Assembly: GCA_039028615.1 (NCBI GenBank)
Contig: JBCCHT010000030.1
Span: forward strand, 28,151 to 92,150
DNA length: 64,000 bases
Direction: 5' to 3'
Origin: Myxococcota bacterium
GTDB lineage: Bacteria > Myxococcota_A > Polyangia > Nannocystales > Nannocystaceae
In this document: positions 1-64,000 of the stretch, piece after piece
Position numbering within the stretch: the stretch's first letter is position 1
How the letters are laid out: the number at the start of each line of letters is the position of its first letter
The notes under the pieces: generated by a model
The model's input: the letters and a program-made list of their open reading frames with translations, nothing else
What the model was told of the DNA's origin: nothing
The model's database searches: none
Program-made: the position numbers and the translations under genes

Positions 1-589
1 TCACCACGCCATCGTCACTTCGCATGATGTTGGCCGGCTTGAGATCGCGATGCACCAGCCCCTCGAGGTGCGCCGCCATCAAGCCCCGCCCCGCCTGCAC
101 GAAGGCCTCGAGCACCGCCCACCGATCGGGCCGACTCTTCAGCCAGGCCTTCATGCTCTCGCCGCGGATGTACTCCATCGCCAAGAAGAAGCGGCCGTCG
201 CTCTGCCCGACTTCGTGCACGGTGACCACGTGGGGGTGGGATAGGCGCGCCAAGGCCTGGGCCTCGCGTTGAAAGCGTCGCTGGTCCTCCTCGTCCGTGA
301 ACTCGTCCTCGAGCAGGATCTTGATCGCCACCTTGCGATCGAGTTCCTCGTCGTACGCGGCGTAGACCAGGCCCATCCCGCCCCGGCCGATCTGCTCGAG
401 CACGAGGAAACGGCCGATGCGTTCGGCCGTGGGCTCGGCGGAAAACAGGCGCTCTCGCACCTTGTCGGCGATGACCTGCTGGGTATTCGTGCCTTCGGCC
501 GAGCGTCCGGCGACCGGTGTGGCCCCCGCTCCGCCCTCTCCAGCCTGCAACGGGATGGTGGCAGAGTTCGATTCTTCCGACGATGCCAC
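1..589 (-). CDS. Ser/Thr protein kinase (Hanks-type), partial: N-terminal part in window, C-terminus lies beyond window start
   Basis: Manual minus-strand translation (frame absent from ORF track because no stop inside window) gives ...RIGRFLVLEQIGRGGMGLVYAAYD..VAIKIL..LSHPHVVTVHEV..LAMEYIRGESM..LVHRDLKPANIM; upstream in-frame stop at 635-637; probable GTG start at about 589. Confidence 0.8.
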   Translation of the reverse strand, partial: MASSEESNSATIPLQAGEGGAGATPVAGRSAEGTNTQQVIADKVRERLFSAEPTAERIGRFLVLEQIGRGGMGLVYAAYDEELDRKVAIKILLEDEFTDEEDQRRFQREAQALARLSHPHVVTVHEVGQSDGRFFLAMEYIRGESMKAWLKSRPDRWAVLEAFVQAGRGLMAAHLEGLVHRDLKPANIMRSDDGVV

Positions 590-643
590 CGCTTTGATGA
601 TCGCAGTTTTCGTGGTCCGCGAAAAGCAACTACGCTAGCCCCC

Positions 644-844
644 ATGCCCCCCGCGTTGAACGATGAACAACGGGTGAAGTTCTGGCGCCTGTTTCTGCTG
701 GTGGGCTCGATGATGCTCGGCTTGCTGACGCCTTCGCTCATCGAGCGCTTCCAGGCCGGCACCGCCGAGGCCATCCACTACGCGCTGCTCGGCGGGCTCG
801 TAGCGGTGGTGGGCTGGTCGATCTGGTCGATACGCCGCGGCTGA
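644..844 (+). CDS. small hypothetical membrane protein (66 aa, two hydrophobic helices)
   Basis: ATG at 644 inside ORF 269..844; segments FWRLFLLVGSMMLGLL and LLGGLVAVVGWSIWSI; no family recognised. Confidence 0.3.
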   Translation: MPPALNDEQRVKFWRLFLLVGSMMLGLLTPSLIERFQAGTAEAIHYALLGGLVAVVGWSIWSIRRG

Positions 845-854
845 GCCGAGCGCC

Positions 855-2387
855 TCACGAAGACCCGAATCGGGCCCGGAAGTCCAATTCGACGTCATCG
901 GCGAACCCGGTCACGATCGGGTGCTGGTCGCTGGAGACGATCATGTACACGTTCGCCGACTTGGGGTCGTTGAAGGTCCGCGTCTCCGGGAACGTGGTCT
1001 CGGAGTCGACCTCGAACAGCTCGATCGACGCCGTACTCGGGTGCTCGATGACCACGAAGTAGCTGGGGGTCCCCGCCCCGATGATCGTCTGATCTTCGAC
1101 CTCGAAGATCGCCTGCGTGTTGCTCGGATCGTGTCGCTCCGGCAGCCGGTACTTGGCCAGGAAGAACCCGATGCTCGCGTTGGGCAGCGAGTTGCTCCCG
1201 CTCACCCAGGTAGAGTCGTTGTTGTTCAGCTCCCCGGTGTGAAGGGCGTCGGCCGGGACCTCGAAGGTCGGGACCTCGAGGATCGTGCGCGTCGGCTGCT
1301 CGATGTCGTAGATCGGCAGGTAGCCCGAGTTCAGCCAGTCGCCGAGCACCAGGTGCGCCCCGAACTCGGTGACCACGCCCTCCATGCCGACCTCGTCGTC
1401 GCGCTCGCGGGAGACCAACGCCGCGAGCTGATCGACGATCCACGAGGTCTTCGCGGGCGCCGTGGTGATGAAGGAGGTGAATGCGGTGGGATAGGCGCGA
1501 GCCAGCCACATCCAAAAGGGCAGCGTCGGGTAGCCCTGGGCGGGCTTCGTGCGGTTGGCCAGGCGGATGTCGTTGGGCCGATCGAACCATGAGGTCAGCG
1601 TCACCGGGTTGGTGAGCGCCGAGTTGCCGTCGAGCTGCGAGAACTCGAGCTCGGCCCACACCGCCGTGCCCTCGAGGATCCAGTAGGTCAGCTGCTTCGT
1701 ACCCGCGTGGGTCACCGACACCGACCACCCGCAGCCGAACTGATAGGCGTGAAAGGCCTCGTGGGTCACGAATCCGTCGCGCGCGGCGGGGTTGCTGTCG
1801 TTGCGCATGAAGATGTCCGCATTGAAGTGGATCGTCTTCGTGGCCGCGTCGGCATACATGGCCGAGGTCGCGTCGAAGTAGGCCTTGCCCGAGCTGCCCC
1901 AGCCGAACTTGGTGCCGAAGGTGTCCACGAACCGCTGGATCACCCGATCGATGGTGTCGGAGACCCGCTGGGCGATGGCGGTCGTCACCGCGTTGCGCCC
2001 CGACGTCGCGTAGTAGACGGTGAAGAACCGGCCCTTGATCGACCGCAGGTCGCCCGCTTTGTCGCTTCGACGGGGCGCCTCGTAGTCGCGACGCTGCGCC
2101 GAGGAGAGCCCTTCGAGCAGCTCGGACATGCGCGCCCAGGCCGTCGTGCCGTGCACCGTCTTCCCGTTGCCGATGTCCCGCGCGGCGGTGCGGAAGTACT
2201 TGCGCAGGCGCGCGAGCTCGGTGGCCACCCCGGTGGGGATCGCGGGCGTCTTCCGCCCGGACTTGGCCGCGGTCTTTTTCTTCTTGGCCTTGCGAGTGCC
2301 CGTCGTTCGCTTCTTCCCGGCCTTCTTGTTCACCGCCTTCTTCTGTGCGGTCTTCTTCTTCGCGGTCTTCTTCTTCGCGTTCGCCAT
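855..2387 (-). CDS. hypothetical protein with Lys-rich histone-H1-like N-terminus and central HExxHxxQ putative zinc-metallopeptidase-like motif
   Basis: ORF 855..2420; likely start MANAKKK (aaggac upstream); N-terminus AKKKTAKKKTAQKKAVNKKAGKK; motif FVTHEAFHAYQFG encoded at 1749-1763. Confidence 0.6.
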   Translation of the reverse strand: MANAKKKTAKKKTAQKKAVNKKAGKKRTTGTRKAKKKKTAAKSGRKTPAIPTGVATELARLRKYFRTAARDIGNGKTVHGTTAWARMSELLEGLSSAQRRDYEAPRRSDKAGDLRSIKGRFFTVYYATSGRNAVTTAIAQRVSDTIDRVIQRFVDTFGTKFGWGSSGKAYFDATSAMYADAATKTIHFNADIFMRNDSNPAARDGFVTHEAFHAYQFGCGWSVSVTHAGTKQLTYWILEGTAVWAELEFSQLDGNSALTNPVTLTSWFDRPNDIRLANRTKPAQGYPTLPFWMWLARAYPTAFTSFITTAPAKTSWIVDQLAALVSRERDDEVGMEGVVTEFGAHLVLGDWLNSGYLPIYDIEQPTRTILEVPTFEVPADALHTGELNNNDSTWVSGSNSLPNASIGFFLAKYRLPERHDPSNTQAIFEVEDQTIIGAGTPSYFVVIEHPSTASIELFEVDSETTFPETRTFNDPKSANVYMIVSSDQHPIVTGFADDVELDFRARFGSS

Positions 2388-2641
2388 ACCGAGGTCCTTT
2401 CGACGGGAGCACCCCCACATCGACCGAGTCCGCCACTGCGGCCTCGGCGTCGAGGCATCACTCTACCGCGGAAGTCGCTCCAATTTTCGCTCGGTTTGGG
2501 CCCGCTTCGATCGGCCGAAGTCGCCGACATTACGCCGTTTGTGGGGCATCTCGGGCCCTCCTCGAATTATTCGGCCGGGCCTTGAGCAGATTGCGGGTCG
2601 GTGGAGACTCCCCCCCGTGAGCGCCGCTCCCCACCGCACCC

Positions 2642-3655
2642 ATGTTTGCCACTCCGCCGCCCATCGAAACGCTGATGCTCGAGTTCGAGGACACCCTCGA
2701 CGCCTACTTGCCCGGGGCTGATCTCGAGCCCCGCGATCTGCACGCCGCCATGCGACACGCGGTCATCGGCGGAGGCAAGCGACTTCGACCGCGGCTGCTG
2801 CTGTCCACGCTGCTGGCGACCCATGACCGCGCGCCCGACGAGGACACCCTCGATCTGGCCATGCGAGCGGCGGTGGCGGTCGAGATGATCCATGCCGCCT
2901 CTCTCGTGCACGACGACCTCCCCTGTTTCGACGACGCCGCGCTGCGCCGGGGCCAGCCCACCGTGCACCAGGCCTTCGGCGAGCCCATGGCCGTGCTGGC
3001 CGGCGACGCGCTGATCACCCTGGCCTTCCAGGTGCTCGCGGAATACGGCGGCCCCCATGCGAGCGCCGCCCTGCGGCTGGTCGCGCTGCTCTCCGAAGCC
3101 ACCGGGTCGGCCCGCGGCATCATCGGCGGACAGAGCCTCGAGCTCGCCCCGGGCCCGGCCGAGTACGACGCCGACTTCGTCCGCGAGTACCACCAGGCCA
3201 AGACCGCCGCCTTGTTCCGCTTCGCCACCCGAGCCGGCGCCGTGGTGTCGGGCATCAGCCGCGAGCACGAAGAGCGCTGGGGCCGAGTCGGCACCAACCT
3301 CGGCCTGTGCCTGCAGCTGCTCGACGACCTGATCGACGTGCATGGCTGTGACGCAGACTCGGGCAAGACCACCGGTCGAGACCTCGCGCTCGGCCGCCCC
3401 AACGGCGTGCTCGTGGAGGGCTCGGCCACCGTGCTTCACCGCCTCGAGCAGCTGGTCGACGCCTCCGTCGATCTCGTCGAAGCGCTGTCCATCGATCCAG
3501 AGCCCGTTCGCGCCCTGCTCGACCGATTCGAAGCCATGCGACGCCAGGCCCACCAATCGGCGGCCAACGACAGTCCCCTCCCCACGATCCCCAAGGCCCG
3601 GCGTCAGACCGACCCTCACCGGGTTGCCCTCTTGCCTCGGCCCGCCGCGGGCTGA
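2642..3655 (+). CDS. trans-polyprenyl diphosphate synthase (GGPP/FPP synthase family)
   Basis: 337 aa; first Asp-rich motif LVHDDLPCFDD and second Asp-rich motif LLDDLIDV typical of trans-isoprenyl diphosphate synthases. Confidence 0.9.
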   Translation: MFATPPPIETLMLEFEDTLDAYLPGADLEPRDLHAAMRHAVIGGGKRLRPRLLLSTLLATHDRAPDEDTLDLAMRAAVAVEMIHAASLVHDDLPCFDDAALRRGQPTVHQAFGEPMAVLAGDALITLAFQVLAEYGGPHASAALRLVALLSEATGSARGIIGGQSLELAPGPAEYDADFVREYHQAKTAALFRFATRAGAVVSGISREHEERWGRVGTNLGLCLQLLDDLIDVHGCDADSGKTTGRDLALGRPNGVLVEGSATVLHRLEQLVDASVDLVEALSIDPEPVRALLDRFEAMRRQAHQSAANDSPLPTIPKARRQTDPHRVALLPRPAAG

Positions 3656-3658
3656 GTC

Positions 3659-5062
3659 ATGACTGCCATGGCCACCAAGGACGCCCCCATGGTCACGCCT
3701 CGCGAGCGCGCGACCACCTTGTCGCTCGAGCCGAGCCCCCACGGCGCCTCCTCGATGGAGCGACGGGGCCGACAGATGTACGAGGCCACGCTGGCTTCGT
3801 ATCGGCGCAGCCTCGATCAGCACATGCCCGAGTGCGCCTTCCGTTCGTTCGCCGACTGGGGCTCGACCCCGGGCCACGCGGAGCACGAGCTGTTTGCCCA
3901 GATCAACGGGGTGTCTCAGCTCGCCCGGATGACCACGCTGCTGCTGAGTCCCGCCACGCCGACCGACCGAGAGTGGAGCCAGGTCGCGCCCGCGGCCGCG
4001 CTGATGAACGCCTGGCAGACGCACGAAGTCTACTCCGACAACCTCGCGCTCGGGCTCGGGCTCCCACCGACCCTCGATGACGAGGCGATGGCCGGTCGCC
4101 GGGAGCTGCTGCGGCGCTTCAACCACGAGATCGTCCGCTACCTCGATCTGTGCCCCCGCGCCACACGAGCGCAGCTCCACGGCGTGCTGAGCGGCTTCGA
4201 TTCCGAGGTCTCGTTGTTTGAGCAGTCCCTCGGTGTCGACAAGCACCAACGGCTCGCCCGGGCCTTCGCCGCCGTCCGACCCGAGCTCGACGAGCGCGCG
4301 CTGGAGCACGACTACGCCGCCGTCCTGACCGCCAACGTGATGAGCGCGGGCGAGGTCATGGACGCGATCGATCACCCCGCGCTGCGCGTCCTCGTCCGCC
4401 GCTGGCTTCGGCACCGCTACCGCTCCGTCGACGCCATGATGCAGGGGTGGGACTTCTACGAGCTCGATCTGCTCGAGCACGGCGGTCGCACGATCCTGGT
4501 CGCCCCCACCCTCGGCTACTACGTGTTCGCGGTCGCCGATGCGCTCGGCCTGCGCAGCCGACTGACGCCCGAGCTCGTCTACGGCCCGCTGGAGGAGGCC
4601 TTGCGTTCGGCGGCGATCCTCGTCCGGCTGCTCAACGACCTGGGAACCTCCCTGATGACGGAGACCACCGACCAGCGTCGGCGGGAGCTGGAGGCCCTGA
4701 GCGAGACCCTGCTGTACCGCGACCCCCGAGACACGCGCCTGGTGGACGCGCTAGCCCGGCTGGAATCGGCCAGCTTCACCCGCCTGGCCAAGGATGCCCG
4801 GTTCCGAGAGATCAACCTCGGCTTCTACGGTTTCGGCCACCGCGAGCTGAGCCCCGCGCTCGTCGGCGAGCTCACCCTTCGCATCGACTCGTTCGCCAGG
4901 GCCTACGAAGACCACCGTCGCGCCATGGCCGAGAACCTCTCGTTGCTCACCGCGCAGCTCGGCGACTCGAGGTGTGCCTCCATGGTCGATGCCTTCGTGT
5001 CGTTCCACGAAGAACTCTACGGGCACCACTATCATCAAGGCGCGGGGGAGTACGCCGTCTGA
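3659..5062 (+). CDS. hypothetical 467-aa helical protein translationally coupled to the prenyl diphosphate synthase; possible non-canonical class I terpene synthase
   Basis: starts 4 bp after upstream stop, same strand; NSE/DTE-like segment LLNDLGTSLMTE (spacing off by one from consensus); no canonical DDxxD found. Confidence 0.5.
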   Translation: MTAMATKDAPMVTPRERATTLSLEPSPHGASSMERRGRQMYEATLASYRRSLDQHMPECAFRSFADWGSTPGHAEHELFAQINGVSQLARMTTLLLSPATPTDREWSQVAPAAALMNAWQTHEVYSDNLALGLGLPPTLDDEAMAGRRELLRRFNHEIVRYLDLCPRATRAQLHGVLSGFDSEVSLFEQSLGVDKHQRLARAFAAVRPELDERALEHDYAAVLTANVMSAGEVMDAIDHPALRVLVRRWLRHRYRSVDAMMQGWDFYELDLLEHGGRTILVAPTLGYYVFAVADALGLRSRLTPELVYGPLEEALRSAAILVRLLNDLGTSLMTETTDQRRRELEALSETLLYRDPRDTRLVDALARLESASFTRLAKDARFREINLGFYGFGHRELSPALVGELTLRIDSFARAYEDHRRAMAENLSLLTAQLGDSRCASMVDAFVSFHEELYGHHYHQGAGEYAV

Positions 5063-5071
5063 ACACGAAGA

Positions 5072-5103
5072 CCGCCCCGGGCTCGCGCGGAGCCACGGGG
5101 CGG
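5072..5103. terminator. GC-rich inverted repeat between convergent genes (possible bidirectional terminator)
   Basis: ccgccccg (5072-5079) pairs with cggggcgg (5096-5103), nested ggctc/gagcc; no U-tract. Confidence 0.3.
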
Positions 5104-5134
5104 ATTCGGCGGAGCATCGCTCGCCGTCGACGAG

Positions 5135-6739
5135 CTAGCGGGCCATGCCGTAGGCCCCGCACCCGCTCATGGTGAAGTCCACGTCCCCCGGCGCCCCCGT
5201 GTAGAAGGTCGCCGACTGGGTCTGCGGGTCGTAGTACTCGACGTGGATCAGCCCCTGCTGCTGTCGGTACTCCGAGGCCAGGATGTCCTCGCTGAGCAGC
5301 GGCAGCGACACGACATTGTTGCCCGTGGCGAAGGGGGCCAGCGGGACATCGGCCGCCGTCGGCACGCGCCCCACCAACGCCCGGTACGGCTGCACGTTGG
5401 CATCGAAGTTCACCACGATGACCCCGCCGAAGCTCAGGTCGAAGTCCATCCAGGTGCTGCCGGAATCGATCGCGGTCCACCAGTAGTCCCAGCGCTGCGT
5501 GACCGGGTTCCACTGGCTGATGCGGTTCGCCGCGTCCTCGAACAGCGCGTCCGCATCGGAGATGGTCTCGAGATTACCCACCGTGCACAGGCCGATGAGG
5601 TTGTTGCCGGGGTACACGGGCGTGGTGACCTTGGCGAGCACGACCGAGTCGATCTCCACTCCGTCGGACATGAGCCGGTAGAAGTAGGTCGGCGTCTCCG
5701 TCCCCTGCGGAGCCGCGCCCGGGTCGGTGAACGACAGCTCCGTGCCCGAGTACAGGGAGACCGCGGTGGGCCCGGCATCGCGAGCACAGGACGCGGTGTC
5801 GCTCGGCAGATCGGCCGGGTCGGTGGCCCGCCAGATCTCCACCGTGCCCGAGCCGGAGCTCAGCACGTCCCAGGTGATGACGACGTCTTCGCCGTCGAGG
5901 TCGATGTCGGCCTCGAAGCCCACGTTGTCGTCGAGCTCGGGCGTGAACACGGCGTCGTCCACCCCCGGGCACAGATCGTCGTCGTCCTCGACCCCGTCAC
6001 CGTCCGCGTCGGCCGATGCCATGCTCACGGTGGAGCCCGCCTCGATGGGCACCCCGATCTCGGTCTCGTAGGCCCACCCGTGGATGATGAGGTGGTTGTT
6101 GGCGCTGTCGGAGGCGTTGAGGTTGTCGTGGCGCGCCTCGAGGTCGATCCAGCCCATGCGGCCGTCGGAGGTCTGGAAGCCGATGTAGCCGCGGCGGCTG
6201 GTGCCGTCGGTCGAGTACCACTCGCCGTTGAGGTTGTTGTAGTAGCGAGCCGCGATCCACCCCGCTGGGTCGCCGCCGCTCCAGCCGTCGTTGAGGGAGT
6301 TGGTCGCGTCGATGAGGTCACCCGCGGCGAGGATCGAGGGCGTGAAGCGCTCGGGGTTGGTGAAGTGCGGCTCGCCGACCCACGTCGCCAGATCGAGCCC
6401 CGTCGGCCAGTAGAGGTTGATCGCCGACCATGTCCGCACGTTCCCGGCCCACGGTGCGTACTGGTGCACGTGCCCGAACCGCATGTCCACGTCGCCGTCG
6501 CCGTCGAGGTCGACATCGAGGGTCGTCGGTGCCCCGCTGGTGGTCTCCACCGAGTCCCGCACGACCAGCGGAGCCGCGCTGTGGTCGGTCACAATGACCT
6601 CGGCCTGCGCCTCCTCGGCATACAGGCCGATCCCCAGCGCCAGTGCCATCGCTCCGACCAGCAGCGCGCGGCTCCGTGCCGTAGTGCTCGCGCTCAGTGC
6701 CCAGTGTCCCCCGTTGATCCGTCCGTGATTCGTATGCAT
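5135..6739 (-). CDS. secreted hypothetical protein with Asp-rich calcium-binding (thrombospondin type-3-like) repeats
   Basis: ORF 5135..6835; start chosen at MHTNHG (6739) giving signal peptide ..RALLVGAMALALGIGLYAEEAQA; motifs DADGDGVEDDDDLCPGVDD, DIDLDGED. Confidence 0.65.
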   Translation of the reverse strand: MHTNHGRINGGHWALSASTTARSRALLVGAMALALGIGLYAEEAQAEVIVTDHSAAPLVVRDSVETTSGAPTTLDVDLDGDGDVDMRFGHVHQYAPWAGNVRTWSAINLYWPTGLDLATWVGEPHFTNPERFTPSILAAGDLIDATNSLNDGWSGGDPAGWIAARYYNNLNGEWYSTDGTSRRGYIGFQTSDGRMGWIDLEARHDNLNASDSANNHLIIHGWAYETEIGVPIEAGSTVSMASADADGDGVEDDDDLCPGVDDAVFTPELDDNVGFEADIDLDGEDVVITWDVLSSGSGTVEIWRATDPADLPSDTASCARDAGPTAVSLYSGTELSFTDPGAAPQGTETPTYFYRLMSDGVEIDSVVLAKVTTPVYPGNNLIGLCTVGNLETISDADALFEDAANRISQWNPVTQRWDYWWTAIDSGSTWMDFDLSFGGVIVVNFDANVQPYRALVGRVPTAADVPLAPFATGNNVVSLPLLSEDILASEYRQQQGLIHVEYYDPQTQSATFYTGAPGDVDFTMSGCGAYGMAR

Positions 6740-6998
6740 CGTCCTGCCCCTGTTGTCTGTGTCGTGGTGGAGGGGTCGGTGGCACTTCGATGCGTTCCCC
6801 TCATTGGGACCGCCTCGCCGCTGCCTCCGAGTCACCCTTCAACAGGGCAGTGTTGCGAGCCTCGAATCGGGATGAGTCCAACACACAAAAAGATCGTGAA
6901 ATGTTCGGTGAAATCTCGCCGGGTTCGAGACCGCGCGTCGCTGTCGGGGGTTCCCTGGGTTCGACCCGCGCGACCGCAATTGCCGATACTCCACTGCG

Positions 6999-7919
6999 AT
7001 GAGCACTCGAGGGTTCCTGCTCGTGATCGGGGCCGCAGCCGCGGCCGGCATCGCCTTCGTCGTGCTCAGGGCCCCGCGCTCGCTCGAGATGAAAGTCCCC
7101 GGGCCCTGCGAGACCCGCCATACGGTCAGCTACCCCGACACCGACCTTCCTCCCGTGCCCCCCGAACGCATCGTGCATCGCTACGACGCCGCGGGCCGGC
7201 TGGCACTGGAGCAGCGTATGAACCAGGGCGATTCGATCGCCCAGAGCACGCGCTACGAGTACGACGAGGCCGGCAACCGGATCCTCGAGGAGCACACGCG
7301 CCCCGGGCCGATCCAGGTCACCGCGGCCGACGGCACCACGACCACCGAGACCAACCAGATCATCCGCTCGCGCTGGACCTACGACGCCGCCGGTCGCAAG
7401 GTCACCACCACCTTCGACGAGGGCGAAGGCACCCCGCCGACGCTGCACACCGTCCACGCCTACGACAAAAACGGCCACGAGCGCAGCACCCACAGCGAAC
7501 GCGAGGGCGGCAAGAGCAGCGACACCGACCTCGAGGTCGACGACCAGGGACGCGTGCTCACCCGGACGAGCCGCGGCAAGTCCCACCCCATGCAGCGCTT
7601 CACCTACGACGCCGACGGCAACCTGCTGCGCGACGCCGAGGACTACGACTCCGACGGGAAACCCGATCGGACCCTCGAGCACAGCTACGACGACGCGGGC
7701 CGGCACCTGCGAACGGTGGAGACCCTCCACCTGGGCAAGGGCGTGGTGGAGCGGCGGGAACGAACCTGGACCTACGACGACGCAGGCAACCCGCTCGAGC
7801 TACGGGAGAAACTGCTCGAGTCACCGGACGGCGGGAGCCTGCTGGTCGTCGAGACCCTCGACTACTCGTGCTGGACAGTGAAGGACGGCGTCGCGATCGA
7901 CGAACGCGGCGCCCCCTGA
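6999..7919 (+). CDS. short YD-repeat (RHS-family) protein with N-terminal TM/signal segment
   Basis: 306 aa; repeats YDAAGR, YEYDEAGNR, WTYDAAGRK, YDKNGHE, FTYDADGNL, HSYDDAGRH, WTYDDAGNP. Confidence 0.75.
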   Translation: MSTRGFLLVIGAAAAAGIAFVVLRAPRSLEMKVPGPCETRHTVSYPDTDLPPVPPERIVHRYDAAGRLALEQRMNQGDSIAQSTRYEYDEAGNRILEEHTRPGPIQVTAADGTTTTETNQIIRSRWTYDAAGRKVTTTFDEGEGTPPTLHTVHAYDKNGHERSTHSEREGGKSSDTDLEVDDQGRVLTRTSRGKSHPMQRFTYDADGNLLRDAEDYDSDGKPDRTLEHSYDDAGRHLRTVETLHLGKGVVERRERTWTYDDAGNPLELREKLLESPDGGSLLVVETLDYSCWTVKDGVAIDERGAP

Positions 7920-7937
7920 ACGGACGGCGGAAACGAC

Positions 7938-7967
7938 AAAGAGCCGGCCTCGGGAGGCCGGCTCTTT
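7938..7967. terminator. bidirectional intrinsic-terminator-like hairpin between convergent genes
   Basis: perfect 12-bp stem aaagagccggcc / ggccggctcttt with 6-nt loop tcggga, followed by gtt; lies between stop 7919 (+) and stop 7989 (-). Confidence 0.55.
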
Positions 7968-7988
7968 GTTCGAGGCTCGTGAGCCCGA

Positions 7989-10421
7989 CTAGCTCGGGAG
8001 CTCGGGGAAGAACAGCAGGGTCTTGTCGGTGGTGGTGGTCGGACCCACCGTCACCGGGCGACCGGCGCGGAAGATCCACTGCACGGTCCACTCGTACTCG
8101 TCCTGCCCGGGGCCGCCCCGCGGCACTCGCCAGTTGAGCGGCTCGGTGGGCGTGCTCATGTAGACCTTGTCGAGCGAGCCGTCGATGCCGTCGGGCGCGT
8201 TGGGGTAGTCGAGCTTGACCCGAACGCCACGCAGACCGTCGGCTTCGAAGTCGGTGGCGACGTGCACGGTGACCTCGAGCATGCCGTTGGTGAACACGTC
8301 GCCCACGTTGAGCTGGCTGTCGCCCGTGGTGCCCTCGCGCTTGCCCACCGTGCCGTCGCGGAAGAAGTAGTTGATCGAGTACGTGAACTGGACCGGATCG
8401 CCGGACGCGGGGTTGGGCACGGCCCAGCTGCCCGAGGGGCTGCCCGGGGTGAGCTCGAAGACCTTACTGCTGGCGCTGTCGTCGGCGCCCGTCTCGACCT
8501 CGACCACCGCCTTGGTGTAGCGACCGAGCGGATCGAGCAGCTCGAGGCGCAGCTCGGTGATCCCCTCGGGGTTGGCGTCGAGCAGCACGGTGTCGGAGCC
8601 GAGACGCTTGAGCGCCTCGACCTCGCGACGGGTGCCGTCGGTGTAGTGCCAGGTGCCCTCGACCTGCCAGTTTGCCGCCCGGGACCCGGGACGGATGGGC
8701 ACGTCGACGGAGGTAGAGCCGGACTCGAGCTTGAAGGCCCGACGCTCGGAGCCGAACACCACCGCGCCCTCGAACAGGCGGGTGCGCTCCCAGTCGACGC
8801 GGCCGGCCTCGACCTTGGCGAAGACCATGGGCGAGTGCGCCTCGGGGTCGACCTCGAGGTGCCGCGTGGTCGTCGGGACCCAGTCGCTGACCGTCTGCGA
8901 CTCGTCCTCACCCAGCGCGAAGCCAGCGACGTGGTTGAGGGTCACGCGGTAGCTGATCTCGCGCGAGCCGTCGCTGTCGACGGCGAAGCTATAGGCGTGC
9001 TCGCTCTCGTCGGACTCGAGCACGGCCTCGGAGGAGCGCACGTCGGCGCTGCCGTACTTGACCTCGACGATCATCGAGGAGATGCCGCGCTCGTCGAGCT
9101 TGGCGTTGGTGCGAACCTTGCCGGAGATGTCGCGGAAGAAGGGGTGATCGAGGTCGGCCTCGAGCACGAGGCTCTTGGGGTCGACCGAGCCGCTGAGCGC
9201 GCGCAGGGTGCCCTGCGGGGCGAAGGAGCGGGTCGCCGCCGAGCTGCCCTTGGTTTCGTAGGTCACCGTGCGCAGCTCTTGCTGCTGCAGGCGCCGCAGC
9301 ATGAAGCCGGCCTGGGGCCGCCCCGCCTGGTTCCAGCGCTCGACCGCGGTGGGCTGGCGCGGCGTATTGGAGCCGCTGTTGTTGCCCGAGCCGTTCCCGG
9401 CGTTGTTGCCCGAGCCGTTCCCGGCGTTGTTGCCCGTGAGCCCGCCGCTGACGTTCGCGGTGCCTTCGACGACGTTGCTCTCGCTCCCCGAGTTGCCCGA
9501 GTCATCGCCCGAGCCCGGCGGGGTCAGGACCAGCGGCGTGGTGAAGCCGGCCGTATTGCTCGTGGCGTCGGTGGTCGCGTCGTAGATCGACATCGTGCCG
9601 CGATCGGCCGCGAGCACGGTGCCGGGGTTGATGGACGGCGAGAAGAAGTTGCCGGCCGCCAGCTCTTTGGCCAGGGCCTCGAGGCGCGTGCGCTCGGCCG
9701 CGACCTTGTCGGGCTCGAGCCCGACGAAGTCCTCCTGCTCGATGACGATGGCCTCCTCGCGCTGGAGCTTCTCGAACTCCTGATCCATGTCCGCCTTGAA
9801 GACCAGGGTGTTGGCCTGAAAGCGGTTGCGCAGGTGGTTGTAGGTCTGCTTGAAGTCGATTTTGATGTTGCCGCGATAGGTCGGCAGCATGCCCTTGAAC
9901 TGGAGGTCGTAGACCACCGACACGGGCAGCGCCCCCGGCTCGAGGATGGCCGCGCGCATGATCAGCGCCCCGCGGTGGCTCAGCTCCACGGAGAATGTGG
10001 CCCGGTTGTCACCATAGAGGGCGGGCTTGGCCGAGCCGATCACGCTCTCGATGAACAGCGACGCTTCTTCCTGGCCTTGCTGAAAGCCCAGCGTCGACAG
10101 CCGCACCGAGCCCCCCTCGAGCTGCACGGGCGAGACCGAAGCCGTGCCGCCGACTCGACTCGACAGCTCGGACTCGAGCTCTTCGATCTTGCTCTTGCTG
10201 ATCCCGAGGTCGACCGTCAGATCGAGAAAGCCACCGCCCGGCGCATCACCATCGCTGCGGTCCTCCATGGCCTTGCGATAGACGACGAGTCGAAACGCGA
10301 TGCCGTCGCCCAGCTTGGCGATCCGAGGCGCACCCGGCATGTAGTAGAAGAGACGCGGGTTGCTGTGGTCGCGGTAGACCACGATCCCGCCAAGCTCCAT
10401 GGGGCTGTCGAGAGAGAGCAT
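7989..10421 (-). CDS. large hypothetical protein (810 aa), no signal peptide, central Asn/Gly-rich low-complexity linker
   Basis: long ORF with protein-like composition; GNNAGNGSGNNAGNGSGNN linker; no recognisable catalytic motif. Confidence 0.6.
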   Translation of the reverse strand: MLSLDSPMELGGIVVYRDHSNPRLFYYMPGAPRIAKLGDGIAFRLVVYRKAMEDRSDGDAPGGGFLDLTVDLGISKSKIEELESELSSRVGGTASVSPVQLEGGSVRLSTLGFQQGQEEASLFIESVIGSAKPALYGDNRATFSVELSHRGALIMRAAILEPGALPVSVVYDLQFKGMLPTYRGNIKIDFKQTYNHLRNRFQANTLVFKADMDQEFEKLQREEAIVIEQEDFVGLEPDKVAAERTRLEALAKELAAGNFFSPSINPGTVLAADRGTMSIYDATTDATSNTAGFTTPLVLTPPGSGDDSGNSGSESNVVEGTANVSGGLTGNNAGNGSGNNAGNGSGNNSGSNTPRQPTAVERWNQAGRPQAGFMLRRLQQQELRTVTYETKGSSAATRSFAPQGTLRALSGSVDPKSLVLEADLDHPFFRDISGKVRTNAKLDERGISSMIVEVKYGSADVRSSEAVLESDESEHAYSFAVDSDGSREISYRVTLNHVAGFALGEDESQTVSDWVPTTTRHLEVDPEAHSPMVFAKVEAGRVDWERTRLFEGAVVFGSERRAFKLESGSTSVDVPIRPGSRAANWQVEGTWHYTDGTRREVEALKRLGSDTVLLDANPEGITELRLELLDPLGRYTKAVVEVETGADDSASSKVFELTPGSPSGSWAVPNPASGDPVQFTYSINYFFRDGTVGKREGTTGDSQLNVGDVFTNGMLEVTVHVATDFEADGLRGVRVKLDYPNAPDGIDGSLDKVYMSTPTEPLNWRVPRGGPGQDEYEWTVQWIFRAGRPVTVGPTTTTDKTLLFFPELPS

Positions 10422-10686
10422 TGGAGGCCGTTTGATTGGGGGTCGGCAGAGACAGGGGCCGCAATCCGCAACGGACGGGCACCCAACGATGGCGTCACCC
10501 TAACACCTCGAACCGAGTCTTGGGGTATCCACGTTTTCGCCCGCGACGTTACGCGGTTCCGTGAGCGAATCCATCGGCCGGCTAGTCGGCCGACATGCGG
10601 ACACCCATCGACTCGCCTACCGCCTCGTCAATGGCTATGGCACTGTGTGGCGCAGGCAGGGTAGTGGACCCGGCCGGGAGGTACCG

Positions 10687-12462
10687 ATGGCAGCTGTCGC
10701 CTCGCTAGTGGTCAGGCTCAAGACTTCGGGGAGTTCGGGCTCGAGTACGGACGACTGGGTCTACTTCGGAATCGGTACCCGCGAGTGGCTGCTGGATACC
10801 GACCGCGACGACTTCCAGGTCGGCCAGACCGAGACCTTCACCCTGCGGGTCTCGCCGGGCCTCGACACCTCGCACATCCAGGCGATCCAGCTGCGCAAGG
10901 TCAGCACCGACGGGTGGAAGCCCGAGCAGATCGAGGTCTTCGTCAACGACGCCAACATGACCGGCACCCCGCTTTATCGGGGCACCATCGACATGTTCCT
11001 CGATGGCGGCGGCGGGGCGGGGCTGGGCTATGGCCTGTGCTGGGAGGCCCCCGACTACACCGGGATCTTCGCCAACCCTACTCCCTACGCCCACGCCACC
11101 GATCCCGCGGTGACCTCCCTCTCGGTCGAGATCAAGACCGCGGCGGGGGCCGACAGCGGCACCGACGACGACGTCTACTTCAACGTCGGCACCCGCGAGT
11201 GGCTGCTCGACAAGCCCAGCCACAACGACTTCCAGCCGGGCCAGACCGACACCTACACGCTGACCAACTTCGGCTCGCTCAAGCTCAGCCACATCCGCCG
11301 CATCGCCCTGCGCAAAGAAGGCGACAACGGCGTCCAAATCGAGAAGATCAAGGTCACCATCAACGGCACGGTGCGCCTCGACGAGACCATCAATCGCTGG
11401 CTCGACGGCGGGTCGGGGGCCGAGCTGCAGCACGGCAAGTTCTGGGCCTCGCGCAACTTCCCGCACCCCGCCCCCGCGCCCATCGAAGACGCCATCACCG
11501 AGCTGAAGGTCACCGTCAGGACGCGGGACGTCGAGCACGCCGACACCTCGAACTACGTCTACTTCAACAACGGCATCAACGAGTGGACGCTGGGCGACCC
11601 GGCCAGCAACTACGGTCGCAACTCGAGCCAGACCTTCACCATCACCAACCTCACCGGGGTTCGGCTCTCCGATTTCCGCCAGCTGATGATCCGCAAGGAA
11701 GGCGGCAACGGCTGGGGCCTCGGGCACGTCAAGGTCGAGGTCAAGATGGGCGCGGTCAGCCGCACGCTCTACGACGGCTCCACCCGGATCTTCCTCGACG
11801 GCGCGGGCTCCGACTCCTCGAATCGACACGGCCTGTACTGGTCGGCCGCCGACTATGTCGTGCGGGTCCCCCTGCACTGCCACTGGGTCACCGGGCCCGT
11901 CGCGGGCGGCGTCACCCCGCGGCGTTCACAAGAAGCCAGCGCCGAGATCATCCGCAACCTCGGCACCGCCGCCTACCGCCAGGGTATGGGCGGCAGCAAC
12001 GGCTACTGGCACCAGGCCCGCGCGCAGTTCCACGTCATCGGCTTCACCCGGGCGCTCACGACCAACGCCAACGCCACGGTCATGTCCGACACCAACGACA
12101 ACTTCGCGATCATCGGCACCATCGCCGCCGCCAACAACGTCGCCAACGTCATCAACGCCTACTTCGTGCGGGCCACCAATACCGGCTCCAACTGGAACGT
12201 CCCCGCCGCCAGCTCCATCTGGGTGCAGGACACCCGAGGCGGCGCCACCGCCAACACCGGGGCCAACTTCCGCATGGTCGCCGTGTCCACGGCGCACGAG
12301 CTGGGCCACCATTTCGGCCTCAACCACGCCGGGGTCAAGCGCTACCTGATGACGGGGACCGGCACCAACCAAACCTCTCAGCTGCTGAACTTCTCGACCG
12401 GCGAAGACACCACCGCCCACACGGGCACCAAGAACCGCTTCGGCGCCACCGCGGGCCCCTAG
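10687..12462 (+). CDS. three tandem PLAT/LH2-like domains fused to a C-terminal minimal metzincin-type zinc metalloprotease domain
   Basis: GGGAGG RBS before ATG 10687; three ~100-aa repeats (VVRLKTSG..DDWVYFGIGTREWLLD; VEIKTAAG..DDDVYFNVGTREWLLD; VTVRTRD..NYVYFNNGINEWTLGD); HELGHHFGLNH encoded at 12295-12327, possible Met-turn RYLM. Confidence 0.8.
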   Translation: MAAVASLVVRLKTSGSSGSSTDDWVYFGIGTREWLLDTDRDDFQVGQTETFTLRVSPGLDTSHIQAIQLRKVSTDGWKPEQIEVFVNDANMTGTPLYRGTIDMFLDGGGGAGLGYGLCWEAPDYTGIFANPTPYAHATDPAVTSLSVEIKTAAGADSGTDDDVYFNVGTREWLLDKPSHNDFQPGQTDTYTLTNFGSLKLSHIRRIALRKEGDNGVQIEKIKVTINGTVRLDETINRWLDGGSGAELQHGKFWASRNFPHPAPAPIEDAITELKVTVRTRDVEHADTSNYVYFNNGINEWTLGDPASNYGRNSSQTFTITNLTGVRLSDFRQLMIRKEGGNGWGLGHVKVEVKMGAVSRTLYDGSTRIFLDGAGSDSSNRHGLYWSAADYVVRVPLHCHWVTGPVAGGVTPRRSQEASAEIIRNLGTAAYRQGMGGSNGYWHQARAQFHVIGFTRALTTNANATVMSDTNDNFAIIGTIAAANNVANVINAYFVRATNTGSNWNVPAASSIWVQDTRGGATANTGANFRMVAVSTAHELGHHFGLNHAGVKRYLMTGTGTNQTSQLLNFSTGEDTTAHTGTKNRFGATAGP

Positions 12463-12479
12463 GAGAAACGACTCTCGCC

Positions 12480-12980
12480 ATGCCGACCATTCCCGAGCAA
12501 GTCCTCGAGCTCCTCAGCGCCGACCACCTCACGCACCAGGACGAAGCCGCCGTGCTCGCCCTGGGCAACGACGCCGTACAGACCCTGGTGAGCTACGCCC
12601 GCGGCCAGCACCCCGACGGTCGCGGCGACCTGCGAAGCCGAGCCATCAACGTCCTCGGCTCCAGCAGCGACGCCGCCCACACCACCTTGCTCGCCGGTCT
12701 GCTGGCGAGCCTCGAAGAAGAAGATCGCATCCGGGCTCTCATCTCGCTCGGTCGGCAGGGCACCGACGCCGCCATCGCCAGCATCGAGCAGTACGGCCGC
12801 GGCTCCGGGGTGAGCGACGTCGAGTTCGTCTTCGCCGCGCGGTCCATCGGAACATCCGGCAACGGCCAGGCCGTCGCTGCCCTCGGGCGCCTCAGAGGCT
12901 CCCGCACCTTGGAAGGCGAGCTACTCGCCGAGTTCAACGCCATTCCCGGAAGCGGCAGCGGCAATACCGGCATCGCCTGA
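12480..12980 (+). CDS. hypothetical protein with HEAT/armadillo-like helical repeats (166 aa)
   Basis: ATG 12480 preceded by aggag; repeats such as LLAGLLASLEEEDRIRALISLG; 3' portion of longer alternative-frame ORF 10785..12980. Confidence 0.55.
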   Translation: MPTIPEQVLELLSADHLTHQDEAAVLALGNDAVQTLVSYARGQHPDGRGDLRSRAINVLGSSSDAAHTTLLAGLLASLEEEDRIRALISLGRQGTDAAIASIEQYGRGSGVSDVEFVFAARSIGTSGNGQAVAALGRLRGSRTLEGELLAEFNAIPGSGSGNTGIA

Positions 12981-12991
12981 AGGAGGCTCCC

Positions 12992-13681
12992 ATGTCCAAC
13001 CATCAGATCCGTCCCGACATCGTCCAGAACCTGCGTGGCTTTTTCGCCAAGCAGTATCCCAACGCCACCATCACCGCGCAGAGCGTCCCCGGCCTGCAGG
13101 TCCTCGTGGGCGTCTACGACACCTACGCCGGCTCCGGCTTCTCCCGCTACGACGCCAACTGGGTCCCCGCCTTCGCCCTCAAGGCCCTCAAGACCAACCT
13201 CGGCACCCCCGACACCGCCGAGGCCCAGCTCATCGCCGCCGGGGGTGGCACCGCGACCGCGTCTACGCCCACGACACCCACCCCTGCGCCCAGCGACGGC
13301 GCCGAGCCGCCGGACTCGCCCGTCGACAATCGGCCGCCGCTGAGCATCGCGGCCACCGAGTTCGAGGACAACGGGTTGTTGTATCGGCACGAGGGGCATC
13401 AGGCGATCCGCGAGGTCCAGCTGCGCAAGGGCGGCATCTACTGCGTCGCTCGGGTGCCGCATGCGTCGACGGGGCTCACCGGGAATGCACCGAGCCCGCA
13501 GGCGATGTACGAGCTGGTCTATGCGGTGCCGCGCGAGGGGACGCGGGTCGATCCGGTCTTGCTGCACCGGGCGCGCATCGAGGACGCGACGGCGCCGACG
13601 CACATCTTCTGCTTCTTCGAGGCCTCCGGGGGGCATGAAGACGCGGACCGGATGAAGCTCGTCGACGCCCGGCAGCAGTAA
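12992..13681 (+). CDS. hypothetical protein (229 aa) with Thr/Pro-rich linker
   Basis: strong RBS gaaggagg before ATG; no family recognised. Confidence 0.6.
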   Translation: MSNHQIRPDIVQNLRGFFAKQYPNATITAQSVPGLQVLVGVYDTYAGSGFSRYDANWVPAFALKALKTNLGTPDTAEAQLIAAGGGTATASTPTTPTPAPSDGAEPPDSPVDNRPPLSIAATEFEDNGLLYRHEGHQAIREVQLRKGGIYCVARVPHASTGLTGNAPSPQAMYELVYAVPREGTRVDPVLLHRARIEDATAPTHIFCFFEASGGHEDADRMKLVDARQQ

Positions 13682-13691
13682 CGGCCCCGAG

Positions 13692-13745
13692 CGCGGCTAC
13701 GGCACGTGAACCGGGAGGATCTCGAACCGCACGCCGTCGTCGGTT
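13692..13745. repeat. left copy of 54-bp direct repeat (duplicate of 3' end, including stop codon, of gene 16044..16421)
   Basis: cgcggctacggcacgtgaaccgggaggatctcgaaccgcacgccgtcgtcggtt; 52/54 identical to 16039-16092; reverse complement encodes ..GTDDGVRFEILPVHVP*. Confidence 0.8.
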
Positions 13746-14096
13746 CCACGTCTCCCCGGACGCAAGAACGGGCGTCTATCCAGAATCGGCGATGTGGCGT
13801 TCGATCCCGCTCGGCGGTGCATGCATCGATGAGCGCGGCCGAGGCCGGCCCTCGCAAAAGCAAGTGTAGCGCCCCGCGGTGTTTAATGCCTGGACTCAGC
13901 GTCCAGGTCGCGACCGTGCATCCGCCCGGCCGTTCTGTCTGGCTCAAACAACCCCGCTGGAACCGAAACCCCATTTCCGCATACAGACGCTACGAAAAAC
14001 TCGTCTTGGATTGGTCACTTCGGGCCACGGTGGAGATCTCATCCCTACAGTTCCAACCACTCGGCCACCACATCACCCCTGATATATTTATATTAG

Positions 14097-15920
14097 GTGG
14101 TCGAATCTAGTGCACACCATGACCTCGCAACACTTCTGCGATCGGGCGCCGGCAAAGACATTCTCTCGGGTCTCCGTGGTGTAAGTCTCGCAGAGAACAA
14201 CCTCCAGGGGGCTGACCTCCGAGAAGCTGACCTCCGAGAAGCTGACCTCCGAGAAGCTGACCTCCGAGAAGCTGACCTCCGAGAAGCTGACCTCCGAGAA
14301 GCTGACCTCCGAGAAGCTGACCTCCGGCGAGCTGACCTTGCTGGAGCAGATCTCCGAAGCGCTCGACTTGCAACAGCAGATTTTCGAGGAGCCAACCTCT
14401 ACGCCGCTGATATCAGAGAGGCTACTCTGTCCAATATCAGTGCCCCGGGCGATTCTTCATATCGAGGAATCGCAAAATTCCAAGGCTGTAATCTTCACAG
14501 AGCAAATCTGAGCAACACAGATCTTTCCTTCGCCAGCTTCCATGGAGCACTCCTCTACCAGGCGAACCTTCACTCGACACATGGATATGACCCGCAATTC
14601 CAAGGCGCGGATCTAGCTTTTTCACAGATCCAGAAGGTCAAGTGGACAGGAGCCAACCTACAGGGCTCCAGGGCATGCTATTCCTTCATATACAAATCTG
14701 AACTAAGAGAAGTCAACATCAGAGGCACAGACCTACGGAACGCACTAGCACTCCGATCCGACCTAAGCCGAATTAACACACGAGGCACAAGGACAGAAAG
14801 CTCCGTTGTCGACTTCCTCTTCGGAAGGGCGCTTTCTCGGAACCCCAAGAGACGAATCTCAGAGCTCGCAGGACGTCTAGTACTCGAAAAGAGGGATGAC
14901 CAGTTAGAACAAATACGCCTAAGCCTGAAGAACCACTACCACAAAGGCGAAGATCTAAACAACGAAGAGATTCACTGGTTTGACCTCGAAGGGAACGACT
15001 ATACTCAAGCGGACTTCGAGGGGGCCTCATTTTCAGGCTACAATTTCCGAAACGCATGCCTCACGGGAGCCAATCTCATCAGGGCCAATCTTCGAGGCGC
15101 AGATCTTCGAGGTGCAGACCTTCGAAACGCGAAACTCTCCTTTGCAAGCCTACAGGGCGCGAATCTTGAAGGTGCGGATCTGGAGGGCGCAGACCTGGGC
15201 AACGCAAGCGTCGCTGGCGCGGATCTTCAAAATGCCTGTCTGAGAGCCTCGAATTTATCCGGCGCGGACCTTCGCGGAGCAAGCCTGGAAGGAACCACTC
15301 TCGAGGCAGCGAATCTCGACAACGCTGACATCCGAGACATATACACCGACAAGCACACATTGTTCGCGGCGAGCTCCCTCGATGGGGCAGTGATCAGAAG
15401 TTACACAATCGTAGATGTCGACAACATATCCGACCGTCAGAAGATACGACTCAACATCCATGACTCCCTCGCAGAGCTCAGGAGTGACTACTCTGGACTC
15501 TGGCTTTGGTTTCACCTAATAGCGCTCATCGCGTTCCTATCGCCGTACCTGTCCTTTATCGGCCGCGCCCTCGCGCTCTCGGCCATAACCCCTCCATCAG
15601 AGGGGGCTCATTCGCTCGCCTTTGAGCTCGGATGGTACATATTGTCCGGCGGCGATGGAACGCATGAAATCAGCGCAAAGTTCTACTTGTTCATTATTGG
15701 GATTTTGTACAACGCCATCCGAGGAGCATTGCTCTACAAAACCCACTCGCTGATGCTTCAGCAGGAGATCTCCCAGCTACCACTAATGTACATACTAGAA
15801 AATGACTACTGGTGGAACCTAGCGCACAAGACCGCAAGAACCATGTTTCGGATCAACCTCTTTATCGTCGCAGTTCATTTGCTCATGTTTTTTCAACAAC
15901 CCGTGGTACTAACGCTCTAG
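14097..15920 (+). CDS. pentapeptide-repeat protein with C-terminal multi-TM domain
   Basis: A(D/N)LxxA repeats across ~400 aa incl. ADLRE x8, ANLRGADLRGADLRNAKL; C-terminal hydrophobic helices; GTG start uncertain. Confidence 0.8.
   Translation: MVESSAHHDLATLLRSGAGKDILSGLRGVSLAENNLQGADLREADLREADLREADLREADLREADLREADLREADLRRADLAGADLRSARLATADFRGANLYAADIREATLSNISAPGDSSYRGIAKFQGCNLHRANLSNTDLSFASFHGALLYQANLHSTHGYDPQFQGADLAFSQIQKVKWTGANLQGSRACYSFIYKSELREVNIRGTDLRNALALRSDLSRINTRGTRTESSVVDFLFGRALSRNPKRRISELAGRLVLEKRDDQLEQIRLSLKNHYHKGEDLNNEEIHWFDLEGNDYTQADFEGASFSGYNFRNACLTGANLIRANLRGADLRGADLRNAKLSFASLQGANLEGADLEGADLGNASVAGADLQNACLRASNLSGADLRGASLEGTTLEAANLDNADIRDIYTDKHTLFAASSLDGAVIRSYTIVDVDNISDRQKIRLNIHDSLAELRSDYSGLWLWFHLIALIAFLSPYLSFIGRALALSAITPPSEGAHSLAFELGWYILSGGDGTHEISAKFYLFIIGILYNAIRGALLYKTHSLMLQQEISQLPLMYILENDYWWNLAHKTARTMFRINLFIVAVHLLMFFQQPVVLTL
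14211..14330 (+). repeat. perfect 15-bp tandem repeat gctgacctccgagaa x7 plus one imperfect unit, encoding (ADLRE)n
   Basis: direct reading of sequence 14211-14330; in-frame inside pentapeptide-repeat gene. Confidence 0.9.
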
Positions 15921-16038
15921 TGTCACGATAGATCTATCATCAAAACCAACGCACACGAGGCGAGAGTGGGTCAACGCAGCGTCAGTGAGTATAAGAGTAT
16001 AAGGAAATAGGCAGCAACGCCGAGGGCCTGTTTCGATC

Positions 16039-16092
16039 CGCGGCTACGGCACGTGAACCGAGAGGATCTCGAACCGTACGCCGTCGTCGGTT
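16039..16092. repeat. right copy of 54-bp direct repeat (true 3' end of gene 16044..16421)
   Basis: cgcggctacggcacgtgaaccgagaggatctcgaaccgtacgccgtcgtcggtt; encodes ..HETDDGVRFEILSVHVP* on minus strand. Confidence 0.8.
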
Positions 16093-16421
16093 TCGTGCAC
16101 GCGGGCGCTCAACGCCAGGTCGCTCGCACCCGACTCCACCGTCCATAGATCGACGAGCACGTCCCAGTGCGTGCCCATCCACTGCGAGACCGAGGTGCTC
16201 CATGTCGCCTCGGGCAGCGCGACGAGCGTCTCGCCAAAGTCGGCGACATAGTGCTCGATCTGCGCGACAGCCCTCGCATCGATGGCCACCGAGGCCACCC
16301 GCGAAAGAGCGTAGTCACCTGCGGCGAACGCCTCCACCACCTCGCCGATGACCGACCGCCATGCACTCGCCACCGGGCGCGCACGCTCTTCGTCTTTGAA
16401 GGCAGGTTCGGCCGTCCGCAT
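16044..16421 (-). CDS. hypothetical protein (125 aa); its 3' end is the duplicated islet boundary
   Basis: ORF 16044..16529, start chosen at MRTAEPAF (16421); no family recognised. Confidence 0.5.
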   Translation of the reverse strand: MRTAEPAFKDEERARPVASAWRSVIGEVVEAFAAGDYALSRVASVAIDARAVAQIEHYVADFGETLVALPEATWSTSVSQWMGTHWDVLVDLWTVESGASDLALSARVHETDDGVRFEILSVHVP

Positions 16422-16435
16422 CGTCGACCGCGATC

Positions 16436-16915
16436 TTAGTCCACGCTCCCGGTCGGTTCGAGCAAGCGCTGATCCTCGCGCTCCGCCCGGCTCCGTAGGG
16501 GCATCAACGCAGCGTCCAGCTCGGGCCACGCGTTCGCGATCGCATCGTCACCAGCCTCCAGGAGCGCACCGAGTTGCGAGACCTCGAGGCCACCGACGCC
16601 GTCGTAGCTGTCGCAGACATCGAACAGCTGCCCCACGAGATCGGGCTTCGTCACCCCGACTCGCTCGCCGCGGAGCACGATGCACCCCGCGAGCAAGTCG
16701 CCGTAGTCCTCCGGCAGCATCCTCTGTGCATCTACCAGCGCTCGACTCAGGCAAGCTTCCGCAGTCTCGCTCGTCTTGCACAGGCTCAGCTCCAACAACC
16801 AACTCGGCGAGTCTTCCCGCTCCGAGATCCGAGCATCGACCCACTCCACGAGCGTGGCCACGCTCCACAGCTCGGCGTCGACGACCGCGAACAAGGCAAC
16901 GAGGAGGTTCTCCAT
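16436..16915 (-). CDS. hypothetical protein (about 159 aa), upstream partner of 16044..16421
   Basis: ORF 16436..17053, start chosen at MENLLVAL; stop 12 bp before next start; acidic, no family recognised. Confidence 0.4.
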   Translation of the reverse strand: MENLLVALFAVVDAELWSVATLVEWVDARISEREDSPSWLLELSLCKTSETAEACLSRALVDAQRMLPEDYGDLLAGCIVLRGERVGVTKPDLVGQLFDVCDSYDGVGGLEVSQLGALLEAGDDAIANAWPELDAALMPLRSRAEREDQRLLEPTGSVD

Positions 16916-17096
16916 GGGTTGGGCGCAGCCCGCTTGAAGGGGGGCCGCTCCCCGATACCATCTGCACGGCGAACGCCCCAGGACCCGGGAACAACCCACT
17001 GGCGGACCATCCACGAGCCCCTCCTGACGCCGTCCTGTCAGGAGTCTCGCCAAACCGCTTGAAGCGCCCGGGCGGGGGTCGCAAGCTCAAACTCCC

Positions 17097-21773
<4,677 letters not shown>

Positions 21774-21791
21774 GCGGCGTCGGGTCGCCCT

Positions 21792-22808
21792 TCAGCCTCG
21801 CCCGGACAGGAGCACGCGAATCATGGAGTGTTCGGGTTCGCGGTACCGCCCCGTCGCGTAGGTCATGTGCCCGTAGCCCTCGGCTTCGTGCCGATGGTCG
21901 GCGCCCAGGTGCTCCGCGAGCCACGTGCCCTGTGAGGCCGGAATGGCGGAATCGTCGTCCGCATGCCACACGCACGCATTCGCGTGGCGAAGGGCTCGCA
22001 CGTCGATGCCCCAGTCGAAACAGGTATCTTGGGCGGTCTCCCACGTGGCGCCGCAGGTCCCTCGAACGACCGAGCGCCGCATCGAGGCATAGAGGCGACC
22101 GAGGAGGTCGCGATCCCCGGCCACCTTGGGCGCCCCTCGCTTGACGACGCTTCCCAGCACACTCGGCGGCAGGACCCCCAACGCGATGGACATCACCGTG
22201 AAGTACCAGCTCATGCTCGGCCGCCGCAGGCTCTCGGAAGTCGGCGTCCCACCGGCTCCGATCGTCGCGTCCAAGCCCAGCTCCTCGCACAGGGCGGTCG
22301 GCAACAAGGGCGCGTTCAAGCCCAGGCCCACGCAACGCTTCGGAAACGTTGCGGCCGCCGCCATGGCGTGCGGCGTGCCCTGAGAGTGCCCCGTGATGAT
22401 GAAGGCGTCGACCGCTTCAGCGTCCAACACCGCCTCGAGATCCTCTCGTGGCCAGTCCCGTACCCGGCGCCCCGGTTTTTGGTCCGTGAACCCACAACCG
22501 GGGAGGCTGATCGCAATCCCTCGGCACCCGAGGCCATCGCAGGCCTGCGCATGGACACCCTTTTCGAAACCCGCATCGAGCCCCGAGCCGTGGATGTTGA
22601 CCACCACGGGTGCCGATGCGTCGTCGCGGCCGTAGACCACGTACGCCACGCGGCGACCATCGGAGGTCGTGGCCAGCCGCTGACCCGCTGCCTTCACCGC
22701 TTCGAGGTCGATCGGGGTCATGCCGCGACGCCGGATCCTCGCGCCGACCCAGTGAGCCACGAGAGCCACCAACACCAGCCCCGCTCCCCCGATCGCCGCG
22801 TACACCAT
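21792..22808 (-). CDS. alpha/beta-hydrolase fold protein with N-terminal TM anchor
   Basis: GHSQG nucleophile elbow; hydrophobic N-terminus GGAGLVLVALVAHWVGA. Confidence 0.7.
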   Translation of the reverse strand: MVYAAIGGAGLVLVALVAHWVGARIRRRGMTPIDLEAVKAAGQRLATTSDGRRVAYVVYGRDDASAPVVVNIHGSGLDAGFEKGVHAQACDGLGCRGIAISLPGCGFTDQKPGRRVRDWPREDLEAVLDAEAVDAFIITGHSQGTPHAMAAAATFPKRCVGLGLNAPLLPTALCEELGLDATIGAGGTPTSESLRRPSMSWYFTVMSIALGVLPPSVLGSVVKRGAPKVAGDRDLLGRLYASMRRSVVRGTCGATWETAQDTCFDWGIDVRALRHANACVWHADDDSAIPASQGTWLAEHLGADHRHEAEGYGHMTYATGRYREPEHSMIRVLLSGRG

Positions 22809-23271
22809 CTCGTGCTCGGACTATGGCACGGCCGTGGCCGCGGTGCTCCGCGCAGGTGAGCCTCCGTCTCAACGCACGAGGCCGATTCCCCGGTTCATTC
22901 CGGGGACTCGACTCGAGCGCTCGATTTTTCTTCGGCTGTTGAAAGATCGATCCCCCTCTCGTGCGTTTCGATCCTTGCCGATGTCGATGAAGCTCACCGC
23001 ACTCGTCCTGGGCCTCGCCTCCACCACCGCGGGCGGCGTTTGGGCCATGCGGGGTCCCGCGACCCCGACATCGACATTGGACGCACCCGTTCGTCGCCCC
23101 ATGATCACCCGCAGCACGCCCATTGAATCGGCGCGTGCGGAACACGACGAGCGGCCCGCCTCCATCGCCGACGTCGCCCAACGCTAGCTCGGCGCGCCAC
23201 GATCGAAGCACCGTACCGATCACGCACGGGCGCACAAATCGCCCTTTATGTTCGCCGCGGGCCCAGGCTAA

Positions 23272-26200
23272 ATGGCGAGCATGCGAGGGGGAACACGAGG
23301 CCAGCGCGCTTTCGGACTCTTGGGATTGGTGGTGGCGGCCTCGTTGCTGCCCGACTCGGCCCAGGCCCAGGTGGCGGTCACCCGCACCCGCTTCGAGCTG
23401 CCCGCGTCCAACGGCTACGGAGCGATCATCCTCAACCTCGACGCGGGCGACCCCGGGCAATCGCGACGGCTGGTCCACTTTCGCGAGCACCTGTACGCGG
23501 TCGAGGAACCACAGCTCGACACCCGCGGCCACGAGATCTGGAACGGCGGCGACTTTGCGGCGGTCTACACCCGCGACCTGCTGTTCGACGCGTACTTCGG
23601 TCTGCGTGACGGTGGCGGCCAGGCCTGGCTGACCACGGTGCCCGTCGACTTCGACGCGAGCGGCTACGCGGGCTGGCAAGAGGGCGAGACGGGCGGCACG
23701 GGCCTGGTGACCATGGTGCAGACCATGGGCTCGCTCGAGGCCACGCAGTACTTCTTCACCCCGGTCGAACTCGAGGCCAACGCGTTCGTCATGGCGATGC
23801 GCGTGCGCAACGTCGGCGGCAACACGGTGCCCGACGCCCAGGCGTTCTCGCTGCACAACTTCCACCTCGGCTACGGCCGCGCCCAGTCGCCCTGGGAGGT
23901 CCAGCAGGACATCGGGGAGAACGGCGAGACGCTCCTGTGGGACGGCAGCGGCGGCGGAGCGGCCTATACCGAGCGCGGCTTCGCGGGGGTGATGGCGGTG
24001 CGGGCCACGGGCAACGTGGCGCACTACGGGGCCGCACCTGCGGTCAACGTGTACGCCATCGTCAACGACGGCGGCACGACCGATCTGCCCGACAACCCCA
24101 CCCCCGACATGGCGGTGGACGGTGCGACCGGGGCCCTCCAATTCGACCTCGGAGACCTCGGACCCGGGCAAGAAGCCTGGGTCGCGGTGACGGTGGTGCA
24201 CCACGGCGATCCGCAAGCGGGCGCCGCCGCGCTCGGCCTGGCCGACGCGTGGATCGACGGCCGCGACGCGCAAGCGCTCGTGCAGGACGAGATCGACGGC
24301 TGGGCCGACTTCCAGGCCACCGTCGAGCTGCCCGCCGATCTCGATTCCTACGAAGAGACGCTGACCCGGCACAGCGCCACGATGCTGCGCATGGGGCAGG
24401 TGCAAGAAGACGAGAGCTACCTCCGCGAGTGGCTCACCCAAGACGGCGAGCCTCGTCGCACCCGCTTCCCCAGCCCCGACGCGCCCACGGCCCTGCCCGG
24501 CGTGGTGCAGCACAACGGCCGCGGCGCGGTGCTGGCCAGCCTGCCTCCCGGCAACTGGACCTACGCGTGGATCCGCGACGGGGCCTACGCCACCGTGGCC
24601 ATGGCCGTGCTCGGCATGGTGCCCGAGGCCCGAGCCGCGCTCGAGTTCTACCTCGAGGCCGAGGCCGGTCGCTTCGTCGACTGGTCCGAGCTCGACGGCT
24701 ACGACATGCCCGACTACCAGATCTCGCTGGTGCGCTACTACGGGTTCGGCGTCGAGGAGACCGACTTCAATGCCTTCGGGCCCAACCTCGAGTTCGACGG
24801 CTTCGGGCTGTTCTTGTGGGCGCTGCGAGCCTACGAGCAGCAGACCGGCGACGAGGCGCTGGCGGCCGAGTACTGGCCGGTCATCTCCGAGCGCATCGCC
24901 GACGTGCTGGTCGCGCTGGTCGACCCCGCGACCGGGCTCATCCGTCGCGACTCGTCGATCTGGGAGAGCCACTGGGAAGGGCGCGAGCGCTACTGGGCGT
25001 ACACCACGATCACCGCGGTGCGAGGGCTCTGTGACGCGGCCGCGATCGCCGACCGCCTGGGCGAGGCCGAGCAGGCCGAGACCTACCGCAGCACCGCGCT
25101 GGGATTGCGCGAGGCGATCGTCACCCAGCTGACCGATTCCAACGGCGCCATCGCGTCGAACCTCGAGGAGCTGGAGTCGGGCCAGGGCTACTGGGACGCC
25201 GCGGTCATCGACGCCGTCGCGATGGGGCTGTTCGATCCGCAGGGCGAGATCGCCAGCGCGACCCTGGCCGGGCTCGATGCCAACCTGCTCACCCCCGCCA
25301 GCGAGGTCGGCTGGGCGCGTAACGACGACGACACCGACCACGAGGGCGCCAGCGATCTGAGCCCCTGGGGCAGCGTCTACGACGCGGTGGAGTGGGTGAT
25401 CACCGACCTGCGCGGCACCATGGCCTGGCGCGGGGCGGGCGACGAGGGCCGGGCGGACGCGATCCTGCAGTGGATCCTCGCGCAGTCCCTGGCGAACTAC
25501 CTGATGGTAGCCGAGACCTTCGACGCCAACACGGGGACCTACGAGAACAACACGCCGATGCTCGGCTTCGGGGCGGGCGCCTGGGCGCTCGCGCTCGCCC
25601 ACCGCGAGGGTGAGTTCCAGGACGCCGCCTGTGGTGAGTTCTGGGAGGGCGGCGACGGAGGCACCGGGGGCGACGACACCTCGGGCGACGAGACGGCCGG
25701 CGACGGCGGTACCGCGACGAGCGGAGCCGCCGACTCCACCGGCCAAGACGACGACGGAGAGACGCAAGGGATGAGCGGCAACATCACCAGCGAGGGCGAC
25801 GGGGTCACCGATCCGGGCTTCACCGGGGCGGGCTCGGAGAGCGGCGGCACCGGGTGCAGCTGCACGACCACGGGCGAGGGCACGGGGGGCTTCGGCGCGC
25901 TGATCCTCGGCCTGCTCGGCCTGGGCTGGCGACGACGACGTCGCGTGCTCGCATTGGCGGGAGCGACCGCGATGCTCGGTGGATGTGCCGATGATGCCCC
26001 CACCCCCGCGGGCGGCACGGGCACGGGCGAGGCCGCCACCACCCTGCCGTTGTCCGGCAATACCGAGACGACCGACACCCCGCCCACCACGGGCCTCGAC
26101 GACACCACCACCGCCGTCGATCCGACCGGGGGCGGCGAGGACATCACCCCGGTCGAGCTGTGCCCGACCGAGTTCACGTTCTCCCCCAGCGGCAGCGTGT

Positions 26201-28290
26201 CCAACGTGAGGCTGGTGCACGAGGCCCAGAGCTTCGACCTGGCCACCGCGGTGGCCATGAAGGAGGCCGGTGGCGGCTACGAAGCCACCGTGGACCTGCC
26301 CATCGGGCTCAATGCCTACAAATTCGTGTACGACCAGGGCGGCGAGCAGAACTGGGTCTTCGATCCCGAGCAGGCGCGCCGCAAGTACGTCGACGGGGTC
26401 GAGAACTCGGGCGTGCTCGTGCCCGACTGCAACCTCCCGCAGCTGCACGTGCAGACCAGCGAATCGGGCTACGAGGGCCCCGACGCGGGCACCTACGACG
26501 CTCAGCTCAGCTACCGAGACGGCTTTCATGCCTTCGGCGCCGACCCGGACGCCTACGAGATCGTGCTGCGTCACGCGAGCACCGAGCGTGCTCTGCTGCC
26601 CGAGGAGATCACCATCGAGGAGAGCGGCGACGTCACCTTGTCGTTGTCCGGGCTGGAAGATGGCAAGCACACCGTGGTGCTCGTCCCCGTCGACCAACGC
26701 TCGCAGCGGGGCGAGCCCGTGCGGCTGGTGTTCTGGGCCGAGGCGGAGCCCTTCTCCTGGGAGGACGCGCTCGTCTACATGGTCGTCACCGATCGCTACC
26801 GCAACGGCGACCCGAGCAACGACGGGCCCGTCACCCCCGGTGCCGATGGCCCCGGCGACTGGTTCGGCGGCGACCTCGAGGGCCTGCGCCTGTCCATCGC
26901 CGAGGGTGAGCTCGATGCCCTGGGCGTGCGCGCGATCTGGCTGACCCCGTGGCAGACCAACCCCGTCGGGGGCTACGCCGCCGCCGATGGCATCCACACC
27001 GTCACCGGGTACCACGGCTACTGGCCGACTCGCGCCCGCGAGGTCGACCCGCGGCTCGGCGGCGAAGAGGCTCTACGCGCGCTCGTCGACGAAGCCCACG
27101 CGCACGGCATCCGCATCCTGCAGGACTACGTCATCAACCACGTGCACGAAGAGCACGAGTACGTCGCCGAGCACCCCGACTGGTTCCGCACCGGGTGCGT
27201 GTGCGGAGGCGACGGCTGCGGCTGGACCGAGGCCGCGCTCTACTGCCTGTTCCAGCCCTACATGCCGGACATCGACCACTCCGTGCCCGAGGCCAACGCC
27301 CAGTTCGTCGAGGACGCGGTGTGGTGGGTCGACGAGTTCGACCTCGACGGACTGCGCGTCGACGCCGTCAAGCACGTCGAGGAGGTCGCCACCCGCAACA
27401 TCTCCGCCGCGATCCGCGAGACCTTCGAGCAATCGGGGGCCCACTACTTCCTCATGGGCGAGACCGCCATGGGGTGGAACAACTGCGCCGACCCCTGCAA
27501 CGACGAGAACTACGAGACCATCGCCCGCTACGTCGGCCCGCACGGCCTCGATGGCCAGTTCGACTTCGTGCTCTATCACGCCGCCTCCTACGGCGTGTTC
27601 GGCTACTCCGACTACGGGATGATCCACGCCGACTACTGGTTCAACCACGGCCAAGGCAAGTGGCCCGAGGGGTCGATCATGACCCCGTATATCGGCAGCC
27701 ACGACACCCCGCGCTTCTCCACCCTCGCCGACTATCGCGGCCAGGACCCCGGCCATGATCGCGGCATCGCCCACGTCCAGTGGGGAGACATCGCGCAGGC
27801 CCCCGGCGACGACGAGCCCTATTGGCGCACCCGGGTCGGCTTCGCCTGGCTGCTCGGCCTGCCCGGTGCTCCGCTGCTCTACTACGGTGACGAGTACGGC
27901 CAGTGGGGCGGCGCCGACCCGAACAACCGCATGATGTGGCGCCCGCCCGGCGAGCTGAACGCATGGGAGACCGAGACGCTCGCCTTCGTGCGTACCCTCG
28001 GCCAGCTGCGGCAGCAGATCCAGCCGCTGCGGCGCGGTCGCTACGTGGGGCTGTGGGCCACCGAGGACGCGCTGCTCTTCGGGCGCATGGAAGACCCGGG
28101 CGAGGCCGCCATCGTCGGCGTCAGCCGGGCCGCCACCGCGCAGGAGCACACCTTCTCCGTCGTCTCGCTCGGCTTCCTCCCCGGCACCATGCTGAGCGAC
28201 GCGCTCGGCGGACCGGGTGCGATGGTGGCCGGCGACGGTACCGTCACCGTCACCGTGCCCGCGCGCGGGGCCGTGATCTTGGTGCCGTAG
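23272..28290 (+). CDS. 1672-aa secreted multi-domain glycoside hydrolase: GH15 (glucoamylase/glucodextranase-like) domain + Gly/Asp-rich linker + internal MYXO-CTERM-like/TM hairpin + CBM48-like module + GH13 alpha-amylase-family catalytic domain
   Basis: signal peptide MASMRGG..AASLLPDSAQAQ; NWTYAWIRDGAY (GH15-like); GCSCTTTGEGTGGFGALILGLLGLGWRRRRR; YKFVYDQGGEQNWVFDP (CBM48-like); GH13 regions DYVINH, GLRVDAVKH, GETAMG, GSHDTPR. Confidence 0.85.
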   Translation: MASMRGGTRGQRAFGLLGLVVAASLLPDSAQAQVAVTRTRFELPASNGYGAIILNLDAGDPGQSRRLVHFREHLYAVEEPQLDTRGHEIWNGGDFAAVYTRDLLFDAYFGLRDGGGQAWLTTVPVDFDASGYAGWQEGETGGTGLVTMVQTMGSLEATQYFFTPVELEANAFVMAMRVRNVGGNTVPDAQAFSLHNFHLGYGRAQSPWEVQQDIGENGETLLWDGSGGGAAYTERGFAGVMAVRATGNVAHYGAAPAVNVYAIVNDGGTTDLPDNPTPDMAVDGATGALQFDLGDLGPGQEAWVAVTVVHHGDPQAGAAALGLADAWIDGRDAQALVQDEIDGWADFQATVELPADLDSYEETLTRHSATMLRMGQVQEDESYLREWLTQDGEPRRTRFPSPDAPTALPGVVQHNGRGAVLASLPPGNWTYAWIRDGAYATVAMAVLGMVPEARAALEFYLEAEAGRFVDWSELDGYDMPDYQISLVRYYGFGVEETDFNAFGPNLEFDGFGLFLWALRAYEQQTGDEALAAEYWPVISERIADVLVALVDPATGLIRRDSSIWESHWEGRERYWAYTTITAVRGLCDAAAIADRLGEAEQAETYRSTALGLREAIVTQLTDSNGAIASNLEELESGQGYWDAAVIDAVAMGLFDPQGEIASATLAGLDANLLTPASEVGWARNDDDTDHEGASDLSPWGSVYDAVEWVITDLRGTMAWRGAGDEGRADAILQWILAQSLANYLMVAETFDANTGTYENNTPMLGFGAGAWALALAHREGEFQDAACGEFWEGGDGGTGGDDTSGDETAGDGGTATSGAADSTGQDDDGETQGMSGNITSEGDGVTDPGFTGAGSESGGTGCSCTTTGEGTGGFGALILGLLGLGWRRRRRVLALAGATAMLGGCADDAPTPAGGTGTGEAATTLPLSGNTETTDTPPTTGLDDTTTAVDPTGGGEDITPVELCPTEFTFSPSGSVSNVRLVHEAQSFDLATAVAMKEAGGGYEATVDLPIGLNAYKFVYDQGGEQNWVFDPEQARRKYVDGVENSGVLVPDCNLPQLHVQTSESGYEGPDAGTYDAQLSYRDGFHAFGADPDAYEIVLRHASTERALLPEEITIEESGDVTLSLSGLEDGKHTVVLVPVDQRSQRGEPVRLVFWAEAEPFSWEDALVYMVVTDRYRNGDPSNDGPVTPGADGPGDWFGGDLEGLRLSIAEGELDALGVRAIWLTPWQTNPVGGYAAADGIHTVTGYHGYWPTRAREVDPRLGGEEALRALVDEAHAHGIRILQDYVINHVHEEHEYVAEHPDWFRTGCVCGGDGCGWTEAALYCLFQPYMPDIDHSVPEANAQFVEDAVWWVDEFDLDGLRVDAVKHVEEVATRNISAAIRETFEQSGAHYFLMGETAMGWNNCADPCNDENYETIARYVGPHGLDGQFDFVLYHAASYGVFGYSDYGMIHADYWFNHGQGKWPEGSIMTPYIGSHDTPRFSTLADYRGQDPGHDRGIAHVQWGDIAQAPGDDEPYWRTRVGFAWLLGLPGAPLLYYGDEYGQWGGADPNNRMMWRPPGELNAWETETLAFVRTLGQLRQQIQPLRRGRYVGLWATEDALLFGRMEDPGEAAIVGVSRAATAQEHTFSVVSLGFLPGTMLSDALGGPGAMVAGDGTVTVTVPARGAVILVP

Positions 28291-28302
28291 CGCAGGCCCG
28301 CG

Positions 28303-28968
28303 CTACCAGCCCCACGACAGCACGACGCCTCCGCGCACCTGCGGCGCGGACAGGTAGTCGGCGATGTTCTCGAACCCGGCGACGAAGTCGTCGGCGAAGT
28401 CGCCGTCGGCGGGGTAGCTGTGCAACGCGCACGAGACCTCCGCGCCCACGGCCAGCCGCGCGGGCAGGGTGACCTGGAGCCCCCCGCCGACCTGCACGGC
28501 GAAGCCGACGTCGCGCTCGCGGCCGAGGTCCCGCAGGCTGTCGCTGACCTGAGAGTCGTGAAACGCCAGACCCGCGCCGAACAGGCCGTAGCCGAAGACG
28601 CGTCGACCACCCCCGATCCGGAACGTGGGCACCGCGGAGATCTCGTGCCCCGACCGATCGATGGCCGGACCCTCGATGCCGGCCCTGCTGCTCAAGTTCC
28701 CGATGACGTCGTGGGAGACGTCGAGCCCCGAGATGATCGCGAGCGTCCCCATCCCCGGCCGATAGCGATAGCCAAACGATGCCCCCCAGCGGAACGACGG
28801 GCGCCCACGCCACTTCCCCACGGAGACCTTGCCGCCCACCGGTCCGAGCTGAACGTGAGGGCTGTGCGTGGGCAGAGCCTCGTCCTCCGCATGCGCCACC
28901 CGAGCTCCGAAGCCCAGCGACCCCAGCACGGTCGCGCTCATCAATAGGTTTCCAAGTCTATAAGCCAT
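28303..28968 (-). CDS. outer-membrane beta-barrel protein (OmpA-like/OmpW-like)
   Basis: signal peptide MAYRLGNLLMSATVLGSLGFGARVAHA; alternating amphipathic strands; aromatic C-terminus ..VVLSWGW. Confidence 0.65.
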   Translation of the reverse strand: MAYRLGNLLMSATVLGSLGFGARVAHAEDEALPTHSPHVQLGPVGGKVSVGKWRGRPSFRWGASFGYRYRPGMGTLAIISGLDVSHDVIGNLSSRAGIEGPAIDRSGHEISAVPTFRIGGGRRVFGYGLFGAGLAFHDSQVSDSLRDLGRERDVGFAVQVGGGLQVTLPARLAVGAEVSCALHSYPADGDFADDFVAGFENIADYLSAPQVRGGVVLSWGW

Positions 28969-29169
28969 GCATCCAGCCTAGCAGGCAGCCGCTCCAAGCC
29001 GGGTGTCCGATACGGAAAGAGCGAACAATACCTACGGCGCACGCCGCCGCCCCGTGCCACGGCGGGAAGCGTGAGGCATCTCGCGAATTTTTACGCAATC
29101 GATTGGCCGCGTCGCTCTTCTGAGTCCGCGCGAGCGTCATCGCTCCGCACCCGAGAAACGAGACAATCG

Positions 29170-29583
29170 ATGCACAAGAACATCCCCGGCCTCCTTTCCT
29201 TGCTCTTCGCTGCGGTCGCGATCGCGTCCCTGCTCTATGGGCTCACCACCGCGGGCCCCGAGCACAAGAAGCTGAGCAACCGCTACGAATCCGTGGACCG
29301 AGAGGCCGAGTTCTACCGAGGCCCGGGCCGGATGGGCCCCAACCCGATCTTGCAGGAGTACGACCAGCGGCTGTCGCGAATCTCGGACGAGCGCTCCGAA
29401 GCGATGTTCAAGCTCGAGACCGCCACCTTCGGGGGCATCGCACTCGGGTTGCTCGCGCTGGTGCTGAGCCTCGTCGGGCTGAGCAAGCGACCACGAGGCA
29501 TCGCAATCGGTGGCATGGTGGGTGCCTTGGGCGCCGCGGGCTTGGTGGCCATCGTCATCGGCACCAACCCGGCTGCGTTCTGA
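29170..29583 (+). CDS. small membrane protein (137 aa, three TM helices)
   Basis: ATG 29170 in ORF 29071..29583; helices LLSLLFAAVAIASLLYGL and IALGLLALVLSLVGL. Confidence 0.45.
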   Translation: MHKNIPGLLSLLFAAVAIASLLYGLTTAGPEHKKLSNRYESVDREAEFYRGPGRMGPNPILQEYDQRLSRISDERSEAMFKLETATFGGIALGLLALVLSLVGLSKRPRGIAIGGMVGALGAAGLVAIVIGTNPAAF

Positions 29584-29585
29584 GT

Positions 29586-30215
29586 TCACGTGGGCGACTT
29601 GGAGCGTTGAACCACATCACGCAAAGACTGAGCCCAGTGCTCGAGCTCGCTGGCGGTCGTCTCCGCGATGCGAGCGTCCGAGGCGGCGCGTCGCATCGCC
29701 TCGGTGAGCAGCTGTCGCGCCCGTCGCAGGCGGGTTCGCACCGTGCCTTCGGGAACGTCCAAGGCCACCGCGAGCGCGGGCCCGGAGAACTTCTCCCAGT
29801 AGTGCAGCTCGAGCAAGATCTGGTGATCGAGGGGGATCGACCGCAAGGCGCGGAGCAGCAGCCGCTGCTGCTCGTGGTCCGCCAAGATGGCGCTGGGCGA
29901 GGGGTCGAGCTCCGCCACGGACACCGCGTTGGAATCGAAACCCTGGATCTGGTGCGCCCGCCGACGATAGCTGGCGATGAGGACCCGGCGTGCGATCGCC
30001 ATGACGTAGGTAGAGAACCTCGCCTCACCCCGAAAGGCATCGCGGTTCTCGATGCACTGCATCATCGTCTGCTGCACCAGCTCGCTGACCAGCTCGGGCG
30101 CGGCCTTGCTGCGAAAGAAGCGGAACAGGGCATCGAACTGCGATCGCAGCAGGGCACCGCCGGCTTCACGATCGCCCCGACGCCACGCGTCGAGCAGCTC
30201 GAGTTCGGTGCTCAC
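29586..30215 (-). CDS. ECF-type RNA polymerase sigma-70 family factor
   Basis: region 2 (LLDAWRRGD..FDALFRFF) and region 4 (LDHQILLELHYWEKFSGPALAVALDVPEGTVRTRLRRARQ); GTG start chosen at VSTELELL. Confidence 0.75.
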   Translation of the reverse strand: MSTELELLDAWRRGDREAGGALLRSQFDALFRFFRSKAAPELVSELVQQTMMQCIENRDAFRGEARFSTYVMAIARRVLIASYRRRAHQIQGFDSNAVSVAELDPSPSAILADHEQQRLLLRALRSIPLDHQILLELHYWEKFSGPALAVALDVPEGTVRTRLRRARQLLTEAMRRAASDARIAETTASELEHWAQSLRDVVQRSKSPT

Positions 30216-30280
30216 CGACGGCAGTCTGGAGCAGTCGGCGGAACGGGGCAACTGCAAGCCCGAGACCTCGAGAGCCTGCG

Positions 30281-32854
30281 ATGAACGGATCCCCCTTCGA
30301 TCCCGCGTCGTCCGTCCCGGACATCGAGCACCAGGTCGTGCTCGCCGAGGTCGAGGCGGGGCTCTTCGGCTCGACCCCCGGGGTGGAGATCGACCGCTAC
30401 CGCATCGTGGGACGACTGGGGCGCGGGGGCATGGGCGTGGTGTATCGCGCCCAGGACCCACAGCTCGATCGGGCGGTGGCGCTCAAGCTCTTGCACCCTT
30501 CCGAGCCCGGGACGGCACCGCGTCAGCGTCAGCGTTTGCTCCGCGAGGCGCGAGCGCTCGGCCGCCTCGATCACCCCAACGTGGTCACCGTCTTCGACGT
30601 CGGACTGGCGGGCGCTCAGGTGTTCGTGGCCATGGAGCTGTGCGAGGGCATGAACCTCGAGCAGTGGCTCGCCGACTCCCGGCGGAGCGTGGCGGAGATC
30701 GAGCGGGTGTTCGCAGCGGCGGGCCACGGGCTGCTCGCCGTCCATCGGGCGGGCCTGGTGCACCGCGACTTCAAGCCGAGCAACGTCATGGTCGGTGACG
30801 ACGGCCGCGTGCGGGTGCTGGACTTCGGGCTCGCCAAGTCGGTGTCGGAGCAAGCCGTCATGACCACGACCGACGAGGATCGTGCGCCCCCATCGGCCGC
30901 CGAGCTGACCGGGCGTGGCGCCGTGGTCGGCACGCCTCGGTACATGGCGCCCGAGCAAGCGCGAGGAGAACGAGGGGATGCACGCGCCGACCAGTACGCG
31001 TTTTGTGTCGCCCTGCACGAGGCGCTCCTCGGCTCGGTGAGCGCCGAGCCCGACTCGCACCTGCCTCCCACGCCCCACGGACACGTCCGCCGACGGGTTC
31101 GCTCGGCGATCGTCCGAGGCCTGCAGCGCGACCCGAACGACCGCTTCGACGACCTTCGGCCGCTGCTGTCCGAGCTGGCGCGACCGCGTAGGGCTCGATG
31201 GCTGGCCGCGCTCGGTGGGGCCGCCGTCGTGTCCGCGGCCTTCATGATGACTCGGTCGCCGTCTCCCGATCCCTGCGCCGATGCCTCGGCGCCCATCGAC
31301 GCGGTGTGGAGCAACGCCGCCCGATCGGAGCTTCACGCCCACCTCGCCGGGCTGCCGCGGCCCTTCGCGGCCGACACGGCCCAGCGGGTCGACACGCGCC
31401 TGCACGCCTACACGGAGGCGTGGCGAGCCATGGCCCGCGACAACTGCGAAGCGACCCGCGTCCACGACGAGCAATCGTCGGCCACCGAGACGCAGCGCAG
31501 AGCATGCCTGGCGGGTCGAGCCGATGCCCTCGCCGCGATGGTCGAAACGCTTCGGGCGATCGATCCCGAGCGGCTGCGGACCGCGGTGGCGGCCAGCGGG
31601 AGCCTGCCCAAACTGGAAGGCTGCGGGCCCGGACCCCACTTGGCCGAGACCTCGTCCAACCCCGCCGACCCGGCGCATGCCCGCCGCGTCCGGGCCCAGC
31701 TCGCGCGCGTGCGGGCGCTGCTACGAACGCACGACTACGCTACCGCCGAGCGCGTGCTGGAGCCCATTGCCGCCATGGTCGGGCCGCCGAGCGATGCCGG
31801 CTTCGATCCCGTCCTGCAGGCGGAGCTGCGCTATGCACAGGGCCGCGTGATGTCGCGGCTGGGTCGTTACGACGACGCCGAGCGGCACCAGCGCGAGGCC
31901 GTCGAGGGCGCGCTCGAGTTTCGCCGCGAAGCGCTCGAGGCCGAAGCGCGGGTGGACCTGATGCGACTGGTCGCGACTCGCCACCCCGAGGACATCGACT
32001 CGGTCCGCAACGAGGCCCTCGCCGCGGCGCGACGCCTCGCCGATCCCGGGGTCTTGGTGATGGCCCTGCGGCAGTCGGCCGCGACCCGGACCACCCCCGA
32101 GCAACGCGACCAAGCCCGACGAGAGCTCGAGCAGGCGCTGAGCCTGAGTCGCACCATGCCCGATGGCGCCCTGGCCGAAGCGGCGACCCGCGTCGCGCTG
32201 GGCATCTGGCACACGCAGCGCGAAGACTTCGCGGCGGCGACCGAGCAGTTCGAGCAGGCCTATGCGCTCGAGCTCGACACCCTGGGGCCCGATCATCCGC
32301 GGGTCACCCTCTCGCTGCGCAACCTGGCCGCCGTCCACCGCACCATCGGCGATCTGCCGCAGGCCCAGCGCGAGCACGAACGCGTCATCGAGCTGCTGTC
32401 GGTGGCCCTGCCCCCCGATCACCCCGAGCTCGCCGTCGAGCTGGCCAACCTCGGCGGCGTGCACCTCGATCTCGGTCGGCCCGAGCACGCCGCTCGCCTG
32501 GCCGCGCGAGCGGTGAAGATCTTGGAGCGCAGTCGGGGCCCCGATCACCCCGAGGTGGCCTGGGCCGCGAGCTTGCAGGCAATCGCGCTGCGACAGGCGG
32601 GATCGTCTGCCGAAGCGGTCGAGGTCTCGACCCGCGTCGTCGAGATTCACGAGGCCAATTCCGAGACCCCGAGCCCCGAGCTGGCCGCCGCGTGGCTGGA
32701 GCGGGCCCGGGCCCACCACGGCGCAGGACAGTCGGCCGAGGCCCACGCTGCCGCGCTGCGGTCGGGGACCCTCGCGCAGCAGGCGGGCAACCAAGCGCTG
32801 CAGCACGAGGCGGAACAGCTCGCTCGGGAGTGGTCGCAACCCGCGACGGAATGA
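30281..32854 (+). CDS. Ser/Thr protein kinase with long C-terminal helical/TPR-like repeat domain
   Basis: GRGGMGVVY, VALK, HRDFKPSNVM, DFG, GTPRYMAPE; divergent from the ECF sigma gene. Confidence 0.85.
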   Translation: MNGSPFDPASSVPDIEHQVVLAEVEAGLFGSTPGVEIDRYRIVGRLGRGGMGVVYRAQDPQLDRAVALKLLHPSEPGTAPRQRQRLLREARALGRLDHPNVVTVFDVGLAGAQVFVAMELCEGMNLEQWLADSRRSVAEIERVFAAAGHGLLAVHRAGLVHRDFKPSNVMVGDDGRVRVLDFGLAKSVSEQAVMTTTDEDRAPPSAAELTGRGAVVGTPRYMAPEQARGERGDARADQYAFCVALHEALLGSVSAEPDSHLPPTPHGHVRRRVRSAIVRGLQRDPNDRFDDLRPLLSELARPRRARWLAALGGAAVVSAAFMMTRSPSPDPCADASAPIDAVWSNAARSELHAHLAGLPRPFAADTAQRVDTRLHAYTEAWRAMARDNCEATRVHDEQSSATETQRRACLAGRADALAAMVETLRAIDPERLRTAVAASGSLPKLEGCGPGPHLAETSSNPADPAHARRVRAQLARVRALLRTHDYATAERVLEPIAAMVGPPSDAGFDPVLQAELRYAQGRVMSRLGRYDDAERHQREAVEGALEFRREALEAEARVDLMRLVATRHPEDIDSVRNEALAAARRLADPGVLVMALRQSAATRTTPEQRDQARRELEQALSLSRTMPDGALAEAATRVALGIWHTQREDFAAATEQFEQAYALELDTLGPDHPRVTLSLRNLAAVHRTIGDLPQAQREHERVIELLSVALPPDHPELAVELANLGGVHLDLGRPEHAARLAARAVKILERSRGPDHPEVAWAASLQAIALRQAGSSAEAVEVSTRVVEIHEANSETPSPELAAAWLERARAHHGAGQSAEAHAAALRSGTLAQQAGNQALQHEAEQLAREWSQPATE

Positions 32855-32979
32855 CGACTCGCGCACAATCCGCCCCGAATCGAATCGTTTGCGAAAAAAT
32901 TCACCGCAACGGTCACAGTCGTCTGCGGCCCGTGTCTCCGGTGCGAAAGGGCGGCCAGCGCCCACCAGGAGACACACCG

Positions 32980-33345
32980 ATGACCACCACCAAAGAACTC
33001 GTCACCGCCTTCTACTCCCGCATCGAGAACAAGGACTTCGACGGCGTCCGAGCCCTGCTCCACGACGACCTCGACTTTCAGGGGCCGATGCAGAGCGCCG
33101 AAAATGCGAACGAGCTAGTCTCGATGCTCACCATGATGGGCGGAGTCACCGAGAGCTTTCGCATCAAGCAACTGTTCGTCGAAGACGATCGAGCCTGCTG
33201 CGTCTACGATCTCGTCACCGCCACGCCGATCGGGCCGAGCCCGATGGCGGAGTACTTCGAGGTCCGTGACGGTCGCATCGCGGCCATCCACGCCCACTTC
33301 GATTCTCGCCCCTGGATCGCGCTCCAGGGCCCGGAGCAGAAGTGA
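32980..33345 (+). CDS. SnoaL-like/NTF2-like small protein (121 aa)
   Basis: aggag RBS; ..LVTAFYSRIENKDFDGVRALLHDDLDFQGP.. typical of SnoaL_2/ketosteroid-isomerase-like fold. Confidence 0.65.
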   Translation: MTTTKELVTAFYSRIENKDFDGVRALLHDDLDFQGPMQSAENANELVSMLTMMGGVTESFRIKQLFVEDDRACCVYDLVTATPIGPSPMAEYFEVRDGRIAAIHAHFDSRPWIALQGPEQK

Positions 33346-34205
33346 ACCCCTTCTCCGACCAAGACGATCCCGCCGTCGTCGCGGCCGCCCAGGCGGGCGA
33401 CCGCGACGCGCTCACCGAAGTCATCGAGCGGCACCGTCCGTGGATCTACAACATCGCGCTGCGCATGCTGTCGGATCCGGGCGCAGCCGAGGACGCGACG
33501 CAGGACATCTTCATCAAGGTCCTGCGCCGCATCGGGAGCTTCGAGGGTCGCAGCGAGTTTCGCACGTGGCTTTATCGAGTGGCGTTCCACCACCTGCTCA
33601 ACGTCAAACGCAGCAAGGGAGAGCAGCACCACACCACCTTCGAGGAATACGGCCACGGCCTCGACTCCGCGCCCGACCTCGGCCTCGACGACATTCCCGT
33701 GCCCGAGCGTGAACTCCTCGTCGAGGAGGCCATGACCGCCTGCATGACGGGCATGCTGCTGTGCTTGAACCGAGACCAACGCTTGGCCTACCTGCTCGGC
33801 ACGGTCTTCGACGTGCCCGCCCCGCTCGCAGCCGCGATGCTCGACCTCGAGCCGGCTACGTTTCGCAAGCGCCTGCAACGGGCCCGCGCCGACCTGCACA
33901 ACTTCATGAACGACAAGTGCGGGCTCATCAACGAGAGCAATCCGTGTCGGTGCGCCCGCAAGACCAAGGCGTTCATGCACGCGGGCTTCGTCGACCGCAG
34001 CGACCTCAAATTCCAGCGCGATCGGGTGGCCTCGATCGACGAGGTCGCCCCGCGGGAGGCCGGTGCCGTCTACGACAAGCTCACCAACGAATACCCCGCG
34101 CTGTACCGCAAGCACTCGTTTCAGGATCCGCAGGGACTGGCACGACGACTGTCGGCACTGCTCGAGGACACGGCGTTGGGCGACCTGCTGCCGCCATCGG
34201 CCTGA
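33342..34205 (+). CDS. ECF sigma factor with Cys-rich C-terminal extension
   Basis: sigma-70 region 2 (DATQDIFIKVLRR) and region 4 (LDLEPATFRKRLQRAR); CGLINESNPCRCARK; GTG start overlaps upstream stop (GTGA). Confidence 0.75.
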   Translation: MNPFSDQDDPAVVAAAQAGDRDALTEVIERHRPWIYNIALRMLSDPGAAEDATQDIFIKVLRRIGSFEGRSEFRTWLYRVAFHHLLNVKRSKGEQHHTTFEEYGHGLDSAPDLGLDDIPVPERELLVEEAMTACMTGMLLCLNRDQRLAYLLGTVFDVPAPLAAAMLDLEPATFRKRLQRARADLHNFMNDKCGLINESNPCRCARKTKAFMHAGFVDRSDLKFQRDRVASIDEVAPREAGAVYDKLTNEYPALYRKHSFQDPQGLARRLSALLEDTALGDLLPPSA

Positions 34206-34226
34206 GCTCCCAAAGCCGGGTCGTGG

Positions 34227-34643
34227 CTACTGGCGGCGCTTGCAGTCGTTCAGGTCGCCGTCGTAGGAGCAGGTGCTCGTGCCGTCGAGCACCTCGGCAT
34301 GACACAGGTAGGCCTCGCCCTCGTTGCACGTGAACAGGGCGCAGGCACTGCCCTTGGACACGATCACGCAGGTCTCGTCCGCCTCGAAGGGGCCGCCGCA
34401 CGCGATGTCGAGCGTGCTGCCCTCGCACGGGGTGGGCGTGCTGATCAGCACCTCGTACTCCTCGACCTCGTCGTGCTGGATCTCTTCCTCGAACTGCACG
34501 CCGACCGCCGCCTGGCGCATGGTCAGGGCCTCGTCGACCGCGATGATGTCGTCGTCGGTATCACAGGCCACCATCGCGAGGGCGGGAACGAGGGCGACCA
34601 GGCCGATGCGAACGAGGAGCGAAGATTGATTGGGGGTCTTCAT
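34227..34643 (-). CDS. Cys-rich lipoprotein (138 aa)
   Basis: signal/lipobox LVALVPALAMVAC; 8 Cys in mature part. Confidence 0.55.
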   Translation of the reverse strand: MKTPNQSSLLVRIGLVALVPALAMVACDTDDDIIAVDEALTMRQAAVGVQFEEEIQHDEVEEYEVLISTPTPCEGSTLDIACGGPFEADETCVIVSKGSACALFTCNEGEAYLCHAEVLDGTSTCSYDGDLNDCKRRQ

Positions 34644-34823
34644 GGGCATCGGGATACGCGATGAAACCCGCTTGTGAAGGGCAGCCGGCGCAAAATGCAG
34701 CGAACGCTGTAGTCGATTTCGATGCCCCTACAGCGCCTTCCGGCAGGGGCTCCCGGCCCCCTGGTTCACTTTTTTCGAATCGGTTCGTCCACGACGGTAC
34801 GCGGCGACTGCTACTGTACGGGC

Positions 34824-35687
34824 ATGGATTGTCTTAGTGGAACCGTAGATGGCAGGGCGCGATGGCGCGTCGCGGGCACGCTCCTGCTGCTCGCGTGCGC
34901 GGTGGGCTGTGGGCCTCCCGAGGGCACCGACCCCCCCGCCTCCGACACCGACTCGACCGACAGCGAGGGCAGCGACTCGAGCGGCGCCGACTCGACCGGC
35001 GAGATGGGGTACGAGTGCACCGAGGCCGAGGTGGGGCAGCCCCTGCTCGACGAGTTGTTCCTGATGGGCGAGTCGGCCTGGTCCGACCGCCTCGCCATCG
35101 GTGCCCAGTCCGCGGTCACCTTCACCCACGAGACGAGCGGCGGCGGAACCCATCACGTCGACCCCTGCTCGCAGTGGGACATCACGCCGTCGGAGGGCAT
35201 CACCTGGTTTCGGCACGCGCCCGGCATCCAGATCGACATCGACGAGTCCGTGCCTCCCAACACCACCCTGTCCATCACCGTCGACATCGAGAACGGGGCG
35301 CGGGTGATCCAAAAGGACTTCATCACCTACGAGCCCGTCGACTCTCCCGTGGTGGGCCTGTGGCACGAGACCCAGCGCGTGCCGTGCGATGGCAGCGATC
35401 CCTTCGCGCCGCTCCAGCCCGCCGAGCTGGCCTTCACCACCAGCCAGGAGATCTTCGTCGACTGGGATCCCGAGACCCTCGACGAAGACTACGGCGGCTC
35501 GTTCACCTTCGACCCGAGCACGGGCGCGCTGTCGTCCACCCTCAGCTCGGGCTCGATCCCCGCCGACTTCGATGGCGAAGGCACCGCCTCGGTGGCGGAA
35601 GACGAGCTCCGGCTCGAGGCCATCTACCTCGGGTCGACGGCCGAGCCACCCGAGGTCGAGATCTGCGGTCACGTGTTCGAACGCTGA
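34824..35687 (+). CDS. putative lipoprotein (287 aa)
   Basis: ATG 34824; signal/lipobox GTLLLLACAVGC; acidic Ser/Asp-rich linker. Confidence 0.5.
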   Translation: MDCLSGTVDGRARWRVAGTLLLLACAVGCGPPEGTDPPASDTDSTDSEGSDSSGADSTGEMGYECTEAEVGQPLLDELFLMGESAWSDRLAIGAQSAVTFTHETSGGGTHHVDPCSQWDITPSEGITWFRHAPGIQIDIDESVPPNTTLSITVDIENGARVIQKDFITYEPVDSPVVGLWHETQRVPCDGSDPFAPLQPAELAFTTSQEIFVDWDPETLDEDYGGSFTFDPSTGALSSTLSSGSIPADFDGEGTASVAEDELRLEAIYLGSTAEPPEVEICGHVFER

Positions 35688-36604
35688 CCTCGGCCATCGC
35701 CGCGTCGGGCCGCTCGCCGGGCGACTCGACGCGTCCGCCGAGCTTCACGACGCGCGCGACGGGCCTCGCGACGGAGCGCTCGTCGCTGCCGCCGCTCGGC
35801 CCGACGGCGTCGACGCTCCGCCTGCCGGGTCTCCCGCTGTACCTCGCGCTCGGCCTCGACGAGCTCCCGCTGGTACTCCCGCTCGACTCGCCGGGCCTGC
35901 CGCTCGGCTTCCTTGGCCGCCTTGCGACGGCGACGACGCTCCTTACGCTCCGCTTTACGCTTCTGGCGGGCGCTGAGCGGCGCAGACGGAGCACCCGAGG
36001 ATCCATCGGAGCCCCGGATTCGATGCGACAGTTCGAAGGGCTCGTGGGGCACCGGAATTGCCGGTAGCCCGGCGTGGACCTCGTGAATCACCGCTCCGCC
36101 GATCATGCTGACGGTGGAACAAGACTCGACGATCAGCTCCCGCACGATGCCCGGCTCGTGCTCGATCGTGAGGCGCGGATCCTGATCTGGAATGGTGGGG
36201 TTGGCCTCGTCGCCCCAGTCGATCTCCTCGATGCTCGGAGCGTCGACCTTCTCCCCCGTGCCCGTGCAGCCGAGCGCAAACCCGGCGAGGGCCGTGATCA
36301 GTGGCCCTCGGGCGCGGGTCGGCGAGGGTCGGAATCGCAGCTGCCCATCCGCACCGCAGGCATACCGAACACAGACCTCCTCCCGGCGAGAGCGGAGAAC
36401 GACGAGCTTCGCCTGCGCGCGAGTCATCTCGCTGAGGTCGTGCACCGACTTCCGACAGCGATCGCAGTGCCGCCGCCCCGACCCATCGGGCGCCACGGAG
36501 GACAGGTCCTCCGGGCACGGCTCGGGAATCGGAATCTGACTGCGGTGCACTAGATCCACTGCAGACGAACGACGCAGACATTCGGGCCTTACGCGAGCGC
36601 GCAA
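35669..36604 (-). CDS. hypothetical protein with N-terminal CxxC..HDLSxMT zinc-ribbon-like segment, internal lipobox-like ALGC and Arg/Glu-rich C-terminal tail; gene model uncertain
   Basis: HCDRCRKSVHDLSEMTRAQA; LITALAGFALGCTG; C-terminal ERRRRRAERRQRRALRREARRARREARR; several overlapping ORFs in other frames. Confidence 0.4.
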   Translation of the reverse strand: MRARVRPECLRRSSAVDLVHRSQIPIPEPCPEDLSSVAPDGSGRRHCDRCRKSVHDLSEMTRAQAKLVVLRSRREEVCVRYACGADGQLRFRPSPTRARGPLITALAGFALGCTGTGEKVDAPSIEEIDWGDEANPTIPDQDPRLTIEHEPGIVRELIVESCSTVSMIGGAVIHEVHAGLPAIPVPHEPFELSHRIRGSDGSSGAPSAPLSARQKRKAERKERRRRRKAAKEAERQARRVEREYQRELVEAEREVQRETRQAERRRRRAERRQRRALRREARRARREARRTRRVARRAARRGDGRGQRSNT

Positions 36605-36640
36605 ACCATCCCCCCGATGGGATGGTTTGCCTCGGAGCTC

Positions 36641-37669
36641 CTACGCCCGAGTCTCGACCGCGAGGATGGGCTCCGCCGACGACTGCTGCCGCAACGAATC
36701 CGGGGTCGTCCCCGTCCACCGCTGGAACGCCCGGAAGAACGACGTCGCCTCATCGAAGCCGAGCAAGAAGGCGATCTCGGTGGCGGTCAGGTGCGTGCTG
36801 CGGAGGTAGTGCAGCGCCAGCCTCCGTCGCGTCGCGTCGACCTCCGCCTTGAAGCTCGTGCCCTCGTCCCGCAGCCGCCGCTGGAGCGTACGAGCACTCA
36901 CCGCGAGCCGACGTGCGACCCCGTCCATCCCGACCTGGCCGCTCGGCAACGCCTCCATGAGCACCGCGCGGGTCCGCTCGGCAAAGCTCGCGTCACCCTC
37001 GAGATCGGACAGTCGCTTGCGCAGCTCGGGCTCGAAGATGTTCCACATCGAACGACTGGCACTGAGGAAGGGCCGGTGGGCATCGGCCGCGCTGAAGGTC
37101 ACGCGGCTGGGCTCACCACACACCAGCCGAACGCCGAGATAGTCCTCGAACGGCTGCGGCTCCCGAGGCAACTCGGGCACCACCACCACCTGCGGCCGAA
37201 CGTGCTCCCGCGTCCCCAGCCGCGCCAGCTGGGTCACGAACATCGCCTCCAGCGCGTGCATATACGCCGGCTTACGGACGGTCGCGTCCTTCCATCGATA
37301 CGTCAGCTCGAGCCCCTCCGCCCGATCGTGGACCTCGAGAGCAACCGGTCCGATGAGCGGCTTGAACCGCGCCAGCCGCCCGGCGGCGGTGGCCAGGTCC
37401 GGGCTGCACAGCGCCGCGAACACAGGCGGCTCGAAGAACTCCGGGCTCATCGCCTCCGTCAGCCGCACCCAAAACCTCGGGTCGCCCACGCTCGCATCGA
37501 GTGCCTCGAAGAACCGAAGGAACGACTCCGTCGTCAGGCGCACTTGCCCCCGGTTCAGCAGATCCTCGGGAAGCCGAGCTCGCCGCAGCACATCGACATG
37601 CTCGACGCCCGCCTGAGCCAAAATCCCCTTCCAGCCCTCCCCGATCGCATACACGTGGTTGCTCGCCAT
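36641..37669 (-). CDS. AraC-family transcriptional regulator (N-terminal AraC-binding-like domain + C-terminal HTH)
   Basis: C-terminal HTH ATEIAFLLGFDEATSFFRAFQRWTGTTP. Confidence 0.8.
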   Translation of the reverse strand: MASNHVYAIGEGWKGILAQAGVEHVDVLRRARLPEDLLNRGQVRLTTESFLRFFEALDASVGDPRFWVRLTEAMSPEFFEPPVFAALCSPDLATAAGRLARFKPLIGPVALEVHDRAEGLELTYRWKDATVRKPAYMHALEAMFVTQLARLGTREHVRPQVVVVPELPREPQPFEDYLGVRLVCGEPSRVTFSAADAHRPFLSASRSMWNIFEPELRKRLSDLEGDASFAERTRAVLMEALPSGQVGMDGVARRLAVSARTLQRRLRDEGTSFKAEVDATRRRLALHYLRSTHLTATEIAFLLGFDEATSFFRAFQRWTGTTPDSLRQQSSAEPILAVETRA

Positions 37670-37763
37670 CGAGACCTCCCGACCCGAGTCTAGCCAGCGT
37701 CGCCCTCCAACGCCCTGTCTTTCCGCGCCACCAAGCTACCCCCGGGCGCCACTCCTCGACCCT

Positions 37764-38138
37764 TCAGCTCCCAGGACTCACCCGCCACAGCCACAACGAC
37801 GCCAACGCCATCACCCCCACTTCAATGGCCACCAGCGACCACTGCTTCGCCACCACCCCATCCACGATCAGCCCCAGAACCCGCGCCAGTAGGGCCCCCA
37901 GCATGAAATAGAACAGCACCGACGCAATCGTCACCGACCACGGCCGCAGCTCCGTCCGAGCGATGAAGATCAGCCCAACCCCCAGCACCATCCCGCCGCG
38001 CACCCGACGCTCAATCGCCTCGAACGTATCCGCCGCCGGCTCCGGCCCTCCCGTCAGCCCCCCGAACCAGCCCGGAAACGCCGCCATCACGATGCCGAGC
38101 ACGGCCATCACCACCCCGACCATGCGCAACGCCGACAC
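37764..38138 (-). CDS. small integral membrane protein (124 aa, four TM helices)
   Basis: hydrophobic helices throughout; no family recognised. Confidence 0.5.
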   Translation of the reverse strand: MSALRMVGVVMAVLGIVMAAFPGWFGGLTGGPEPAADTFEAIERRVRGGMVLGVGLIFIARTELRPWSVTIASVLFYFMLGALLARVLGLIVDGVVAKQWSLVAIEVGVMALASLWLWRVSPGS

Positions 38139-38326
38139 GCCCGGAGGGTATCAAACGCCCGCGTACGACGACCTAGCCGCAGCCGCCAACTCACTACCCG
38201 CCAGCGCCACTTGCCACCACAACCCTCCGCGGCGGCCTCACCACGACGACCCAACCTACGCGAGACCGAACAACCGGCCCTCGAGAGTCGAACTGGCGAC
38301 CTCCGAAGATCGAACTCCGCTCCGCC

Positions 38327-38743
38327 TCACCCCTCGAACCGAGGCTGCGTCAGCGAAAACCAGTTCCCCGAGTTGTCCTTGAACACCGCCTCGAGCCCAT
38401 AAGGCCTCTCCTGCGGCTCCGACAAGAACTCCACGCCCTTGCCCTTAAGCTCCTCGTACGTCGCCCGGCAATCCGCCGTCCGAAACACCCCCGCCCCCAT
38501 CGCTCCCTTCGTGAGCAACGCCTTCATCTGCTCCACCGTCTCCGCATCGAACATCGGACTCGGCGCCAACGCCATCAGCACCAGCTCCATGTCCGTCTGA
38601 TCCTTCGGCCCGACCGTCAGCCACCGAAATCCATCCATCTTCGCGTCCGTACGGACCTCGAACCCGAGCTTCTCCGTATAGAACGCCAGGGCGGCATCCT
38701 GATCGAGAACGTAAAGAGAGACATGGGACATCGCGTTGATCAT
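38327..38743 (-). CDS. VOC (glyoxalase/bleomycin-resistance/dioxygenase) family protein
   Basis: MSHVSLYVLDQDAALAFYTEKLGFEV.. typical VOC beta-alpha-beta-beta-beta module; start ambiguous (38731 or 38743). Confidence 0.7.
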   Translation of the reverse strand: MINAMSHVSLYVLDQDAALAFYTEKLGFEVRTDAKMDGFRWLTVGPKDQTDMELVLMALAPSPMFDAETVEQMKALLTKGAMGAGVFRTADCRATYEELKGKGVEFLSEPQERPYGLEAVFKDNSGNWFSLTQPRFEG

Positions 38744-38810
38744 GGACAGGGTTGTAAACCCCTGCCGCCGCCCCCGGCTTCTCGAAAATTGCGGACCTCG
38801 ACCGCCGTCC

Positions 38811-39230
38811 TCACCCGGGCCGCCCGACGCCGAATTTGGCCAGGAAACAGCCCGGGATCGGCGGCAGCGGCGAAGGCACGCCCAGCGATTGCACCACCCT
38901 CCGGCGATAGCGAGCCGGCGAATGCCCCACGTGCCGAGCAAAGAGCGTGCTGAACGACCCCAGGCTCGAAAACCCCACCGCCATGCAGATCTCGGTCACG
39001 CTGCGGTCGGTGGTCATCAGCAGCTCACGCGCCCGCTCGAGCCGCACCTGGGTCATGTATTGATGAGGAGTCAGGTCGAACGCTCGGCGAAACTCCCGAA
39101 CGAAGTGGTGGCGCGACAGATGGGCCGCGCCTGCCACCTGGCTCAGATCGAGCGGCTGATCGTAGCAGCGGTGGATCAGCGTGCGCGCCTGCTCGAGTCG
39201 CTCCCGCCCTTCGGGAACCACCGTCGACAT
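38811..39230 (-). CDS. AraC-type HTH-only transcriptional regulator
   Basis: LSQVAGAAHLSRHHFVREFRRAFDLTPHQYMTQVRLERARELL..VTEICMAVGFSSLGSFSTLFARHVGHSP; start could be 39296. Confidence 0.65.
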   Translation of the reverse strand: MSTVVPEGRERLEQARTLIHRCYDQPLDLSQVAGAAHLSRHHFVREFRRAFDLTPHQYMTQVRLERARELLMTTDRSVTEICMAVGFSSLGSFSTLFARHVGHSPARYRRRVVQSLGVPSPLPPIPGCFLAKFGVGRPG

Positions 39231-39708
39231 GCCCGCCTCGGCGGCGAGCAGTCTCGAGAAGGCCCACGCCCAGCCGCCTCCGTGGCTCATCATCAACCGT
39301 CATCGCCGCTGGCCGACGCGCCGTCAAGTACACGGGCCAGATCGACAAGGCCAAGGTGGTGAATGCCGTTGTCGTCGACACCACTCGACCTCGCCGCAGG
39401 CACGCAGGTCGGCCGCCGCCTCCCGAGACCTCTGGTCTCAACATCCGCTGACCAGCGCTGGCCGAACGCATCGTGAATTTGGTGGCCGTCGCGCCCTCTC
39501 GGCGAACGAGTGGGTGTACGTCGGTTCCCTTTATTGGCGTCGCGAACCGTCCGGCGCCGCTCGATGGTCTCCATCCTCGGGGTCGCAGCGCCGGCACTGG
39601 TCCCCGAAGTCATTGGATGAGGACCGGGTGGCCGGACGGATAACAAAACCCCAAAACGAGCACGCAAAAGTTAGTTTTGTAAGCTATAGTGGAGAGCGTC
39701 AGGACTGG

Positions 39709-40629
39709 ATGATGAGGCCAACGACGACGCATCGATCTGGACTCCGATGGCTCACCGCGGCCGGGTTCGGCGTGCTCATCGGATGTAGCGACCCCTCCAC
39801 GGGCAGCGACGACGATCCCACGACGAGTGCATCGACGGGCACCACCGCCTCGACTCCAGACCCCGGCTCGACCGGCATCCCGACGACCAACGACCCCGCC
39901 GCCGACTCGACCACCGACACCACCGCCGACGCCAGCGGATTCATCGACCACCCCGACGGCAGTCCGTTCAACTTCGAATGCGATCTGTTCGAGCAGGACT
40001 GCCCCAAGGGTGAAAAGTGCATGGCCGCCGCCATGAACGGTGGGACTTGGGACTCTACGATCTGTGTACCCATCGCCGAGGATCCAGGAGCCCCGGGTGA
40101 TCCGTGCACGGTGGAAGTGAGCGCCCAGAGCGGCTTCGACGACTGCGAGCTCGGGGCCGTCTGTGCGCAGGTGAACAACGCGACACTCGAAGGCATCTGC
40201 GCGGCGATGTGCATCGGCGATCCATCGGCCCCCACGTGTGCCGACCCGAACAGCACCTGCATCATCACCGCCTCCGGTGCCGGGCCTCTGCTGTGCCAGT
40301 TCAACTGCGACCCGGTGGCACAGAACTGTCCCGAAGGTCAGGGGTGCTACGCGGTCTCGGACGACTTCCTCTGCCAGCTCGACGCCTCGGGTCGCCAGGG
40401 CGCTGCGGGAGACTCCTGCGAGTTCACCAACGTCTGCGATCCCGGCAACCTGTGCCTCAATCCCGATGCCACGCCCGGGTGTGCGTCGGGGGTGGGCTGT
40501 TGCTCGTCCGTGTGTAGCTTGGCGGATCCGATGCCGCCGTGTTTGCCCGGGCAGAGCTGTGTGCCTTGGTATGAGCGTGGCGGGGCGCCGCCGAACTACG
40601 AAGATGTTGGCGTTTGCTTCGTTGAGTGA
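39709..40629 (+). CDS. Cys-rich repeat lipoprotein (306 aa)
   Basis: ATG 39709 after AT-rich region; lipobox LIGC; about 30 Cys in CxxG/CxxC repeats. Confidence 0.6.
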   Translation: MMRPTTTHRSGLRWLTAAGFGVLIGCSDPSTGSDDDPTTSASTGTTASTPDPGSTGIPTTNDPAADSTTDTTADASGFIDHPDGSPFNFECDLFEQDCPKGEKCMAAAMNGGTWDSTICVPIAEDPGAPGDPCTVEVSAQSGFDDCELGAVCAQVNNATLEGICAAMCIGDPSAPTCADPNSTCIITASGAGPLLCQFNCDPVAQNCPEGQGCYAVSDDFLCQLDASGRQGAAGDSCEFTNVCDPGNLCLNPDATPGCASGVGCCSSVCSLADPMPPCLPGQSCVPWYERGGAPPNYEDVGVCFVE

Positions 40630-40659
40630 GGCTCCACGTCACCGCCTGCGGCGGCGAGT

Positions 40660-42954
40660 TCACGCGTCAGCGATAGCAGCCGGAAGCAATACCTTGATAT
40701 CGTCGGGGAGCGGCAAGTCAGCGGCGCGACTGGCCATCACGATGCCCTTTTGGATCTCCTCGGTCAGAGGTTGGAACGTCTCCGGAAACTCGGCGAGAAC
40801 GGGGTGAATCGCACGTAGCCCCTCTGCGAACGACTTCAGAGCCTTCGCATGCTCACCCATCGCGGTTTGCACGACTCCCCTCAGGCCAAGTACGCGAGCC
40901 AACCCGGAGCGAAATGCACCAGGAGACTCGTCTGCCAGCCGCTGGTAGATGCCAACCGACTCATCGAGCGCCTCCAGAGCCTCTTCACCGTGACTCGCTC
41001 TCCATAGATCTGCACCGAAGTTCCCGAGGACACGCGCAAGGTTGGAGGACATCTCGTGCGGCCGCTGCTCGGCCAAGGTTCGACAAAACTCTACCGCCTC
41101 CCTCGTTACCTCCAGTGCCTCCTCCGTTTTTCCGAGGTCACTCAGCCGGTTGCCGAGATTGCTCAGTGCACCCGCAAGGTCCGGCAGAGTCCCGCTTGGG
41201 TTTTGTTCGGCCGCAACTCGGTGAATGGAGACGGCCTCCTGAGTCACCAGCAAAGCCTCGTCGGGTCGATCTCTGTGCGCGAGTTGAATACCGAGGTTAT
41301 TGAGGCCATGTGCAAGGTCGCCCAGGTAGACTTCAGGCTGCTCGTCGGCCAGCTGGCGAAGGATCGCGACGCTCTGCTCCGCGACCTCCAACGCTTCCTC
41401 GTGCCGCCTCAACTCCCCCAACCGATTGCCGAGATTAGTGAGAGAACGCGCCAGATCGGGCGCATAGACGTCGGGCTTTTTCTCCGCAAGTTCCCTGTAG
41501 AGTTCGACGGCTTCTCGACTGGTTTGCCGCGCATCCTCGAGTTGCCCCACTTCGCTCAATCGAATGCCGAGGCTGTTGAGGCTGTAGGCAAGACTCGGCA
41601 GGAAGCTCTCGGGTTGGTCCTCGACCAAGGCTCTACGGACGTCCACGGACTCCTGTGTGATCCGCAACGCTTCCTCGCGACGTCCCAAGTCGCCCAACAT
41701 CTTGCCCAAGTTGTTGAGCGACGCAGCGAAGTCGGGAAGCAGTTCTCCCGGCCGCTCCTCGACCAGCCCCCGTCGAATCTCGACCGCTTCGGCCATCGCA
41801 TCGAGCGCCTCTTCGTGCTGCCCGACGATACTCAGTCGATTCCCGAGGTTGTTGAGACTGCCCGCCAAGTCGGAGAGAAAGTCCTGCGGTCGTTCTTCGG
41901 CCAGTCCCCTCCGAATCGAAACCGCTCTCCGATCGGACTCCAATGCATCGCTCAAACGCCCCATACGGCTAGCAGCCGTGGCGAGCGTACTCAGGGCGCG
42001 AGCGAACTCGGGAAGAAGCTCTTCGGACCGTTCCTCGGCCGGCTGGTCGTAGACGAGCCGTTCCAGGATGTACGTTGCTTCCTCGCTGGCGCGGTGTGCC
42101 TCTCGATGGGAATCCAGCTGAACGAAGCTCACCGCCAAGTTGCTCAGAGCCTGCGCAAGTTCCGGTTCGAATGCGGCCGGGTCCTGACTCGCGAGAACGC
42201 GGTACATCGCGACCACCTCCGCCGATGTCTCCGCCGCCTTCTCGAATCGACCCGCTGCACTCAGCCGTTCGGCGAGCCTCTCCTTGGTTCGTGCTTGCTC
42301 CGCCAGCCCTTCGTACTCGAGCAGGTCACGACTGCGACGAACGTCCTCGTCGAGAAGCACGGGGTCCACGAACGAAGGCAACACGCCCTCGAATCGCTCT
42401 TCCAGCCCCTCACTGGCCAGCTCGGCACCATCTAGCCGGGAGTCCTCCAGTTCGGCCCCGGCTGGCAACTCGAACACGAAGTTTCGAATCGACCAAAGGT
42501 CGGGGCCGGCTCGGCGAAGCTCGGGCTTGAGATCAGGGTGGGCGACGAACACCAGGCCCCCCGCCAAACGGTCTCGAATGAGCTCCCGCCGCTCGTTGGC
42601 TCTCAGGATCAGGCGAACCCACGCATCTGTCCACGCCGGCCCGTCCACGGTCCCACCTCGTACCGCTTCGATCCACGTGCAGCCCGCAGCGTCGCCGTCG
42701 AGCAGCTGCCGAAGAGTCCGTCCGAGTTCCACGGGGGTCCCCGGTCGTAGGATCCGTTGCGTTCGTGACTCACCCTCGCGCCCCTCGAGGGCTCGTTGCA
42801 GCCGCCGCTGGAGGATATGGGCTTGGGGTGGCGACTTCGTAAACACAAACGCGAGCCAAAACCCCCGCCCCCAGTCGATGTGACGCTGAAGACGCGAAGC
42901 AGCGTGCAGAGTCTCGGGCGATGGCGCGAAGCTCCGCGACGGGCCGCCGCTCAT
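40660..42954 (-). CDS. TPR-repeat protein (764 aa): ~200-aa N-terminal domain of unknown function followed by >=10 TPR_12-like repeats
   Basis: recurring LA.SLNNLGNRLS..G..EEAL repeats; start overlaps upstream NTPase stop by 4 bp (ATGA). Confidence 0.8.
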   Translation of the reverse strand: MSGGPSRSFAPSPETLHAASRLQRHIDWGRGFWLAFVFTKSPPQAHILQRRLQRALEGREGESRTQRILRPGTPVELGRTLRQLLDGDAAGCTWIEAVRGGTVDGPAWTDAWVRLILRANERRELIRDRLAGGLVFVAHPDLKPELRRAGPDLWSIRNFVFELPAGAELEDSRLDGAELASEGLEERFEGVLPSFVDPVLLDEDVRRSRDLLEYEGLAEQARTKERLAERLSAAGRFEKAAETSAEVVAMYRVLASQDPAAFEPELAQALSNLAVSFVQLDSHREAHRASEEATYILERLVYDQPAEERSEELLPEFARALSTLATAASRMGRLSDALESDRRAVSIRRGLAEERPQDFLSDLAGSLNNLGNRLSIVGQHEEALDAMAEAVEIRRGLVEERPGELLPDFAASLNNLGKMLGDLGRREEALRITQESVDVRRALVEDQPESFLPSLAYSLNSLGIRLSEVGQLEDARQTSREAVELYRELAEKKPDVYAPDLARSLTNLGNRLGELRRHEEALEVAEQSVAILRQLADEQPEVYLGDLAHGLNNLGIQLAHRDRPDEALLVTQEAVSIHRVAAEQNPSGTLPDLAGALSNLGNRLSDLGKTEEALEVTREAVEFCRTLAEQRPHEMSSNLARVLGNFGADLWRASHGEEALEALDESVGIYQRLADESPGAFRSGLARVLGLRGVVQTAMGEHAKALKSFAEGLRAIHPVLAEFPETFQPLTEEIQKGIVMASRAADLPLPDDIKVLLPAAIADA

Positions 42955-44405
42955 GAATCGCTCTTCGCAGGCTGGCTGCGCCGCGCCAGGCTCTCCACTT
43001 TTTCACGGATGAGCGGATGAAGGTCGTACCACTCTTCTCCGTTGCGGTAGCAGAGCAACAGGTGGTTGTCGAAGTAGCGTGACAGCTCGGGCAGTTCTTC
43101 ATGCCGCGGAAGCTCTGCCTCGTGAGACTGAGCCACCTGGTGGAGCCACTTCGCGTCGGCGATGGAAATGGGCAGGTAGTCGTTGCGCAACGCCGCGAGT
43201 TCCTCGTCGATCGCGGCTCGGCTGAGCGGCAAGGTCCCACGCTCCGCGGCGCTCATCAGCATCTTTTGCAGCGCCCGAAAGAGGTCGCGCAGGTATCCGC
43301 CCGTCTGGAGCAGCACGTGATCGAGGTCCTCACTATTCTCGAAAACCCTCTCCCAGTCGCCACGGCCCTTCACGATCTTGCGGAGCACGCCAAGGCCTTG
43401 ATCGAAGGGCTTTCCGTCTTGGCGCCTCACCTTCACGCAAGGCAGCAAGTAGGCCCCGTCGTAGTTACGAGAGACCCCGGGTGAGCGCATCTTGAGCCAC
43501 GGCGGTGCCGTGTACACGACGTGCATCCCTTGAAACTTGAGCTTGTCGGGATGGCCGGCGAAGAGCGTCTCCACTGAGGCAAACACCTCGGCGTCGTTGA
43601 CCGAGCTACCGCGGATCTGCTCGACGGAATCGAAGAGCACCACGAGCTTCGCGTCCTTGTGCTTGCGACGCACCGCGTGCACACAATCGGCCATGAAATC
43701 GCGTACGTCGTCGACGAGCCGGCCCAAGTGACCCTTCATGTGCTCTTGGAGCTGCTGCCGGAACGTGGGGTCCTGACGCAGGCCGAGCTTGAGACTCGCA
43801 CTCGCATCCCCCACCCCGACGCCGGGTTTGATCTCGCCGACGTCGACCTGGGTTCGGAACATGAAGTCGACCGCACGCTCCCAGTAGCCTCGCTTGGCGA
43901 CGTCTTCGCCGAGTAGCTCTTTGTCCTTGGCGAGCGCCTCCCCCAGCGCCCCCGCCGCGGAGATCAGAAAGTCGCTGATGTCCACGGGAGTCGAGGTGTT
44001 GAGGTAGTCCTTCATGTCGCAGAGCACCACTTGGTAGCCCTGCTCGATCAGCTTGCGCCGCAGGCGACGAAGCTCGGTGCTCTTGCCCGTGCCCCGAAAA
44101 CCGCTGAACAGCTGGGTGGAGTCTCCTTGGGCCCAGGAAATACCTCGGGCCAGTCGGTCTACGGGGTCGGCGGGCGACGACGCATCGCCTTCGTAGATCG
44201 GAACGTATTCGTCATCGGTGGGCTCCAGAGGCTGGTCCTTCAGCGCCCCGTAGAACGTCCGTAGGAATTCGTCGTCGGCGTGCCCCACGACGGACGACCC
44301 TAGCACGCGCCGATAGCTCGACCCAGCAACAAGCGTCGCACGGCCTGCCGGCCCCAAATCCGCCCCCACGACACCGGTCGGGGGCACGATGCGGAAATGG
44401 GACAA
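42951..44405 (-). CDS. P-loop NTPase (484 aa), STAND/AAA-like ATPase of unassigned family
   Basis: Walker A FSGFRGTGKST; Walker B-like KLVVLFDSVEQ; forms operon with downstream TPR protein. Confidence 0.7.
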   Translation of the reverse strand: MSHFRIVPPTGVVGADLGPAGRATLVAGSSYRRVLGSSVVGHADDEFLRTFYGALKDQPLEPTDDEYVPIYEGDASSPADPVDRLARGISWAQGDSTQLFSGFRGTGKSTELRRLRRKLIEQGYQVVLCDMKDYLNTSTPVDISDFLISAAGALGEALAKDKELLGEDVAKRGYWERAVDFMFRTQVDVGEIKPGVGVGDASASLKLGLRQDPTFRQQLQEHMKGHLGRLVDDVRDFMADCVHAVRRKHKDAKLVVLFDSVEQIRGSSVNDAEVFASVETLFAGHPDKLKFQGMHVVYTAPPWLKMRSPGVSRNYDGAYLLPCVKVRRQDGKPFDQGLGVLRKIVKGRGDWERVFENSEDLDHVLLQTGGYLRDLFRALQKMLMSAAERGTLPLSRAAIDEELAALRNDYLPISIADAKWLHQVAQSHEAELPRHEELPELSRYFDNHLLLCYRNGEEWYDLHPLIREKVESLARRSQPAKSDS

Positions 44406-44468
44406 ACCTCATGAGAAACGACCGATGAACGGTGGGTTCGCTGGTACAGCCGTGCCCGACGGACCCGT

Positions 44469-45533
44469 TCACGATCGCCTGCGGCGGCGGCGGACGAACA
44501 CGAACACCACCGCCCCCACACCAACCACCAGCAACACCAACTCCAGCGGAATCAGCAACGGCTTGGTCACCGTGCGCACCACCGGCTCGGGATGGACCTC
44601 GGCATCATCGGGCGCCCGATCGAAATAAAGCTCGACGTCGGGCGGTCGCGGGTTCGAGTGGTCGAAGAAGATCGTGAGGTACGGCGACTTCGGCAACAGG
44701 CCGGGCAAGAACCGCTCGATGTCATCGGCGGCCAGCGGCTGGGCGACGATGGTCTCACCCGCCCACGCGCCACCGCCCTCGAGCGTGCCCTGGTAGCGTC
44801 CCTCGGCGATGAAGAACACCCGCAGCATTCGCTCGGGCGGCAGCTCGCCCTCGCGCTGGGCCTTGGGCTCCCGGTACGGATACACGGCACGCTCGGTCGC
44901 AAAGGTCATGCGCACGGCGGAAGTGCTGAGACCGGACTGACCTTCGGGTCGCGCGAGCTTGAAGGCGGTGAAGGTCCAGCCCTGCTCGACATAGGGCTCG
45001 GCCCACGCGGTGAGCGAGTCGGAGCTTTGGTAGCCGTTGTCGCCGAGCCACTTCACGAGGGCGGCGGGGTCGTCGGCCGCGAGCACCACCGCGTCGTAGC
45101 CCCCGACCATCTGGTGCCGAAGGACCTGCACGCCGGCTTCGCCCGCCTTGGCGCCGTCGGCCGTCATGGCCCAGAACAAGGAGCCGAACTCGATGCCGGA
45201 GGTCTTGCGCCGGGTGACGACCCGCGGGCGAGTGCGCCACTGGAGGTTGCCGAACAAACCGTTGTCGGCTTCGGCCAGCTCGGGAGGGCTGGGCGTGGGC
45301 ACGATGAAGCCGAAGCCCTCGGCCTCGGTCTCGAAGTCGGCGCGGCGGATGAAGTGCTCGAGCTTTCGCTCGGCGTCCCAGACGATCACGGCCTCTTCGC
45401 CGGCGATGGTGACGTCGTAGCCCTCGGGTGGCGCGGGCGCGCAGGCGCGAGTCGATCGGGGGGCGAGGCCGAGCCAGCACAGGGCCGTCAGGCACAGCGC
45501 GCCGAGGACCGTCCATCGGGTGGAGGCGAACAT
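44469..45533 (-). CDS. secreted hypothetical protein with signal peptide and C-terminal TM anchor plus poly-Arg tail
   Basis: N-terminal WTVLGALCLTALCWLGLA; C-terminal LVLLVVGVGAVVFVFVRRRRRRS. Confidence 0.6.
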   Translation of the reverse strand: MFASTRWTVLGALCLTALCWLGLAPRSTRACAPAPPEGYDVTIAGEEAVIVWDAERKLEHFIRRADFETEAEGFGFIVPTPSPPELAEADNGLFGNLQWRTRPRVVTRRKTSGIEFGSLFWAMTADGAKAGEAGVQVLRHQMVGGYDAVVLAADDPAALVKWLGDNGYQSSDSLTAWAEPYVEQGWTFTAFKLARPEGQSGLSTSAVRMTFATERAVYPYREPKAQREGELPPERMLRVFFIAEGRYQGTLEGGGAWAGETIVAQPLAADDIERFLPGLLPKSPYLTIFFDHSNPRPPDVELYFDRAPDDAEVHPEPVVRTVTKPLLIPLELVLLVVGVGAVVFVFVRRRRRRS

Positions 45534-45601
45534 GGAAGACCCATCCTATCGCCCCGAAACCAACCCGTGGGGCGCGATGAACACCGAATCGGGGCCGTCG
45601 T

Positions 45602-47536
45602 GTGCCCGGACCACAGCCGCGCGCTAGGCTGACGATAGCGCTCCCCTCCGTGCCGCCCGAAGCTTCATCCTCTCCGTCGCCGGACTACGAGCTCACCAAC
45701 GAGATCGGTAGTGGGGCGATCGCAACGGTGGTGCGCCTGGTCGAGCGCCACACGGGCTCGGTGTACGCGGGCAAGCTGTTGCACGAACGGCACGGGCGCG
45801 ACCCCGCGGCGAGCCGTCGCTTTCATCGCGAGGCGGAGCTCTCCTGCGGCCTGGGGCACGACAACCTGGTGCGGGTCTACGGCACGACTCGGATTCGCGG
45901 TCGCATCGCACTGTTGATGGAGCTGGTCGAGGGTCCGACGCTGGCTCAGCATCTCGCCCGGCAGGGGCCTCTGGCCGAGGCCGAGCTGGTGCCACTCTTA
46001 CTGGGCATCGCGCGAGGGCTGGCCCACGCCCATACGGCGGGAGTGATCCATCGCGATCTCAAGCCGGCCAACATCCTGCTCACGCCGAGCTTGGTCCCGA
46101 AGATCGCCGACTTCGGCATGGCCCGGGCGTCGTCGTTCGCCAGCGCCGACAAAGGGGCGCTCACCGTGCTGGGCACGCCGCAATACATGGCGCCCGAGTG
46201 CCTCGAGCCGCTGGCCGTCGACCCGCGCACGGACCTGTACGCGCTGGGCTGCATCCTGTTCGAGCTGGCCACGGGGGCACCTCCGTACAGCGGGGCCACG
46301 CCCTTTGCCGTACTCGACCAACACCGCAATGCGCTGAGACCCGAGCTGCCCGCGACGTTCTCTTCCAGCCTACGCAAGCTCTGTACGAGGCTCATCGCCA
46401 AGGCGCCCGGCGATCGACCCCAGTCGGCCAATGCGGTGATCGAAGCGCTCGAGCGCTGCGCGACCGCCCACGGGGCCTTGGTACCCGTGTCGGATTCCAC
46501 CGCCCTGGTCGGCGTCGACCCGAAGGAAGCGGCCGATGGGCGCTGTGCGGGCTGCGGCGCAGCGGTGCTGCGAGAGACCCGGGTGTGCTTCGGGTGCGGC
46601 CTGCTGCAAGCGATGATCGAGCCGGGGTCGAGCACGCTGTTCGTCACCGGTCCGGGCGCGGTGTCCCACAAGCTCGACAGTGAGCTGCGCGATCGATTGC
46701 TCCGCTGGCTGCAGGCCAACGAGGCCGTCGGCCTCGACCCCAGTGAGCTCGAGCGGCGGATCCCTCGACTGCCGTTTCCTTTGCTCACGGGGATCAGCCC
46801 CCGCAGCGCGGAGACGCTCCGTGCGTCGCTCCAGCACCTGGGCATCGAGACGTCGTGGAACCCGGGCGGGCGCCTGGCCAACCTGCAGCTGTTCAACAAG
46901 ACCAACAAGCTCGCCGGGCGCACCATGGCGATCTGCTTCGCCGTGCTCGGGGCTCCGATGATGATCAACCCCGCGTTCGCGATCTTCACCCTGCCCGCGC
47001 TGGTCGCCTGCTTGCCCTTCGTCTACGGCCTGACCCTGGCTCGGGTGTCGCGACCCGCCGTGCGCCTGAGTCGGGTGCCGAGCCACGGGCTGCCGCCCCA
47101 GGTCAAGGCGAGGCTCGATGGCATGCCGCAGGTGGTGGGGCAGCTCGGGCAGCGACGGCATCGCGAGGCGCTGCGGGCCGTGGTGCACCGGGTCATCACC
47201 CTCAGTCGCAACACGCCCGCGCAGATCCAGCCACAGATCGATGCCGAGATGAACCATGCGATGGCGCTGGCCACCGCCGCGACGCTGCGCATGGACGGGC
47301 TCGATCGGCAGATGTCGGCGCCGGGCTTCGATCCCGCGGAGCCCACGGCCCGGGCGGTGATGCACGAGCGCGATCGCTGGGCCGCCCGCTTGCTCGATCT
47401 CACCGCGACGCTCGACGCCCTGACCGCCCGACAAACCGCCGCCCAGGTGCAGGCCCTCGACGCGGCGAGCGTGCCCGGGCAGCTCGATGAGCTGCGTGCC
47501 ACCGTCGAAGCCCTCGAGGAGGTCCAGCGCGCATGA
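45602..47536 (+). CDS. Ser/Thr protein kinase with C-terminal extension
   Basis: IHRDLKPANILL, DFGMA, GTPQYMAPE. Confidence 0.85.
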   Translation: MPGPQPRARLTIALPSVPPEASSSPSPDYELTNEIGSGAIATVVRLVERHTGSVYAGKLLHERHGRDPAASRRFHREAELSCGLGHDNLVRVYGTTRIRGRIALLMELVEGPTLAQHLARQGPLAEAELVPLLLGIARGLAHAHTAGVIHRDLKPANILLTPSLVPKIADFGMARASSFASADKGALTVLGTPQYMAPECLEPLAVDPRTDLYALGCILFELATGAPPYSGATPFAVLDQHRNALRPELPATFSSSLRKLCTRLIAKAPGDRPQSANAVIEALERCATAHGALVPVSDSTALVGVDPKEAADGRCAGCGAAVLRETRVCFGCGLLQAMIEPGSSTLFVTGPGAVSHKLDSELRDRLLRWLQANEAVGLDPSELERRIPRLPFPLLTGISPRSAETLRASLQHLGIETSWNPGGRLANLQLFNKTNKLAGRTMAICFAVLGAPMMINPAFAIFTLPALVACLPFVYGLTLARVSRPAVRLSRVPSHGLPPQVKARLDGMPQVVGQLGQRRHREALRAVVHRVITLSRNTPAQIQPQIDAEMNHAMALATAATLRMDGLDRQMSAPGFDPAEPTARAVMHERDRWAARLLDLTATLDALTARQTAAQVQALDAASVPGQLDELRATVEALEEVQRA

Positions 47537-49476
47537 GTTCTTCTCTGCCGTGGCTGCCCTGGGGCCATACCGTGCTCGACGGGCCCATCGACGTCGGCAC
47601 CGAGCAGCGCTGGCGCGTGCAGCTCGAAGACGGTCGCCGTGTGCTGGTGGGTCAGCTCGCGTCCGACCTCGCGCGCGACGAGTCGATCCGCCGCCGCTAC
47701 GCGCGAGATGCCGAGCGCGTGCAGGGCCTGCCCGCCCACGCGCTGGTGCCCACGCTCGCCGTCGGGCCGCAGCCGGATCCCCGAGCCCCCGATGACATCG
47801 CCCCGTGGCGAGCCCGTCTCGATCCCACTGGCGAGACCCTCGAGCAGTGGCTGCGCCGCGCCCCCGTGGCGCTCGAAGAGCTGGTGGCCGTGTTCGCCGG
47901 CCTCGCCGATGCCCTGCAATCGGTGCACGGCAGCGGCGCGGTGCTCCGTGACCTCCGCCCGTCGCAGGTCCTGCGGGCCCACGACGGCCGCATCCTGCTC
48001 ATCGACGTGGGCCTGTCGCGGGTGGACGTGCTGTCGAGCCATACCGCCTCGAGTTTGTTGATGCAGGGCTCGGCCTACGCCGCACCCGAGCAAGTGCACC
48101 AGACCGCCGTCGACCAGCGCTCCGATCTGTATGGCCTCGGGGTCATGCTCTGGCAGGCGCTGACCGGCATGCTGCCCTTCGGCGAAGGCCCGGCGTTCTT
48201 GCGCGAGCGTACGCCGCTGCCCGCCCTGGCCACGCTACGTCCCGATGCTCCGCCCGCCCTCGACCTGCTGGTGCGAGCGTGCCTGCACGAAGACCCGAGC
48301 CGACGACCGGCCACCGCCAGCGATGTCGCCTGGGTGCTTCGCGGCGGGGCTCCGACCTCCCTCGCCGAGCAGGCGACCACCGTGTGTCAGCACTGCGGCC
48401 ACCGCCTCCGGGTCGGTCAACGGCTGTGCCTATCGTGTGGCCGCGTCGCGGTGCGCTTCGTGCCGCCCACCCCCGGCGAGCCCGGCATCGGCATCGACCT
48501 GCGTCGCCTCGACGAAGACGCGGGCAAGCTGCGCTGGCTCCAAGGCTTCATCACCGACATCGCCAATCCTCCGGTGTCCATACCGGAATTCATCGTCGGC
48601 CCCGCCCACCTGTACGCCGATGAAGAGCGACACCGTCGCATCCGCTTGCCCACGCGCCTGTTCGGCAACCTCAGCCAGGACAGCGCGAAGGCCATGGCCG
48701 AGCGCATGCGCAGCGAAGGACTCGACGTCCACCTCTCCGGCCCCGCGCAGATCCACGCCGCGGGCAAGGTCGTGAGGCGCACCGCAATCGCCACGCTCGG
48801 CCTCACCTTGATCTTGGGGCTGGTGGGCCTCGGCATCGCGGCCGGGGTCGTCTTTGGGCTCGGCCTGGTGCTCACGCTGTCGATGTCCGCCCGCTACAAC
48901 TCGGTCAAGGGCTGGGTGCAGCAGACCCATCCTCGCTTTCGGGTGCGGCCCCAGCCGGCGGCCTTGCCCGCGTCCGATCCCCTGGTCGCCCGCCTGGCGG
49001 CGCTGCTGCAGACTACCGAGCACGGCGAGGTTCCCGGCGACGTACGCGAGGTCGTGGGCGAGCTCGCGCTGCTCATGCAGCGCCTGGTCGACCACCGGGC
49101 CACGGTGATCCGCGACCACCGTGAACTCGACATGCTGGCGCAACCGCTGGTGCCGCTGGTCAGCGCCATCGAGGGCCTGGTGCAACAGCTCCATCGCATC
49201 GGCCACGAGCTGCGAGAGCTCGACGAGGGCGCCATGGTGCGCGCCCTGGCCACCTGCGAGGCCCGAGGCGAGGGACCGACCAAACGCGAGCCTCTGCTCC
49301 AGGGACTCGATCGTTTGCGCGCGCTCGAAGACCGCCGCGCCGAGGTGTTTCACCGACTGCTGGAGGCCCGATCGCTGCTCGCGCGCACCGTGGAGATGGG
49401 CTTGGCCGTCCACGATCCCGCGCTCGAGCACGAGCGCCAGGTCGCGCAGGCACTGGCTGCGCTCGGGCCGAGCTGA
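47533..49476 (+). CDS. Ser/Thr kinase-like protein (HRD->LRD variant) with zinc-ribbon and predicted TM segments
   Basis: VLRDLRPSQVL, IDVGLSR, AYAAPEQ; CQHCGHRLRVGQRLCLSCG; TM IATLGLTLILGLVGLGIAAGVVFGLGLVL; start overlaps upstream kinase stop (ATGA). Confidence 0.75.
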   Translation: MSSSLPWLPWGHTVLDGPIDVGTEQRWRVQLEDGRRVLVGQLASDLARDESIRRRYARDAERVQGLPAHALVPTLAVGPQPDPRAPDDIAPWRARLDPTGETLEQWLRRAPVALEELVAVFAGLADALQSVHGSGAVLRDLRPSQVLRAHDGRILLIDVGLSRVDVLSSHTASSLLMQGSAYAAPEQVHQTAVDQRSDLYGLGVMLWQALTGMLPFGEGPAFLRERTPLPALATLRPDAPPALDLLVRACLHEDPSRRPATASDVAWVLRGGAPTSLAEQATTVCQHCGHRLRVGQRLCLSCGRVAVRFVPPTPGEPGIGIDLRRLDEDAGKLRWLQGFITDIANPPVSIPEFIVGPAHLYADEERHRRIRLPTRLFGNLSQDSAKAMAERMRSEGLDVHLSGPAQIHAAGKVVRRTAIATLGLTLILGLVGLGIAAGVVFGLGLVLTLSMSARYNSVKGWVQQTHPRFRVRPQPAALPASDPLVARLAALLQTTEHGEVPGDVREVVGELALLMQRLVDHRATVIRDHRELDMLAQPLVPLVSAIEGLVQQLHRIGHELRELDEGAMVRALATCEARGEGPTKREPLLQGLDRLRALEDRRAEVFHRLLEARSLLARTVEMGLAVHDPALEHERQVAQALAALGPS

Positions 49477-49537
49477 ACGAGACCGCGTGAGCCGGCGCCG
49501 CTTGTCGGCGTGTTCCCGGGCGGCCTACCATCGAACG

Positions 49538-50179
49538 ATGTCGCGTCGGATCCCGTTCGTCCTCGTGCTGCTGGCCGGAGCTTCGATCGCGAGCGCCTGT
49601 GCACCCGACGTGCACATCCACATCTACAACACGCCGGCCGAGACCGACGCCGCCGAGGACACCGAAGCGGCGACCGAAGGGGGCATGGCCGCCAGCGGCT
49701 TCACCGATGGCATGGCCGACGGCGGGCAGCAGACCTCGAGCCAGCCCTCCGACGAGAGCGGCACCCCGGCGACCTCGGGCGACCCCACCACCGGAGCCGA
49801 CGGCAACCCGCCCACCACCGACGGCGGCACCGACAGCTACCCGCAGCCCCAAGCCGGCGAGTGCCCCGACGGCACCCGCTACTCCCAGGTCTCCGACGGC
49901 TTCGAGTTCTGCGCGCCCGCGTGCGATGCCGGCACCTGCCCCGCCCCGCTGTCCGGCAGCGCCCCGGGACAGTGCGTGTTCAACCCCGACAGCACCAACA
50001 CGCCCTGCGATCCCAAAGATCCGATGTGCATCGGCGAGGAGACCTGCTCGAACATCCCCGGGGGCATCACGGGCTGCGCCCTGCCGGTCTCCCACTGCGC
50101 CCTTTTGTGCAACATGGGCCAGACCTGCCCCGACGGCATGATGTGCACGTCCGTCGGCGCGTGTCAGTTCCCCGGCTGA
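49538..50179 (+). CDS. Cys-rich lipoprotein (213 aa)
   Basis: signal/lipobox FVLVLLAGASIASAC; many Cys in C-terminal half. Confidence 0.55.
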   Translation: MSRRIPFVLVLLAGASIASACAPDVHIHIYNTPAETDAAEDTEAATEGGMAASGFTDGMADGGQQTSSQPSDESGTPATSGDPTTGADGNPPTTDGGTDSYPQPQAGECPDGTRYSQVSDGFEFCAPACDAGTCPAPLSGSAPGQCVFNPDSTNTPCDPKDPMCIGEETCSNIPGGITGCALPVSHCALLCNMGQTCPDGMMCTSVGACQFPG

Positions 50180-50598
50180 TCATCGCCGACGACGGCGAGC
50201 AGCCGCTGGCGGATCGTCGGCGGCATGGCACAGGACGCTCGCGTCTTCGGGTCGAAGAACACCTCCACCGCCCGCTGCTCGGCGTGCAGCTGATCGGTGT
50301 CCGAGTCCCGCAGCTCCTGGCGGTAGTGCACGCTCTTTTCGCCGATGCGAATGTAGCTGCTGCGCACCATCACCACGCGACCGGGCGGCACCTCGGAGCG
50401 AAAGTCCGTCTCGGTCCGCGCCACCACGGTGTGCACCCCCGCCTCCTCGAAGACCACGCGGCCCACCCCGGCCAGGGGCCACAGGGCGAAGCTCGCGTCA
50501 TCGAAGATGTGCGCGTAGAAACGGACGTTGAGGTGACCGAACTGGTCGCACATCCACGGGTGGGTCACGGCGCGATAGGTCTGAAACCAAGTCGGCAT
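50164..50598 (-). CDS. acyl-CoA thioesterase (hotdog fold, 4HBT/YbgC-like)
   Basis: HPWMCDQFGHLNVRFYAHIFDDA motif region typical of 4HBT thioesterases. Confidence 0.75.
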   Translation of the reverse strand: MPTWFQTYRAVTHPWMCDQFGHLNVRFYAHIFDDASFALWPLAGVGRVVFEEAGVHTVVARTETDFRSEVPPGRVVMVRSSYIRIGEKSVHYRQELRDSDTDQLHAEQRAVEVFFDPKTRASCAMPPTIRQRLLAVVGDDQPGN

Positions 50599-50654
50599 TC
50601 GGCGAAGTATTCCAAGCCCTCGCCTCGACTACCAGCCGGCTTCGGCCAGGCGCC

Positions 50655-51452
50655 TCAGCGGCGATCGAACTCGAACATGAAGTTCTCTTGGACCACCCCT
50701 TCGTGGGTCGATCGCAGCTCGAAGCCCGCGCTCTCGATCTCGGCGCGAAACTCCTCGGGGGAGGCCCGGATGTGCTCGTGTCGCCAGGAGTCACCGCTGC
50801 CCCGCCGATAGTCGACGATCACCAACCGTCCCCCCGGGCGCAACGATGCGTGCAGCGAAGCGAGATACGCCGCGGGGTGCTCGATGTGGTGATAGGCGTC
50901 GACCATCAACACGAGGTCGACCGCGGCCTCGGGCAAGCCGGACGAATCCTGCTTCGCTCGCACCAACTTCACGTGCTCGTGCCCCGCGTCCTTCGCCTTC
51001 TTGGCGATGTGATCGAGGAAGTAGGACTGCACGTCCACCGCATATACGGTGCCCTCGGGACCCACCGCCTTGGCGAGCGGCAACGTATACAACCCCGTAC
51101 CTGCACCCACGTCAGCCACCACCTGGCCGGGCTTCACCGCCAGCGCAGCCAAGATCTCCGGCTGTCGGGCCGTGACCTCGCGGCTCATGTTTTCGAAGCG
51201 CCGCGACCATTTCTTCGCGTCTTGGTTTTCTTGGTAAGGCTCGTTGATATCCAGCTCGACGTGCTCGGGTGCGATGCCCTCGTGCTTCGGCTCGGACTCG
51301 GACTCGGACTCGCTCGGCTCTTCGGCAACGGGGGCTCCTGCCGCATCGACGATCGGTTCATCGGCGGCGGGAGGATCGGCGGGCACCGTCGCTCCGGGTG
51401 CACATCCGAATGCCAACAGCCCTAATGAAAAGAGGCGAGACCGCGCGCACAT
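50655..51452 (-). CDS. class I SAM-dependent methyltransferase with N-terminal signal/lipoprotein-like peptide and acidic linker
   Basis: motif I VADVGAGTG; signal MCARSRLFSLGLLAFGCAP; SESESESEP linker. Confidence 0.75.
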   Translation of the reverse strand: MCARSRLFSLGLLAFGCAPGATVPADPPAADEPIVDAAGAPVAEEPSESESESEPKHEGIAPEHVELDINEPYQENQDAKKWSRRFENMSREVTARQPEILAALAVKPGQVVADVGAGTGLYTLPLAKAVGPEGTVYAVDVQSYFLDHIAKKAKDAGHEHVKLVRAKQDSSGLPEAAVDLVLMVDAYHHIEHPAAYLASLHASLRPGGRLVIVDYRRGSGDSWRHEHIRASPEEFRAEIESAGFELRSTHEGVVQENFMFEFDRR

Positions 51453-51511
51453 GGCCGTGGGTGTATCACGGAGCGGCGAATTCCTTCGACGGTGGTACAA
51501 GGCCAAAGTCC

Positions 51512-52495
51512 ATGGAACACGCATTGGTCACCGGAGCGCCTGGTTTCTTGGGGGCCCATATCGTGCAGATCCTGCTGGAGCGCGGGGTCAAAGTCCGAGG
51601 CTGGGGTCGCGCCGGAGAGCCTCGCGACAACCTCGCCGGCCTCGATGTCGAGATGATCGAGGGTGACGTCCGCGACCCCGCCTGCGCCCGCGAAGCGATG
51701 GACGGAGTCGACACCGTGTTCCATGCCGCGGCCGTGTACGAGTCGTGGGCGCCCGATCCCACCGTCATGTACGACGTGAACATGCGCGGCACGTACAACG
51801 TGCTCGAGGCATCGCGACAGGCGGGGGCCAAGGTCGTCTACACGGCCAGCATCGTGGCCCTCGGCCGCGCCGAAGCGGGCAAGCTGGGCAACGAAGACAC
51901 GCCCTACGAAGCCTGGGACGTGGACTTTCCCTATAGCCGCAGCAAGTTCCACAGCATGCGCCTAGCCCAGGATTTCGCCGACTGGGGGCTCGACGTGCGC
52001 ATCGTGTGCCCGGGCTACGTCATCGGTCCCGGCGACCGCTCGCCCACGCCCTCGGGGCAGCTGGTCATGGCCATCGCCCGTGGCCGCGCGCCGGGCTACA
52101 CCTCGGGCGGCGTCTCTTATATCGACGTCCGCGATTGTGCCGAGGGCCATGTGCTGGCGGCGGAGCAGGGCCAAGCGGGGCGCCGCTACTGCCTCGTAGG
52201 CCACAACATCGACAACAAGGCGCTGCTCCAGGTCGTCTCTCGTGCCGCCGGACGACGGCCGGTCGGGGTGAAGCTCCCGCGCAAGGTCGTGCTGAAGGTC
52301 GCCGCGGTCATGCAGCTGATGGATCTGGCTCGCGGGGTCCGCCCCGATCTGCCGGTGAAGATGCTCAGCTACGGCATGGGCAACTGCTTCTACGACAACC
52401 GCCGCGCCCGCGAAGAGCTGGGCCTGCGGGTCCGCCCCTTCGAAGACACGGTGGCCGACAGCCTCGCGTTCTTCCGCGACACTGGCATGCTCTGA
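51512..52495 (+). CDS. NAD-dependent epimerase/dehydratase (extended SDR family)
   Basis: VTGAPGFLGAHIV Rossmann motif; catalytic YSRSK. Confidence 0.8.
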   Translation: MEHALVTGAPGFLGAHIVQILLERGVKVRGWGRAGEPRDNLAGLDVEMIEGDVRDPACAREAMDGVDTVFHAAAVYESWAPDPTVMYDVNMRGTYNVLEASRQAGAKVVYTASIVALGRAEAGKLGNEDTPYEAWDVDFPYSRSKFHSMRLAQDFADWGLDVRIVCPGYVIGPGDRSPTPSGQLVMAIARGRAPGYTSGGVSYIDVRDCAEGHVLAAEQGQAGRRYCLVGHNIDNKALLQVVSRAAGRRPVGVKLPRKVVLKVAAVMQLMDLARGVRPDLPVKMLSYGMGNCFYDNRRAREELGLRVRPFEDTVADSLAFFRDTGML

Positions 52496-52501
52496 GCGCC
52501 T

Positions 52502-54037
52502 CTACTCGACGATGTCCGTGGCCTGCACGGCGTCGAAGACCGCCTCGTCGTCGATGACGTAGAAGTCCTCTTCACCCCCGCTGCCGCCGCCCGGCAGCGG
52601 CTCGACCTCCACGCAGTCCTCCTCTTCGTCGAGCTCGTAGCCGCCTTCGGATGCGATCGAGCTGGCGATCGTCGCCACGACGCCGGCCGCCCACGCGTAT
52701 AGCGGCGTGGACTCGCAGCTCTCCTCGAAGACGTAGTGCCGAGCGACCTGCTCCGTGCACGAGGCATCCAGGTAGCGATTGCGGAGGTGGGCGGGATTGA
52801 TCGGCGCGCAATCGAAGACCTCGGCCTCGGGGTCCTCGGGGGAGATCGAGTCACGCCAGTCGCACGCCATGTCGTCGAGCAGGGTGTCGAAGGTCCGCCC
52901 CGAGGCCATCAGCCGACCTCCCGAGGGGCCCGCGTAGATCTCGTGCCGCAGGCGAGTGCCGCCTTCGTTCTCGACCGGAGCGATCGCAAACGCCTCATCA
53001 TCGAGGGGCGCCCCGACCGTCCACGTCCGAATCGACCCCGACAAGCTCGCCTCGACACAGCCCGAGTCACTCATGCGGTACACGGTCTCGATCTCCTCGA
53101 CGACCTCGTGTCGGCCCACCACGTCCTGGCAGAAGTCGGTCCCGCCCTCCTCCTCGCGAGCGGTACCGACGACCTCGGACGGGTGCACGCACTGGGCCAG
53201 CGCCACCGGTTCCGAGCAGGTCGAGTCGGTGAAGTAGAGCTCGGAGAGGCGCGGCTGGTGGCGAGAGAACCACCGGCGCTGCCCCGAAGCGTCGGCGGAG
53301 GGCCGCACTTCCTCTTCGTGCACCGTGTCCCACGCCCCGAAGATCTGCTGGGCTCCGTCGTCGGCGACGAGCAGCATGGGCACGACGCGATCATTGCCCT
53401 CCAGCGGGGTCACGGTGGCGCCGACGAAGTCGGTGTTCGAGACCAACGCCACGCGGACGGCCTCGTCGTTGGAGAAGAACTCGCACGGCCCGTTCGCGGT
53501 GTAGTAGATGGCCTCGACCGGCTCGAGGAGCTGGTAGTAGGTTTGGTCGAAGCAGCTGTTGCCCCGCACCCGCACGACGCTGGCTCCGTCGGGGATCGCC
53601 CCGGTCTGCATCGCGGGCTCGGTGCAGTCCGGGTCGGCGTAGTGCCAGATCTCGGTGGCCCCGTAGGTGTCGGTCAGGCAGCGCAGGCCAGCGTCATCGG
53701 TGTATCGAAACTCGCAGCGGGTATCGAGCAGAGTGTCGTGCCACCCGTTCGGAATTCGCGTGCCGTCGTCGGCCACGCGAAAGACCGGGCGCAACCGCGA
53801 GCCGGCGACGGGCTCCAGCAGGTCGCCCCAATCATCGGGCTCGAACACCTCGCCGGAGCTGCTCTCGTCGGCCCCGGCACCGTCGGACGATTCGTCGTTG
53901 GTCGGAGCCTCACCCCCATCGGTGCCTCCCTGACCCGGCGGCGATGACGACGACGGGCCACATGCGACCACCATCGACGCGGCGAATGTCAGCGAGATAC
54001 GGCTACACCATGCATAGGATAAATCTAAGTAAGTCAT
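52502..54037 (-). CDS. Cys-rich lipoprotein (511 aa)
   Basis: signal/lipobox FAASMVVAC; about 20 Cys. Confidence 0.55.
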   Translation of the reverse strand: MTYLDLSYAWCSRISLTFAASMVVACGPSSSSPPGQGGTDGGEAPTNDESSDGAGADESSSGEVFEPDDWGDLLEPVAGSRLRPVFRVADDGTRIPNGWHDTLLDTRCEFRYTDDAGLRCLTDTYGATEIWHYADPDCTEPAMQTGAIPDGASVVRVRGNSCFDQTYYQLLEPVEAIYYTANGPCEFFSNDEAVRVALVSNTDFVGATVTPLEGNDRVVPMLLVADDGAQQIFGAWDTVHEEEVRPSADASGQRRWFSRHQPRLSELYFTDSTCSEPVALAQCVHPSEVVGTAREEEGGTDFCQDVVGRHEVVEEIETVYRMSDSGCVEASLSGSIRTWTVGAPLDDEAFAIAPVENEGGTRLRHEIYAGPSGGRLMASGRTFDTLLDDMACDWRDSISPEDPEAEVFDCAPINPAHLRNRYLDASCTEQVARHYVFEESCESTPLYAWAAGVVATIASSIASEGGYELDEEEDCVEVEPLPGGGSGGEEDFYVIDDEAVFDAVQATDIVE

Positions 54038-54200
54038 GGCTCCGAGGGTGTCTTCGAATGCCCTCAAAGACCAGGCCTCGAATCCACCCCTCGCGTAGCG
54101 CGATGAAAACGGAAACACGCGCCGATCGAACCACGGTCATGCCACCGCCCTTCGGCCCTGCTCGGTGTCCGCAGCGCGCGCAGGTGCCCGTGGGCGCGCG

Positions 54201-54854
54201 TCAGCCCACGCGCATGCTGACGCTCAACCCGTCGCCGATGGGGATGATCGCCGTCTTGAGCCGCGAGTCGTTGTGCGCCCGCTTGTTGTAGCGCCGCAGT
54301 CCACTCGTGGCCGGGTCGTCGCAGCCCGAGTCCTCGGTGGTTCGACCGCTCCACAGCACATTGTCCGCGATGATGAGCCCACCGGGGCGCACGCGCTCGA
54401 TGGCCGCCTCGAGTGCATCGGGGTAGACGGGCTTGTCGTGATCGATGAACACCACGTCGAAGCTCCCGGGCAAGCTCGCCAACGCGGACAAGCCATCGGT
54501 ACCGTGCAGGGTGATCCGCGACTTGTAGGGATGACCGGCGAAGATCTCGTCGTGCGCAGAGAGGATGTCCGCGTTGGGCTCGGACCCGTGCACCTCTGCC
54601 TCGCGGCCTGCCCCGCGCGCGAGGAAGTAGGCCGAGTACCCGAAGCCGCTGCCGAACTCGAACACTCGCTTGCCGCCGATCATCGAGGTCAGCAGCTCGA
54701 GCCAACGCGCCGCGTCGTGGCCCAGCCAGGGGAAGCCGCGCTCGCGCGCGAACGCAGCCATGCGGATCACCAGAGGATCACCCTCGAAGGCCAGGCCCGC
54801 GATGTAGCGGCCGACGGAGGGCTCGAGGATGTCGAGGAGTGGGCTATCGGTCAT
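54201..54854 (-). CDS. class I SAM-dependent O-methyltransferase (caffeoyl-CoA OMT-like, family 3)
   Basis: VFEFGSGFGYSAYFLA (motif I), RPGGLIIADNVLW. Confidence 0.8.
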   Translation of the reverse strand: MTDSPLLDILEPSVGRYIAGLAFEGDPLVIRMAAFARERGFPWLGHDAARWLELLTSMIGGKRVFEFGSGFGYSAYFLARGAGREAEVHGSEPNADILSAHDEIFAGHPYKSRITLHGTDGLSALASLPGSFDVVFIDHDKPVYPDALEAAIERVRPGGLIIADNVLWSGRTTEDSGCDDPATSGLRRYNKRAHNDSRLKTAIIPIGDGLSVSMRVG

Positions 54855-56570
54855 GACGTGGCTCCCTGGGTGACCGCGAGGTCACGGTGTATCGAATCCG
54901 ACGAAGCGCGCGGGGCCGGCCGCTGCAGAGCCAGGCACAGCTCGCGAACGACTCGAGCCTCGGGCAGCGCACTGGCCGGGTCGAGGTCGGGACGAAGGTC
55001 CCCGAAGATGTCTGCCGCCGCACCCGGGCTCCCGAAGCCGAGCTGGGGCGAGGTCTGCTCGAGGGTGGTGCTCCACCACTGGCCGCCGAGCGAGGTCTCG
55101 TGGCGCTGCAACGCGGCGACGACCGCCTGCAGCGGGCGCCGCGGCGGCAGGCGATCGCGAACCCCGATGAACCACGACTCGTTGCGATACAAGAAGCGGT
55201 AGCGCGGCCCGTCGGGGGCGTCGTGCACGAGCAGCACCCGGGAGTGCTCACCCGCGGCGTGGATCAGCGCGATGCGAGCGAGCGGCTCTCGGACACGCAC
55301 CACCGCGAGATCGGCCGCTTCGTGGTGTTCGACCTGCACCCCGGACCGGGTCTCCACCCGCCGCAGATCGGCCATGCAGCGATCGAAGCGCTCGGCCCAG
55401 ACCTCGCGCAGAGCGAAGGGCTCGCGCAGGTACTCGTGCAGATGCGCGATGGCGTGGCGATAGCAGAGCTCTGCCCGCGAGTCGTAGTCGGTGACCGTGG
55501 CCAATGACCCAGCCAAGGGCGAGCGCGGAGCGTCGCGCAACGCCCAGATCGTCAGATCGATGGCCAGCGCATCCTCGCCGTTCCACGTCCGAAAGTCGCC
55601 GGTCGCCGCCGTCCGCACCATGAGGTCTTCGTGCTCGAGGGCGCGCTCGGGGTGCAGCAAGGCAAACGCGGCCAGGGCTCCGTCGGTGTCGTAATGATCG
55701 TTGGTCACCACCGAAAAGGGCCCCAAGGCGGAGGTGCGCTCGGCCGGCGACAGCCTCGCCCAACGCAGGGCCATGCCCGTGCTGAGATCATGGCTGAGCG
55801 CAGGAGGGGGGTTCGACCCCGGCCAGTGGCTCAGGCACCGCAGGCCTACCACGAAACCATCGACGCACAAGGTGTCGGCGGGATCGAGGCCCGGGCGGTG
55901 AATTCGAAACTCGGCGGTGCGAGCCCGCTGCGGCTGCGACCGTTCTTGGCCGAACGCCGGGCCCCCGGCATCGAGGTACATGCGCTCGTCGAGGGTATCG
56001 GGGCGACCGAGCGCCTCGTTCCGATGCGGATAGCGGCCGTAGCGACGAATGATGCGCTCGTGCACTTTGGCCACCTCGAGGGCGTGCTCGGCATGCGGGC
56101 GATACCAGCTGTGCTCCGGGGTGGCCGCGAGCTCCTGCTCGAAGTAGGCGACGCACCGCTGCTGGTCTTCGAGGCTCTCGGCGTGCTGGAGCGGCAGGAA
56201 GTAGAACGCACGCTCGGCCGGCCCCAGCTGCGTGTGCAGCCCTTCACCGAGCCCACGCAGGCAGAGGTCGCGCGCGAGTTCGTCGTAGGCGTAGGCCTGC
56301 GGCGTGCCGCGGTGCATGTTGCGAGGGAACTGATCGAGCAGCACCACCAACGCCAAGCTGCCGCGCGCCGTCGTGGCCCAGTGATCGAGGGCGCCCGTGG
56401 CGGCGAGCTCGACCGCCGCGCCGAAGCGGGCGCGGACCTGGCCGTCGACCGCCTCGCCGCCGTAAAACCACAGGTTCATGCGCTGGCGGTAGGTCGCGTC
56501 GTCGTACTCGTCGTGGCCGAACCAGTACTCGAGGACGTCGTGCGGCTCGATGCTCGCGGCCTCGCTCATG
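54851..56570 (-). CDS. DUF924-family domain (DQFPRN motif) fused to ~370-aa C-terminal domain of unknown function
   Basis: start MSEAASIEP at 56570 (aggag RBS, ATGA overlap with P450 stop); LLDQFPRNMHRG; C-terminal part unassigned (weak DHH-like NDHYDTDGALAAFAL). Confidence 0.65.
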
Positions 56571-57921
56571 CGGACTCCTGCGACCGGCAGGTGACCACCA
56601 TCGGCAGCTCGAGATCGGCGGGATAAATGACCCCGGCCGGCGACGCGTCGTAGGCCACCACGTGCTCGGCCCGGAGCTTCAGGCGAAAGCGCGAGGCGAT
56701 GGCGGCGATCATGATCTTGGCCTGCCGCAGGGAGAGCTGCTCTCCGATGCAGCGGCGCACGCCATACCCGAAGGGGATGAACGCGGCGGGCGGCACCTTG
56801 CGATGGTGCTCGGAGCCTTCGATCCACCGCTCGGGCAGGAACGCGTCGGGCTCGGGCCAGATCTCGGGATGGCGATGCAGCATATAGGGACTGATGTGGA
56901 GGCGGCTGCCCGCGGGCACCAGATAGGGCCCGCAGGTCCAGTCCTCGACCACCACGCGCGGCATCAGGGCCACGGGCGGATACAGGCGCAAGGTCTCCTT
57001 GAGCACCGCGTCGAGGTAGGTGAGCTGCGCCAAGTCGTCGACGCCGGGCGGACGACCCTCGAGCACGCGATCGAGCTCCTGCTCGACCTTGGTCGCCACC
57101 TCGTGGTTGTTGGACAGCGCATACCAGACCCACGAGGCCATGACCGCGGTCGACGAGTGGGACAGCAACAGCACGCATAGCTCGTGCACCAGGCCCCGCT
57201 CGGGGAAGTTGCCCTCGGCCCCCTCCATCAGGGTAGTCATGGCCGGCGTGTGCGGACCCGGAGACTTCTCGGCCTGGGCCACGATCTCGCCCACCGCCTC
57301 GTCGAGGGCCACGAACGCGGCCCGACGGTTCTCGAAGCTGAAGCGCTCGCGCTCTTCCTCGCTAATGTGCGAACGACCAGCGAGGCGCTCGAGGTTCGTC
57401 AAGAACTCTCGAACCGGGGCCAGACCCTCGCGCGCCGCGTCACCGATGAGGGTCTGCGCGATCATGTCGAGGCTGAGCCCCATCATGTCGGTCAGCGTGT
57501 TGCGAACCTTGCCGTCTTCCCAGCCGGCGACGCCCTCGTCGAGCGCACCCAACATCGCGTCGTGGCGAGCGGCGAGCGAGCGCGGGTTCATGGCCGCATG
57601 CACGATGCTGCGCGGCTTGGCACGACCGCGGCCGTGGACGGCCAAGAAGCTCTTGTCGAGGTAGAGCCACCCGTCGGTCATCGCATTGTCGATACGAGTC
57701 CAGTCGGTGAGCGCCGATCGGCAGATCGCAGGATCGTTGATCAAGTAATACCAATCACACTCGATACGATAACGGCTGATGTCACCAAAATCTCTCACCA
57801 TCGACTGTATGAAGCCGAGGCGATGGCGATAATAGTCCAGCGCATTTCCGAATATGACATCACCGATCGGACCCTCGGGATGGGCGGGAGTGGGGGTGGC
57901 TGCGCTGTCTGGAGTCATGGG
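56566..57921 (-). CDS. cytochrome P450
   Basis: ETLRLYPP (ExxR), LPERW, heme-binding FGYGVRRCIGEQL. Confidence 0.85.
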   Translation of the reverse strand, partial: PMTPDSAATPTPAHPEGPIGDVIFGNALDYYRHRLGFIQSMVRDFGDISRYRIECDWYYLINDPAICRSALTDWTRIDNAMTDGWLYLDKSFLAVHGRGRAKPRSIVHAAMNPRSLAARHDAMLGALDEGVAGWEDGKVRNTLTDMMGLSLDMIAQTLIGDAAREGLAPVREFLTNLERLAGRSHISEEERERFSFENRRAAFVALDEAVGEIVAQAEKSPGPHTPAMTTLMEGAEGNFPERGLVHELCVLLLSHSSTAVMASWVWYALSNNHEVATKVEQELDRVLEGRPPGVDDLAQLTYLDAVLKETLRLYPPVALMPRVVVEDWTCGPYLVPAGSRLHISPYMLHRHPEIWPEPDAFLPERWIEGSEHHRKVPPAAFIPFGYGVRRCIGEQLSLRQAKIMIAAIASRFRLKLRAEHVVAYDASPAGVIYPADLELPMVVTCRSQESA

Positions 57922-57997
57922 TCCTGGGGGGCGAAGGGAGGACGCGGGTCCCGAGAGACCCGCGCCCAATGGCTAGTTTGGGGGCTAATCTGGAGCC

Positions 57998-58237
57998 TTA
58001 GAGCTGGCTCGCGCCGCCCTTCCAGACCGGGGTGCACTGGGCACCGCCGGTCACGGCCGAAAGCTCGGCCTCGGCCAGCTCGCCGTAGGCGGCACGATAC
58101 TCGTCACCCGTGAAGGTGAAGCCGGCGGCTTTGCCCGCGGCCACGACCGAGTCGACGCTCCAGTCAGCGCTGCTGATATTGGTCTGCAGCTCGGGGTTGC
58201 TGCGGAGATGGCTAATGAACGCCTTTGCGGATTTCAT
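57998..58237 (-). CDS. Nif11-like leader peptide RiPP precursor (79 aa): leader ends ..AELSAVTGG, core AQCTPVWKGGASQL
   Basis: MKSAKAFISHLRSNPELQ..SVDSVVAAGKAAGFTFTGDEYRAAYGELAEAELSAVTGG matches Nif11/N11P leader pattern with double-Gly site; 76 bp upstream of P450. Confidence 0.75.
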   Translation of the reverse strand: MKSAKAFISHLRSNPELQTNISSADWSVDSVVAAGKAAGFTFTGDEYRAAYGELAEAELSAVTGGAQCTPVWKGGASQL

Positions 58238-58300
58238 GTTGTGAGAGCTAGTCCTACGAATCAATGATGTCAACTCAAACAACCACAATTTAATCGATCA
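58238..58300 (-). promoter_or_regulatory. putative promoter of the precursor gene (minus strand): TTGACA, 17-nt spacer, TAGCTC, very short leader
   Basis: reverse complement reads ..gagTTGACAtcattgattcgtaggacTAGCTCtcacaacATG; -10 match is weak. Confidence 0.25.
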
Positions 58301-58892
58301 TCAACCAGTTGACAGTTGTATACCTACGAGCCGATTCCGCAGCCATCAACCACACAAGGCGTCGCAGAGCTTATTTAAACGCTGGATCATAGTGTCGAAA
58401 ATTATTCGTACTCGAGATTCGGAATCACGCATTGAAACCAAACATGCACAACAAGGGTCTCCCCGAGAAGAGCAAACCATCACAGTTCATCGACTGTCAC
58501 GATTCCCCAAAACGAGTGAAACATCGGGCGGGCGCCCTCGATGATGCACGCGGTCTTGGTTTCGGCCCATACCGAAGCAGGGCCACGCACGCGTCGTGGT
58601 CCCGGGGCGATCGCAGCGGTGCTGCGCTTCAGGGATGAAGTCTTCCGGCCCGGCCACGCAGTCGATGGTGGGTTCCGTCTCCGGGCGCAACGCACCCGTG
58701 GGCGCTCCGAAAGAGCGAATGTCCGTGCCCTGCCTTTGCAGCCGGCACATTCGAATCTGACGGACGTCGCCGAACTAAATTGTTCGCGGTCTCATCACGC
58801 GCGACCGTAGTTCGGGATCGCTCGGCTCCGATGAACCGCGGCCGCGATCCCCCGCGTGCGCGGGACCGCTCGCGAGACCCTCGCCAGAGGTT

Positions 58893-59507
58893 TCACGCGG
58901 CGGCGTGAGCTGAGGACCTTTGACGATTCGGCGGTTCCGTGCACGTGGTCACGGCGTCTGCGGCAGTGGCCATACGTACCTGCACCCGGCGCTCACCGGC
59001 CACCAGCGTACTACCCGAGGGCACCACGGCCCCCGGACGCAGCACGATCCACGTGCTCCGATCGCCGGCCAGGTTCTGCACGAACGCTCGCTCGTCGCGA
59101 AGCATCACTTGGAGATGGAGCTCGGCCAGGCGTTCGTCCCCCGGCAACACGATGTCGCCCGCCTCCCGACCGAGCGTCAGCGAACGACCGCGCAGGGTCA
59201 TCGCCATGAGCACGTTGCCGTTGACGTCGAGCACATGGAGCCGAGGTACCCCGGCACCCGCCTCGAAGCGCAGCCACTGACGACCCGCCCCGATCCAGTC
59301 TCCGTCGTGGAGCTCGGTCGGCACCGCGACCTCGAGCAAGACGTCCATGCTCGTCGGATCGAAGTCCACCTCGATCGCGTGGCCGTCGACGGCACGGACC
59401 CGAAACGTGCCGCGCTCGCAGGCGACCTCGGCGGCCTCCCGGGGCGACAGGGCAAGCGACTCGCTACGCGTGATCGGGGCTCCGTTGTTCATCGACAAGC
59501 TCTGCAC
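58893..59507 (-). CDS. FHA-domain protein
   Basis: ..IVLPGDERLAELHLQVMLRDERAFVQNLAGDRSTWIVL.. resembles FHA core. Confidence 0.5.
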   Translation of the reverse strand: MQSLSMNNGAPITRSESLALSPREAAEVACERGTFRVRAVDGHAIEVDFDPTSMDVLLEVAVPTELHDGDWIGAGRQWLRFEAGAGVPRLHVLDVNGNVLMAMTLRGRSLTLGREAGDIVLPGDERLAELHLQVMLRDERAFVQNLAGDRSTWIVLRPGAVVPSGSTLVAGERRVQVRMATAADAVTTCTEPPNRQRSSAHAAA

Positions 59508-59986
59508 TCAGAGTGTCACCGACAAGCAGGAGGTTCATTAGTTTTTCGATCAATTCTTCACATCGATCGATCAATCACCATCTCGCCGTGAGCAACAGCG
59601 AAAAAGTGATGGATTCATCGTTGGTACAATTGACGACGGCGATGAGCCCCATGAGCACATCGCCGCGTTCGAACTCCTCGTTCGAGGTCGTTCCAGATTC
59701 GAACCGGTCGGAGCGACCGGCGACCCCTTCGGATCGAGGGGGCGTCATGGGTTCGATGGGGGACGACCGTCGTTTGGCTCGGCACCGCGCGTTGATTGTT
59801 CGCGTTGCGTATGGCGCCCAGCCGCCCCCCAAGGGAGCAAGAGCAAGGCCAGAGCGGGCGGGGGGAAAAGCCCAATGATCTCGTAGCAGGCCCGTCTCAA
59901 TGCTCCCTGGGGGCGTGGCCGGGGTACGACACTGGTGTCAGGGGTCGGGCACCGATGCCGTACATGGGTGGGGACGAGGGGGCGGT

Positions 59987-60505
59987 TTATCCCTCCGAGT
60001 CTTCTCCGATCGTGGTGCCGCCGGTCGAGGTCTCTCCCATGGTGGTGCTGCCGTACGTGTCGGTATCGGTGTCGGTGGTGCCGCCCGTGGTGCCGGCCAC
60101 CTCGGTGTCGTAGTTGTCGCTGTCCCACCAAGAGTCGGTCTCGTCGGGACCCGCATACGTCGATGCCTCGCCGTAGGTCGTCGGATCACCCGCGCTGTCG
60201 TTTCCCTGCGTATTGCCGCCAGACTGCGACGTAGCGGGGTCTTGGGTGGTATTTCCCGGTCCCGGGTTGGTGTTGCCCGCGGAGTCGGAATCGGGATCCG
60301 GGTCGGCCTCCGAGTCGCCGTCTCCGGCCGTTTCCGTCGGCTCGGGGACGTCGATGCATCCCGTGGCCCCGAACCCGAGGATGAGACCGAGGCCGAGCAC
60401 CATGCGCAGGGAGGGGGCAGGAGTGGACTGTTGAGCGGTCGCACAGAAGGGGCACCGCCCCGCCTGGGCGGCGATGAAACGGGAGCAAGAATGACAAGTC
60501 TTCAT
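59987..60505 (-). CDS. hypothetical protein: N-terminal zinc-ribbon (CHSC..CPFC), one TM helix, acidic Thr/Gly/Asp-rich tail
   Basis: MKTCHSCSRFIAAQAGRCPFC; MVLGLGLILGFGATGC. Confidence 0.45.
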   Translation of the reverse strand: MKTCHSCSRFIAAQAGRCPFCATAQQSTPAPSLRMVLGLGLILGFGATGCIDVPEPTETAGDGDSEADPDPDSDSAGNTNPGPGNTTQDPATSQSGGNTQGNDSAGDPTTYGEASTYAGPDETDSWWDSDNYDTEVAGTTGGTTDTDTDTYGSTTMGETSTGGTTIGEDSEG

Positions 60506-60547
60506 AACGTCGACCCACGAGTGTCGACCTCGACCCGATCGATCGCT

Positions 60548-61438
60548 ATGCTTTCGAACATGGACTTAGCTTGGAAATCCGCTGCGGCGGGCGGCCTGCT
60601 GGCGGCCATCCTCGTGGCCCCTGCGTGCACCGACGGCGGCGAAGAGCCGCTCGCGGACGGCGCCGGAACCGGGTCGAACGCCGACGACGATGGCCCGGGC
60701 CCTCTGGACAGCGCCCCCGGCACCACGACCACCACCACGGGCGGAAACGGCGGGGGTGAGCCCGAGGGCGACGGGACCATCGACGACGGCGGCTCGGGTG
60801 GGGCCGAAGAGTCGGGGACCGGCTTCGGCATGGACGACGACATGCCGCTGGTCGCCGACATCCCCAGCATCAAGATGGGCGAAGTGGCGATCGGCGAGTG
60901 GGTCCACATTCCCGATGCCATCGCCACGACCCGCGACGTCGGCTACGAAGAGGGCTGGCGCGAGCTGTGTGTCCAAGACCCGATCGGTGGGCAGTACTCG
61001 GGTGTCGTGGTGCAGGTACCCGACAACAACGAATTCTTCGTACCCGGCGACCCGGTCGAAGTCGTCGGAGTCGTGCGACAAGGCCTCGGTTATGTGTATA
61101 TCGATGCCACCGGCCGCAACGACGAGATCGACGTGACGGGCGACGATTGGCCCGAGCTCACGCCGGTCGACCTCGACGTCAACACCATCTTCCCCTTCAG
61201 CCCCACCTTGCCCGCTCACCAGGCGGTGGTGGTGCGACTGCAGAACCTCAAGGTCACCAGCGTGCAGCCCAGCGGGAGTGCGGTGCTCGATGGGCGCGTG
61301 GTCGTCGACGAGCGCTACTCGGGCGAGCTGCCCCCGCTCGAGGTCGGAGACACGCTCTCCGAGGCACTGGGGCCGCTGCTGCTGACCCCCGATGGCATCG
61401 CCATCGCGCCGCGTTCGGCCGACGACCTCGTGCCGTAG
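60548..61438 (+). CDS. putative lipoprotein (296 aa) with Gly/Asp-rich linker
   Basis: signal/lipobox LLAAILVAPAC; 3' portion of ORF 59900..61438. Confidence 0.5.
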   Translation: MLSNMDLAWKSAAAGGLLAAILVAPACTDGGEEPLADGAGTGSNADDDGPGPLDSAPGTTTTTTGGNGGGEPEGDGTIDDGGSGGAEESGTGFGMDDDMPLVADIPSIKMGEVAIGEWVHIPDAIATTRDVGYEEGWRELCVQDPIGGQYSGVVVQVPDNNEFFVPGDPVEVVGVVRQGLGYVYIDATGRNDEIDVTGDDWPELTPVDLDVNTIFPFSPTLPAHQAVVVRLQNLKVTSVQPSGSAVLDGRVVVDERYSGELPPLEVGDTLSEALGPLLLTPDGIAIAPRSADDLVP

Positions 61439-62199
61439 CGCCAGCGCAGCAGCGTCCAGCCGTCCACGAGCACCGTCGCGCACAGCAGCCAGACGCTCAC
61501 CGCATTGTTGGGTGAGCGCTGGCACAGCTCGGCGGCGAAGCCCGGGTCATGGGGAAAACCGAGGGTGTTGACCCCGAGGACCACCACGCCCGCGGCGGCA
61601 CGGAAGACCAGACCCCAGCCCGAGACCTCGCCTCCCCGGGCGACCCGGACCGCGAACGCCAGCGCGATCACCAGGTTGATGCCGAACGCCAGCGTCGCAC
61701 CCAGGGCCCACGTTTGCACGGCCCATAGGTTGAGCACCGTCGCGCCGAAGAGGGCAACGAGAACGACGCCGGACACCACCATGGACCGCGTCCGCCTCAG
61801 CCCCTGCACCACGATCACCGAGTTCAAGACCAGCCAGGTGCCCTCGAGCACGTCCATGGCCGCGGTACCGTCGAAGCGTATGAACACGGTGTGGCACAGC
61901 TCGTGTCCCCACATCAGGCACGCGACGAGCAACGGGATACCGGGTTCGCGGCTTCGATTCAGGATGATGGAGGAGTAGGTCGACATCCACAGGAGCACGG
62001 CTACAGCCCCTCCGGCTGCGACGAAGGGGCCGCGGTCGATCACCCCGCAATTGCGCCCGATGGCGGCGGCCATGGCCTCGCGCTGGGCAAAACCCCCCGG
62101 ACGCAGCGCGGTCGCGACGACCCCCAACAGCAGCGCGGCCCCGATGAGCGCGAGGTGCAGCGCAATGGTTCGCCCAATCGAGGGAACGCGCCGATTCAT
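61315..62199 (-). CDS. polytopic membrane protein with HExxH (GHELCH) in a TM segment; putative intramembrane metalloprotease-like
   Basis: start MNRRVPSIG (ATGA overlap with upstream FAD-oxidoreductase stop); LLVACLMWGHELCHTVF; 3' end overlaps lipoprotein gene by ~120 bp, model uncertain. Confidence 0.45.
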   Translation of the reverse strand: MNRRVPSIGRTIALHLALIGAALLLGVVATALRPGGFAQREAMAAAIGRNCGVIDRGPFVAAGGAVAVLLWMSTYSSIILNRSREPGIPLLVACLMWGHELCHTVFIRFDGTAAMDVLEGTWLVLNSVIVVQGLRRTRSMVVSGVVLVALFGATVLNLWAVQTWALGATLAFGINLVIALAFAVRVARGGEVSGWGLVFRAAAGVVVLGVNTLGFPHDPGFAAELCQRSPNNAVSVWLLCATVLVDGWTLLRWRYGTRSSAERGAMAMPSGVSSSGPSASESVSPTSSGGSSPE

Positions 62200-63638
62200 G
62201 GCCTCAGCACCGAGATGCGGTCTCCACCCGCCGAACGCCGGTTCGCCAGCGAAGCCGCCTTCAGCCACAACAGCGACGACCAACTGCGCCACTGCAAGGG
62301 TCGATACAGGAGTTGGAACACTCGATCCGTACACTCGGGATCGTGAGTCGTGCGCTCCATTAGGGCCTCGATTGCGGTGTGCAGCGTGGGCTGGACCCGC
62401 AGCCAGGGTCGGAGCGCCGACGCGTCGACGGGCTCGCCATTGCGATGTACTCGGGTCCCGGGCAGAGCGAGATCATCCAAGTATGCGAAGGCAATGGCCA
62501 TGAGCGACTCACGACTGGCGCGGGCATGAAAACGGCGGGCGAAGCTGGGCCCGGTCCCCACCTCGTCGTAGGTCCGGGCCAGGGTCAGCGCATCGAGGGT
62601 GGCCAACGTGAGCCCGGTGCCGTACGCGGGGTTCAGCGAGCGCAGAGCGTCACCGATCGACGCGGAATTGGGCGGTAGCGCTCGGGAGACCGCATCATAG
62701 CGGTTGACTCGACTCGACAGCCTTCGCCACAGCCGGGGGCGCTCGAGGCTCGGCGTGAGCGACTGCAGCTCGCTCGCAAAGGGCCGATCCTGAGCGCGCA
62801 GAAACTCGAGCATCGCCGCATTGGTGCGGGGAGGAACGCCGTGGGGACGACCGTAGGGCTCGGGGAGATCGGGCTCGAGGCCCATCGCGTTGACGATCCA
62901 GCCGTCGGGCAGCGAGTGCGCCAGCAGCCCCTGGGGACGCGCCCGCGCGTGCAGCTTGCGATAGTAGAAGTACGGTCGGCGAGGCGAATCTCCCATGAAG
63001 TGCTGACATGCATAGAACGCACGAGACTGCACTCGTTCGTAGGGCACTTGCACACTCGCGTGTCGTTGCAACAGTTTCGGCCACGGGCTGCTGCGCCCCA
63101 TCGCGTCGACCAACAGGTCGCAGGCGATGCGCCGGACTGGCTCGCGGCGCGGTGCCACCTCGACCCACGCGACCTGGCCACGAGCACCGAGCCCGACCTC
63201 CAACAGGCGCGTCTCGTCGCACACCGTAATCCGGGGGTGCGCCCGCGCCCGTTCCCGCAGGGCCCGCTGGAGGTCCCTACGGCGAAACAAGACGGTGTGA
63301 ATCGTCGCAGTTCGAGGCCCTACGGCGCGCTGGCTGCCCCCGTGGAACTGCACGTGGCGGGCATCCCAAGGCAATCCCCAGGCTCGTTCATCACGCTCGA
63401 GGGCCTCCAGCACGCCGGGCGCGATACGGCACAGGTTCTCGAGCCCCAGCCCCAGCAGGACATGGGGAAAGAAGTCGTGCCGCGGGCCACCCGCGTGTCG
63501 ATCGATCACCCAGACCTGCTCGATCTGCGGGCGGCGAACGAGCTCGAGCGCAGCCAACAGCCCCGCCGGACCCGCCCCGAGTATGACGACTTCGTCTCGA
63601 ATCAATTGCACACTTTCATTCGACGACTCGGGTTTCAC
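62196..63638 (-). CDS. FAD-dependent oxidoreductase (geranylgeranyl-reductase/halogenase-like flavoprotein)
   Basis: VVILGAGPAGLLAALEL Rossmann dinucleotide motif; GTG start. Confidence 0.75.
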   Translation of the reverse strand: MKPESSNESVQLIRDEVVILGAGPAGLLAALELVRRPQIEQVWVIDRHAGGPRHDFFPHVLLGLGLENLCRIAPGVLEALERDERAWGLPWDARHVQFHGGSQRAVGPRTATIHTVLFRRRDLQRALRERARAHPRITVCDETRLLEVGLGARGQVAWVEVAPRREPVRRIACDLLVDAMGRSSPWPKLLQRHASVQVPYERVQSRAFYACQHFMGDSPRRPYFYYRKLHARARPQGLLAHSLPDGWIVNAMGLEPDLPEPYGRPHGVPPRTNAAMLEFLRAQDRPFASELQSLTPSLERPRLWRRLSSRVNRYDAVSRALPPNSASIGDALRSLNPAYGTGLTLATLDALTLARTYDEVGTGPSFARRFHARASRESLMAIAFAYLDDLALPGTRVHRNGEPVDASALRPWLRVQPTLHTAIEALMERTTHDPECTDRVFQLLYRPLQWRSWSSLLWLKAASLANRRSAGGDRISVLRP

Positions 63639-63656
63639 ATGCCACCTTGGTCGACC

Positions 63657-64000
63657 ATGTCGTGGATCGTCGTCGCCTCGATTTCCACTCTCGGGTCTGT
63701 ACTCTGGGTCATCACGTATGGACTCATCGCCCTCCGGGCCCGACGTGATCGGCAGTACGGCATGCCCTTGGCGGCGATCTCGGTGAACATCGGCTGGGAG
63801 CTGACGTGGGGGTTCTTGCGGGTGCCCGTGGTCGCAGGCGGCGTCCTGCTCCCTGTGGTCGTGTGGGCCCAGCGGGTGTGGTTTCTCGTCGATCTCGTGC
63901 TGTTGGCCCAGGTCGTCGTCTACGGGTGGTCGGCCCGCTCGACCGTGGCCGCACGTCGACGTTGGGTCGTCACCGTGCTGGCGTGGCTGGTCTTCGGCTT
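63657..64000 (+). CDS. membrane protein, partial (continues past window end)
   Basis: manual translation MSWIVVASISTLGSVLWVITYGLIALRARRDRQYGMPLAAISVNIGWELTWGFLRVPVVAGG..; no stop before 64000. Confidence 0.35.
   Translation, partial: MSWIVVASISTLGSVLWVITYGLIALRARRDRQYGMPLAAISVNIGWELTWGFLRVPVVAGGVLLPVVVWAQRVWFLVDLVLLAQVVVYGWSARSTVAARRRWVVTVLAWLVFG

Follow-up and report, generated by a model that had tools for sequence, protein, structure and literature searches.

The genome of a Myxococcota bacterium from the family Nannocystaceae contains a gene for a predicted prenyl diphosphate synthase (ORF1) followed directly by a gene for a helical protein (ORF2) that carries no recognisable domain. This arrangement raises the question of whether the second protein is a terpene synthase and, if so, of which class, and whether the first protein supplies its substrate. 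The window analysed here is the whole stretch of 64,000 nucleotides from contig JBCCHT010000030.1, and all coordinates refer to this window (Table 1).

Organization and coding signal of the gene pair

The junction between the two genes reads GGC TGA gtc ATG, so that the ATG of ORF2 begins on the fourth base past the stop codon of ORF1, as had been described in an earlier note on this DNA. A second ATG in the same frame is used as the start by the gene caller on the public contig L021 (Logan SRR22824298), which is 100% identical to positions 2350..6655 of the window, and this start yields a protein of 464 aa. The gap between the two genes is thus 3 or 12 nt, depending on which start of ORF2 is chosen. 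There is no public record of the exact 467-aa protein, while the ORF1 synthase is recorded, and that record shows the 464-aa start. Over the first 32 codons of ORF2, GC3 is 0.94 in frame, as compared with 0.56 and 0.66 in the other two frames, which makes the early start credible and suggests that the N-terminal extension is probably translated. Across the full genes, GC3 is 0.87 in ORF1 and 0.89 in ORF2, values that are typical of genuine genes in a sequence with 68% GC, and both ORFs are therefore considered to be coding.

We infer that the two genes are translationally coupled. The junction (3653..3670) contains no strong Shine-Dalgarno sequence. In the relatives P0001, P0007 and P0002, the gaps between the synthase and the terpene synthase genes, as called, range from 90 to 162 nt, which indicates that the tight spacing is particular to this genome.

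The upstream neighbor (855..2420) is divergent and the downstream neighbor, a minus-strand gene at 5135..6835, is convergent; neither contains a Pfam domain. A GC-rich hairpin with a stem of 13 bp is located between the stop codon of ORF2 and the convergent gene. It has a minimum free energy of -34.2 kcal/mol (z -4.62), and none of 200 shuffled sequences folds as well, which makes it a candidate terminator. A scan for consensus promoters and terminators in the segment 2300..5300 gave nothing meaningful, and missed the hairpin because it requires a short loop and a run of T residues. A search for tailoring genes next to the gene pair found none, and the nearest genes for a P450, an O-methyltransferase and an SDR are located about 50 kb away and have no assigned link to the operon. 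The segment 2642..5062 is thus a minimal, self-contained operon of two genes.

Table 1. Coordinates of genes, motifs and other features of the locus.
Feature	Position	Strand	Description
Polyprenyl diphosphate synthase gene (ORF1)	2642..3655	+	337 aa, PF00348; predicted GGPP synthase
First Asp-rich motif of ORF1	2912..2935	+	D91-D-L-P-C-F-D-D98; regex
Second Asp-rich motif of ORF1	3323..3337	+	D228-D-L-I-D232; regex
Gene junction	3653..3670	+	TGA 3653-3655, 3-nt spacer, ATG 3659-3661, alternative ATG 3668 (12-nt gap)
Class ID non-canonical terpene synthase gene (ORF2), assigned from sequence and predicted fold	3659..5062	+	467 aa; 464 aa with start at 3668
D(N/D) motif of ORF2	4037..4042	+	D127-N128, within HEVYSDNLALGLG; aligned to PeuTPS D95/N96
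ND motif of ORF2	4634..4648	+	N326-D327-L-G329-T330, within VRLLNDLGT (the earlier "NSE-like" string); aligned to PeuTPS N289/D290
RXXKD motif of ORF2	4781..4795	+	R375-L-A-K378-D379; aligned to PeuTPS R338/K341/D342
GC-rich hairpin	5072..5103	.	Candidate terminator without T-tract, between convergent stops; putative function

Homology, motifs and predicted fold of ORF2

Searches with ORF2 as a single protein against Pfam, NCBIfam and PDB sequences (the last with phmmer) gave no match at E<=10, and the comparison with terpene synthase models in HMMER that the earlier note had proposed thus fails to detect the protein itself in Pfam. A profile built from 145 family sequences retrieved no terpene synthase among the PDB sequences, only chance matches such as a glutamyl-tRNA reductase (E 0.014) and a capsid protein. 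Traces of a relationship to terpene synthases were seen in the relatives, 5 of 27 of which show sub-threshold matches to Terpene_syn_C_2 (best E 0.023), while no other Pfam model recurs. For the relative P0144, the match to this model has an E-value of 0.0083 and a score of 16.3 bits (cutoff 23.7), and it ends precisely at the sequence ...LLVRLLNDIGT.

A direct homolog was found among the non-canonical terpene synthases of classes ID, IE and IF, which were defined by Abe et al. (Chem Sci 2024; PMC11234867) by mining AlphaFold models of hypothetical proteins encoded near E-IDS genes in actinomycetes. The type enzyme of class ID (type-1) is PeuTPS (MBB6373681) from Pseudonocardia eucalypti, which requires Mg2+ and converts GGPP into the 6/6/6-tricyclic peugersemienes A and B (PMC11234867). 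In our dataset, an ORF at locus L013 (10007..11302) from P. eucalypti JCM 18303 encodes 432 aa when read from Met8 and reproduces all seven published residue numbers exactly; the organism and the numbering identify it as PeuTPS. A BLASTP alignment of ORF2 to PeuTPS extends from end to end, with 32% identity over 426 aa and an E-value of 8e-47, to be compared with the E < 1e-5 that was used to define homologs of class ID (PMC11234867).

Class ID enzymes are characterized by the three motifs D(N/D), ND and RXXKD, and replacement by alanine of D95, N96, N289, D290, R338, K341 or D342 in PeuTPS abolished or strongly reduced the activity (PMC11234867). All seven residues are identical in ORF2, where they correspond to D127, N128, N326, D327, R375, K378 and D379. 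Together with the homology to PeuTPS, this supports the reading of ORF2 in the earlier note as a divergent or non-canonical (di)terpene synthase. The residues are also conserved among the 145 relatives. In the D(N/D) motif, D127 is present in 144 of the sequences, and position 128 is an asparagine or an aspartate in 138. In the ND motif, D327 and G329 are invariant (145/145 each), N326 is found in 143 and T330 in 103 of the 145, and in the RXXKD motif the corresponding numbers are 144 for R375, 143 for K378 and 144 for D379.

The motifs of canonical class I enzymes are not found in the protein. No DDxx[DE] occurs anywhere in the 467 residues, in agreement with the lack of a canonical DDxxD noticed earlier, and the strict pattern (N/D)Dxx(S/T)xxxE is likewise absent; the sole match, NDLGTSLMTE at residues 326-335, is shifted by one residue. 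Residues 324-335, which carry LLNDLGTSLMTE, had been described as an NSE/DTE-like motif with shifted spacing. The string is indeed present, and its N-D forms the conserved ND motif of class ID. However, the family does not conserve E335, and a glutamate occupies position 334, its place in the canonical triad, in only 29 of the 145 relatives, which shows that there is no shifted triad and that the family uses different residues. Since the Terpene_syn_C_2 match of P0144 ends on this very motif, N326-D327 in ORF2 is probably located at the site of the N-D in the NSE motif of canonical enzymes. The effector triad is also reported to be absent from the class ID model (PMC11234867).

The alignment reveals additional conserved positions outside the set of residues mutated in the 2024 paper. 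E123, Y254, R323, G329 and Y454 are each invariant in the 145 sequences, and R253, N226, E384 and N386 are nearly so (141-144/145).

The AlphaFold2 model of ORF2, which was based on an alignment of 27 sequences, is all-helical with a pLDDT of 91.2 and a pTM of 0.90, and disorder is confined to residues 1-28. The model shows the class I alpha-helical fold, the comparison that had been suggested as a check, and ORF2 is thus predicted to adopt a class I cyclase fold with extra helices. About 280 residues align structurally to class I cyclases, while about 185 of the 467 fall outside the aligned part, in line with the earlier observation that the protein is some 130 aa longer than typical bacterial terpene synthases. 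By analogy with the PeuTPS model (PMC11234867), the seven motif residues would line a single cavity.

ORF2 differs from the canonical class I cyclases, represented by the Terpene_syn_C_2 family, tolypothrichol synthase (9kgb), Sat1646 (7e4o) and pentalenene synthase (1ps1), in that the sequence identity is only 8-14%, in the lack of a DDxxD, a complete NSE/DTE motif and a Pfam match at E<=10, and in the presence of the extra residues. It also differs from the large class IB synthases, such as BalTS/tetraprenyl-beta-curcumene synthase (5yo8), which contain the motifs DYLDNLXD and DY(F,L,W)IDXXED and act on C25-C35 substrates; the structural score of 5yo8 against ORF2 is below those of the canonical cyclases. 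The helical fold and the HE/FHE strings also led us to consider a heme-oxygenase-like diiron enzyme, a reading that was rejected, as only one histidine is conserved and the fold matches are terpene synthases.

The structural comparison also bears on whether ORF2 might use a prenyl diphosphate without cyclizing it, for instance by transferring the prenyl group to a nitrogen or an aromatic acceptor, as in DabA/KabA-type prenyltransferases, or by releasing only a linear alcohol or olefin. We consider this very improbable, since cyclases outscore the DabA/KabA-type structural matches by 5-7 Z units, the assayed direct homologs yield cyclic diterpenes (PMC11234867), and no source of an acceptor substrate is encoded in the operon.

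The similarities between ORF2 and PeuTPS include the full-length homology, the three motifs, the class I-like alpha-fold with extra helices, the lack of both DDxxD and NSE/DTE, the lack of detectable Pfam domains and a similar size (467 and 432 aa). They differ in that ORF2 has an N-terminal extension of about 30 residues that is disordered in the model, shares only 32-33% identity with PeuTPS and belongs to a separate subclade. Judged by sequence and predicted fold, where it agrees with the published class on every point, ORF2 is an uncharacterized member of class ID. Of the eight characterized class ID enzymes (MBB6373681, WP_218477332, WP_166381380, WP_157545681, AGP38205, WP_055470764, WP_012187888 and MMAR2565), which include SceTPS and HauTPS, PeuTPS is the one for which the identity was computed, and at 32% identity to this one characterized relative neither the product nor the chain length of the substrate can be safely transferred to ORF2.

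Proposed precursor supply and reaction

ORF1 matches the polyprenyl synthetase family in Pfam (PF00348, polyprenyl_synt) with an E-value of 1.1e-50 and contains both Asp-rich motifs, which confirms that the first gene had been correctly named as a prenyl diphosphate synthase. Among bacterial synthases of type II, those with an aromatic residue at position -5 relative to the first Asp-rich motif make FPP, whereas those with a small residue there make GGPP. The sequence preceding the motif in ORF1 is ...EMIHAASLVH-DD, with A86 at position -5 and S87 at position -4. The pattern IH(A/S)ASLVHDDLPCFDD is common to ORF1 and the co-linear synthases in the loci L020, L001 and L015, and alanine is also found at position -5 in all three of these homologs. 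Since the residue in ORF1 is an alanine rather than an aromatic residue, the rule predicts GGPP (C20), and GGPP is most likely the product of ORF1, as judged from its sequence. ORF1 resembles the type II bacterial GGPP synthases (CrtE-like) in the PF00348 domain, in the Ala/Ser at positions -5/-4, in a first motif of the form DDxxxxD with a two-residue insertion and in the DDxxD of the second motif. Unlike the CrtE equivalog, it scores 177 bits against a cutoff of 460 bits, and it has no carotenoid genes in its neighborhood.

It is conceivable, if unlikely, that ORF2 is a class ID synthase that acts on another substrate, FPP (C15) or GFPP (C25), and that ORF1 makes it instead of GGPP. The best NCBIfam match of ORF1 is FPPsyn with 216 bits, as compared with 177 bits for the CrtE GGPP synthase, and the solved structures nearest to ORF1 are a mixture of FPP and GGPP synthases. 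Moreover, the preference for chain length differs among the non-canonical classes, class IF being represented by a sesquiterpene synthase (PMC11234867). However, neither score reaches the cutoff of its NCBIfam model (275 bits for FPPsyn), and these models therefore do not separate an FPP synthase from a GGPP synthase. Position -5 is not occupied by tyrosine or phenylalanine in ORF1 or in its three co-linear homologs, and all seven of the class ID homologs assayed, which were taken from different phyla, are diterpene synthases (PMC11234867).

We conclude that the locus is best explained as an operon of a GGPP-forming synthase and a class ID terpene synthase that together make a diterpene, and we hold this to be highly probable. 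According to this model, ORF1 would supply GGPP to ORF2, which would bind the Mg2+-diphosphate via D127/N128, N326/D327 and R375/K378/D379, in place of the DDxxD and NSE/DTE motifs. Binding of the diphosphate would trigger ionization of GGPP, and the resulting allylic (geranylgeranyl) cation would cyclize in the hydrophobic cavity of ORF2, yielding a diterpene that is either a hydrocarbon or an alcohol.

Relatives of ORF2 and their pairing with a synthase

To place ORF2 among its homologs, we used several sequence collections. A word-indexed search identified 26 relatives, none of which has a Pfam domain, and the nine that have a name in the source are all called "hypothetical protein". An exhaustive phmmer scan of 1.84 billion proteins recovered 228 cluster representatives at E<=1e-3, which shows that ORF2 is a genuine conserved gene. 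A second search of a large database, in which the family profile served as the query, contributed P0154 as the single further protein, and the names and taxa were uninformative. In the genome collection, a scan for the single peptide pattern [LR]VRLLND[LVC]GT found at least 10 loci, a number that is a lower bound and no census, because only one pattern was searched.

Clustering of the 145 sequences by identity placed ORF2 in a subclade with P0001-P0007, which are 40-52% identical to it. The members of the subclade share at most 39% identity with the other 137 sequences, and PeuTPS is located in a different cluster. With PeuTPS as the sole reference, no characterized member of the subclade was identified among the sequences compared.

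A co-linear synthase gene is located directly upstream of the genes for P0001, P0007 and P0002, which are 51, 42 and 44% identical to ORF2, and the synthases are 64, 59 and 55% identical to ORF1, respectively. P0003 and P0004 are encoded on short contigs, on which no synthase gene is present. At 13 more distant loci (L002-L014), an adjacent synthase was not found in any case, which suggests that the pairing is a trait of the subclade rather than of the whole family. The dedicated synthase directly upstream distinguishes ORF2 from PeuTPS, which is reported not to be encoded near any terpene gene, while the gene for MMAR2565 is located near an E-IDS gene (PMC11234867). These published cases fit a pairing that is confined to part of the family.

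This distribution is also relevant to the idea that ORF2 has no catalytic role and serves ORF1 as a partner or regulatory subunit, much as small subunits do in heteromeric synthases. An adjacent synthase is missing in most members of the family, the polar residues that are catalytic in PeuTPS are strictly conserved, and PeuTPS is active alone (PMC11234867); the probability of such a role is accordingly minute. The conserved catalytic residues and the assayed homologs weaken all three of the alternatives to a diterpene-forming class ID synthase, whether they concern the chain length, the type of reaction or the lack of catalysis.

The class ID family, with its motifs, fold and activity, was already published in 2024 (PMC11234867), and what is new here is an uncharacterized member with its own synthase. 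The result thus extends the prior work and would not surprise a specialist. Since class ID enzymes escape mining with HMMs of the Pfam, NCBIfam or antiSMASH style, every further member points to terpene chemistry overlooked by standard annotation. The presence of a precursor synthase in the same compact two-gene operon makes this member an easy target for heterologous expression.

More tentatively, and with the odds somewhat against it, the synthase-coupled subclade consisting of the window protein and P0001-P0007 may make a diterpene skeleton that has not been described, and the additional conserved residues (E123, R323, G329, Y254, Y454, E384, N386, R253 and N226) may help to form a distinct architecture for binding the metal and diphosphate and for steering the cation, which would replace the effector triad and the glutamate of the NSE motif. 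The conservation table of the 145 relatives points to these residues, beyond the seven published ones, as worth mutating.

Relatives of the class ID synthase

The gene adjoining the class ID terpene synthase encodes an SRPBCC/Polyketide_cyc2 protein at four loci of relatives, which represent two unrelated genomic contexts, one of which also contains a P450 fragment. At a further locus (L001), a P450 gene is located 3 kb from the synthase (see table). It is possible that SRPBCC/Polyketide_cyc2 proteins and P450s are recurring tailoring partners of class ID synthases.

A pair of class ID paralogues is encoded by the Anaerolineae MAG contig JALHQT010000007.1 (L012, 7707-9095 and 10001-11236). Since these genes are located on the same strand and only about 1 kb apart, this suggests that class ID synthases have been locally duplicated in some Chloroflexota.

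Three relatives are long proteins of 1459 aa (P0144), 1102 aa (P0151), and 1292 aa (P0166), in which the class ID domain is C-terminal and preceded by roughly 700-1000 mostly unannotated residues. The N-terminus of P0144 is rich in lysine and asparagine and had no match in a Pfam search. P0151 carries a VWA_CoxE domain, and a regular-expression search of this protein found neither the SD(N/D) nor the RXXKD string.

Other genes in the window

The product of the divergent gene upstream of the terpene operon begins with a lysine-rich region (KKKTAKKKTAQKK...) and contains an HExxH-like string, HEAFH; a Pfam search with this protein gave no match. The product may be an unclassified metalloprotease. 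The PLAT/LH2 protein contains HELGHHFGLNH in its zincin-like region, with weak matches to M10 and reprolysin, and this combination of repeats and zincin-like region is an architecture unusual for a bacterium.

The GC content drops sharply to 0.527 at positions 14001-16000, as compared to about 0.68 elsewhere. This stretch overlaps the pentapeptide-repeat gene and looks like a horizontally acquired island.

Genes for SDR/epimerase, DUF7481, O-methyltransferase, and P450 proteins are grouped at 51269..57969. The terpene operon is some 50 kb away from this group, which may form a separate small-molecule locus. The 64-kb window also encodes four Ser/Thr protein kinases, an Lhr helicase, and large TPR proteins. 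Together with the GC content of 68%, this gene content points to a myxobacterial genome.

Features in the window and at the loci of class ID relatives (L-numbers)
Feature	Location	Strand	Details
Ser/Thr protein kinases	window 2..634, 30281..32854, 45602..47536, 47533..49476
Divergent gene	window 855..2420	-	521 aa
PLAT/LH2 protein	window 10561..12462	+	633 aa; repeated PLAT/LH2 domains, then zincin-like metalloprotease region
Pentapeptide-repeat protein	window 14097..15920	+	607 aa; PF00805, E 3e-71
Lhr helicase	window 17097..21773
SDR/epimerase	window 51269..52495
DUF7481 protein	within window 51269..57969
O-methyltransferase	window 54201..54881
Cytochrome P450	window 56566..57969
SRPBCC/Polyketide_cyc2	L002 8384-8872; L003 51-539; L016 3384-3848; L017 1615-2079
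P450	L001 14174-15412

Follow-up and report, generated by a model that had tools for sequence, protein, structure and literature searches.

Within the 64,000-nucleotide stretch of Myxococcota DNA analyzed here (the window) lies the gene of a rare, uncharacterized bacterial protein in which three N-terminal PLAT domains are fused to a metzincin-type zinc protease domain, and which is strictly linked to a small gene encoding a HEAT-repeat protein. We see an even chance that these genes form a two-gene cassette, consisting of a membrane-targeted protease effector borne on a portable PLAT module and a HEAT protein acting in trans as its inhibitor, immunity protein or chaperone. This reading builds on the domain identities and folds, the conserved catalytic residues, the lack of a leader, the strict linkage of the HEAT gene, and the replacement of the protease by phospholipase D (PLD) in a paralog. 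We regard the enzyme as a candidate toxin that would be directed at membranes and restrained by an inhibitor encoded alongside it. The features of the locus are as follows.

10676..10681, plus strand: ribosome-binding site GGGAGG, 5 nt ahead of the ATG (direct sequence reading)
10687..12462, plus strand: 591-aa triple-PLAT metzincin gene (MEM7157603.1; annotated by NCBI only as 'PLAT/LH2 domain-containing protein')
10687..11064, plus strand: PLAT domain 1, residues 1-126; begins at the first residue, no leader; Pfam PLAT/ATS3; AlphaFold pLDDT 83-94
11098..11472, plus strand: PLAT domain 2, residues 138-262; the copy nearest to alpha-toxin
11479..11856, plus strand: PLAT domain 3, residues 265-390; the furthest diverged of the three
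11857..12459, plus strand: metzincin catalytic domain, residues 391-591; predicted five-stranded sheet, active-site helix, Met-turn and C-terminal helix
12295..12327, plus strand: zinc-binding motif HELGHHFGLNH, residues 537-547 (H537, E538, H541, H547)
12349..12351, plus strand: Met-turn methionine M555 (RYLMTG), present in at least 90% of the family and 59-relative alignments
12480..12980, plus strand: HEAT-repeat partner gene, 166 aa (MEM7157604.1, 'hypothetical protein'), 17 nt past the protease stop
12992..13681, plus strand: third gene of the apparent operon, 229 aa, with a strong ribosome-binding site GAAGGAGG

The open reading frame at 10687-12462 on the plus strand is real. Its GC3 of 0.92 is the same as that of the neighboring genes, the start at 10687 is favored over a GTG at 10561 because of the GGGAGG ribosome-binding site, and the common start in all homologs is M-x-x-V/I-T/D-S-L, which corresponds to β-strand 1 of PLAT1 in the family alignment. 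The triple-PLAT metzincin family comprises about 20 clusters among 5.8 billion proteins, encoded by Myxococcota-like genomes and by Actinomycetota including cultured Nocardioides; carriers available in culture are N. euryhalodurans (WP_135075386.1, complete genome) and Nocardioides sp. GXQ0305. At all cassette loci the GC content of the gene equals that of the host locus, and the cassette is therefore no recent import. Neither the enzyme nor two leaderless relatives had a tblastn match in 72,556 plasmids and 50,697 phages, and a scan of the operon for promoters and terminators found none beyond shuffled expectation. The literature searched contains no paper in which PLAT domains are linked to metzincins or to polymorphic toxins.

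Outside this family, arrays of PLAT domains in tandem are known from the eukaryotic protein LOXHD1. The triplet of PLAT domains proposed in the initial annotation was corroborated by Pfam PLAT (PF01477), which matches three stretches of the enzyme with a score of 67.2 bits (cut-off 23; E=2.6e-18), and by AlphaFold, which predicts three all-β sandwiches at approximately residues 1-126, 138-262 and 265-390 with a pLDDT of about 90. Foldseek aligned the predicted sandwiches with the PLAT domains of alpha-toxin and lipoxygenase at a probability of 1.00, and its top ten PDB matches are clostridial alpha-toxins with 30-36% identity. The phmmer match of PLAT2 to alpha-toxin (1ca1) has an E-value of 1.5e-11. 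Identity to the alpha-toxin C-domain is 36.6% for PLAT1, 41.2% for PLAT2 and 22.8% for PLAT3, which is itself 30-31% identical to the other two copies; judged by sequence, PLAT1 and PLAT2 belong to the alpha-toxin subtype. The equivalents of alpha-toxin T272, D273, D293, N297, D298 and D336 are largely retained in PLAT1 and PLAT2, with PLAT2 keeping the D/G/T/D and D..ND loop positions, and a Trp-bearing PLAT loop is conserved in the family. The D269 equivalent is found only in some PLAT2 copies, and the membrane-inserting Y331/F334 loop of alpha-toxin is deleted in the triplet. In alpha-toxin, Asp269 and Asp336 bind calcium (PMC4690130), and mutation of D269, T272 or D336 cripples the toxin (PMC5127136). 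Calcium-dependent membrane binding by the triplet is plausible from these retained positions. The predicted role of the triplet as a lipid- or membrane-targeting module gains support because PLAT1 and PLAT2 share the alpha-toxin subtype and retain several of its acidic calcium and membrane-loop positions, because a paralog fuses the same triplet to a phospholipase D of the lipid-acting branch, and because the catalytic domain type elsewhere sits C-terminally behind other targeting domains, namely PG_binding_1/OmpA, TIG, Big_2/Big_6 and C39.

The catalytic domain is predicted to adopt a metzincin fold with a five-stranded sheet, an active-site helix and a C-terminal helix. Its pLDDT was only 30-75 in the first full-length AlphaFold model, which was solved by a deeper alignment of the domain. 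The best structural neighbor is ulilysin, with 15% identity, and CpaA and snapalysin are also among the neighbors. The exact HExxHxxGxxH signature that had been read from the sequence is present as HELGHHFGLNH, and the Met-turn regarded earlier as possible is confirmed by the conservation of M555. Residues H537, E538, H541 and H547 are invariant in the family and in 59 divergent relatives, M555 is nearly so, and the H, E, G, H, L and H of the motif are invariant across the 59 relatives. The canonical metzincin glycine (G544) is replaced by T in 2 of 16 family members and by D in another 2 of 16, and the position is occupied by G/T/S/D/N/C/A/K/H in the wider family. The glycine and the third histidine of homologs had been named beforehand as the points on which the assignment could fall: the glycine is not conserved, but the third histidine is invariant, and because of this and the metzincin fold the assignment stands. 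The description of the domain as minimal holds in that it is small, at about 200 aa, although it is larger than snapalysin.

Placement within a named metzincin family is less straightforward. The window protein lies under the threshold of every Pfam and NCBIfam metzincin model, scoring 20.5 against 22 for Reprolysin_4, 20.6 against 22.4 for Reprolysin_3 and 17.2 against 27 for Reprolysin_5, and does not match Pfam Peptidase_M43 (pappalysin M43). Some family members and close relatives do pass the Reprolysin_5 threshold. H547 is followed by Ala, at a position that varies within the family, whereas Asp occupies it in the M12B signature. Assignment to adamalysin/reprolysin M12B was rejected on account of the subthreshold Reprolysin scores and the missing Asp after the third His.

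The absence of a Sec signal, already suspected from the sequence, holds throughout the family. In each of the 13 members examined, 12-residue hydropathy within the first 45 residues peaks at 0.7-1.7. Upstream of the ATG, the in-frame stretch ends at a stop before nt 10504 and lacks hydrophobic character. Searches of the enzyme for PAAR, VgrG, LXG, WXG, RHS and MIX found none, with Pfam and NCBIfam seeing only PLAT/ATS3 and weak metzincin matches, and no secretion-system genes were found near the cassette. Because diderm Myxococcota and monoderm Actinomycetota share the leaderless architecture, any single specialized secretion system is disfavored. A toxin-like leaderless protein common to diderm and monoderm bacteria presents an export puzzle. 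Several observations hint at an extracellular location: the closest relatives of the PLAT domains, namely alpha-toxin and Micrarchaeota proteins that carry signal peptides, are secreted; approximately half of the stand-alone catalytic relatives have leaders (23 of 44 with a 12-residue hydropathy of at least 2.0); and in the Actinomycetota clade two cysteines are conserved as a pair located after the third His and before the Met-turn. The stand-alone relatives that lack a leader include a group whose sequences begin with VPVVAHRLFG.

The initial annotation passed over the gene immediately downstream, which is the sole conserved neighbor of the metzincin version; the other neighbors are unrelated, in genomes ranging from 44 to 72% GC. 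This gene of about 160 codons directly follows the protease gene at all 13 paired loci, as well as at the remaining complete loci among the approximately 20, with a gap of 9-32 nt in 12 of the 13 and of 125 nt in the remaining one. Its product matches Pfam HEAT_2 (E=5.6e-6), is identified by a PDB profile search as a PBS-lyase/alphaRep-type HEAT protein of the protein-binding class, lacks a signal peptide, and has invariant residues L12, H16, R54, R83 and E115. It evolves faster than the enzyme, with a mean identity of 40% versus 53-58%. Fast evolution is frequent among immunity proteins and inhibitors. To our knowledge, a cytoplasmic HEAT-repeat binder of a metzincin has not been described so far.

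The same metagenome-assembled genome (MAG), apparently, encodes a paralog (MEM7156979.1) in which the three PLAT domains precede a lipid-type phospholipase D, with a PLD domain matching human PLD1/2, plant PLD-alpha and cardiolipin synthases. The triple PLAT is 57-65% identical between the metzincin and PLD versions. Relative to the triplet in the window, the PLD paralogs are 63-65% identical and most metzincin-bearing members 39-46%. No HEAT gene is found beside the PLD paralogs despite their triplet being nearer to that of the window, and the HEAT gene therefore tracks the protease and not the PLAT module. Mirror-tree and partial correlation of HEAT with the catalytic domain or with PLAT did not discriminate between them (r 0.975 against 0.982), and the net charges of enzyme and HEAT protein showed no consistent pattern of complementarity. 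A comparison of loci L002 and L021 found no conserved neighbor of the PLD version, and consequently the family is not a uniform toxin-immunity system. A profile search for further C-terminal variants of the triplet found none outside the same family, in which only the metzincin and PLD versions were found.

Other neighbors are less constant. The 229-aa protein is without a match in family searches and its gene has a counterpart only at L005/L006, L008/L009, L024 and L025; being clade-specific, its membership in the system is uncertain. Conservation of the neighborhood with the divergent 810-aa gene, which had been suggested for follow-up, was not borne out, since the two are syntenic only in L005. 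The 810-aa protein belongs to a widespread unrelated family with 68 homologs in several phyla and three paralogs in the window's MAG, and it was rejected as a functional partner because it adjoins the PLAT-metzincin only in L005, the closest relative examined. Surroundings of individual cassettes include PemK and an integrase (L001), a resolvase, PIN/DUF433 and a large helicase-nuclease (L004) and a DDE transposase (L022).

In the mechanism we favor, the three N-terminal alpha-toxin-type PLAT domains, which make up two thirds of the enzyme, would dock it on a membrane, probably with the assistance of calcium. The C-terminal third would be a catalytically active zinc endopeptidase from a small and divergent family of metzincins near the pappalysin/adamalysin fold, and docking would place it at the lipid bilayer, where it may cut membrane or membrane-proximal proteins. 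The HEAT gene, probably cotranscribed with that of the protease, would supply a cytoplasmic alphaRep-like binding protein that most likely binds the protease inside the producer cell. The enzyme has no pro-domain, and the HEAT protein may act as an in-trans latency factor or immunity protein, possibly as an export chaperone. The PLAT triplet would be portable, as the paralog carries PLD in place of the protease. Toxicity and the route of export, like membrane binding, proteolytic activity, HEAT-protease binding and the function of the HEAT protein, are what we infer from this architecture. A bolder version, which we regard as improbable, is that of an unrecognized conflict module in which the triple PLAT serves as a warhead carrier, acting by nonclassical release or by calcium-triggered docking on the cell's own membrane, and the HEAT protein represents a new class of metzincin inhibitor with the invariant His16 as an in-trans zinc switch.

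The enzyme might instead never leave the cell. An intracellular suicide or defense module, in which a HEAT-restrained cytoplasmic enzyme is released by phage, envelope breach or calcium influx, docks on the inner leaflet and destroys the cell's own membrane components with its protease or PLD, similar to abortive infection or toxin-antitoxin systems, is unlikely in our estimation. In eukaryotes, a rise in calcium brings cytosolic enzymes to membranes through PLAT/C2 domains, as established for 5-lipoxygenase, and this would be a precedent. Enzyme, HEAT protein and the nearest stand-alone catalytic relatives are all leaderless, the protease and HEAT genes are tightly coupled, the cassettes at L001, L004 and L022 adjoin mobile or toxin-antitoxin genes, and an exchange of protease and PLD effectors on a constant module is typical of defense systems. 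However, PADLOC-DB 2.0 (5027 defense models) contains no match for the enzyme or for the 229-aa and 810-aa proteins, and for the HEAT partner only one of E=0.008 to a generic HEAT-ARM model. Furthermore, the cassette is absent from the plasmids and phages searched, the PLD version has no restraining partner, and an extracellular location is suggested by the Cys pair of one clade and by the secretion of the closest PLAT relatives.

Two further explanations concern the HEAT protein more directly. It is doubtful, though conceivable, that it is neither an immunity protein nor an inhibitor but the dedicated folding or export chaperone, or adaptor, of an enzyme exported for predation or competition. 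HEAT scaffolds are generic binders, the linkage to the protease is strict, and the enzyme lacks a pro-domain that could help folding. CpaB, which is membrane-anchored, is a dedicated chaperone of the Acinetobacter metzincin CpaA. The HEAT protein differs from CpaB in having neither a leader nor a membrane anchor, and the cassette is unlinked to secretion machinery; yet the evidence does not separate chaperone from inhibitor, and both roles can coincide. A housekeeping membrane-associated protease with a regulatory HEAT subunit, engaged in quality control or processing of membrane proteins and with no role in conflict, would account for the leaderless pair and for a GC content that matches the host locus everywhere. 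We consider it very unlikely, since the family is extremely rare and patchy, its roughly 20 clusters being scattered across unrelated phyla in variable genomic contexts, and since it has toxin-like PLAT domains and a PLD paralog on the same PLAT module.

If the preferred reading of a protease effector targeted to membranes, with a HEAT partner acting in trans, is correct, then tandem alpha-toxin-type PLAT domains carrying a protease or a phospholipase D to membranes would represent a bacterial targeting principle, and the HEAT protein would be the first HEAT-repeat partner of a metzincin. It may even belong to a class of natural metalloprotease inhibitors not known before, sharing its scaffold with the engineered alphaRep binders. 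Should the function prove ordinary, the enzyme would still illustrate clearly how domains are shuffled within a very rare family, one annotated so far only as 'PLAT/LH2 domain-containing' or 'hypothetical'.

The closest known counterpart of the PLAT module is the Clostridium perfringens alpha-toxin (1ca1, 1qm6), which shares the PLAT subtype, 37-41% identity with PLAT1/PLAT2 and several calcium and membrane-loop positions, and follows the same logic of bringing a zinc hydrolase to the bilayer by means of PLAT. In alpha-toxin, however, a single C-terminal PLAT domain follows an all-helical zinc phospholipase C and the protein has a Sec leader, whereas the window protein has three N-terminal PLAT domains, a metzincin, a HEAT partner, no leader and no Y331/F334 loop. 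The PLD paralog resembles plant phospholipase D-alpha (C2 plus HKD) in having a calcium- and lipid-binding β-sandwich ahead of the PLD, but the sandwich is C2 in one and PLAT in the other, the kingdoms differ, and common descent of the two architectures is without support. With the pappalysin/adamalysin-like metzincins (ulilysin 2cki, ADAM-8 4dd8, atrolysin C, mirolysin and fragilysin) the catalytic domain shares HExxHxxxxxH and the Met-turn, although it is only 10-15% identical to them, its canonical Gly is variable in the family, and it lacks the Asp after the third His, the pro-domain and the adamalysin disulfide pattern.

The pairing of a bacterial metzincin with an adjacent or cooperating inhibitor or chaperone has parallels in serralysin AprA/AprI, snapalysin/sermetstatin (4hx3) and CpaA/CpaB (6o38), the HEAT protein being the putative binder here; in contrast, AprI, sermetstatin and CpaB are β-barrel, SSI-fold or membrane-anchored proteins that act outside the cytoplasm. 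Polymorphic toxin systems include metallopeptidase toxin domains, and PLAT is not among the N-terminal modules described for them (Zhang et al. 2012, PMC3482391). The PLAT enzymes differ from these systems in lacking a recognized trafficking domain (PAAR, VgrG, LXG, WXG, TPS or RHS), in having yielded only two C-terminal variants, and in the PLD variant being without a downstream immunity candidate. What they have in common with polymorphic toxins (PMC3482391) is a constant N-terminal region that carries alternative C-terminal enzymes, metzincin or PLD, and a small, fast-evolving gene that directly follows the metzincin version.

The triple-PLAT metzincin gene and its immediate neighbours are arranged as follows.

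7989-10421, minus strand: gene for an 810-aa protein without a match in Pfam, NCBIfam or PADLOC
10687-12462, plus strand: triple-PLAT metzincin gene, an ORF of 591 aa
12480-12980, plus strand: HEAT-repeat gene (MEM7157604.1, recorded as 'hypothetical')
12992-13681, plus strand: third gene, 229 aa, directly 3' of the HEAT gene, with a strong ribosome-binding site and no family match

The metzincin ORF delimited in the initial annotation is upheld by a GGGAGG ribosome-binding site 5 nt upstream of the ATG, a third-position GC of 0.92 like that of adjoining genes, and an exact match to NCBI MEM7157603.1, a Myxococcota MAG protein named 'PLAT/LH2 domain-containing protein'. The absence of a signal peptide, noticed at the same time, proves to be a property of the family. 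In every triple-PLAT metzincin of the family alignment the first residues are β-strand 1 of PLAT1, and no member examined has a hydrophobic N-terminal segment; among 44 proteins that are stand-alone relatives of the catalytic domain, 23 have one. The in-frame DNA 5' of the window gene's ATG is non-hydrophobic and the frame is closed by a stop codon before nt 10504.

The three PLAT domains originally proposed were recovered both by Pfam (E=2.6e-18 over three stretches) and by AlphaFold, which from a 17-sequence family alignment predicted confident β-sandwiches at approximately residues 1-126, 138-262 and 265-390 (pLDDT ~90). The ten best Foldseek matches in the PDB are clostridial α-toxins (30-36% identity); lipoxygenase PLAT domains come next. 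By sequence alone, PLAT2 matches α-toxin residues 255-366 with E=1.5e-11. When the domains are aligned jointly, PLAT1 shares 47% identity with PLAT2, and both share 37-41% with the α-toxin domain; PLAT3 has diverged further. Across the family, α-toxin positions T272, D273, D293, N297, D298 and D336 are mostly retained in PLAT1 and PLAT2, and D269 only in some PLAT2 copies; the Y331/F334 loop is deleted, with a G-x-(D/N)-G-W loop containing a conserved Trp in its place. In α-toxin, Asp269 and Asp336 are calcium ligands and membrane binding requires Tyr275, Tyr307, Tyr331 and Phe334 (PMC4690130), and the mutants D269N, T272P and D336N lose most activity (PMC5127136). From the known roles of the retained positions, we can reasonably infer that the triplet would dock to membranes with the assistance of calcium.

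The catalytic domain is indeed a metzincin, from a small and divergent family. In the window protein, Reprolysin_3/4/5 and Matrixin fall slightly under the Pfam threshold, NCBIfam adds only faint archaemetzincin-type matches, and residues 391-591 were poorly defined in the initial AlphaFold model. A profile of the domain found only 112 matches (E<=0.001) among 1.84 billion representative proteins, a few of which pass the Reprolysin_5 threshold. Most are stand-alone proteins of 200-330 aa; in some, the domain is C-terminal to OmpA + PG_binding_1, TIG, Big_2/Big_6, Peptidase_C39 or prolyl-oligopeptidase modules. Among 59 divergent sequences H150, E151, G153, H154, L158 and H160 (domain numbering) are invariant, and W54 and M168 almost so, giving the signature HExGHxxxLxH plus a Met-turn Met. 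Remodelled with this alignment (pLDDT 90.1, pTM 0.90), the domain has the canonical five strands, active-site helix and C-terminal helix in the predicted structure. Comparison with known metzincins gave 14.9 for ulilysin, 14.3 for both ADAM-8 and ADAM17, 14.2 for atrolysin C and mirolysin, 12.9 for CpaA, 12.7 for archaemetzincin and 11.6 for fragilysin. The exact metzincin motif of the initial annotation is present in the window protein, but its canonical Gly is not conserved: four family members have T or D at this position, and among the wider relatives it varies between G/T/S/D/N/C/A/K/H. Membership of M12B or M43 was rejected on those families' own criteria. A subgroup of stand-alone relatives of 230-270 aa (P0027-P0030, P0036, P0039, P0046, P0052, P0058, P0071, P0073, P0084, P0097) is likewise leaderless, and each of them begins with strand 1 itself ('VPVVAHRLFG').

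The same PLAT triplet also carries another enzyme. Three proteins of 925-939 aa have a C-terminal two-HKD phospholipase D domain in place of the protease (P0008, which is MEM7156979.1; loci L002, at 10001-12820, L003 and L021). Their identity to the window protein is 57-61% by BLASTP and 63-65% within the PLAT alignment, whereas most metzincin-bearing members are less close (39-46%). The PLD domain matches human PLD1/2, plant PLD-α and cardiolipin synthases, the lipid-acting branch of the superfamily. The '[Myxococcota bacterium]' label and near accession number of MEM7156979.1 indicate that it is probably from the window protein's MAG submission. No conserved neighbour is common to L002 and L021; at L021 a class-3 lipase gene is directly upstream. 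More distant are the 1264-aa signal-peptide proteins of Micrarchaeota (DPANN archaea; L018 5565-9284, L019, L020, L036), which contain TSP3 repeats, Ig-like repeats/a Big_7 domain and an HExxH region (HESGHGLFGVADEY). Their PLAT repeats are C-terminal and share 31-32% identity with the bacterial triplet, an independent metallopeptidase-like and PLAT combination with reversed domain order.

In every locus with a complete metzincin gene and enough 3' DNA (13 extracted sequence pairs; ~20 loci by HMM), the next gene downstream on the same strand encodes a HEAT_2/HEAT_PBS protein of 157-168 aa. The two genes are separated by 125 nt in one of 13 loci and by 9-32 nt in the remaining 12. The remaining neighbours vary from clade to clade. 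The HEAT gene is absent from the PLD loci and therefore accompanies the protease, not the PLAT module. The HEAT proteins have no leader, share invariant L12, H16 (within a D/E-H-F/L motif), R54, R83 and E115, and belong to the PBS-lyase HEAT class, the model for artificial αRep binders. They diverge faster than the enzyme (mean identity 40% versus 53-58%); mirror-tree analysis of the pair was uninformative. The counterparts (223-230 aa) of the 229-aa ORF, a possible third operon component, all belong to the Myxococcota-like clade (L005/L006, L008/L009, L024; truncated at the end of L025).

The 810-aa gene, initially singled out as a potentially conserved neighbour, is syntenic only in L005, the closest relative examined. 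Its product, 100% identical to AAF799_32480 (the same kind of record), belongs to a sizeable uncharacterised, unrelated family, with three paralogues within the window's MAG; its 68 full-length homologues, 810-850 aa long, come from Myxococcota, Acidobacteriota, Gammaproteobacteria (Thiocapsa bogorovii) and Propionibacteriaceae. Elsewhere, the gene content of the window looked typical of a myxobacterial genome.

5135-6835, minus strand: 566-aa protein adjoining the RHS-repeat gene, no family match, hydrophobic N-terminus by eye
6999-7919, plus strand: 306-aa RHS/YD-repeat protein (Pfam E=1e-11) with a hydrophobic N-terminal segment and a counterpart at the same position in L005 (89%-identical relative)
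14097-15920, plus strand: 607-aa pentapeptide-repeat protein (Pfam E=3e-71), with eight perfect N-terminal ADLRE repeats (15-nt tandem repeat) and C-terminal hydrophobic segments; likely horizontally acquired, within a low-GC stretch (14001-16000, 52.7% versus 66-73% for the genome)
16044-16529 (minus), 23272-28290, 30281-32854 and 45602-49476 (plus): a DUF7668 protein, a 1672-aa GH15 + α-amylase fusion and three Ser/Thr protein kinases, of which one also contains TPR repeats

The triple-PLAT metzincin family has very few members: 19 proteins among 5.8 billion clusters, and four more from a profile search. Scans of genomes and metagenomes extended it to Nocardioides sp. GXQ0305, to three MAGs of Actinomycetota and to approximately ten metagenome contigs. 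N. euryhalodurans has one member, recorded as 'hypothetical'. The GC content of the loci varies between 44% and 72%, and that of the metzincin gene follows it; plasmid and phage collections contained no match to the enzyme.

The best-supported interpretation is a membrane-directed zinc protease on a portable triple-PLAT module, with a HEAT binder. The triplet would bring the protease to the membrane as a docking module, and a dedicated cytoplasmic HEAT-repeat binder would be co-expressed with it. Most plausibly this binder keeps the enzyme, which has no pro-domain, latent or protects the producer, and it may also help in export. The α-toxin PLAT subtype, the secretion of the closest PLAT relatives, the leaders on many catalytic-domain relatives and a conserved Cys pair in one clade hint that the enzyme acts outside the cell. 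Against this are the lack of an associated secretion marker or machinery (the window ORFs that were scanned yielded no secretion-system gene), an architecture common to diderm and monoderm phyla, the leaderless nearest stand-alone catalytic relatives, and the PLD version without a candidate immunity gene. The main rival explanation is an intracellular, trigger-activated role in suicide or defence; however, no PADLOC model matched.

Both domain families were already known, and the gene was present in GenBank under a generic name. Our search of a library of 8 million papers found none that deals with a metzincin bearing PLAT domains, with a polymorphic toxin of the PLAT kind or with a HEAT protein as metzincin partner. 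What is new is the leaderless architecture of tandem α-toxin-type PLAT domains with a metzincin, the conserved two-gene cassette of metzincin and HEAT protein, and the documented protease/PLD swap on the PLAT triplet, which together would represent a well-defined and testable candidate toxin/effector system with a possible new class of inhibitor.

Follow-up and report, generated by a model that had tools for sequence, protein, structure and literature searches.

The window, by which we mean the whole 64,000-nt stretch of DNA analyzed here, contains an open reading frame (ORF) whose product joins a GH15-family glycoside hydrolase to a CBM48-fold domain and a GH13 alpha-amylase, with an internal MYXO-CTERM sorting domain and an abutting lipoprotein-signal-like segment between the two enzymes (Table 1). 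The ORF is present as given in the preliminary description of this DNA, and the peptide quoted there is exact. The protein P0001 in the NCBI database is 100% identical to the window product and is annotated there as one CDS, with a start 20 codons downstream of the ORF start that would cut the N-terminal signal peptide; at the cleavage motif, A32, Q33, and V34 each show a conservation of 90% or more in alignment A1. Both flanks of the fused ORF are occupied by opposite-strand genes, so that it is probably monocistronic. The neighbors encode an Lhr helicase, an alpha/beta hydrolase, and a Ser/Thr kinase, and a search for a starch-utilization gene cluster around the fused gene found none. Within the 64-kb window, neither further internal sorting tags nor mrtX were detected.

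Table 1 Features of the fused GH15–GH13 gene and its product (nucleotide positions refer to the window).
Feature	Nucleotides	Strand	Residues	Basis or remark
Complete fused ORF	23272..28290	+	1672 aa plus stop	
N-terminal Sec signal peptide	23272..23367	+	1-32	Arg-rich n-region, AFGLLGLVVAASLL core, AQA↓Q cleavage motif
GH15-family glycoside hydrolase module	23368..25641	+	33-790	Pfam PF00723
GH15 catalytic-domain Pfam match	24520-25245	+	417-658	47 bits, cutoff 22
Linker 1, low-complexity, Gly/Asp/Thr-rich	25642..25845	+	791-858	no conserved columns in A1
Internal MYXO-CTERM sorting domain	25846..25944	+	859-891	TIGR03901
CSC motif	25855-25863		862-864	
MYXO-CTERM hydrophobic helix	25885-25929		872-886	
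Arg run (RRRRR)	25930-25944		887-891	
Internal lipoprotein-signal-like segment	25945..25986	+	892-905	VLALAGATAMLGGC; PS51257 core
Lipobox Cys	25984-25986		905	
Linker 2, low-complexity, Thr/Gly/Pro-rich	25987..26154	+	906-961	sequence, alignment A1
CBM48-fold starch/glycogen-binding-type beta-sandwich	26155..26436	+	962-1055	AlphaFold, Foldseek
Second Ig/FnIII-like beta-sandwich	26437..26751	+	1056-1160	AlphaFold secondary structure; weak Pfam Big_13 match
GH13 alpha-amylase catalytic domain	26782..27909	+	1171-1546	Pfam PF00128, 104 bits, cutoff 22
C-terminal amylase beta-domain and stop codon	27910..28290	+	1547-1672	NCBIfam/Pfam

Enzyme modules of the fused protein

The catalytic motifs of both enzymes are invariant in alignment A1. 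In the GH15 module, these are WIRDGAYA, SSIWE(565)xHW, and AE(748)T, where E565 and E748 are, going by the GH15 motifs, presumably the catalytic pair; a sequence search of the PDB with the GH15 half yielded no match. In the GH13 domain, conserved regions I–IV are intact (DYVINHVH, GLRVDAVKH, GETAMGW, and GSHD), with D1285/N1289/H1290, R1362/D1364/K1367/H1368, E1397, and H1477/D1478 invariant, and the closest solved structures are the alpha-amylases 4e2o and 5a2a-c (E-values from 1e-44 to 1e-41). The matches to the C-terminal amylase domain in NCBIfam and Pfam are found in the window protein and also in its homologs.

The CBM48 assignment made in the preliminary description stands at the level of the fold, although the Pfam score falls below the threshold. 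The PF16561 match is sub-threshold in the window protein (16.1 bits vs the gathering score of 26.8) and reaches 25.6–26.5 bits in the homologs P0012 and P0009, against the same threshold. The AlphaFold model of residues 958–1165 (pLDDT 94) was matched by Foldseek to the CBM48/glycogen-binding domains of AMPK beta (4yee, 1z0m, and 2f15) with target TM-scores of 0.75–0.83, and the superposition has an rmsd of 2.0–2.2 Å at 24–26% identity. These comparisons of the model support a CBM48 beta-sandwich fold for the domain N-terminal to the Ig-like domain, for which glucan binding is predicted.

The junction and its conservation

The curated NCBIfam profile TIGR03901 (MYXO-CTERM) matches the internal sorting domain over the whole profile (positions 2–34 of 34), with scores of 27.1 bits for a 140-aa fragment and 31.4 bits for a 56-aa fragment against a cutoff of 20; it also matches 17 of the 20 junction segments of homologs. 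The Cys motif, the helix, and the Arg cluster are common to this tag and those of ordinary MYXO-CTERM proteins, but an ordinary tag ends the protein, as do the tags of the unfused relatives, whereas here the Arg run is followed by 781 residues.

The segment that follows consists of the hydrophobic core VLALAGATAML and a lipobox, with 13 hydrophobic residues up to Cys905. The core of the PROSITE lipobox pattern PS51257, {DERK}(6)-[LIVMFWSTAG](2)-[LIVMFYSTAGCQ]-[AGS]-C, is present at C905 (LAGATA-ML-G-G-C) and is satisfied in 21 of the 23 fused sequences. The position rule of the pattern (Cys at 15–35, Lys/Arg in the first seven residues) does not hold for the precursor, in which the Cys is residue 905, and holds only when the Arg run is taken as the n-region: Cys905 is position 19 counted from R887, and the Cys is located 15–34 residues after the first Arg in 23 of 23 fused sequences. 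This segment resembles the lipoproteins of the Sec/SPII route (Lgt, LspA, Lnt) in its lipobox, its hydrophobic core, and its basic n-region; it differs from them in being internal, about 890 residues into the chain, and in borrowing its n-region from the sorting tag.

On the Kyte-Doolittle scale, the sole hydropathy measure employed, the MYXO-CTERM region includes the most hydrophobic 13-residue window of the protein, the signal peptide excepted. The hydrophobic segments of the junction, of 15 and 13 residues, are both short and rich in Gly, and several homologs have one segment that does not rank first among the hydropathy windows. The membrane hairpin with a cytoplasmic RRRRR that was proposed in the preliminary description is consistent with the hydropathy and with the positive-inside rule, which together suggest this topology.

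Fused homologs (n = 22; 38–77% identity) come from independent NCBI, JGI, ENA, and Logan assemblies, with one fused member located on an 11.1-Mb contig; the relatives are Nannocystaceae. The ortholog P0003 is 75% identical to the window protein. The junction, that is, the CxC motif, the helix, the Arg run, the hydrophobic core, and the lipobox Cys, is kept in all 22. The initial observation that GH15 and GH13 are joined via a sorting-tail/lipoprotein-signal segment is therefore confirmed, and the stop after RRRRR, which the preliminary description had regarded as a sign of error here should the orthologs carry it, is not what these 22 homologs have. Across the 21 aligned sequences, the linker is unconserved except at C862, C864, R889, and C905, which alone are invariant, and the three cysteines are present in 23 of 23 fused family members. 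Given this retention and the restriction of invariance to these four positions, the junction is, by sequence conservation, far beyond chance. Within the fused clade, the crown members have a loop reduced to the Arg run alone, and an early-branching subclade retains two Arg clusters.

Two-gene relatives and the origin of the fusion

The comparison of related genomes recovered, along with the fused state (n = 22), a two-gene state in nine loci (L027, L028, L029, L032, L040, L041, L044, L049, and L052), where a separate gene for a lipoprotein GH13 comes after a GH15 gene that ends in a MYXO-CTERM. Standalone lipoprotein GH13 genes are present in Sorangium, Polyangium, and Nannocystis. In the unfused GH13 orthologs, C905 has its homologous position in the lipobox Cys of a signal peptide that is truly N-terminal; examples of the N-termini of two-gene and standalone GH13 proteins are MKLSRGSSVWLACVSALWLAAC followed by SGD and MSRRRFAFLITWVSTAVLLAMPLAC followed by GND. 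The suggestion that two genes merged via loss of the stop is thus well supported.

In eight of the nine two-gene loci, the stop codon of GH15 and the start codon of GH13 share bases as A/GTGA, and a clear Shine-Dalgarno (SD) site precedes this start. The ATGA/GTGA overlap puts the two frames one base apart, so that fusion is most simply reached by a one-base indel, and the preliminary description misleads in stating that the merger is no simple single-base frameshift. Its statement that no stop occurs in any nearby frame does not hold either: both other frames have stops within about 60 nt of the junction. These stops have no bearing on the result.

As judged from neighbor-joining trees, which are unbootstrapped, the fusion is independent in at least two or three cases. 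The GH15 and GH13 genes are unlinked in the groups that are immediate sisters to the main fused clade, and, by parsimony on these unbootstrapped trees, we infer an overlapping gene pair in the ancestor of this clade. In the closest GH15-only relatives (L001-L005 and L012), a search for GH13 downstream found none; in L002 and L003, a GH13 that is unrelated lies upstream together with LamB, both on the opposite strand. The long open frames upstream of the apparent GH13-only genes in L015, L020, L043, L045, and L085 were considered as other fusion partners and rejected, these frames being noise of high GC content and rich in Arg, whereas the lipoprotein actually starts close to the lipobox.

A one-base indel at the A/GTGA overlap would also yield exactly such a joining if it were a sequencing or assembly error, or else a recent inactivating mutation that left a dying gene with a non-functional product, and two loci are suspicious in this respect, namely, L042, which comes from a nanopore MAG and retains a trace of an SD, and L033, in which the junction is degraded and the GH13 frame is broken. 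The main fused clade, however, encompasses 23 sequences from independent projects and technologies that have diverged to 57% identity, with the reading frames, the catalytic motifs, and both sorting signals intact throughout, which makes an artefact or a decaying gene exceedingly improbable. With the junction, frames, and motifs kept in independent homologs, an assembly or sequencing error was rejected.

The preliminary description also entertained an internal start that yields a separate lipoprotein. Under such a scheme, the GH13 lipoprotein would be made mostly from a start codon in the junction, the read-through product being minor or irrelevant. The window has GTG-892, TTG-895, and ATG-901 in frame, and in some fused orthologs, an ATG or GTG lies within the Arg run or directly ahead of it, from which good signal peptides would result (L010, V-RRRRR-GVLAAALVVAAC; L008, MLLRRRARVL..); in three of the seven fused loci with DNA, an SD-like G-rich stretch accompanies an ATG or GTG in or just before the Arg run. 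Many Myxococcota genes are independent of SD sites, and some internal initiation may occur in fused loci. As the main source of the amylase, it nevertheless appears unlikely, and it is poorly supported in the window: the candidates there lack an SD (-1.9 and -1.7 kcal/mol vs -5.8 to -10.3 kcal/mol in the split loci), and GTG-892 or TTG-895 would give a signal peptide without a charged n-region. Furthermore, L009 and L007 have no suitably placed SD-bearing start, the ancestral n-region and tail are deleted in the crown clade, and a search of the fused loci for a conserved internal start or SD found no conserved position. Finally, given that the stop codon is absent, all ribosomes that translate GH15 continue into GH13, so that the polyprotein is made anyway.

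Proposed processing of the fused product and related systems

The explanation that we favor, with a probability of roughly 0.6, is that the gene encodes a natural polyprotein that arose by fusion of the formerly separate, translationally coupled GH15–MYXO-CTERM and lipoprotein CBM48–GH13 genes, and that would be processed into two proteins. Directed to Sec by its N-terminal signal peptide, the chain would pass its GH15 module across the inner membrane until the MYXO-CTERM helix stops the transfer, leaving the Arg run in the cytoplasm. The hydrophobic segment 892–904 would then act as an internal signal that restarts translocation, sharing the Arg run as its n-region, such that a tight membrane hairpin forms and the CBM48–GH13 part is exported. 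Lgt would lipidate Cys905, and LspA (signal peptidase II) would cut before it, freeing a mature lipoprotein amylase in which linker 2 would serve as a tether and which, with Ala at +2, would probably be bound to the outer membrane. The GH15 half would retain the MYXO-CTERM with a short hydrophobic extension, and would be lipidated at the motif Cys, cut by myxosortase (MrtX), and carried to the cell surface. From the fused gene, the two lipid-anchored starch/glycogen-degrading enzymes of the ancestral operon would arise at a fixed 1:1 ratio, and obtaining the same two products would explain the tolerance and recurrence of the fusions. The two gene products of the unfused relatives are exactly the two predicted polyprotein products.

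A bifunctional enzyme that remains uncleaved, with the hairpin as an inner-membrane anchor, both catalytic modules in the periplasm, and neither sorting signal processed, is the main picture drawn in the preliminary description; the topology and hydropathy suit a hairpin, and bifunctional glycosidase fusions are common. Anchoring does not need cysteines, however, and yet C862, C864, and C905 are invariant in a freely drifting linker that also preserves the lipobox pattern along with the MYXO-CTERM profile. Furthermore, a periplasmic site at the inner membrane would be without access to extracellular polymeric starch or glycogen, and the unfused relatives are designed for surface or outer-membrane display, all of which makes an uncleaved enzyme quite unlikely. 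Because the cysteines are invariant on both sides of the junction, we argue that both processing sites are used and that two lipid-anchored proteins probably result from cleavage of the chain. Of the interpretation in the preliminary description, then, the two-gene origin and the fit to a hairpin stand, whereas the frameshift remark, the uncleaved display of both domains, and the internal start do not fare well.

A membrane-inserted precursor that is cut at an internal signal peptide into two mature proteins is reportedly known in Bradyrhizobium japonicum, namely, fbcH cytochrome b-c1, which is said to differ from the window protein in that the cut is made by signal peptidase I, a C-terminal sorting tag is absent, and the products are respiratory. 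Precedents for centrally located sorting tags are already known as well. Haloferax volcanii HVO_0405, a substrate of the archaeosortase ArtA, is described as having a central PGF-CTERM tripartite tag (PMC7157517), at which it is cleaved in vivo into separate N- and C-terminal parts (PMC7157517; PMC11980579). The central position of the tag is shared with the window protein, but HVO_0405 is archaeal and a Tat substrate, and its tag is PGF-CTERM, not MYXO-CTERM; it is described as strain-specific, in contrast to the window fusion, which is conserved across a clade, and a lipobox signal peptide after the tag, such as that in the window protein, is not reported in the text consulted.

Myxococcus xanthus MXAN_5598, which shares both the phylum and the tag with the window protein, has an internal MYXO-CTERM for which processing was proposed in the myxosortase paper (PMC11980579). 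The proteins fused there are an adhesin and an outer-membrane beta-barrel/OmpA protein, whereas the window protein joins enzymes. The downstream signal is not described as being of the lipoprotein type, unlike the lipoprotein-like signal here, and the case is a bioinformatic remark made without conservation, phylogeny, or two-gene intermediates (PMC11980579). Haft's myxosortase preprint makes no mention of internal or fused tags. As expected of a gene fusion of the HVO_0405/MXAN_5598 type, the window protein has orthologs that exist as adjacent separate genes, the first of which ends in the tag. In the literature on internal lipoboxes and lipoprotein polyproteins, we found no natural internal lipobox with processing.

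The polyprotein would be a natural test of the action of Lgt and LspA on a signal peptide about 900 residues into the chain. Such fusions would be natural reporter substrates for myxosortase and LspA, with a large size shift on cleavage, as with HVO_0405, which would ease the assay of the lipidation and cleavage steps of MYXO-CTERM proteins. They also suggest that overlapping stop and start codons predispose secreted-protein operons to fusion, which would be tolerated when each sorting signal works independently. Under the polyprotein reading, Nannocystaceae-like myxobacteria are further predicted to display an exo-acting GH15 enzyme together with an endo-acting amylase on their surface; pullulanase PulA is described as a surface-displayed lipidated starch-debranching enzyme (PMC11980579).

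A search with a profile of the junction detected a hairpin of the same kind in about 50 other protein clusters with unrelated architectures. Some of these, the class B matches, combine the internal tag with a following AxA↓Q signal and resemble the MXAN_5598 type. Tentatively, at somewhat less than even odds, we suspect that Myxococcota have recurrent, so far essentially undescribed "sorting-signal hairpin" polyproteins, in which a MYXO-CTERM abuts the next signal peptide (of the lipoprotein or SPase I type), and which, as single Sec substrates, would be cut by two distinct intramembrane proteases, myxosortase and LspA, into a pair of separately anchored envelope proteins, arise repeatedly by one-base indels at overlapping stop and start codons, and be kept for 1:1 co-delivery. 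In current annotation, proteins of the window type are named only "alpha-amylase family glycosyl hydrolase", and their mature products, localization, and start codons are mispredicted.

The fused ORF and its internal junction

The preliminary description of a single ORF that joins a GH15 enzyme to a CBM48-GH13 alpha-amylase holds: the ORF is present in the window (67.6% G+C), the peptide quoted from its junction is exact, and both catalytic domains are identified by Pfam far above threshold. The CBM48 claim stands by fold but not by Pfam (16.1 bits against a threshold of 26.8; homologs reach 25.6–26.5). In the AlphaFold model, aa 958–1165 are predicted to form two beta-sandwiches (pLDDT 94), the first of which superposes on the glycogen-binding CBM48 domains of AMPK beta (target TM-score 0.75–0.83, rmsd ~2.1 A).

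Features of the fused protein and its junction
Feature	Position	Strand	Remarks
Fused ORF	23272-28290	+	1672 aa
Sec signal peptide	aa 1-32		cleavage motif AQA↓Q; requires ATG 23272 as start
GH15	aa 417-658		Pfam
MYXO-CTERM sorting domain	aa 859-891		NCBIfam TIGR03901, whole profile, 27.1 to 31.4 bits vs cutoff 20
CSC motif	aa 862-864	+	part of MYXO-CTERM tag
Hydrophobic helix GGFGALILGLLGLGW	aa 872-886	+	
RRRRR	aa 887-891, nt 25930-25944	+	
VLALAGATAMLGGC	aa 892-905; Cys905 = nt 25984-25986	+	lipobox end
GH13 alpha-amylase domain	aa 1171-1546		Pfam

Both signals recognized at the junction by eye are borne out. The first scores as a MYXO-CTERM tag on the profile and has the Cys motif, the helix and the Arg cluster of one, in an internal rather than a C-terminal location. 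The second satisfies the PROSITE lipoprotein core pattern from the first Arg (Cys at position 19 counted from that residue) and corresponds to a lipoprotein signal peptide by its lipobox and by orthology, again away from the N-terminus. Outside the Sec signal peptide, the first junction segment is the most hydrophobic 13-residue window of the protein, and only two such windows in the whole protein are more hydrophobic than the second segment. The statement that no stop occurs in any nearby frame is incorrect, both other frames having stops within ~60 nt of the junction.

The 100% identical NCBI entry P0001 ('MAG: alpha-amylase family glycosyl hydrolase [Myxococcota bacterium]', 1652 aa) begins 20 codons after ATG 23272, skipping 23272–23331, which leaves the Sec signal peptide without its n-region and with little of its hydrophobic core; the signal peptides of homologs agree with the longer model. 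Elsewhere in the window, a DUF2330 protein (44469–45545, minus strand) ends in a hydrophobic helix and RRRRRRS without the Cys motif; this tail anchor looks like a sorting tag but lacks the MYXO-CTERM signature.

Conservation and origin of the fusion

A search of 5.8 billion proteins yielded, besides the identical entry, 21 full-length or near-full-length fused homologs with 57–77% identity and one with 38%. These come from NCBI, JGI, ENA and Logan assemblies, one of them on an 11.1 Mb contig, and in all of them the junction is complete, from CxC through the hydrophobic helix, the Arg run and the second hydrophobic core to the lipobox Cys. Fused homologs from independent assemblies that retain both the junction and the catalytic signatures rule out an assembly or sequencing artefact. 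Across a 21-sequence alignment, the GH15 signatures WIRDGAYA, SSIWExHW and AET and GH13 regions I–IV are invariant; within the ~170-residue Gly/Asp/Thr-rich linker region, the only invariant columns are C862, C864, R889 and C905, with G861, R888, R890 and R891 conserved at >=90% and the rest unconserved. The MYXO-CTERM model is passed by 17 of 20 junction segments (E <=0.01) and the lipobox core by 21 of 23 sequences, the Cys lying 15–34 residues past the first Arg in all 23. Two of the 20 segments of the junction alignment give weak matches to NCBIfam NF058595 ('lipo-invert putative C-terminal anchoring domain'), and another curated model, LptM signal-plus-mature, is matched by one; both models seem to capture related Cys-plus-helix anchors.

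We used the family alignment to scan a single genome of each species and classified the loci by tblastn. Fused, split, reversed and standalone arrangements are all present among relatives, and the proposed merger of two genes by stop loss is well supported. Single fused ORFs (L006–L010, L033 and L042) occur in Nannocystaceae and unclassified Myxococcales MAGs. At nine loci (L027, L028, L029, L032, L040, L041, L044, L049 and L052; a tenth candidate, L046, was left out as too frameshifted for interpretation), a GH15 gene that ends in CxC, helix, RRR, a short tail and a stop precedes, on the same strand, a GH13 gene whose product has a textbook lipoprotein signal peptide at its N-terminus, for example, MKLSRGSSVWLACVSALWLAAC↓SGD. 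At eight of these loci, the GH13 start and the GH15 stop overlap in ATGA or GTGA, and the ninth reads GTGATG; a GGAG-type Shine-Dalgarno sequence (SD) lies 6–12 nt upstream (duplex energies -5.8 to -10.3 kcal/mol). In a Polyangiaceae MAG (L016, 5677–10769), the adjacent genes are in reversed order, lipoprotein GH13 then GH15-MYXO-CTERM, which cannot yield the window-type hairpin by fusion. Standalone GH13 genes starting with a lipoprotein signal peptide are found in Sorangium, Polyangium, Nannocystis pusilla and others, and standalone GH15 genes ending in MYXO-CTERM at L001–L005, L012 and L083, where no GH13 neighbour was found.

The A/GTGA overlap places the two reading frames one base apart, contrary to the earlier exclusion of a simple single-base frameshift, which was wrong in this detail; a one-base indel at the overlap would remove the GH15 stop and join both frames. 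Neighbour-joining trees of the GH15 and GH13 halves, built separately and without support values, are mutually consistent and place the window protein and 22 homologs in one fused clade, which indicates one old fusion, kept while the sequences diverged to as little as 57% identity. A subgroup that branches early (P0017, P0018/L009 and P0021) keeps a long loop with two Arg clusters, the state expected just after fusion, and in the crown of the clade, including the window, the loop is contracted to one Arg run common to both signals. The immediate sisters of this clade carry unlinked GH15 and GH13 genes, so that we infer its overlapping-pair ancestor by parsimony from these trees. L007 (= P0023) and the L033/L042 pair are fused yet nested among two-gene loci, pointing to further independent fusions. 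Given its retained GGAGGAG SD remnant, tail and n-region, L042 (~8161–8340, nanopore MAG) may have been fused very recently or may reflect an indel error; L033 (~7800–8100), with a lost Arg run and a broken GH13 frame, is probably decaying.

At L002/L003, the minus strand at 562–3974 encodes a different GH13 amylase, a LamB maltoporin and a TOBE-domain ABC ATPase close to a distant, unfused GH15-MYXO-CTERM gene, a neighbourhood that speaks for a role of the GH15 family in the use of maltodextrin or starch. Marine group II archaea (L053–L081, Poseidoniales or 'Methanobacteriota' MAGs) have relatives of the GH13 half (aa ~965–1670) with ~40% identity, and a relative is also present in a Verrucomicrobiales MAG (L082). 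In the species-genome scan, the archaeal proteins outrank most bacterial GH13s, suggesting that this amylase type was transferred between domains.

Possible processing of the fused protein

The N-terminal signal peptide would engage Sec, and the GH15 module would be exported until the MYXO-CTERM helix stops transfer, leaving the Arg run in the cytoplasm. The second hydrophobic core would restart translocation like a signal peptide, producing a tight hairpin and exporting the CBM48-GH13 part. Lgt and LspA would then act at Cys905 to free a lipoprotein amylase, and myxosortase would process the GH15 half at the Cys motif before its passage to the surface, on the model of TraA and MXAN_4924 (PMC11980579). 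We infer every step of this dual processing and give the mechanism as a whole a probability of about 0.6. The strongest sequence argument is the presence of three invariant cysteines (C862, C864 and C905) in an otherwise free linker, which favours processing over mere anchoring and makes the previously suggested uncleaved hairpin, displaying both catalytic domains, less likely. Dual processing would give the same products as the two-gene operon, and would thereby account for a fusion that is tolerated, has arisen repeatedly and persists.

The GH13 product could instead depend on an internal translation start, and supplementary initiation at the junction may occur: in three fused loci (L006, L008 and L010), a start codon accompanied by an SD-like G-rich stretch lies close to the Arg run. 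However, the candidate positions are not conserved, fused loci L007 and L009 have no suitably placed start bearing an SD, and the only in-frame canonical starts in the window (GTG-892, TTG-895 and ATG-901) would give a signal peptide without a basic n-region, GTG-892 and TTG-895, the two that were scored, lacking an SD. With no stop between the halves, the read-through product is unavoidable.

The junction in other proteins

Gene-fusion proteins with internal sorting tags, like the window protein, are already known. HVO_0405 has an internal tag derived from gene fusion and undergoes ArtA-dependent cleavage (PMC7157517); MXAN_5598 is a probable fusion, likened to the overlapping traA/traB ORFs, for which processing of the N-terminal part has been proposed (PMC11980579). 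In the searchable literature, we found no report of a sorting tag paired directly with a lipoprotein signal peptide, of one Arg run common to both signals, of clade-wide conservation of such a fusion, of two-gene intermediates with A/GTGA overlaps or of a hairpin recurring across many families. The main interest is a fusion that is conserved, recurrent and general in Myxococcota, and through which myxosortase and internal LspA processing could readily be approached by experiment.

A 57-position junction profile gave 385 matches (E <=0.001) among 1.84 billion representative proteins. Ordinary C-terminal tags make up 87 of the best 150. In a further 29 the tag is internal and precedes a hydrophobic core with lipobox Cys, in 20 it is internal and precedes an SPase-I-type signal (AxA↓Q), and 3 are other internal tags; the internal share is inflated because the profile rewards a second signal. 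A stricter pattern recovers 26 lipobox-type junctions that are complete and flanked on either side by 80 residues or more. Found in unrelated architectures, these connect trypsin-like protease with an unknown or C-type lectin module (six clusters), FG-GAP with IgGFc-binding (two clusters), VanY with C-type lectin and an unknown module with cytochrome c, and also occur in DUF11 and beta-helix proteins. The SPase-I-type junction, in which a classical AxA↓Q signal comes after an internal MYXO-CTERM, is found in He_PIG/CARDB repeat proteins of 2000–4000 aa (P0047, P0048, P0053–P0058, P0060, P0064, P0066, P0068 and others), which are probably of the MXAN_5598-like type (PMC11980579). Where named, the sources of hairpin junctions are Nannocystaceae or Myxococcales, and one cluster is present in six independent assemblies; the hairpin junction is a general architecture.

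In the GH15 relative P0036 (1126 aa), MYXO-CTERM (CAC..helix..RARR) runs on in frame into VMRIHHLLVPLVSLTAALLFADALRA↓EASP and an Endonuclease I domain (PF04231); here the upstream family is the same, but an SPase-I-type signal joins it to another secreted partner. L006 and P0177 (FG-GAP repeats, junction, IgGFc-binding domain) share the 11.1 Mb contig ctg36761 (ENA ERZ28496113), so that the genome whose ortholog is 75% identical to the window protein has a second, unrelated hairpin polyprotein, and its lineage seems prone to such fusions.

Follow-up and report, generated by a model that had tools for sequence, protein, structure and literature searches.

A Nif11-type precursor peptide gene heading a cytochrome P450 operon in Myxococcota: an uncharacterised, very rare kind of P450-modified RiPP

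The cittilin precursor has 27 amino acids and lacks a Nif11 leader, and its YIYY core carries biaryl and aryl-ether bonds between Tyr residues. Cittilins are products of the CitA/CitB/CitC system of Myxococcus xanthus (Hug et al. 2020, as cited in PMC11659900). The RiPP P450 macrocyclases characterised in reviews all join two aromatic side chains (Tyr, Trp or His), and the biarylitide precursors consist of 5 amino acids (PMC11659900, PMC12002111). The aminopyruvatide (apy) cluster encodes an MNIO enzyme, a B12-radical SAM enzyme and RRE proteins (PMC11117315), and its P450, ApyO, requires Arg/Lys in the substrate (PMC13192836). Among the precursors with Nif11 leaders (TIGR03798), the prochlorosin ProcA depends on ProcM for maturation and on a C39 ABC exporter for cleavage. 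The peptide described here shares with these precursors the leader family, the double-glycine motif and a hypervariable core after a conserved leader, and a C39 ABC exporter together with HlyD is found in the homologous clusters.

The analysed DNA is a stretch of 64 kb from a Myxococcota bacterium, called the window below. A small ORF within it is a genuine, conserved precursor-peptide gene with a Nif11-type double-glycine leader, and it is the first cistron of an operon that continues with a cytochrome P450, a fusion of the domains DUF924 and DUF6687 and a cation-dependent O-methyltransferase. The system is an uncharacterised, very rare kind of P450-modified RiPP, in which two domains of unknown function are conserved partners. 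The best explanation as a whole, i.e., a RiPP precursor with a P450/DUF924-DUF6687/O-methyltransferase operon working in the steps set out below, is given a probability of about three in four. The operon probably modifies one invariant Trp into a so far undescribed peptide natural product.

The precursor gene occupies positions 58237..57998 of the minus strand (ATG at 58237-58235, stop at 58000-57998) and comprises 79 codons for 79 amino acids. The product consists of MKSAKAFISHLRSNPELQTNISSADWSVDSVVAAGKAAGFTFTGDEYRAAYGELAEAELSAVTGG followed by the core AQCTPVWKGGASQL, that is, a Nif11-type leader of 65 amino acids ending in GG and a core of 14 amino acids, whose computed unmodified monoisotopic mass is 1444.713 Da. 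The last leader residues, AELSAVTGG, directly precede the core. The translation given for the ORF at 57998-58237 in the original prediction is identical to the minus-strand translation obtained here. The plus-strand frame at the same positions is a different, meaningless ORF and was rejected as a gene.

Chance ORFs are plentiful in DNA of 68% GC (107 ORFs of at least 50 aa in 14 kb), so the length of a 79-aa ORF alone is not significant and the reality of the gene rests on independent evidence. The same abundance is what speaks for a chance open frame in GC-rich DNA instead of a gene. This explanation is opposed by the leader scores, which exceed the curated cut-offs of both Pfam Nif11 PF07862 (36.8 bits, cut-off 23.8) and NCBIfam TIGR03798 leader_Nif11 (52.5 bits, cut-off 32.3), in agreement with the Nif11-like leader that had been proposed. 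Likewise, the GC contents at the three codon positions (0.60/0.54/0.84) show a GC3 of coding type; the values of GC3 are 0.84 for the P450 gene and 0.89 for the methyltransferase gene. The orthologue in locus L014 differs from the window gene by 12 nucleotides, giving 11 synonymous and one non-synonymous codon change, a ratio that marks the precursor gene as being under purifying selection, strong between these two loci. Moreover, the gene is conserved among 13 variants and was called independently by several pipelines. It is annotated by NCBI PGAP as MEM7157640.1, 'Nif11-like leader peptide family natural product precursor [Myxococcota bacterium]', and its homologues were also called as genes by the pipelines behind Logan, ENA and JGI records, which contradicts the earlier statement that the gene is invisible to most gene callers. 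The chance-frame explanation has a negligible probability and is already refuted; that the ORF is the real RiPP precursor of the P450 cassette is considered very likely.

The leader/core boundary had been placed after GG, and it is upheld by the canonical double-glycine pattern and by the C39-peptidase ABC exporters of homologous clusters. The site, read from the sequence as LAEAELSAVTGG/A, presents L-12, E-8, L-7, V-4, G-2 and G-1, and the GG is invariant in 12 aligned homologues. The leaders of the homologues are 51-78% identical, with W26-S27 and Y51 as invariant residues specific to the family, and the cores are hypervariable. An exhaustive profile search of 1.84 billion representatives returned five precursors (50%-identity representatives) with at least 94 bits and other Nif11 leaders with at most 53 bits; a 476-aa repeat protein with 77.5 bits was set aside as unrelated. 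The word-indexed search with the precursor over 5.8 billion clusters gave 3 matches, and the metagenome scan with the precursor alignment gave 0 relatives. By these scores, the leader forms a clade of its own, apart from other Nif11 leaders. The family is extremely rare and apparently confined to Myxococcota (Nannocystaceae-like MAGs), and this rarity explains the lack of study so far. The 64 kb window contains no second Nif11 peptide.

The four genes of the operon are co-oriented on the minus strand, and all four ORFs are intact. The P450 (57918..56566, minus strand; 450 aa, start MTPDSAAT) matches PF00067 with 169 bits. The DUF924+DUF6687 fusion of 572 aa lies at 56569..54851 of the same strand, and its first 4 nt (ATGA) also hold the P450 stop. 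The class I SAM-dependent O-methyltransferase of 217 aa (PF01596; 54854..54201, minus strand) in turn overlaps the stop of the fusion gene by 4 nt. These ATGA overlaps of the three enzyme genes indicate translational coupling. Neither a ferredoxin nor a reductase is encoded near the operon. The DUF7481 gene located downstream (52502-54118) was rejected as a cluster member; L014 has a different gene at this place. The remaining part of the window has ordinary Myxococcota content, such as an Lhr helicase, Ser/Thr kinases with TPR domains and glycoside hydrolases.

Folding of the 79 nt that separate the precursor gene from the P450 gene revealed a perfect GC-rich hairpin of 12 bp, GGGCGCGGGUCU-CUCG-GGACCCGCGUCC, at 57967..57940 of the minus strand, without a U-tract. 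All 8 loci examined have a strong hairpin at this position; the stem sequences are unrelated to one another, and in L014 the stem is kept through two paired changes. The hairpin is probably a partial terminator or mRNA stabiliser that would raise the precursor-to-enzyme ratio. Upstream of the precursor gene lies an AT-rich non-coding region (58238..58540, minus strand; 47-52% GC compared with about 68%), whose conservation in L014 and L015 is visible in the alignment. It contains TTGACA at 58268-58273 of the minus strand (-36 to -31 relative to the precursor ATG) and the inverted repeat TGTCAAC...GTTGACA at about 58267-58315, and it is a putative promoter or operator. The consensus scan of 57800-58900 detected no full sigma-70 site and no intrinsic terminator, and the Rfam search of the upstream region gave no family.

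The order precursor, P450, DUF924/DUF6687 and O-methyltransferase is kept behind every homologous precursor with a visible flank, which amounts to 9 lineages (the compared loci were L014, L012, L013, L001, L017/L113, L114, L115, L097 and L099). In L097 and L099, DUF924 and DUF6687 are encoded by separate genes, and the methyltransferase was found wherever the downstream flank is visible (9 lineages). The P450s of the clade are 42-45% identical between branches, and that of L014 is 92% identical to the P450 of the window. Most P450 orthologues were recovered via the relatives of the fusion protein and not by the word-indexed search with the P450. The original prediction had proposed to check whether P450 genes are conserved neighbours, which is the case in 9/9 lineages with a visible flank. 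It had also named two patterns that would speak against it, namely leaders linked always to LanM/PCAT systems and never to a P450, and close relatives that keep the P450 operon without the ORF. Neither pattern was seen: the P450 is adjacent in 9/9 lineages, and no LanM was called in any related locus for which gene calls were obtained.

These data also bear on the explanation in which the precursor is matured by a system encoded elsewhere, e.g., a LanM as in prochlorosins, and the neighbourhood of the P450 is incidental. Many Nif11-leader peptides are LanM substrates, and the window core contains Cys, Thr and Ser. Nevertheless, the adjacency of precursor and P450 in 9/9 lineages at 42-45% P450 identity already contradicts it, LanM, radical SAM and YcaO are missing from the gene calls obtained for the related loci, the Ser and Thr positions are not conserved across the aligned cores, and the leader clade is separate from other Nif11 leaders. 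We regard this explanation as extremely improbable.

The window and L014 are collinear over the operon and the downstream flank, and they differ in the inter-operon gene and the far upstream flank. As the collinearity is limited to this part, the neighbouring small-molecule genes of L014 are not part of the system. The P450 as a partner of the UbiA/Coq4/PhyH/cyclase genes upstream in L014 was rejected for this reason; these genes lack collinearity with the window and occur in none of the other loci. Most of what the genome-contig scan recovered with the fusion-protein alignment were generic DUF924 genes from Proteobacteria that stand alone and have neither a precursor nor a P450 or methyltransferase alongside, and the only relevant loci were L017 and the partial L018. 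The distant DUF6687 copies that the metagenome scan with a DUF6687 alignment found (JGI loci, 29-39% identity) likewise had no precursor, P450 or methyltransferase nearby, and a copy from Planctomycetota (L101) stands alone. Since these copies occur without the cassette, DUF6687 as such is not RiPP-specific.

An HlyD protein and a C39-peptidase ABC exporter are encoded in cis in 8 lineages, with a second ABC gene in three of them. The module follows the methyltransferase in L012, L113, L114 and L115 and lies ahead of the precursor gene in L001. Near the operon, the window encodes no protease or exporter, and tblastn with the PCAT and HlyD of L012 gave no match in its 64 kb. This blank result, together with L014, which also lacks a local HlyD/C39 exporter although eight other lineages have the module in cis, would suit a cluster that is an incomplete or silent remnant, whose peptide is never exported or matured without HlyD/C39-ABC. 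Yet the 11:1 ratio of synonymous to non-synonymous changes between the window and L014 argues for strong purifying selection on the precursor, and none of the four ORFs, whose starts are coupled, is disrupted. Action of PCATs in trans on Nif11 precursors is common, the prochlorosin system being an example, and the absence of the exporter applies to the visible 64 kb, while the contig measures at least 156 kb. A remnant is considered very unlikely. Because none is encoded within the window, the C39 exporter must act in trans in this genome if the peptide is secreted as proposed below.

The P450 has the heme motif FGYGVRRCIG, the EXXR motif and PERW/F, and it is of the CYP3A/CYP102/CYP170-like sequence type, with the best solved relatives at about 100-117 bits. 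Its best NCBIfam matches were pentalenene oxygenase (150 bits) and then ApyO (aminopyruvatide, NF050147), the best-scoring RiPP P450 model (137 bits against an equivalog cut-off of 525); all were far below the cut-off, and the window P450 is not an ApyO equivalog. Among the matches listed, the identity falls from 43-44% to at most 32% outside the clade. By these comparisons, the P450 belongs to a distinct, isolated clade with no close characterised relative. The acid-alcohol pair of the I-helix, which usually serves O2 activation in hydroxylases, is replaced in the window P450 (SHSSTA). The alignment of 11 clade members shows S-(H/N/S/T)-x-S-x where BM3 has A-G-x-E-T, and the pair is absent across the clade. 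This fits coupling chemistry, as judged from the sequences, at least as well as hydroxylation.

The methyltransferase scored 92.4 bits with PF01596 (cut-off 22), and its best solved relative is 5lhm/5log with 83 bits. Its segments FIDHDK and ADNVLWSG correspond in the alignment to FIDADK and LDNTLWSG of 5lhm, motifs that we take to be the metal-binding Asp/Asp/Asn and the catalytic Lys of the PF01596 family. The protein belongs to the cation-dependent O-methyltransferases of the caffeoyl-CoA/catechol type and retains the metal and Lys motifs. The AlphaFold model of the fusion protein is confident (pLDDT 92.8). The DUF924 domain in it is all-helical and TPR-like; a structure without a known function (2i6h) is available for DUF924. 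DUF6687 has the invariant motifs SHWPG, NDHYDTDG and GD and no DHH triad, and these motifs suggest a His/Asp metal site. A DHH-like fold of DUF6687 is indicated by weak fold scores with no PDB sequence match, the profile search of the domain against PDB sequences having returned noise only.

The homologous precursors comprise at least 13 sequence-distinct forms, and 13 distinct cores were compared. Trp is present in 13/13 and is the sole invariant core residue. It is directly followed by Lys in 12 cores and by Thr in the remaining one, and Cys is located four residues before it in 10 of the 13. The three Cys-less cores are ASAAWK.., VSAAWKK.. and LTPAWKTQG; in these and in CNANWKK.., the core starts exactly four residues before Trp. 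The composition reported earlier for the window core, with one Cys, one Trp, an internal GG and no Tyr or His, is as stated, except that the GG is not conserved among homologues and has no meaning at the family level. The exclusion of biaryl coupling of the cittilin or biarylitide type extends to the whole family: each core has one Trp and none (0/13) has Tyr, His or a second Trp, and the biaryl coupling of known P450 RiPPs is therefore excluded. Trp-centred chemistry, which had been suggested as well, is favoured here, since no core residue other than Trp is invariant.

The proposed maturation is inferred, at every modification step, from gene content and residue conservation. The leader would dock the peptide on the modification proteins, with DUF924 as the best candidate for a leader-binding module. 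The P450 would oxidise the invariant Trp to a hydroxy-indole or possibly a catechol-like dihydroxy-indole, which would then be O-methylated by the methyltransferase. A hydroxyl installed by the P450 is postulated because the co-conserved methyltransferase needs an oxygen nucleophile, which neither Trp nor Lys has; for Trp hydroxylation plus O-methylation, the simplest chemistry that would serve the whole family, we see about even odds. In the majority of the family that contains Cys, including the window, the thiol may attack the oxidised indole and so close a thioether ring of five residues (C-x3-W). This Cys-Trp thioether is put forward tentatively and with some doubt, and as three of the 13 cores have no Cys, the link cannot be the family-defining step. 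Conserved residues can also stay unmodified, e.g., the Cys of ApyA (PMC11117315). The Lys after Trp may be a recognition determinant of the P450 or a further cross-link partner, and DUF6687 would perform an unspecified, probably metal-dependent step. Finally, the C39 ABC exporter would cut after GG and secrete the 14-mer.

The indole could instead be coupled by the P450 to a non-aromatic partner with no net oxygen insertion. The partner would be the Cys thiol, with a C-S bond like that of tryptathionine or chuangxinmycin, the side chain of Lys, or a backbone amide, with formation of a pyrroloindoline, and the methyltransferase would then act elsewhere, e.g., on a carboxylate, thiol or amine. 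Such chemistry has a precedent in small-molecule pathways, where P450s make indole C-S bonds, as CxnD does in chuangxinmycin, and it agrees with the loss of the I-helix acid-alcohol pair across the clade and with the conserved C-x3-W-K motif. All characterised RiPP P450s in a 2024 review are macrocyclases, too (PMC11659900). On the other hand, all 9 visible lineages keep the methyltransferase, which has the metal and Lys motifs known from catechol O-methyltransferases, and none of the invariant core residues could supply an O-nucleophile unless the P450 installs a hydroxyl; furthermore, Cys is missing from 3/13 cores and Lys from 1/13. We consider coupling without oxygen insertion to be unlikely, and hydroxylation of Trp followed by O-methylation is preferred.

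The literature search, which covered few subscription journals, so that an earlier description is possible, found nothing on a Nif11-P450 pairing, on DUF6687, on DUF924 in the context of RiPPs, or on P450 RiPPs with Trp-Cys or Trp-Lys links. One aromatic residue per core, with the invariant W, W-K in 12/13 and C-x3-W in 10/13, points to P450 peptide chemistry that is not yet documented in bacteria, the candidates being Trp hydroxylation with O-methylation or Trp-Cys/Lys cross-linking. The operon also places DUF924 and DUF6687 in a defined, testable biochemical context. The furthest-reaching version of the hypothesis, which we hold to be improbable, takes a single Trp and not an aromatic pair as the reaction centre of a first-in-class P450 RiPP family. 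An indole of the hydroxy or quinone type would be O-methylated and captured by the Cys four residues upstream, possibly also by the following Lys, so that a small secreted peptide would carry a cross-link resembling tryptophylquinone or tryptathionine, and DUF924-DUF6687 would be a new RiPP maturation component (a TPR-like leader binder plus a DHH-like metal enzyme). If the single-Trp reading is true, it would provide the first function for two domains of unknown function. The pathway is compact (four to seven genes and a 14-residue core), its heterologous reconstitution is straightforward, and for natural-product enzymology the interest of the system is moderate to high.

Compared with other Nif11 systems, the partners of the precursor are a P450, DUF924/DUF6687 and an O-methyltransferase, with no LanM, radical SAM, YcaO or acyltransferase. 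With no LanM among the gene calls of the related loci and no conserved Ser/Thr, the peptide does not belong to the prochlorosin-type lanthipeptides. In biarylitides, myxarylin, atropopeptides and other P450 macrocyclase RiPPs, the P450 gene is likewise directly beside that of the ribosomal substrate; unlike in the characterised classes, the aromatic pair for coupling is absent from all 13 cores. The need of ApyO for Arg/Lys parallels the conserved Lys beside Trp, whereas ApyO couples two Tyr in a YLY motif, unlike the single-Trp cores found here, and no MNIO or B12-radical SAM partner occurs in the window or the related loci; the RRE proteins of the apy cluster have no counterpart here either.

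The biogenesis of cysteine tryptophylquinone (CTQ) and of the tryptathionine in amatoxins and phallotoxins also links an oxidised Trp to a nearby Cys, which is an analogy only, with no homology claimed. The cores of amanitin and phalloidin have the spacing W-x3-C, and C-x3-W presents the same i/i+4 spacing in reversed order. In CTQ biogenesis, Trp is dihydroxylated by QhpG (PMC7876137). The CTQ and tryptathionine systems differ from the P450 operon in using flavoenzymes, and CTQ serves as a protein cofactor and is not secreted as a peptide. The nearest system in spirit is that of the cittilins, which is also myxobacterial and combines a P450 and an O-methyltransferase in a small precursor-led operon; the family described here differs from it in having one aromatic residue per core, a 65-aa leader and the extra DUF924-DUF6687 protein.

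A strong GC-rich hairpin was found at the junction between the precursor and P450 genes in all eight of the loci examined, that is, in the window (57940-57967, minus strand, after the stop codon of the precursor and before the start codon of the P450) and in the compared loci L014, L012, L013, L001, L017, L097 and L099. The stems are approximately 10-19 bp long and have no U-tract. Their sequences are not related from locus to locus; within the closest pair, the stem of the window is preserved in L014 through paired substitutions. The hairpin resembles a conserved element for attenuation or mRNA stabilisation, which would set the ratio of precursor to enzyme.

The P450 gene that follows the hairpin (56566-57918, minus strand) is deposited at NCBI as a protein of 371 aa (MEM7157639.1), and the Logan call is 450 aa long. 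When the 450-aa reading was used, the conservation with 10 members of the clade began near residue 13, at the motif GPxGHxLFGN. In the deposited CDS, the start has probably been placed too far downstream, by about 79 codons.

Ahead of the precursor gene, the coding strand carries a perfect TTGACA at positions -36 to -31 relative to the ATG. It forms part of an inverted repeat, TGTCAAC ... GTTGACA (58267-58315), whose arms lie about 30 nt apart and which is kept in L014 and in a further related locus, L015. With TTGACA as a -35 box, the transcript would have almost no leader; alternatively, the inverted repeat could be an operator. The TTGACA site was not flagged by the consensus promoter scan. 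Further upstream, on the same strand as the precursor (minus), there is an ORF of 204 aa (58893-59507) with a coding-type GC3 of 0.82 and no Pfam match. It is conserved in L014, at 8397-9002, and no counterpart was observed in the remaining clusters.

The gene located directly downstream of the operon encodes a DUF7481 protein (52502-54118, minus strand) with an acidic, Cys-rich sequence, whereas the counterpart position in L014 (13869-14927) is occupied by a gene for a protein with an Ig-like HYDIN/VesB domain. The first gene past the operon is not the same in these two closest relatives, and since the flanking sequence is collinear on either side of it, the difference is a local gene replacement.

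The wider gene content of the window (17097-21773, 23272-28290, 30281-32854, 40660-42954 and 45602-49476) comprises an Lhr-type large helicase, a 1672-aa glycoside hydrolase with GH15 and alpha-amylase domains, several Ser/Thr kinases, one of them with TPR repeats, and a 764-aa TPR protein. These genes are the usual Myxococcota context and have no link to the peptide operon.

Extra components were observed in related clusters. L097, from the Nannocystaceae MAG GCA_040883285.1, carries a second P450 paralogue of the same clade in divergent orientation and, after the exporter genes, a second, fused DUF924-DUF6687 gene (1728-3101 and 13996-14677), the latter in addition to the stand-alone DUF6687 gene adjoining the P450; the tail of L018 is arranged in the same way. 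In the split-domain clusters, the methyltransferase gene is separated from the GAF-HlyD/PCAT genes by a gene whose product, about 470-500 aa long, matches no Pfam family (L097, 7362-8780; L099, 5483-6910; L098, 3007-4521, on the opposite strand); this protein may be a further conserved component of the sub-family.

Among the proteins matched by the leader profile, the repeat protein P0239 (476 aa) matched it eight times through its ...AYGFTISYDELRRLL... repeat; it is unrelated to the precursor, and the matches probably reflect chance resemblance. P0244 (137 aa), in which a leader reads in frame into the N-terminus of a P450, is probably a frameshift or assembly artefact from a related cluster. 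P0240 (78 aa, 53 bits) is a more distant Nif11-type peptide with the C-terminal end ...AAGRECNCGWKDFGF, and it too has a C-x3-W-K motif.
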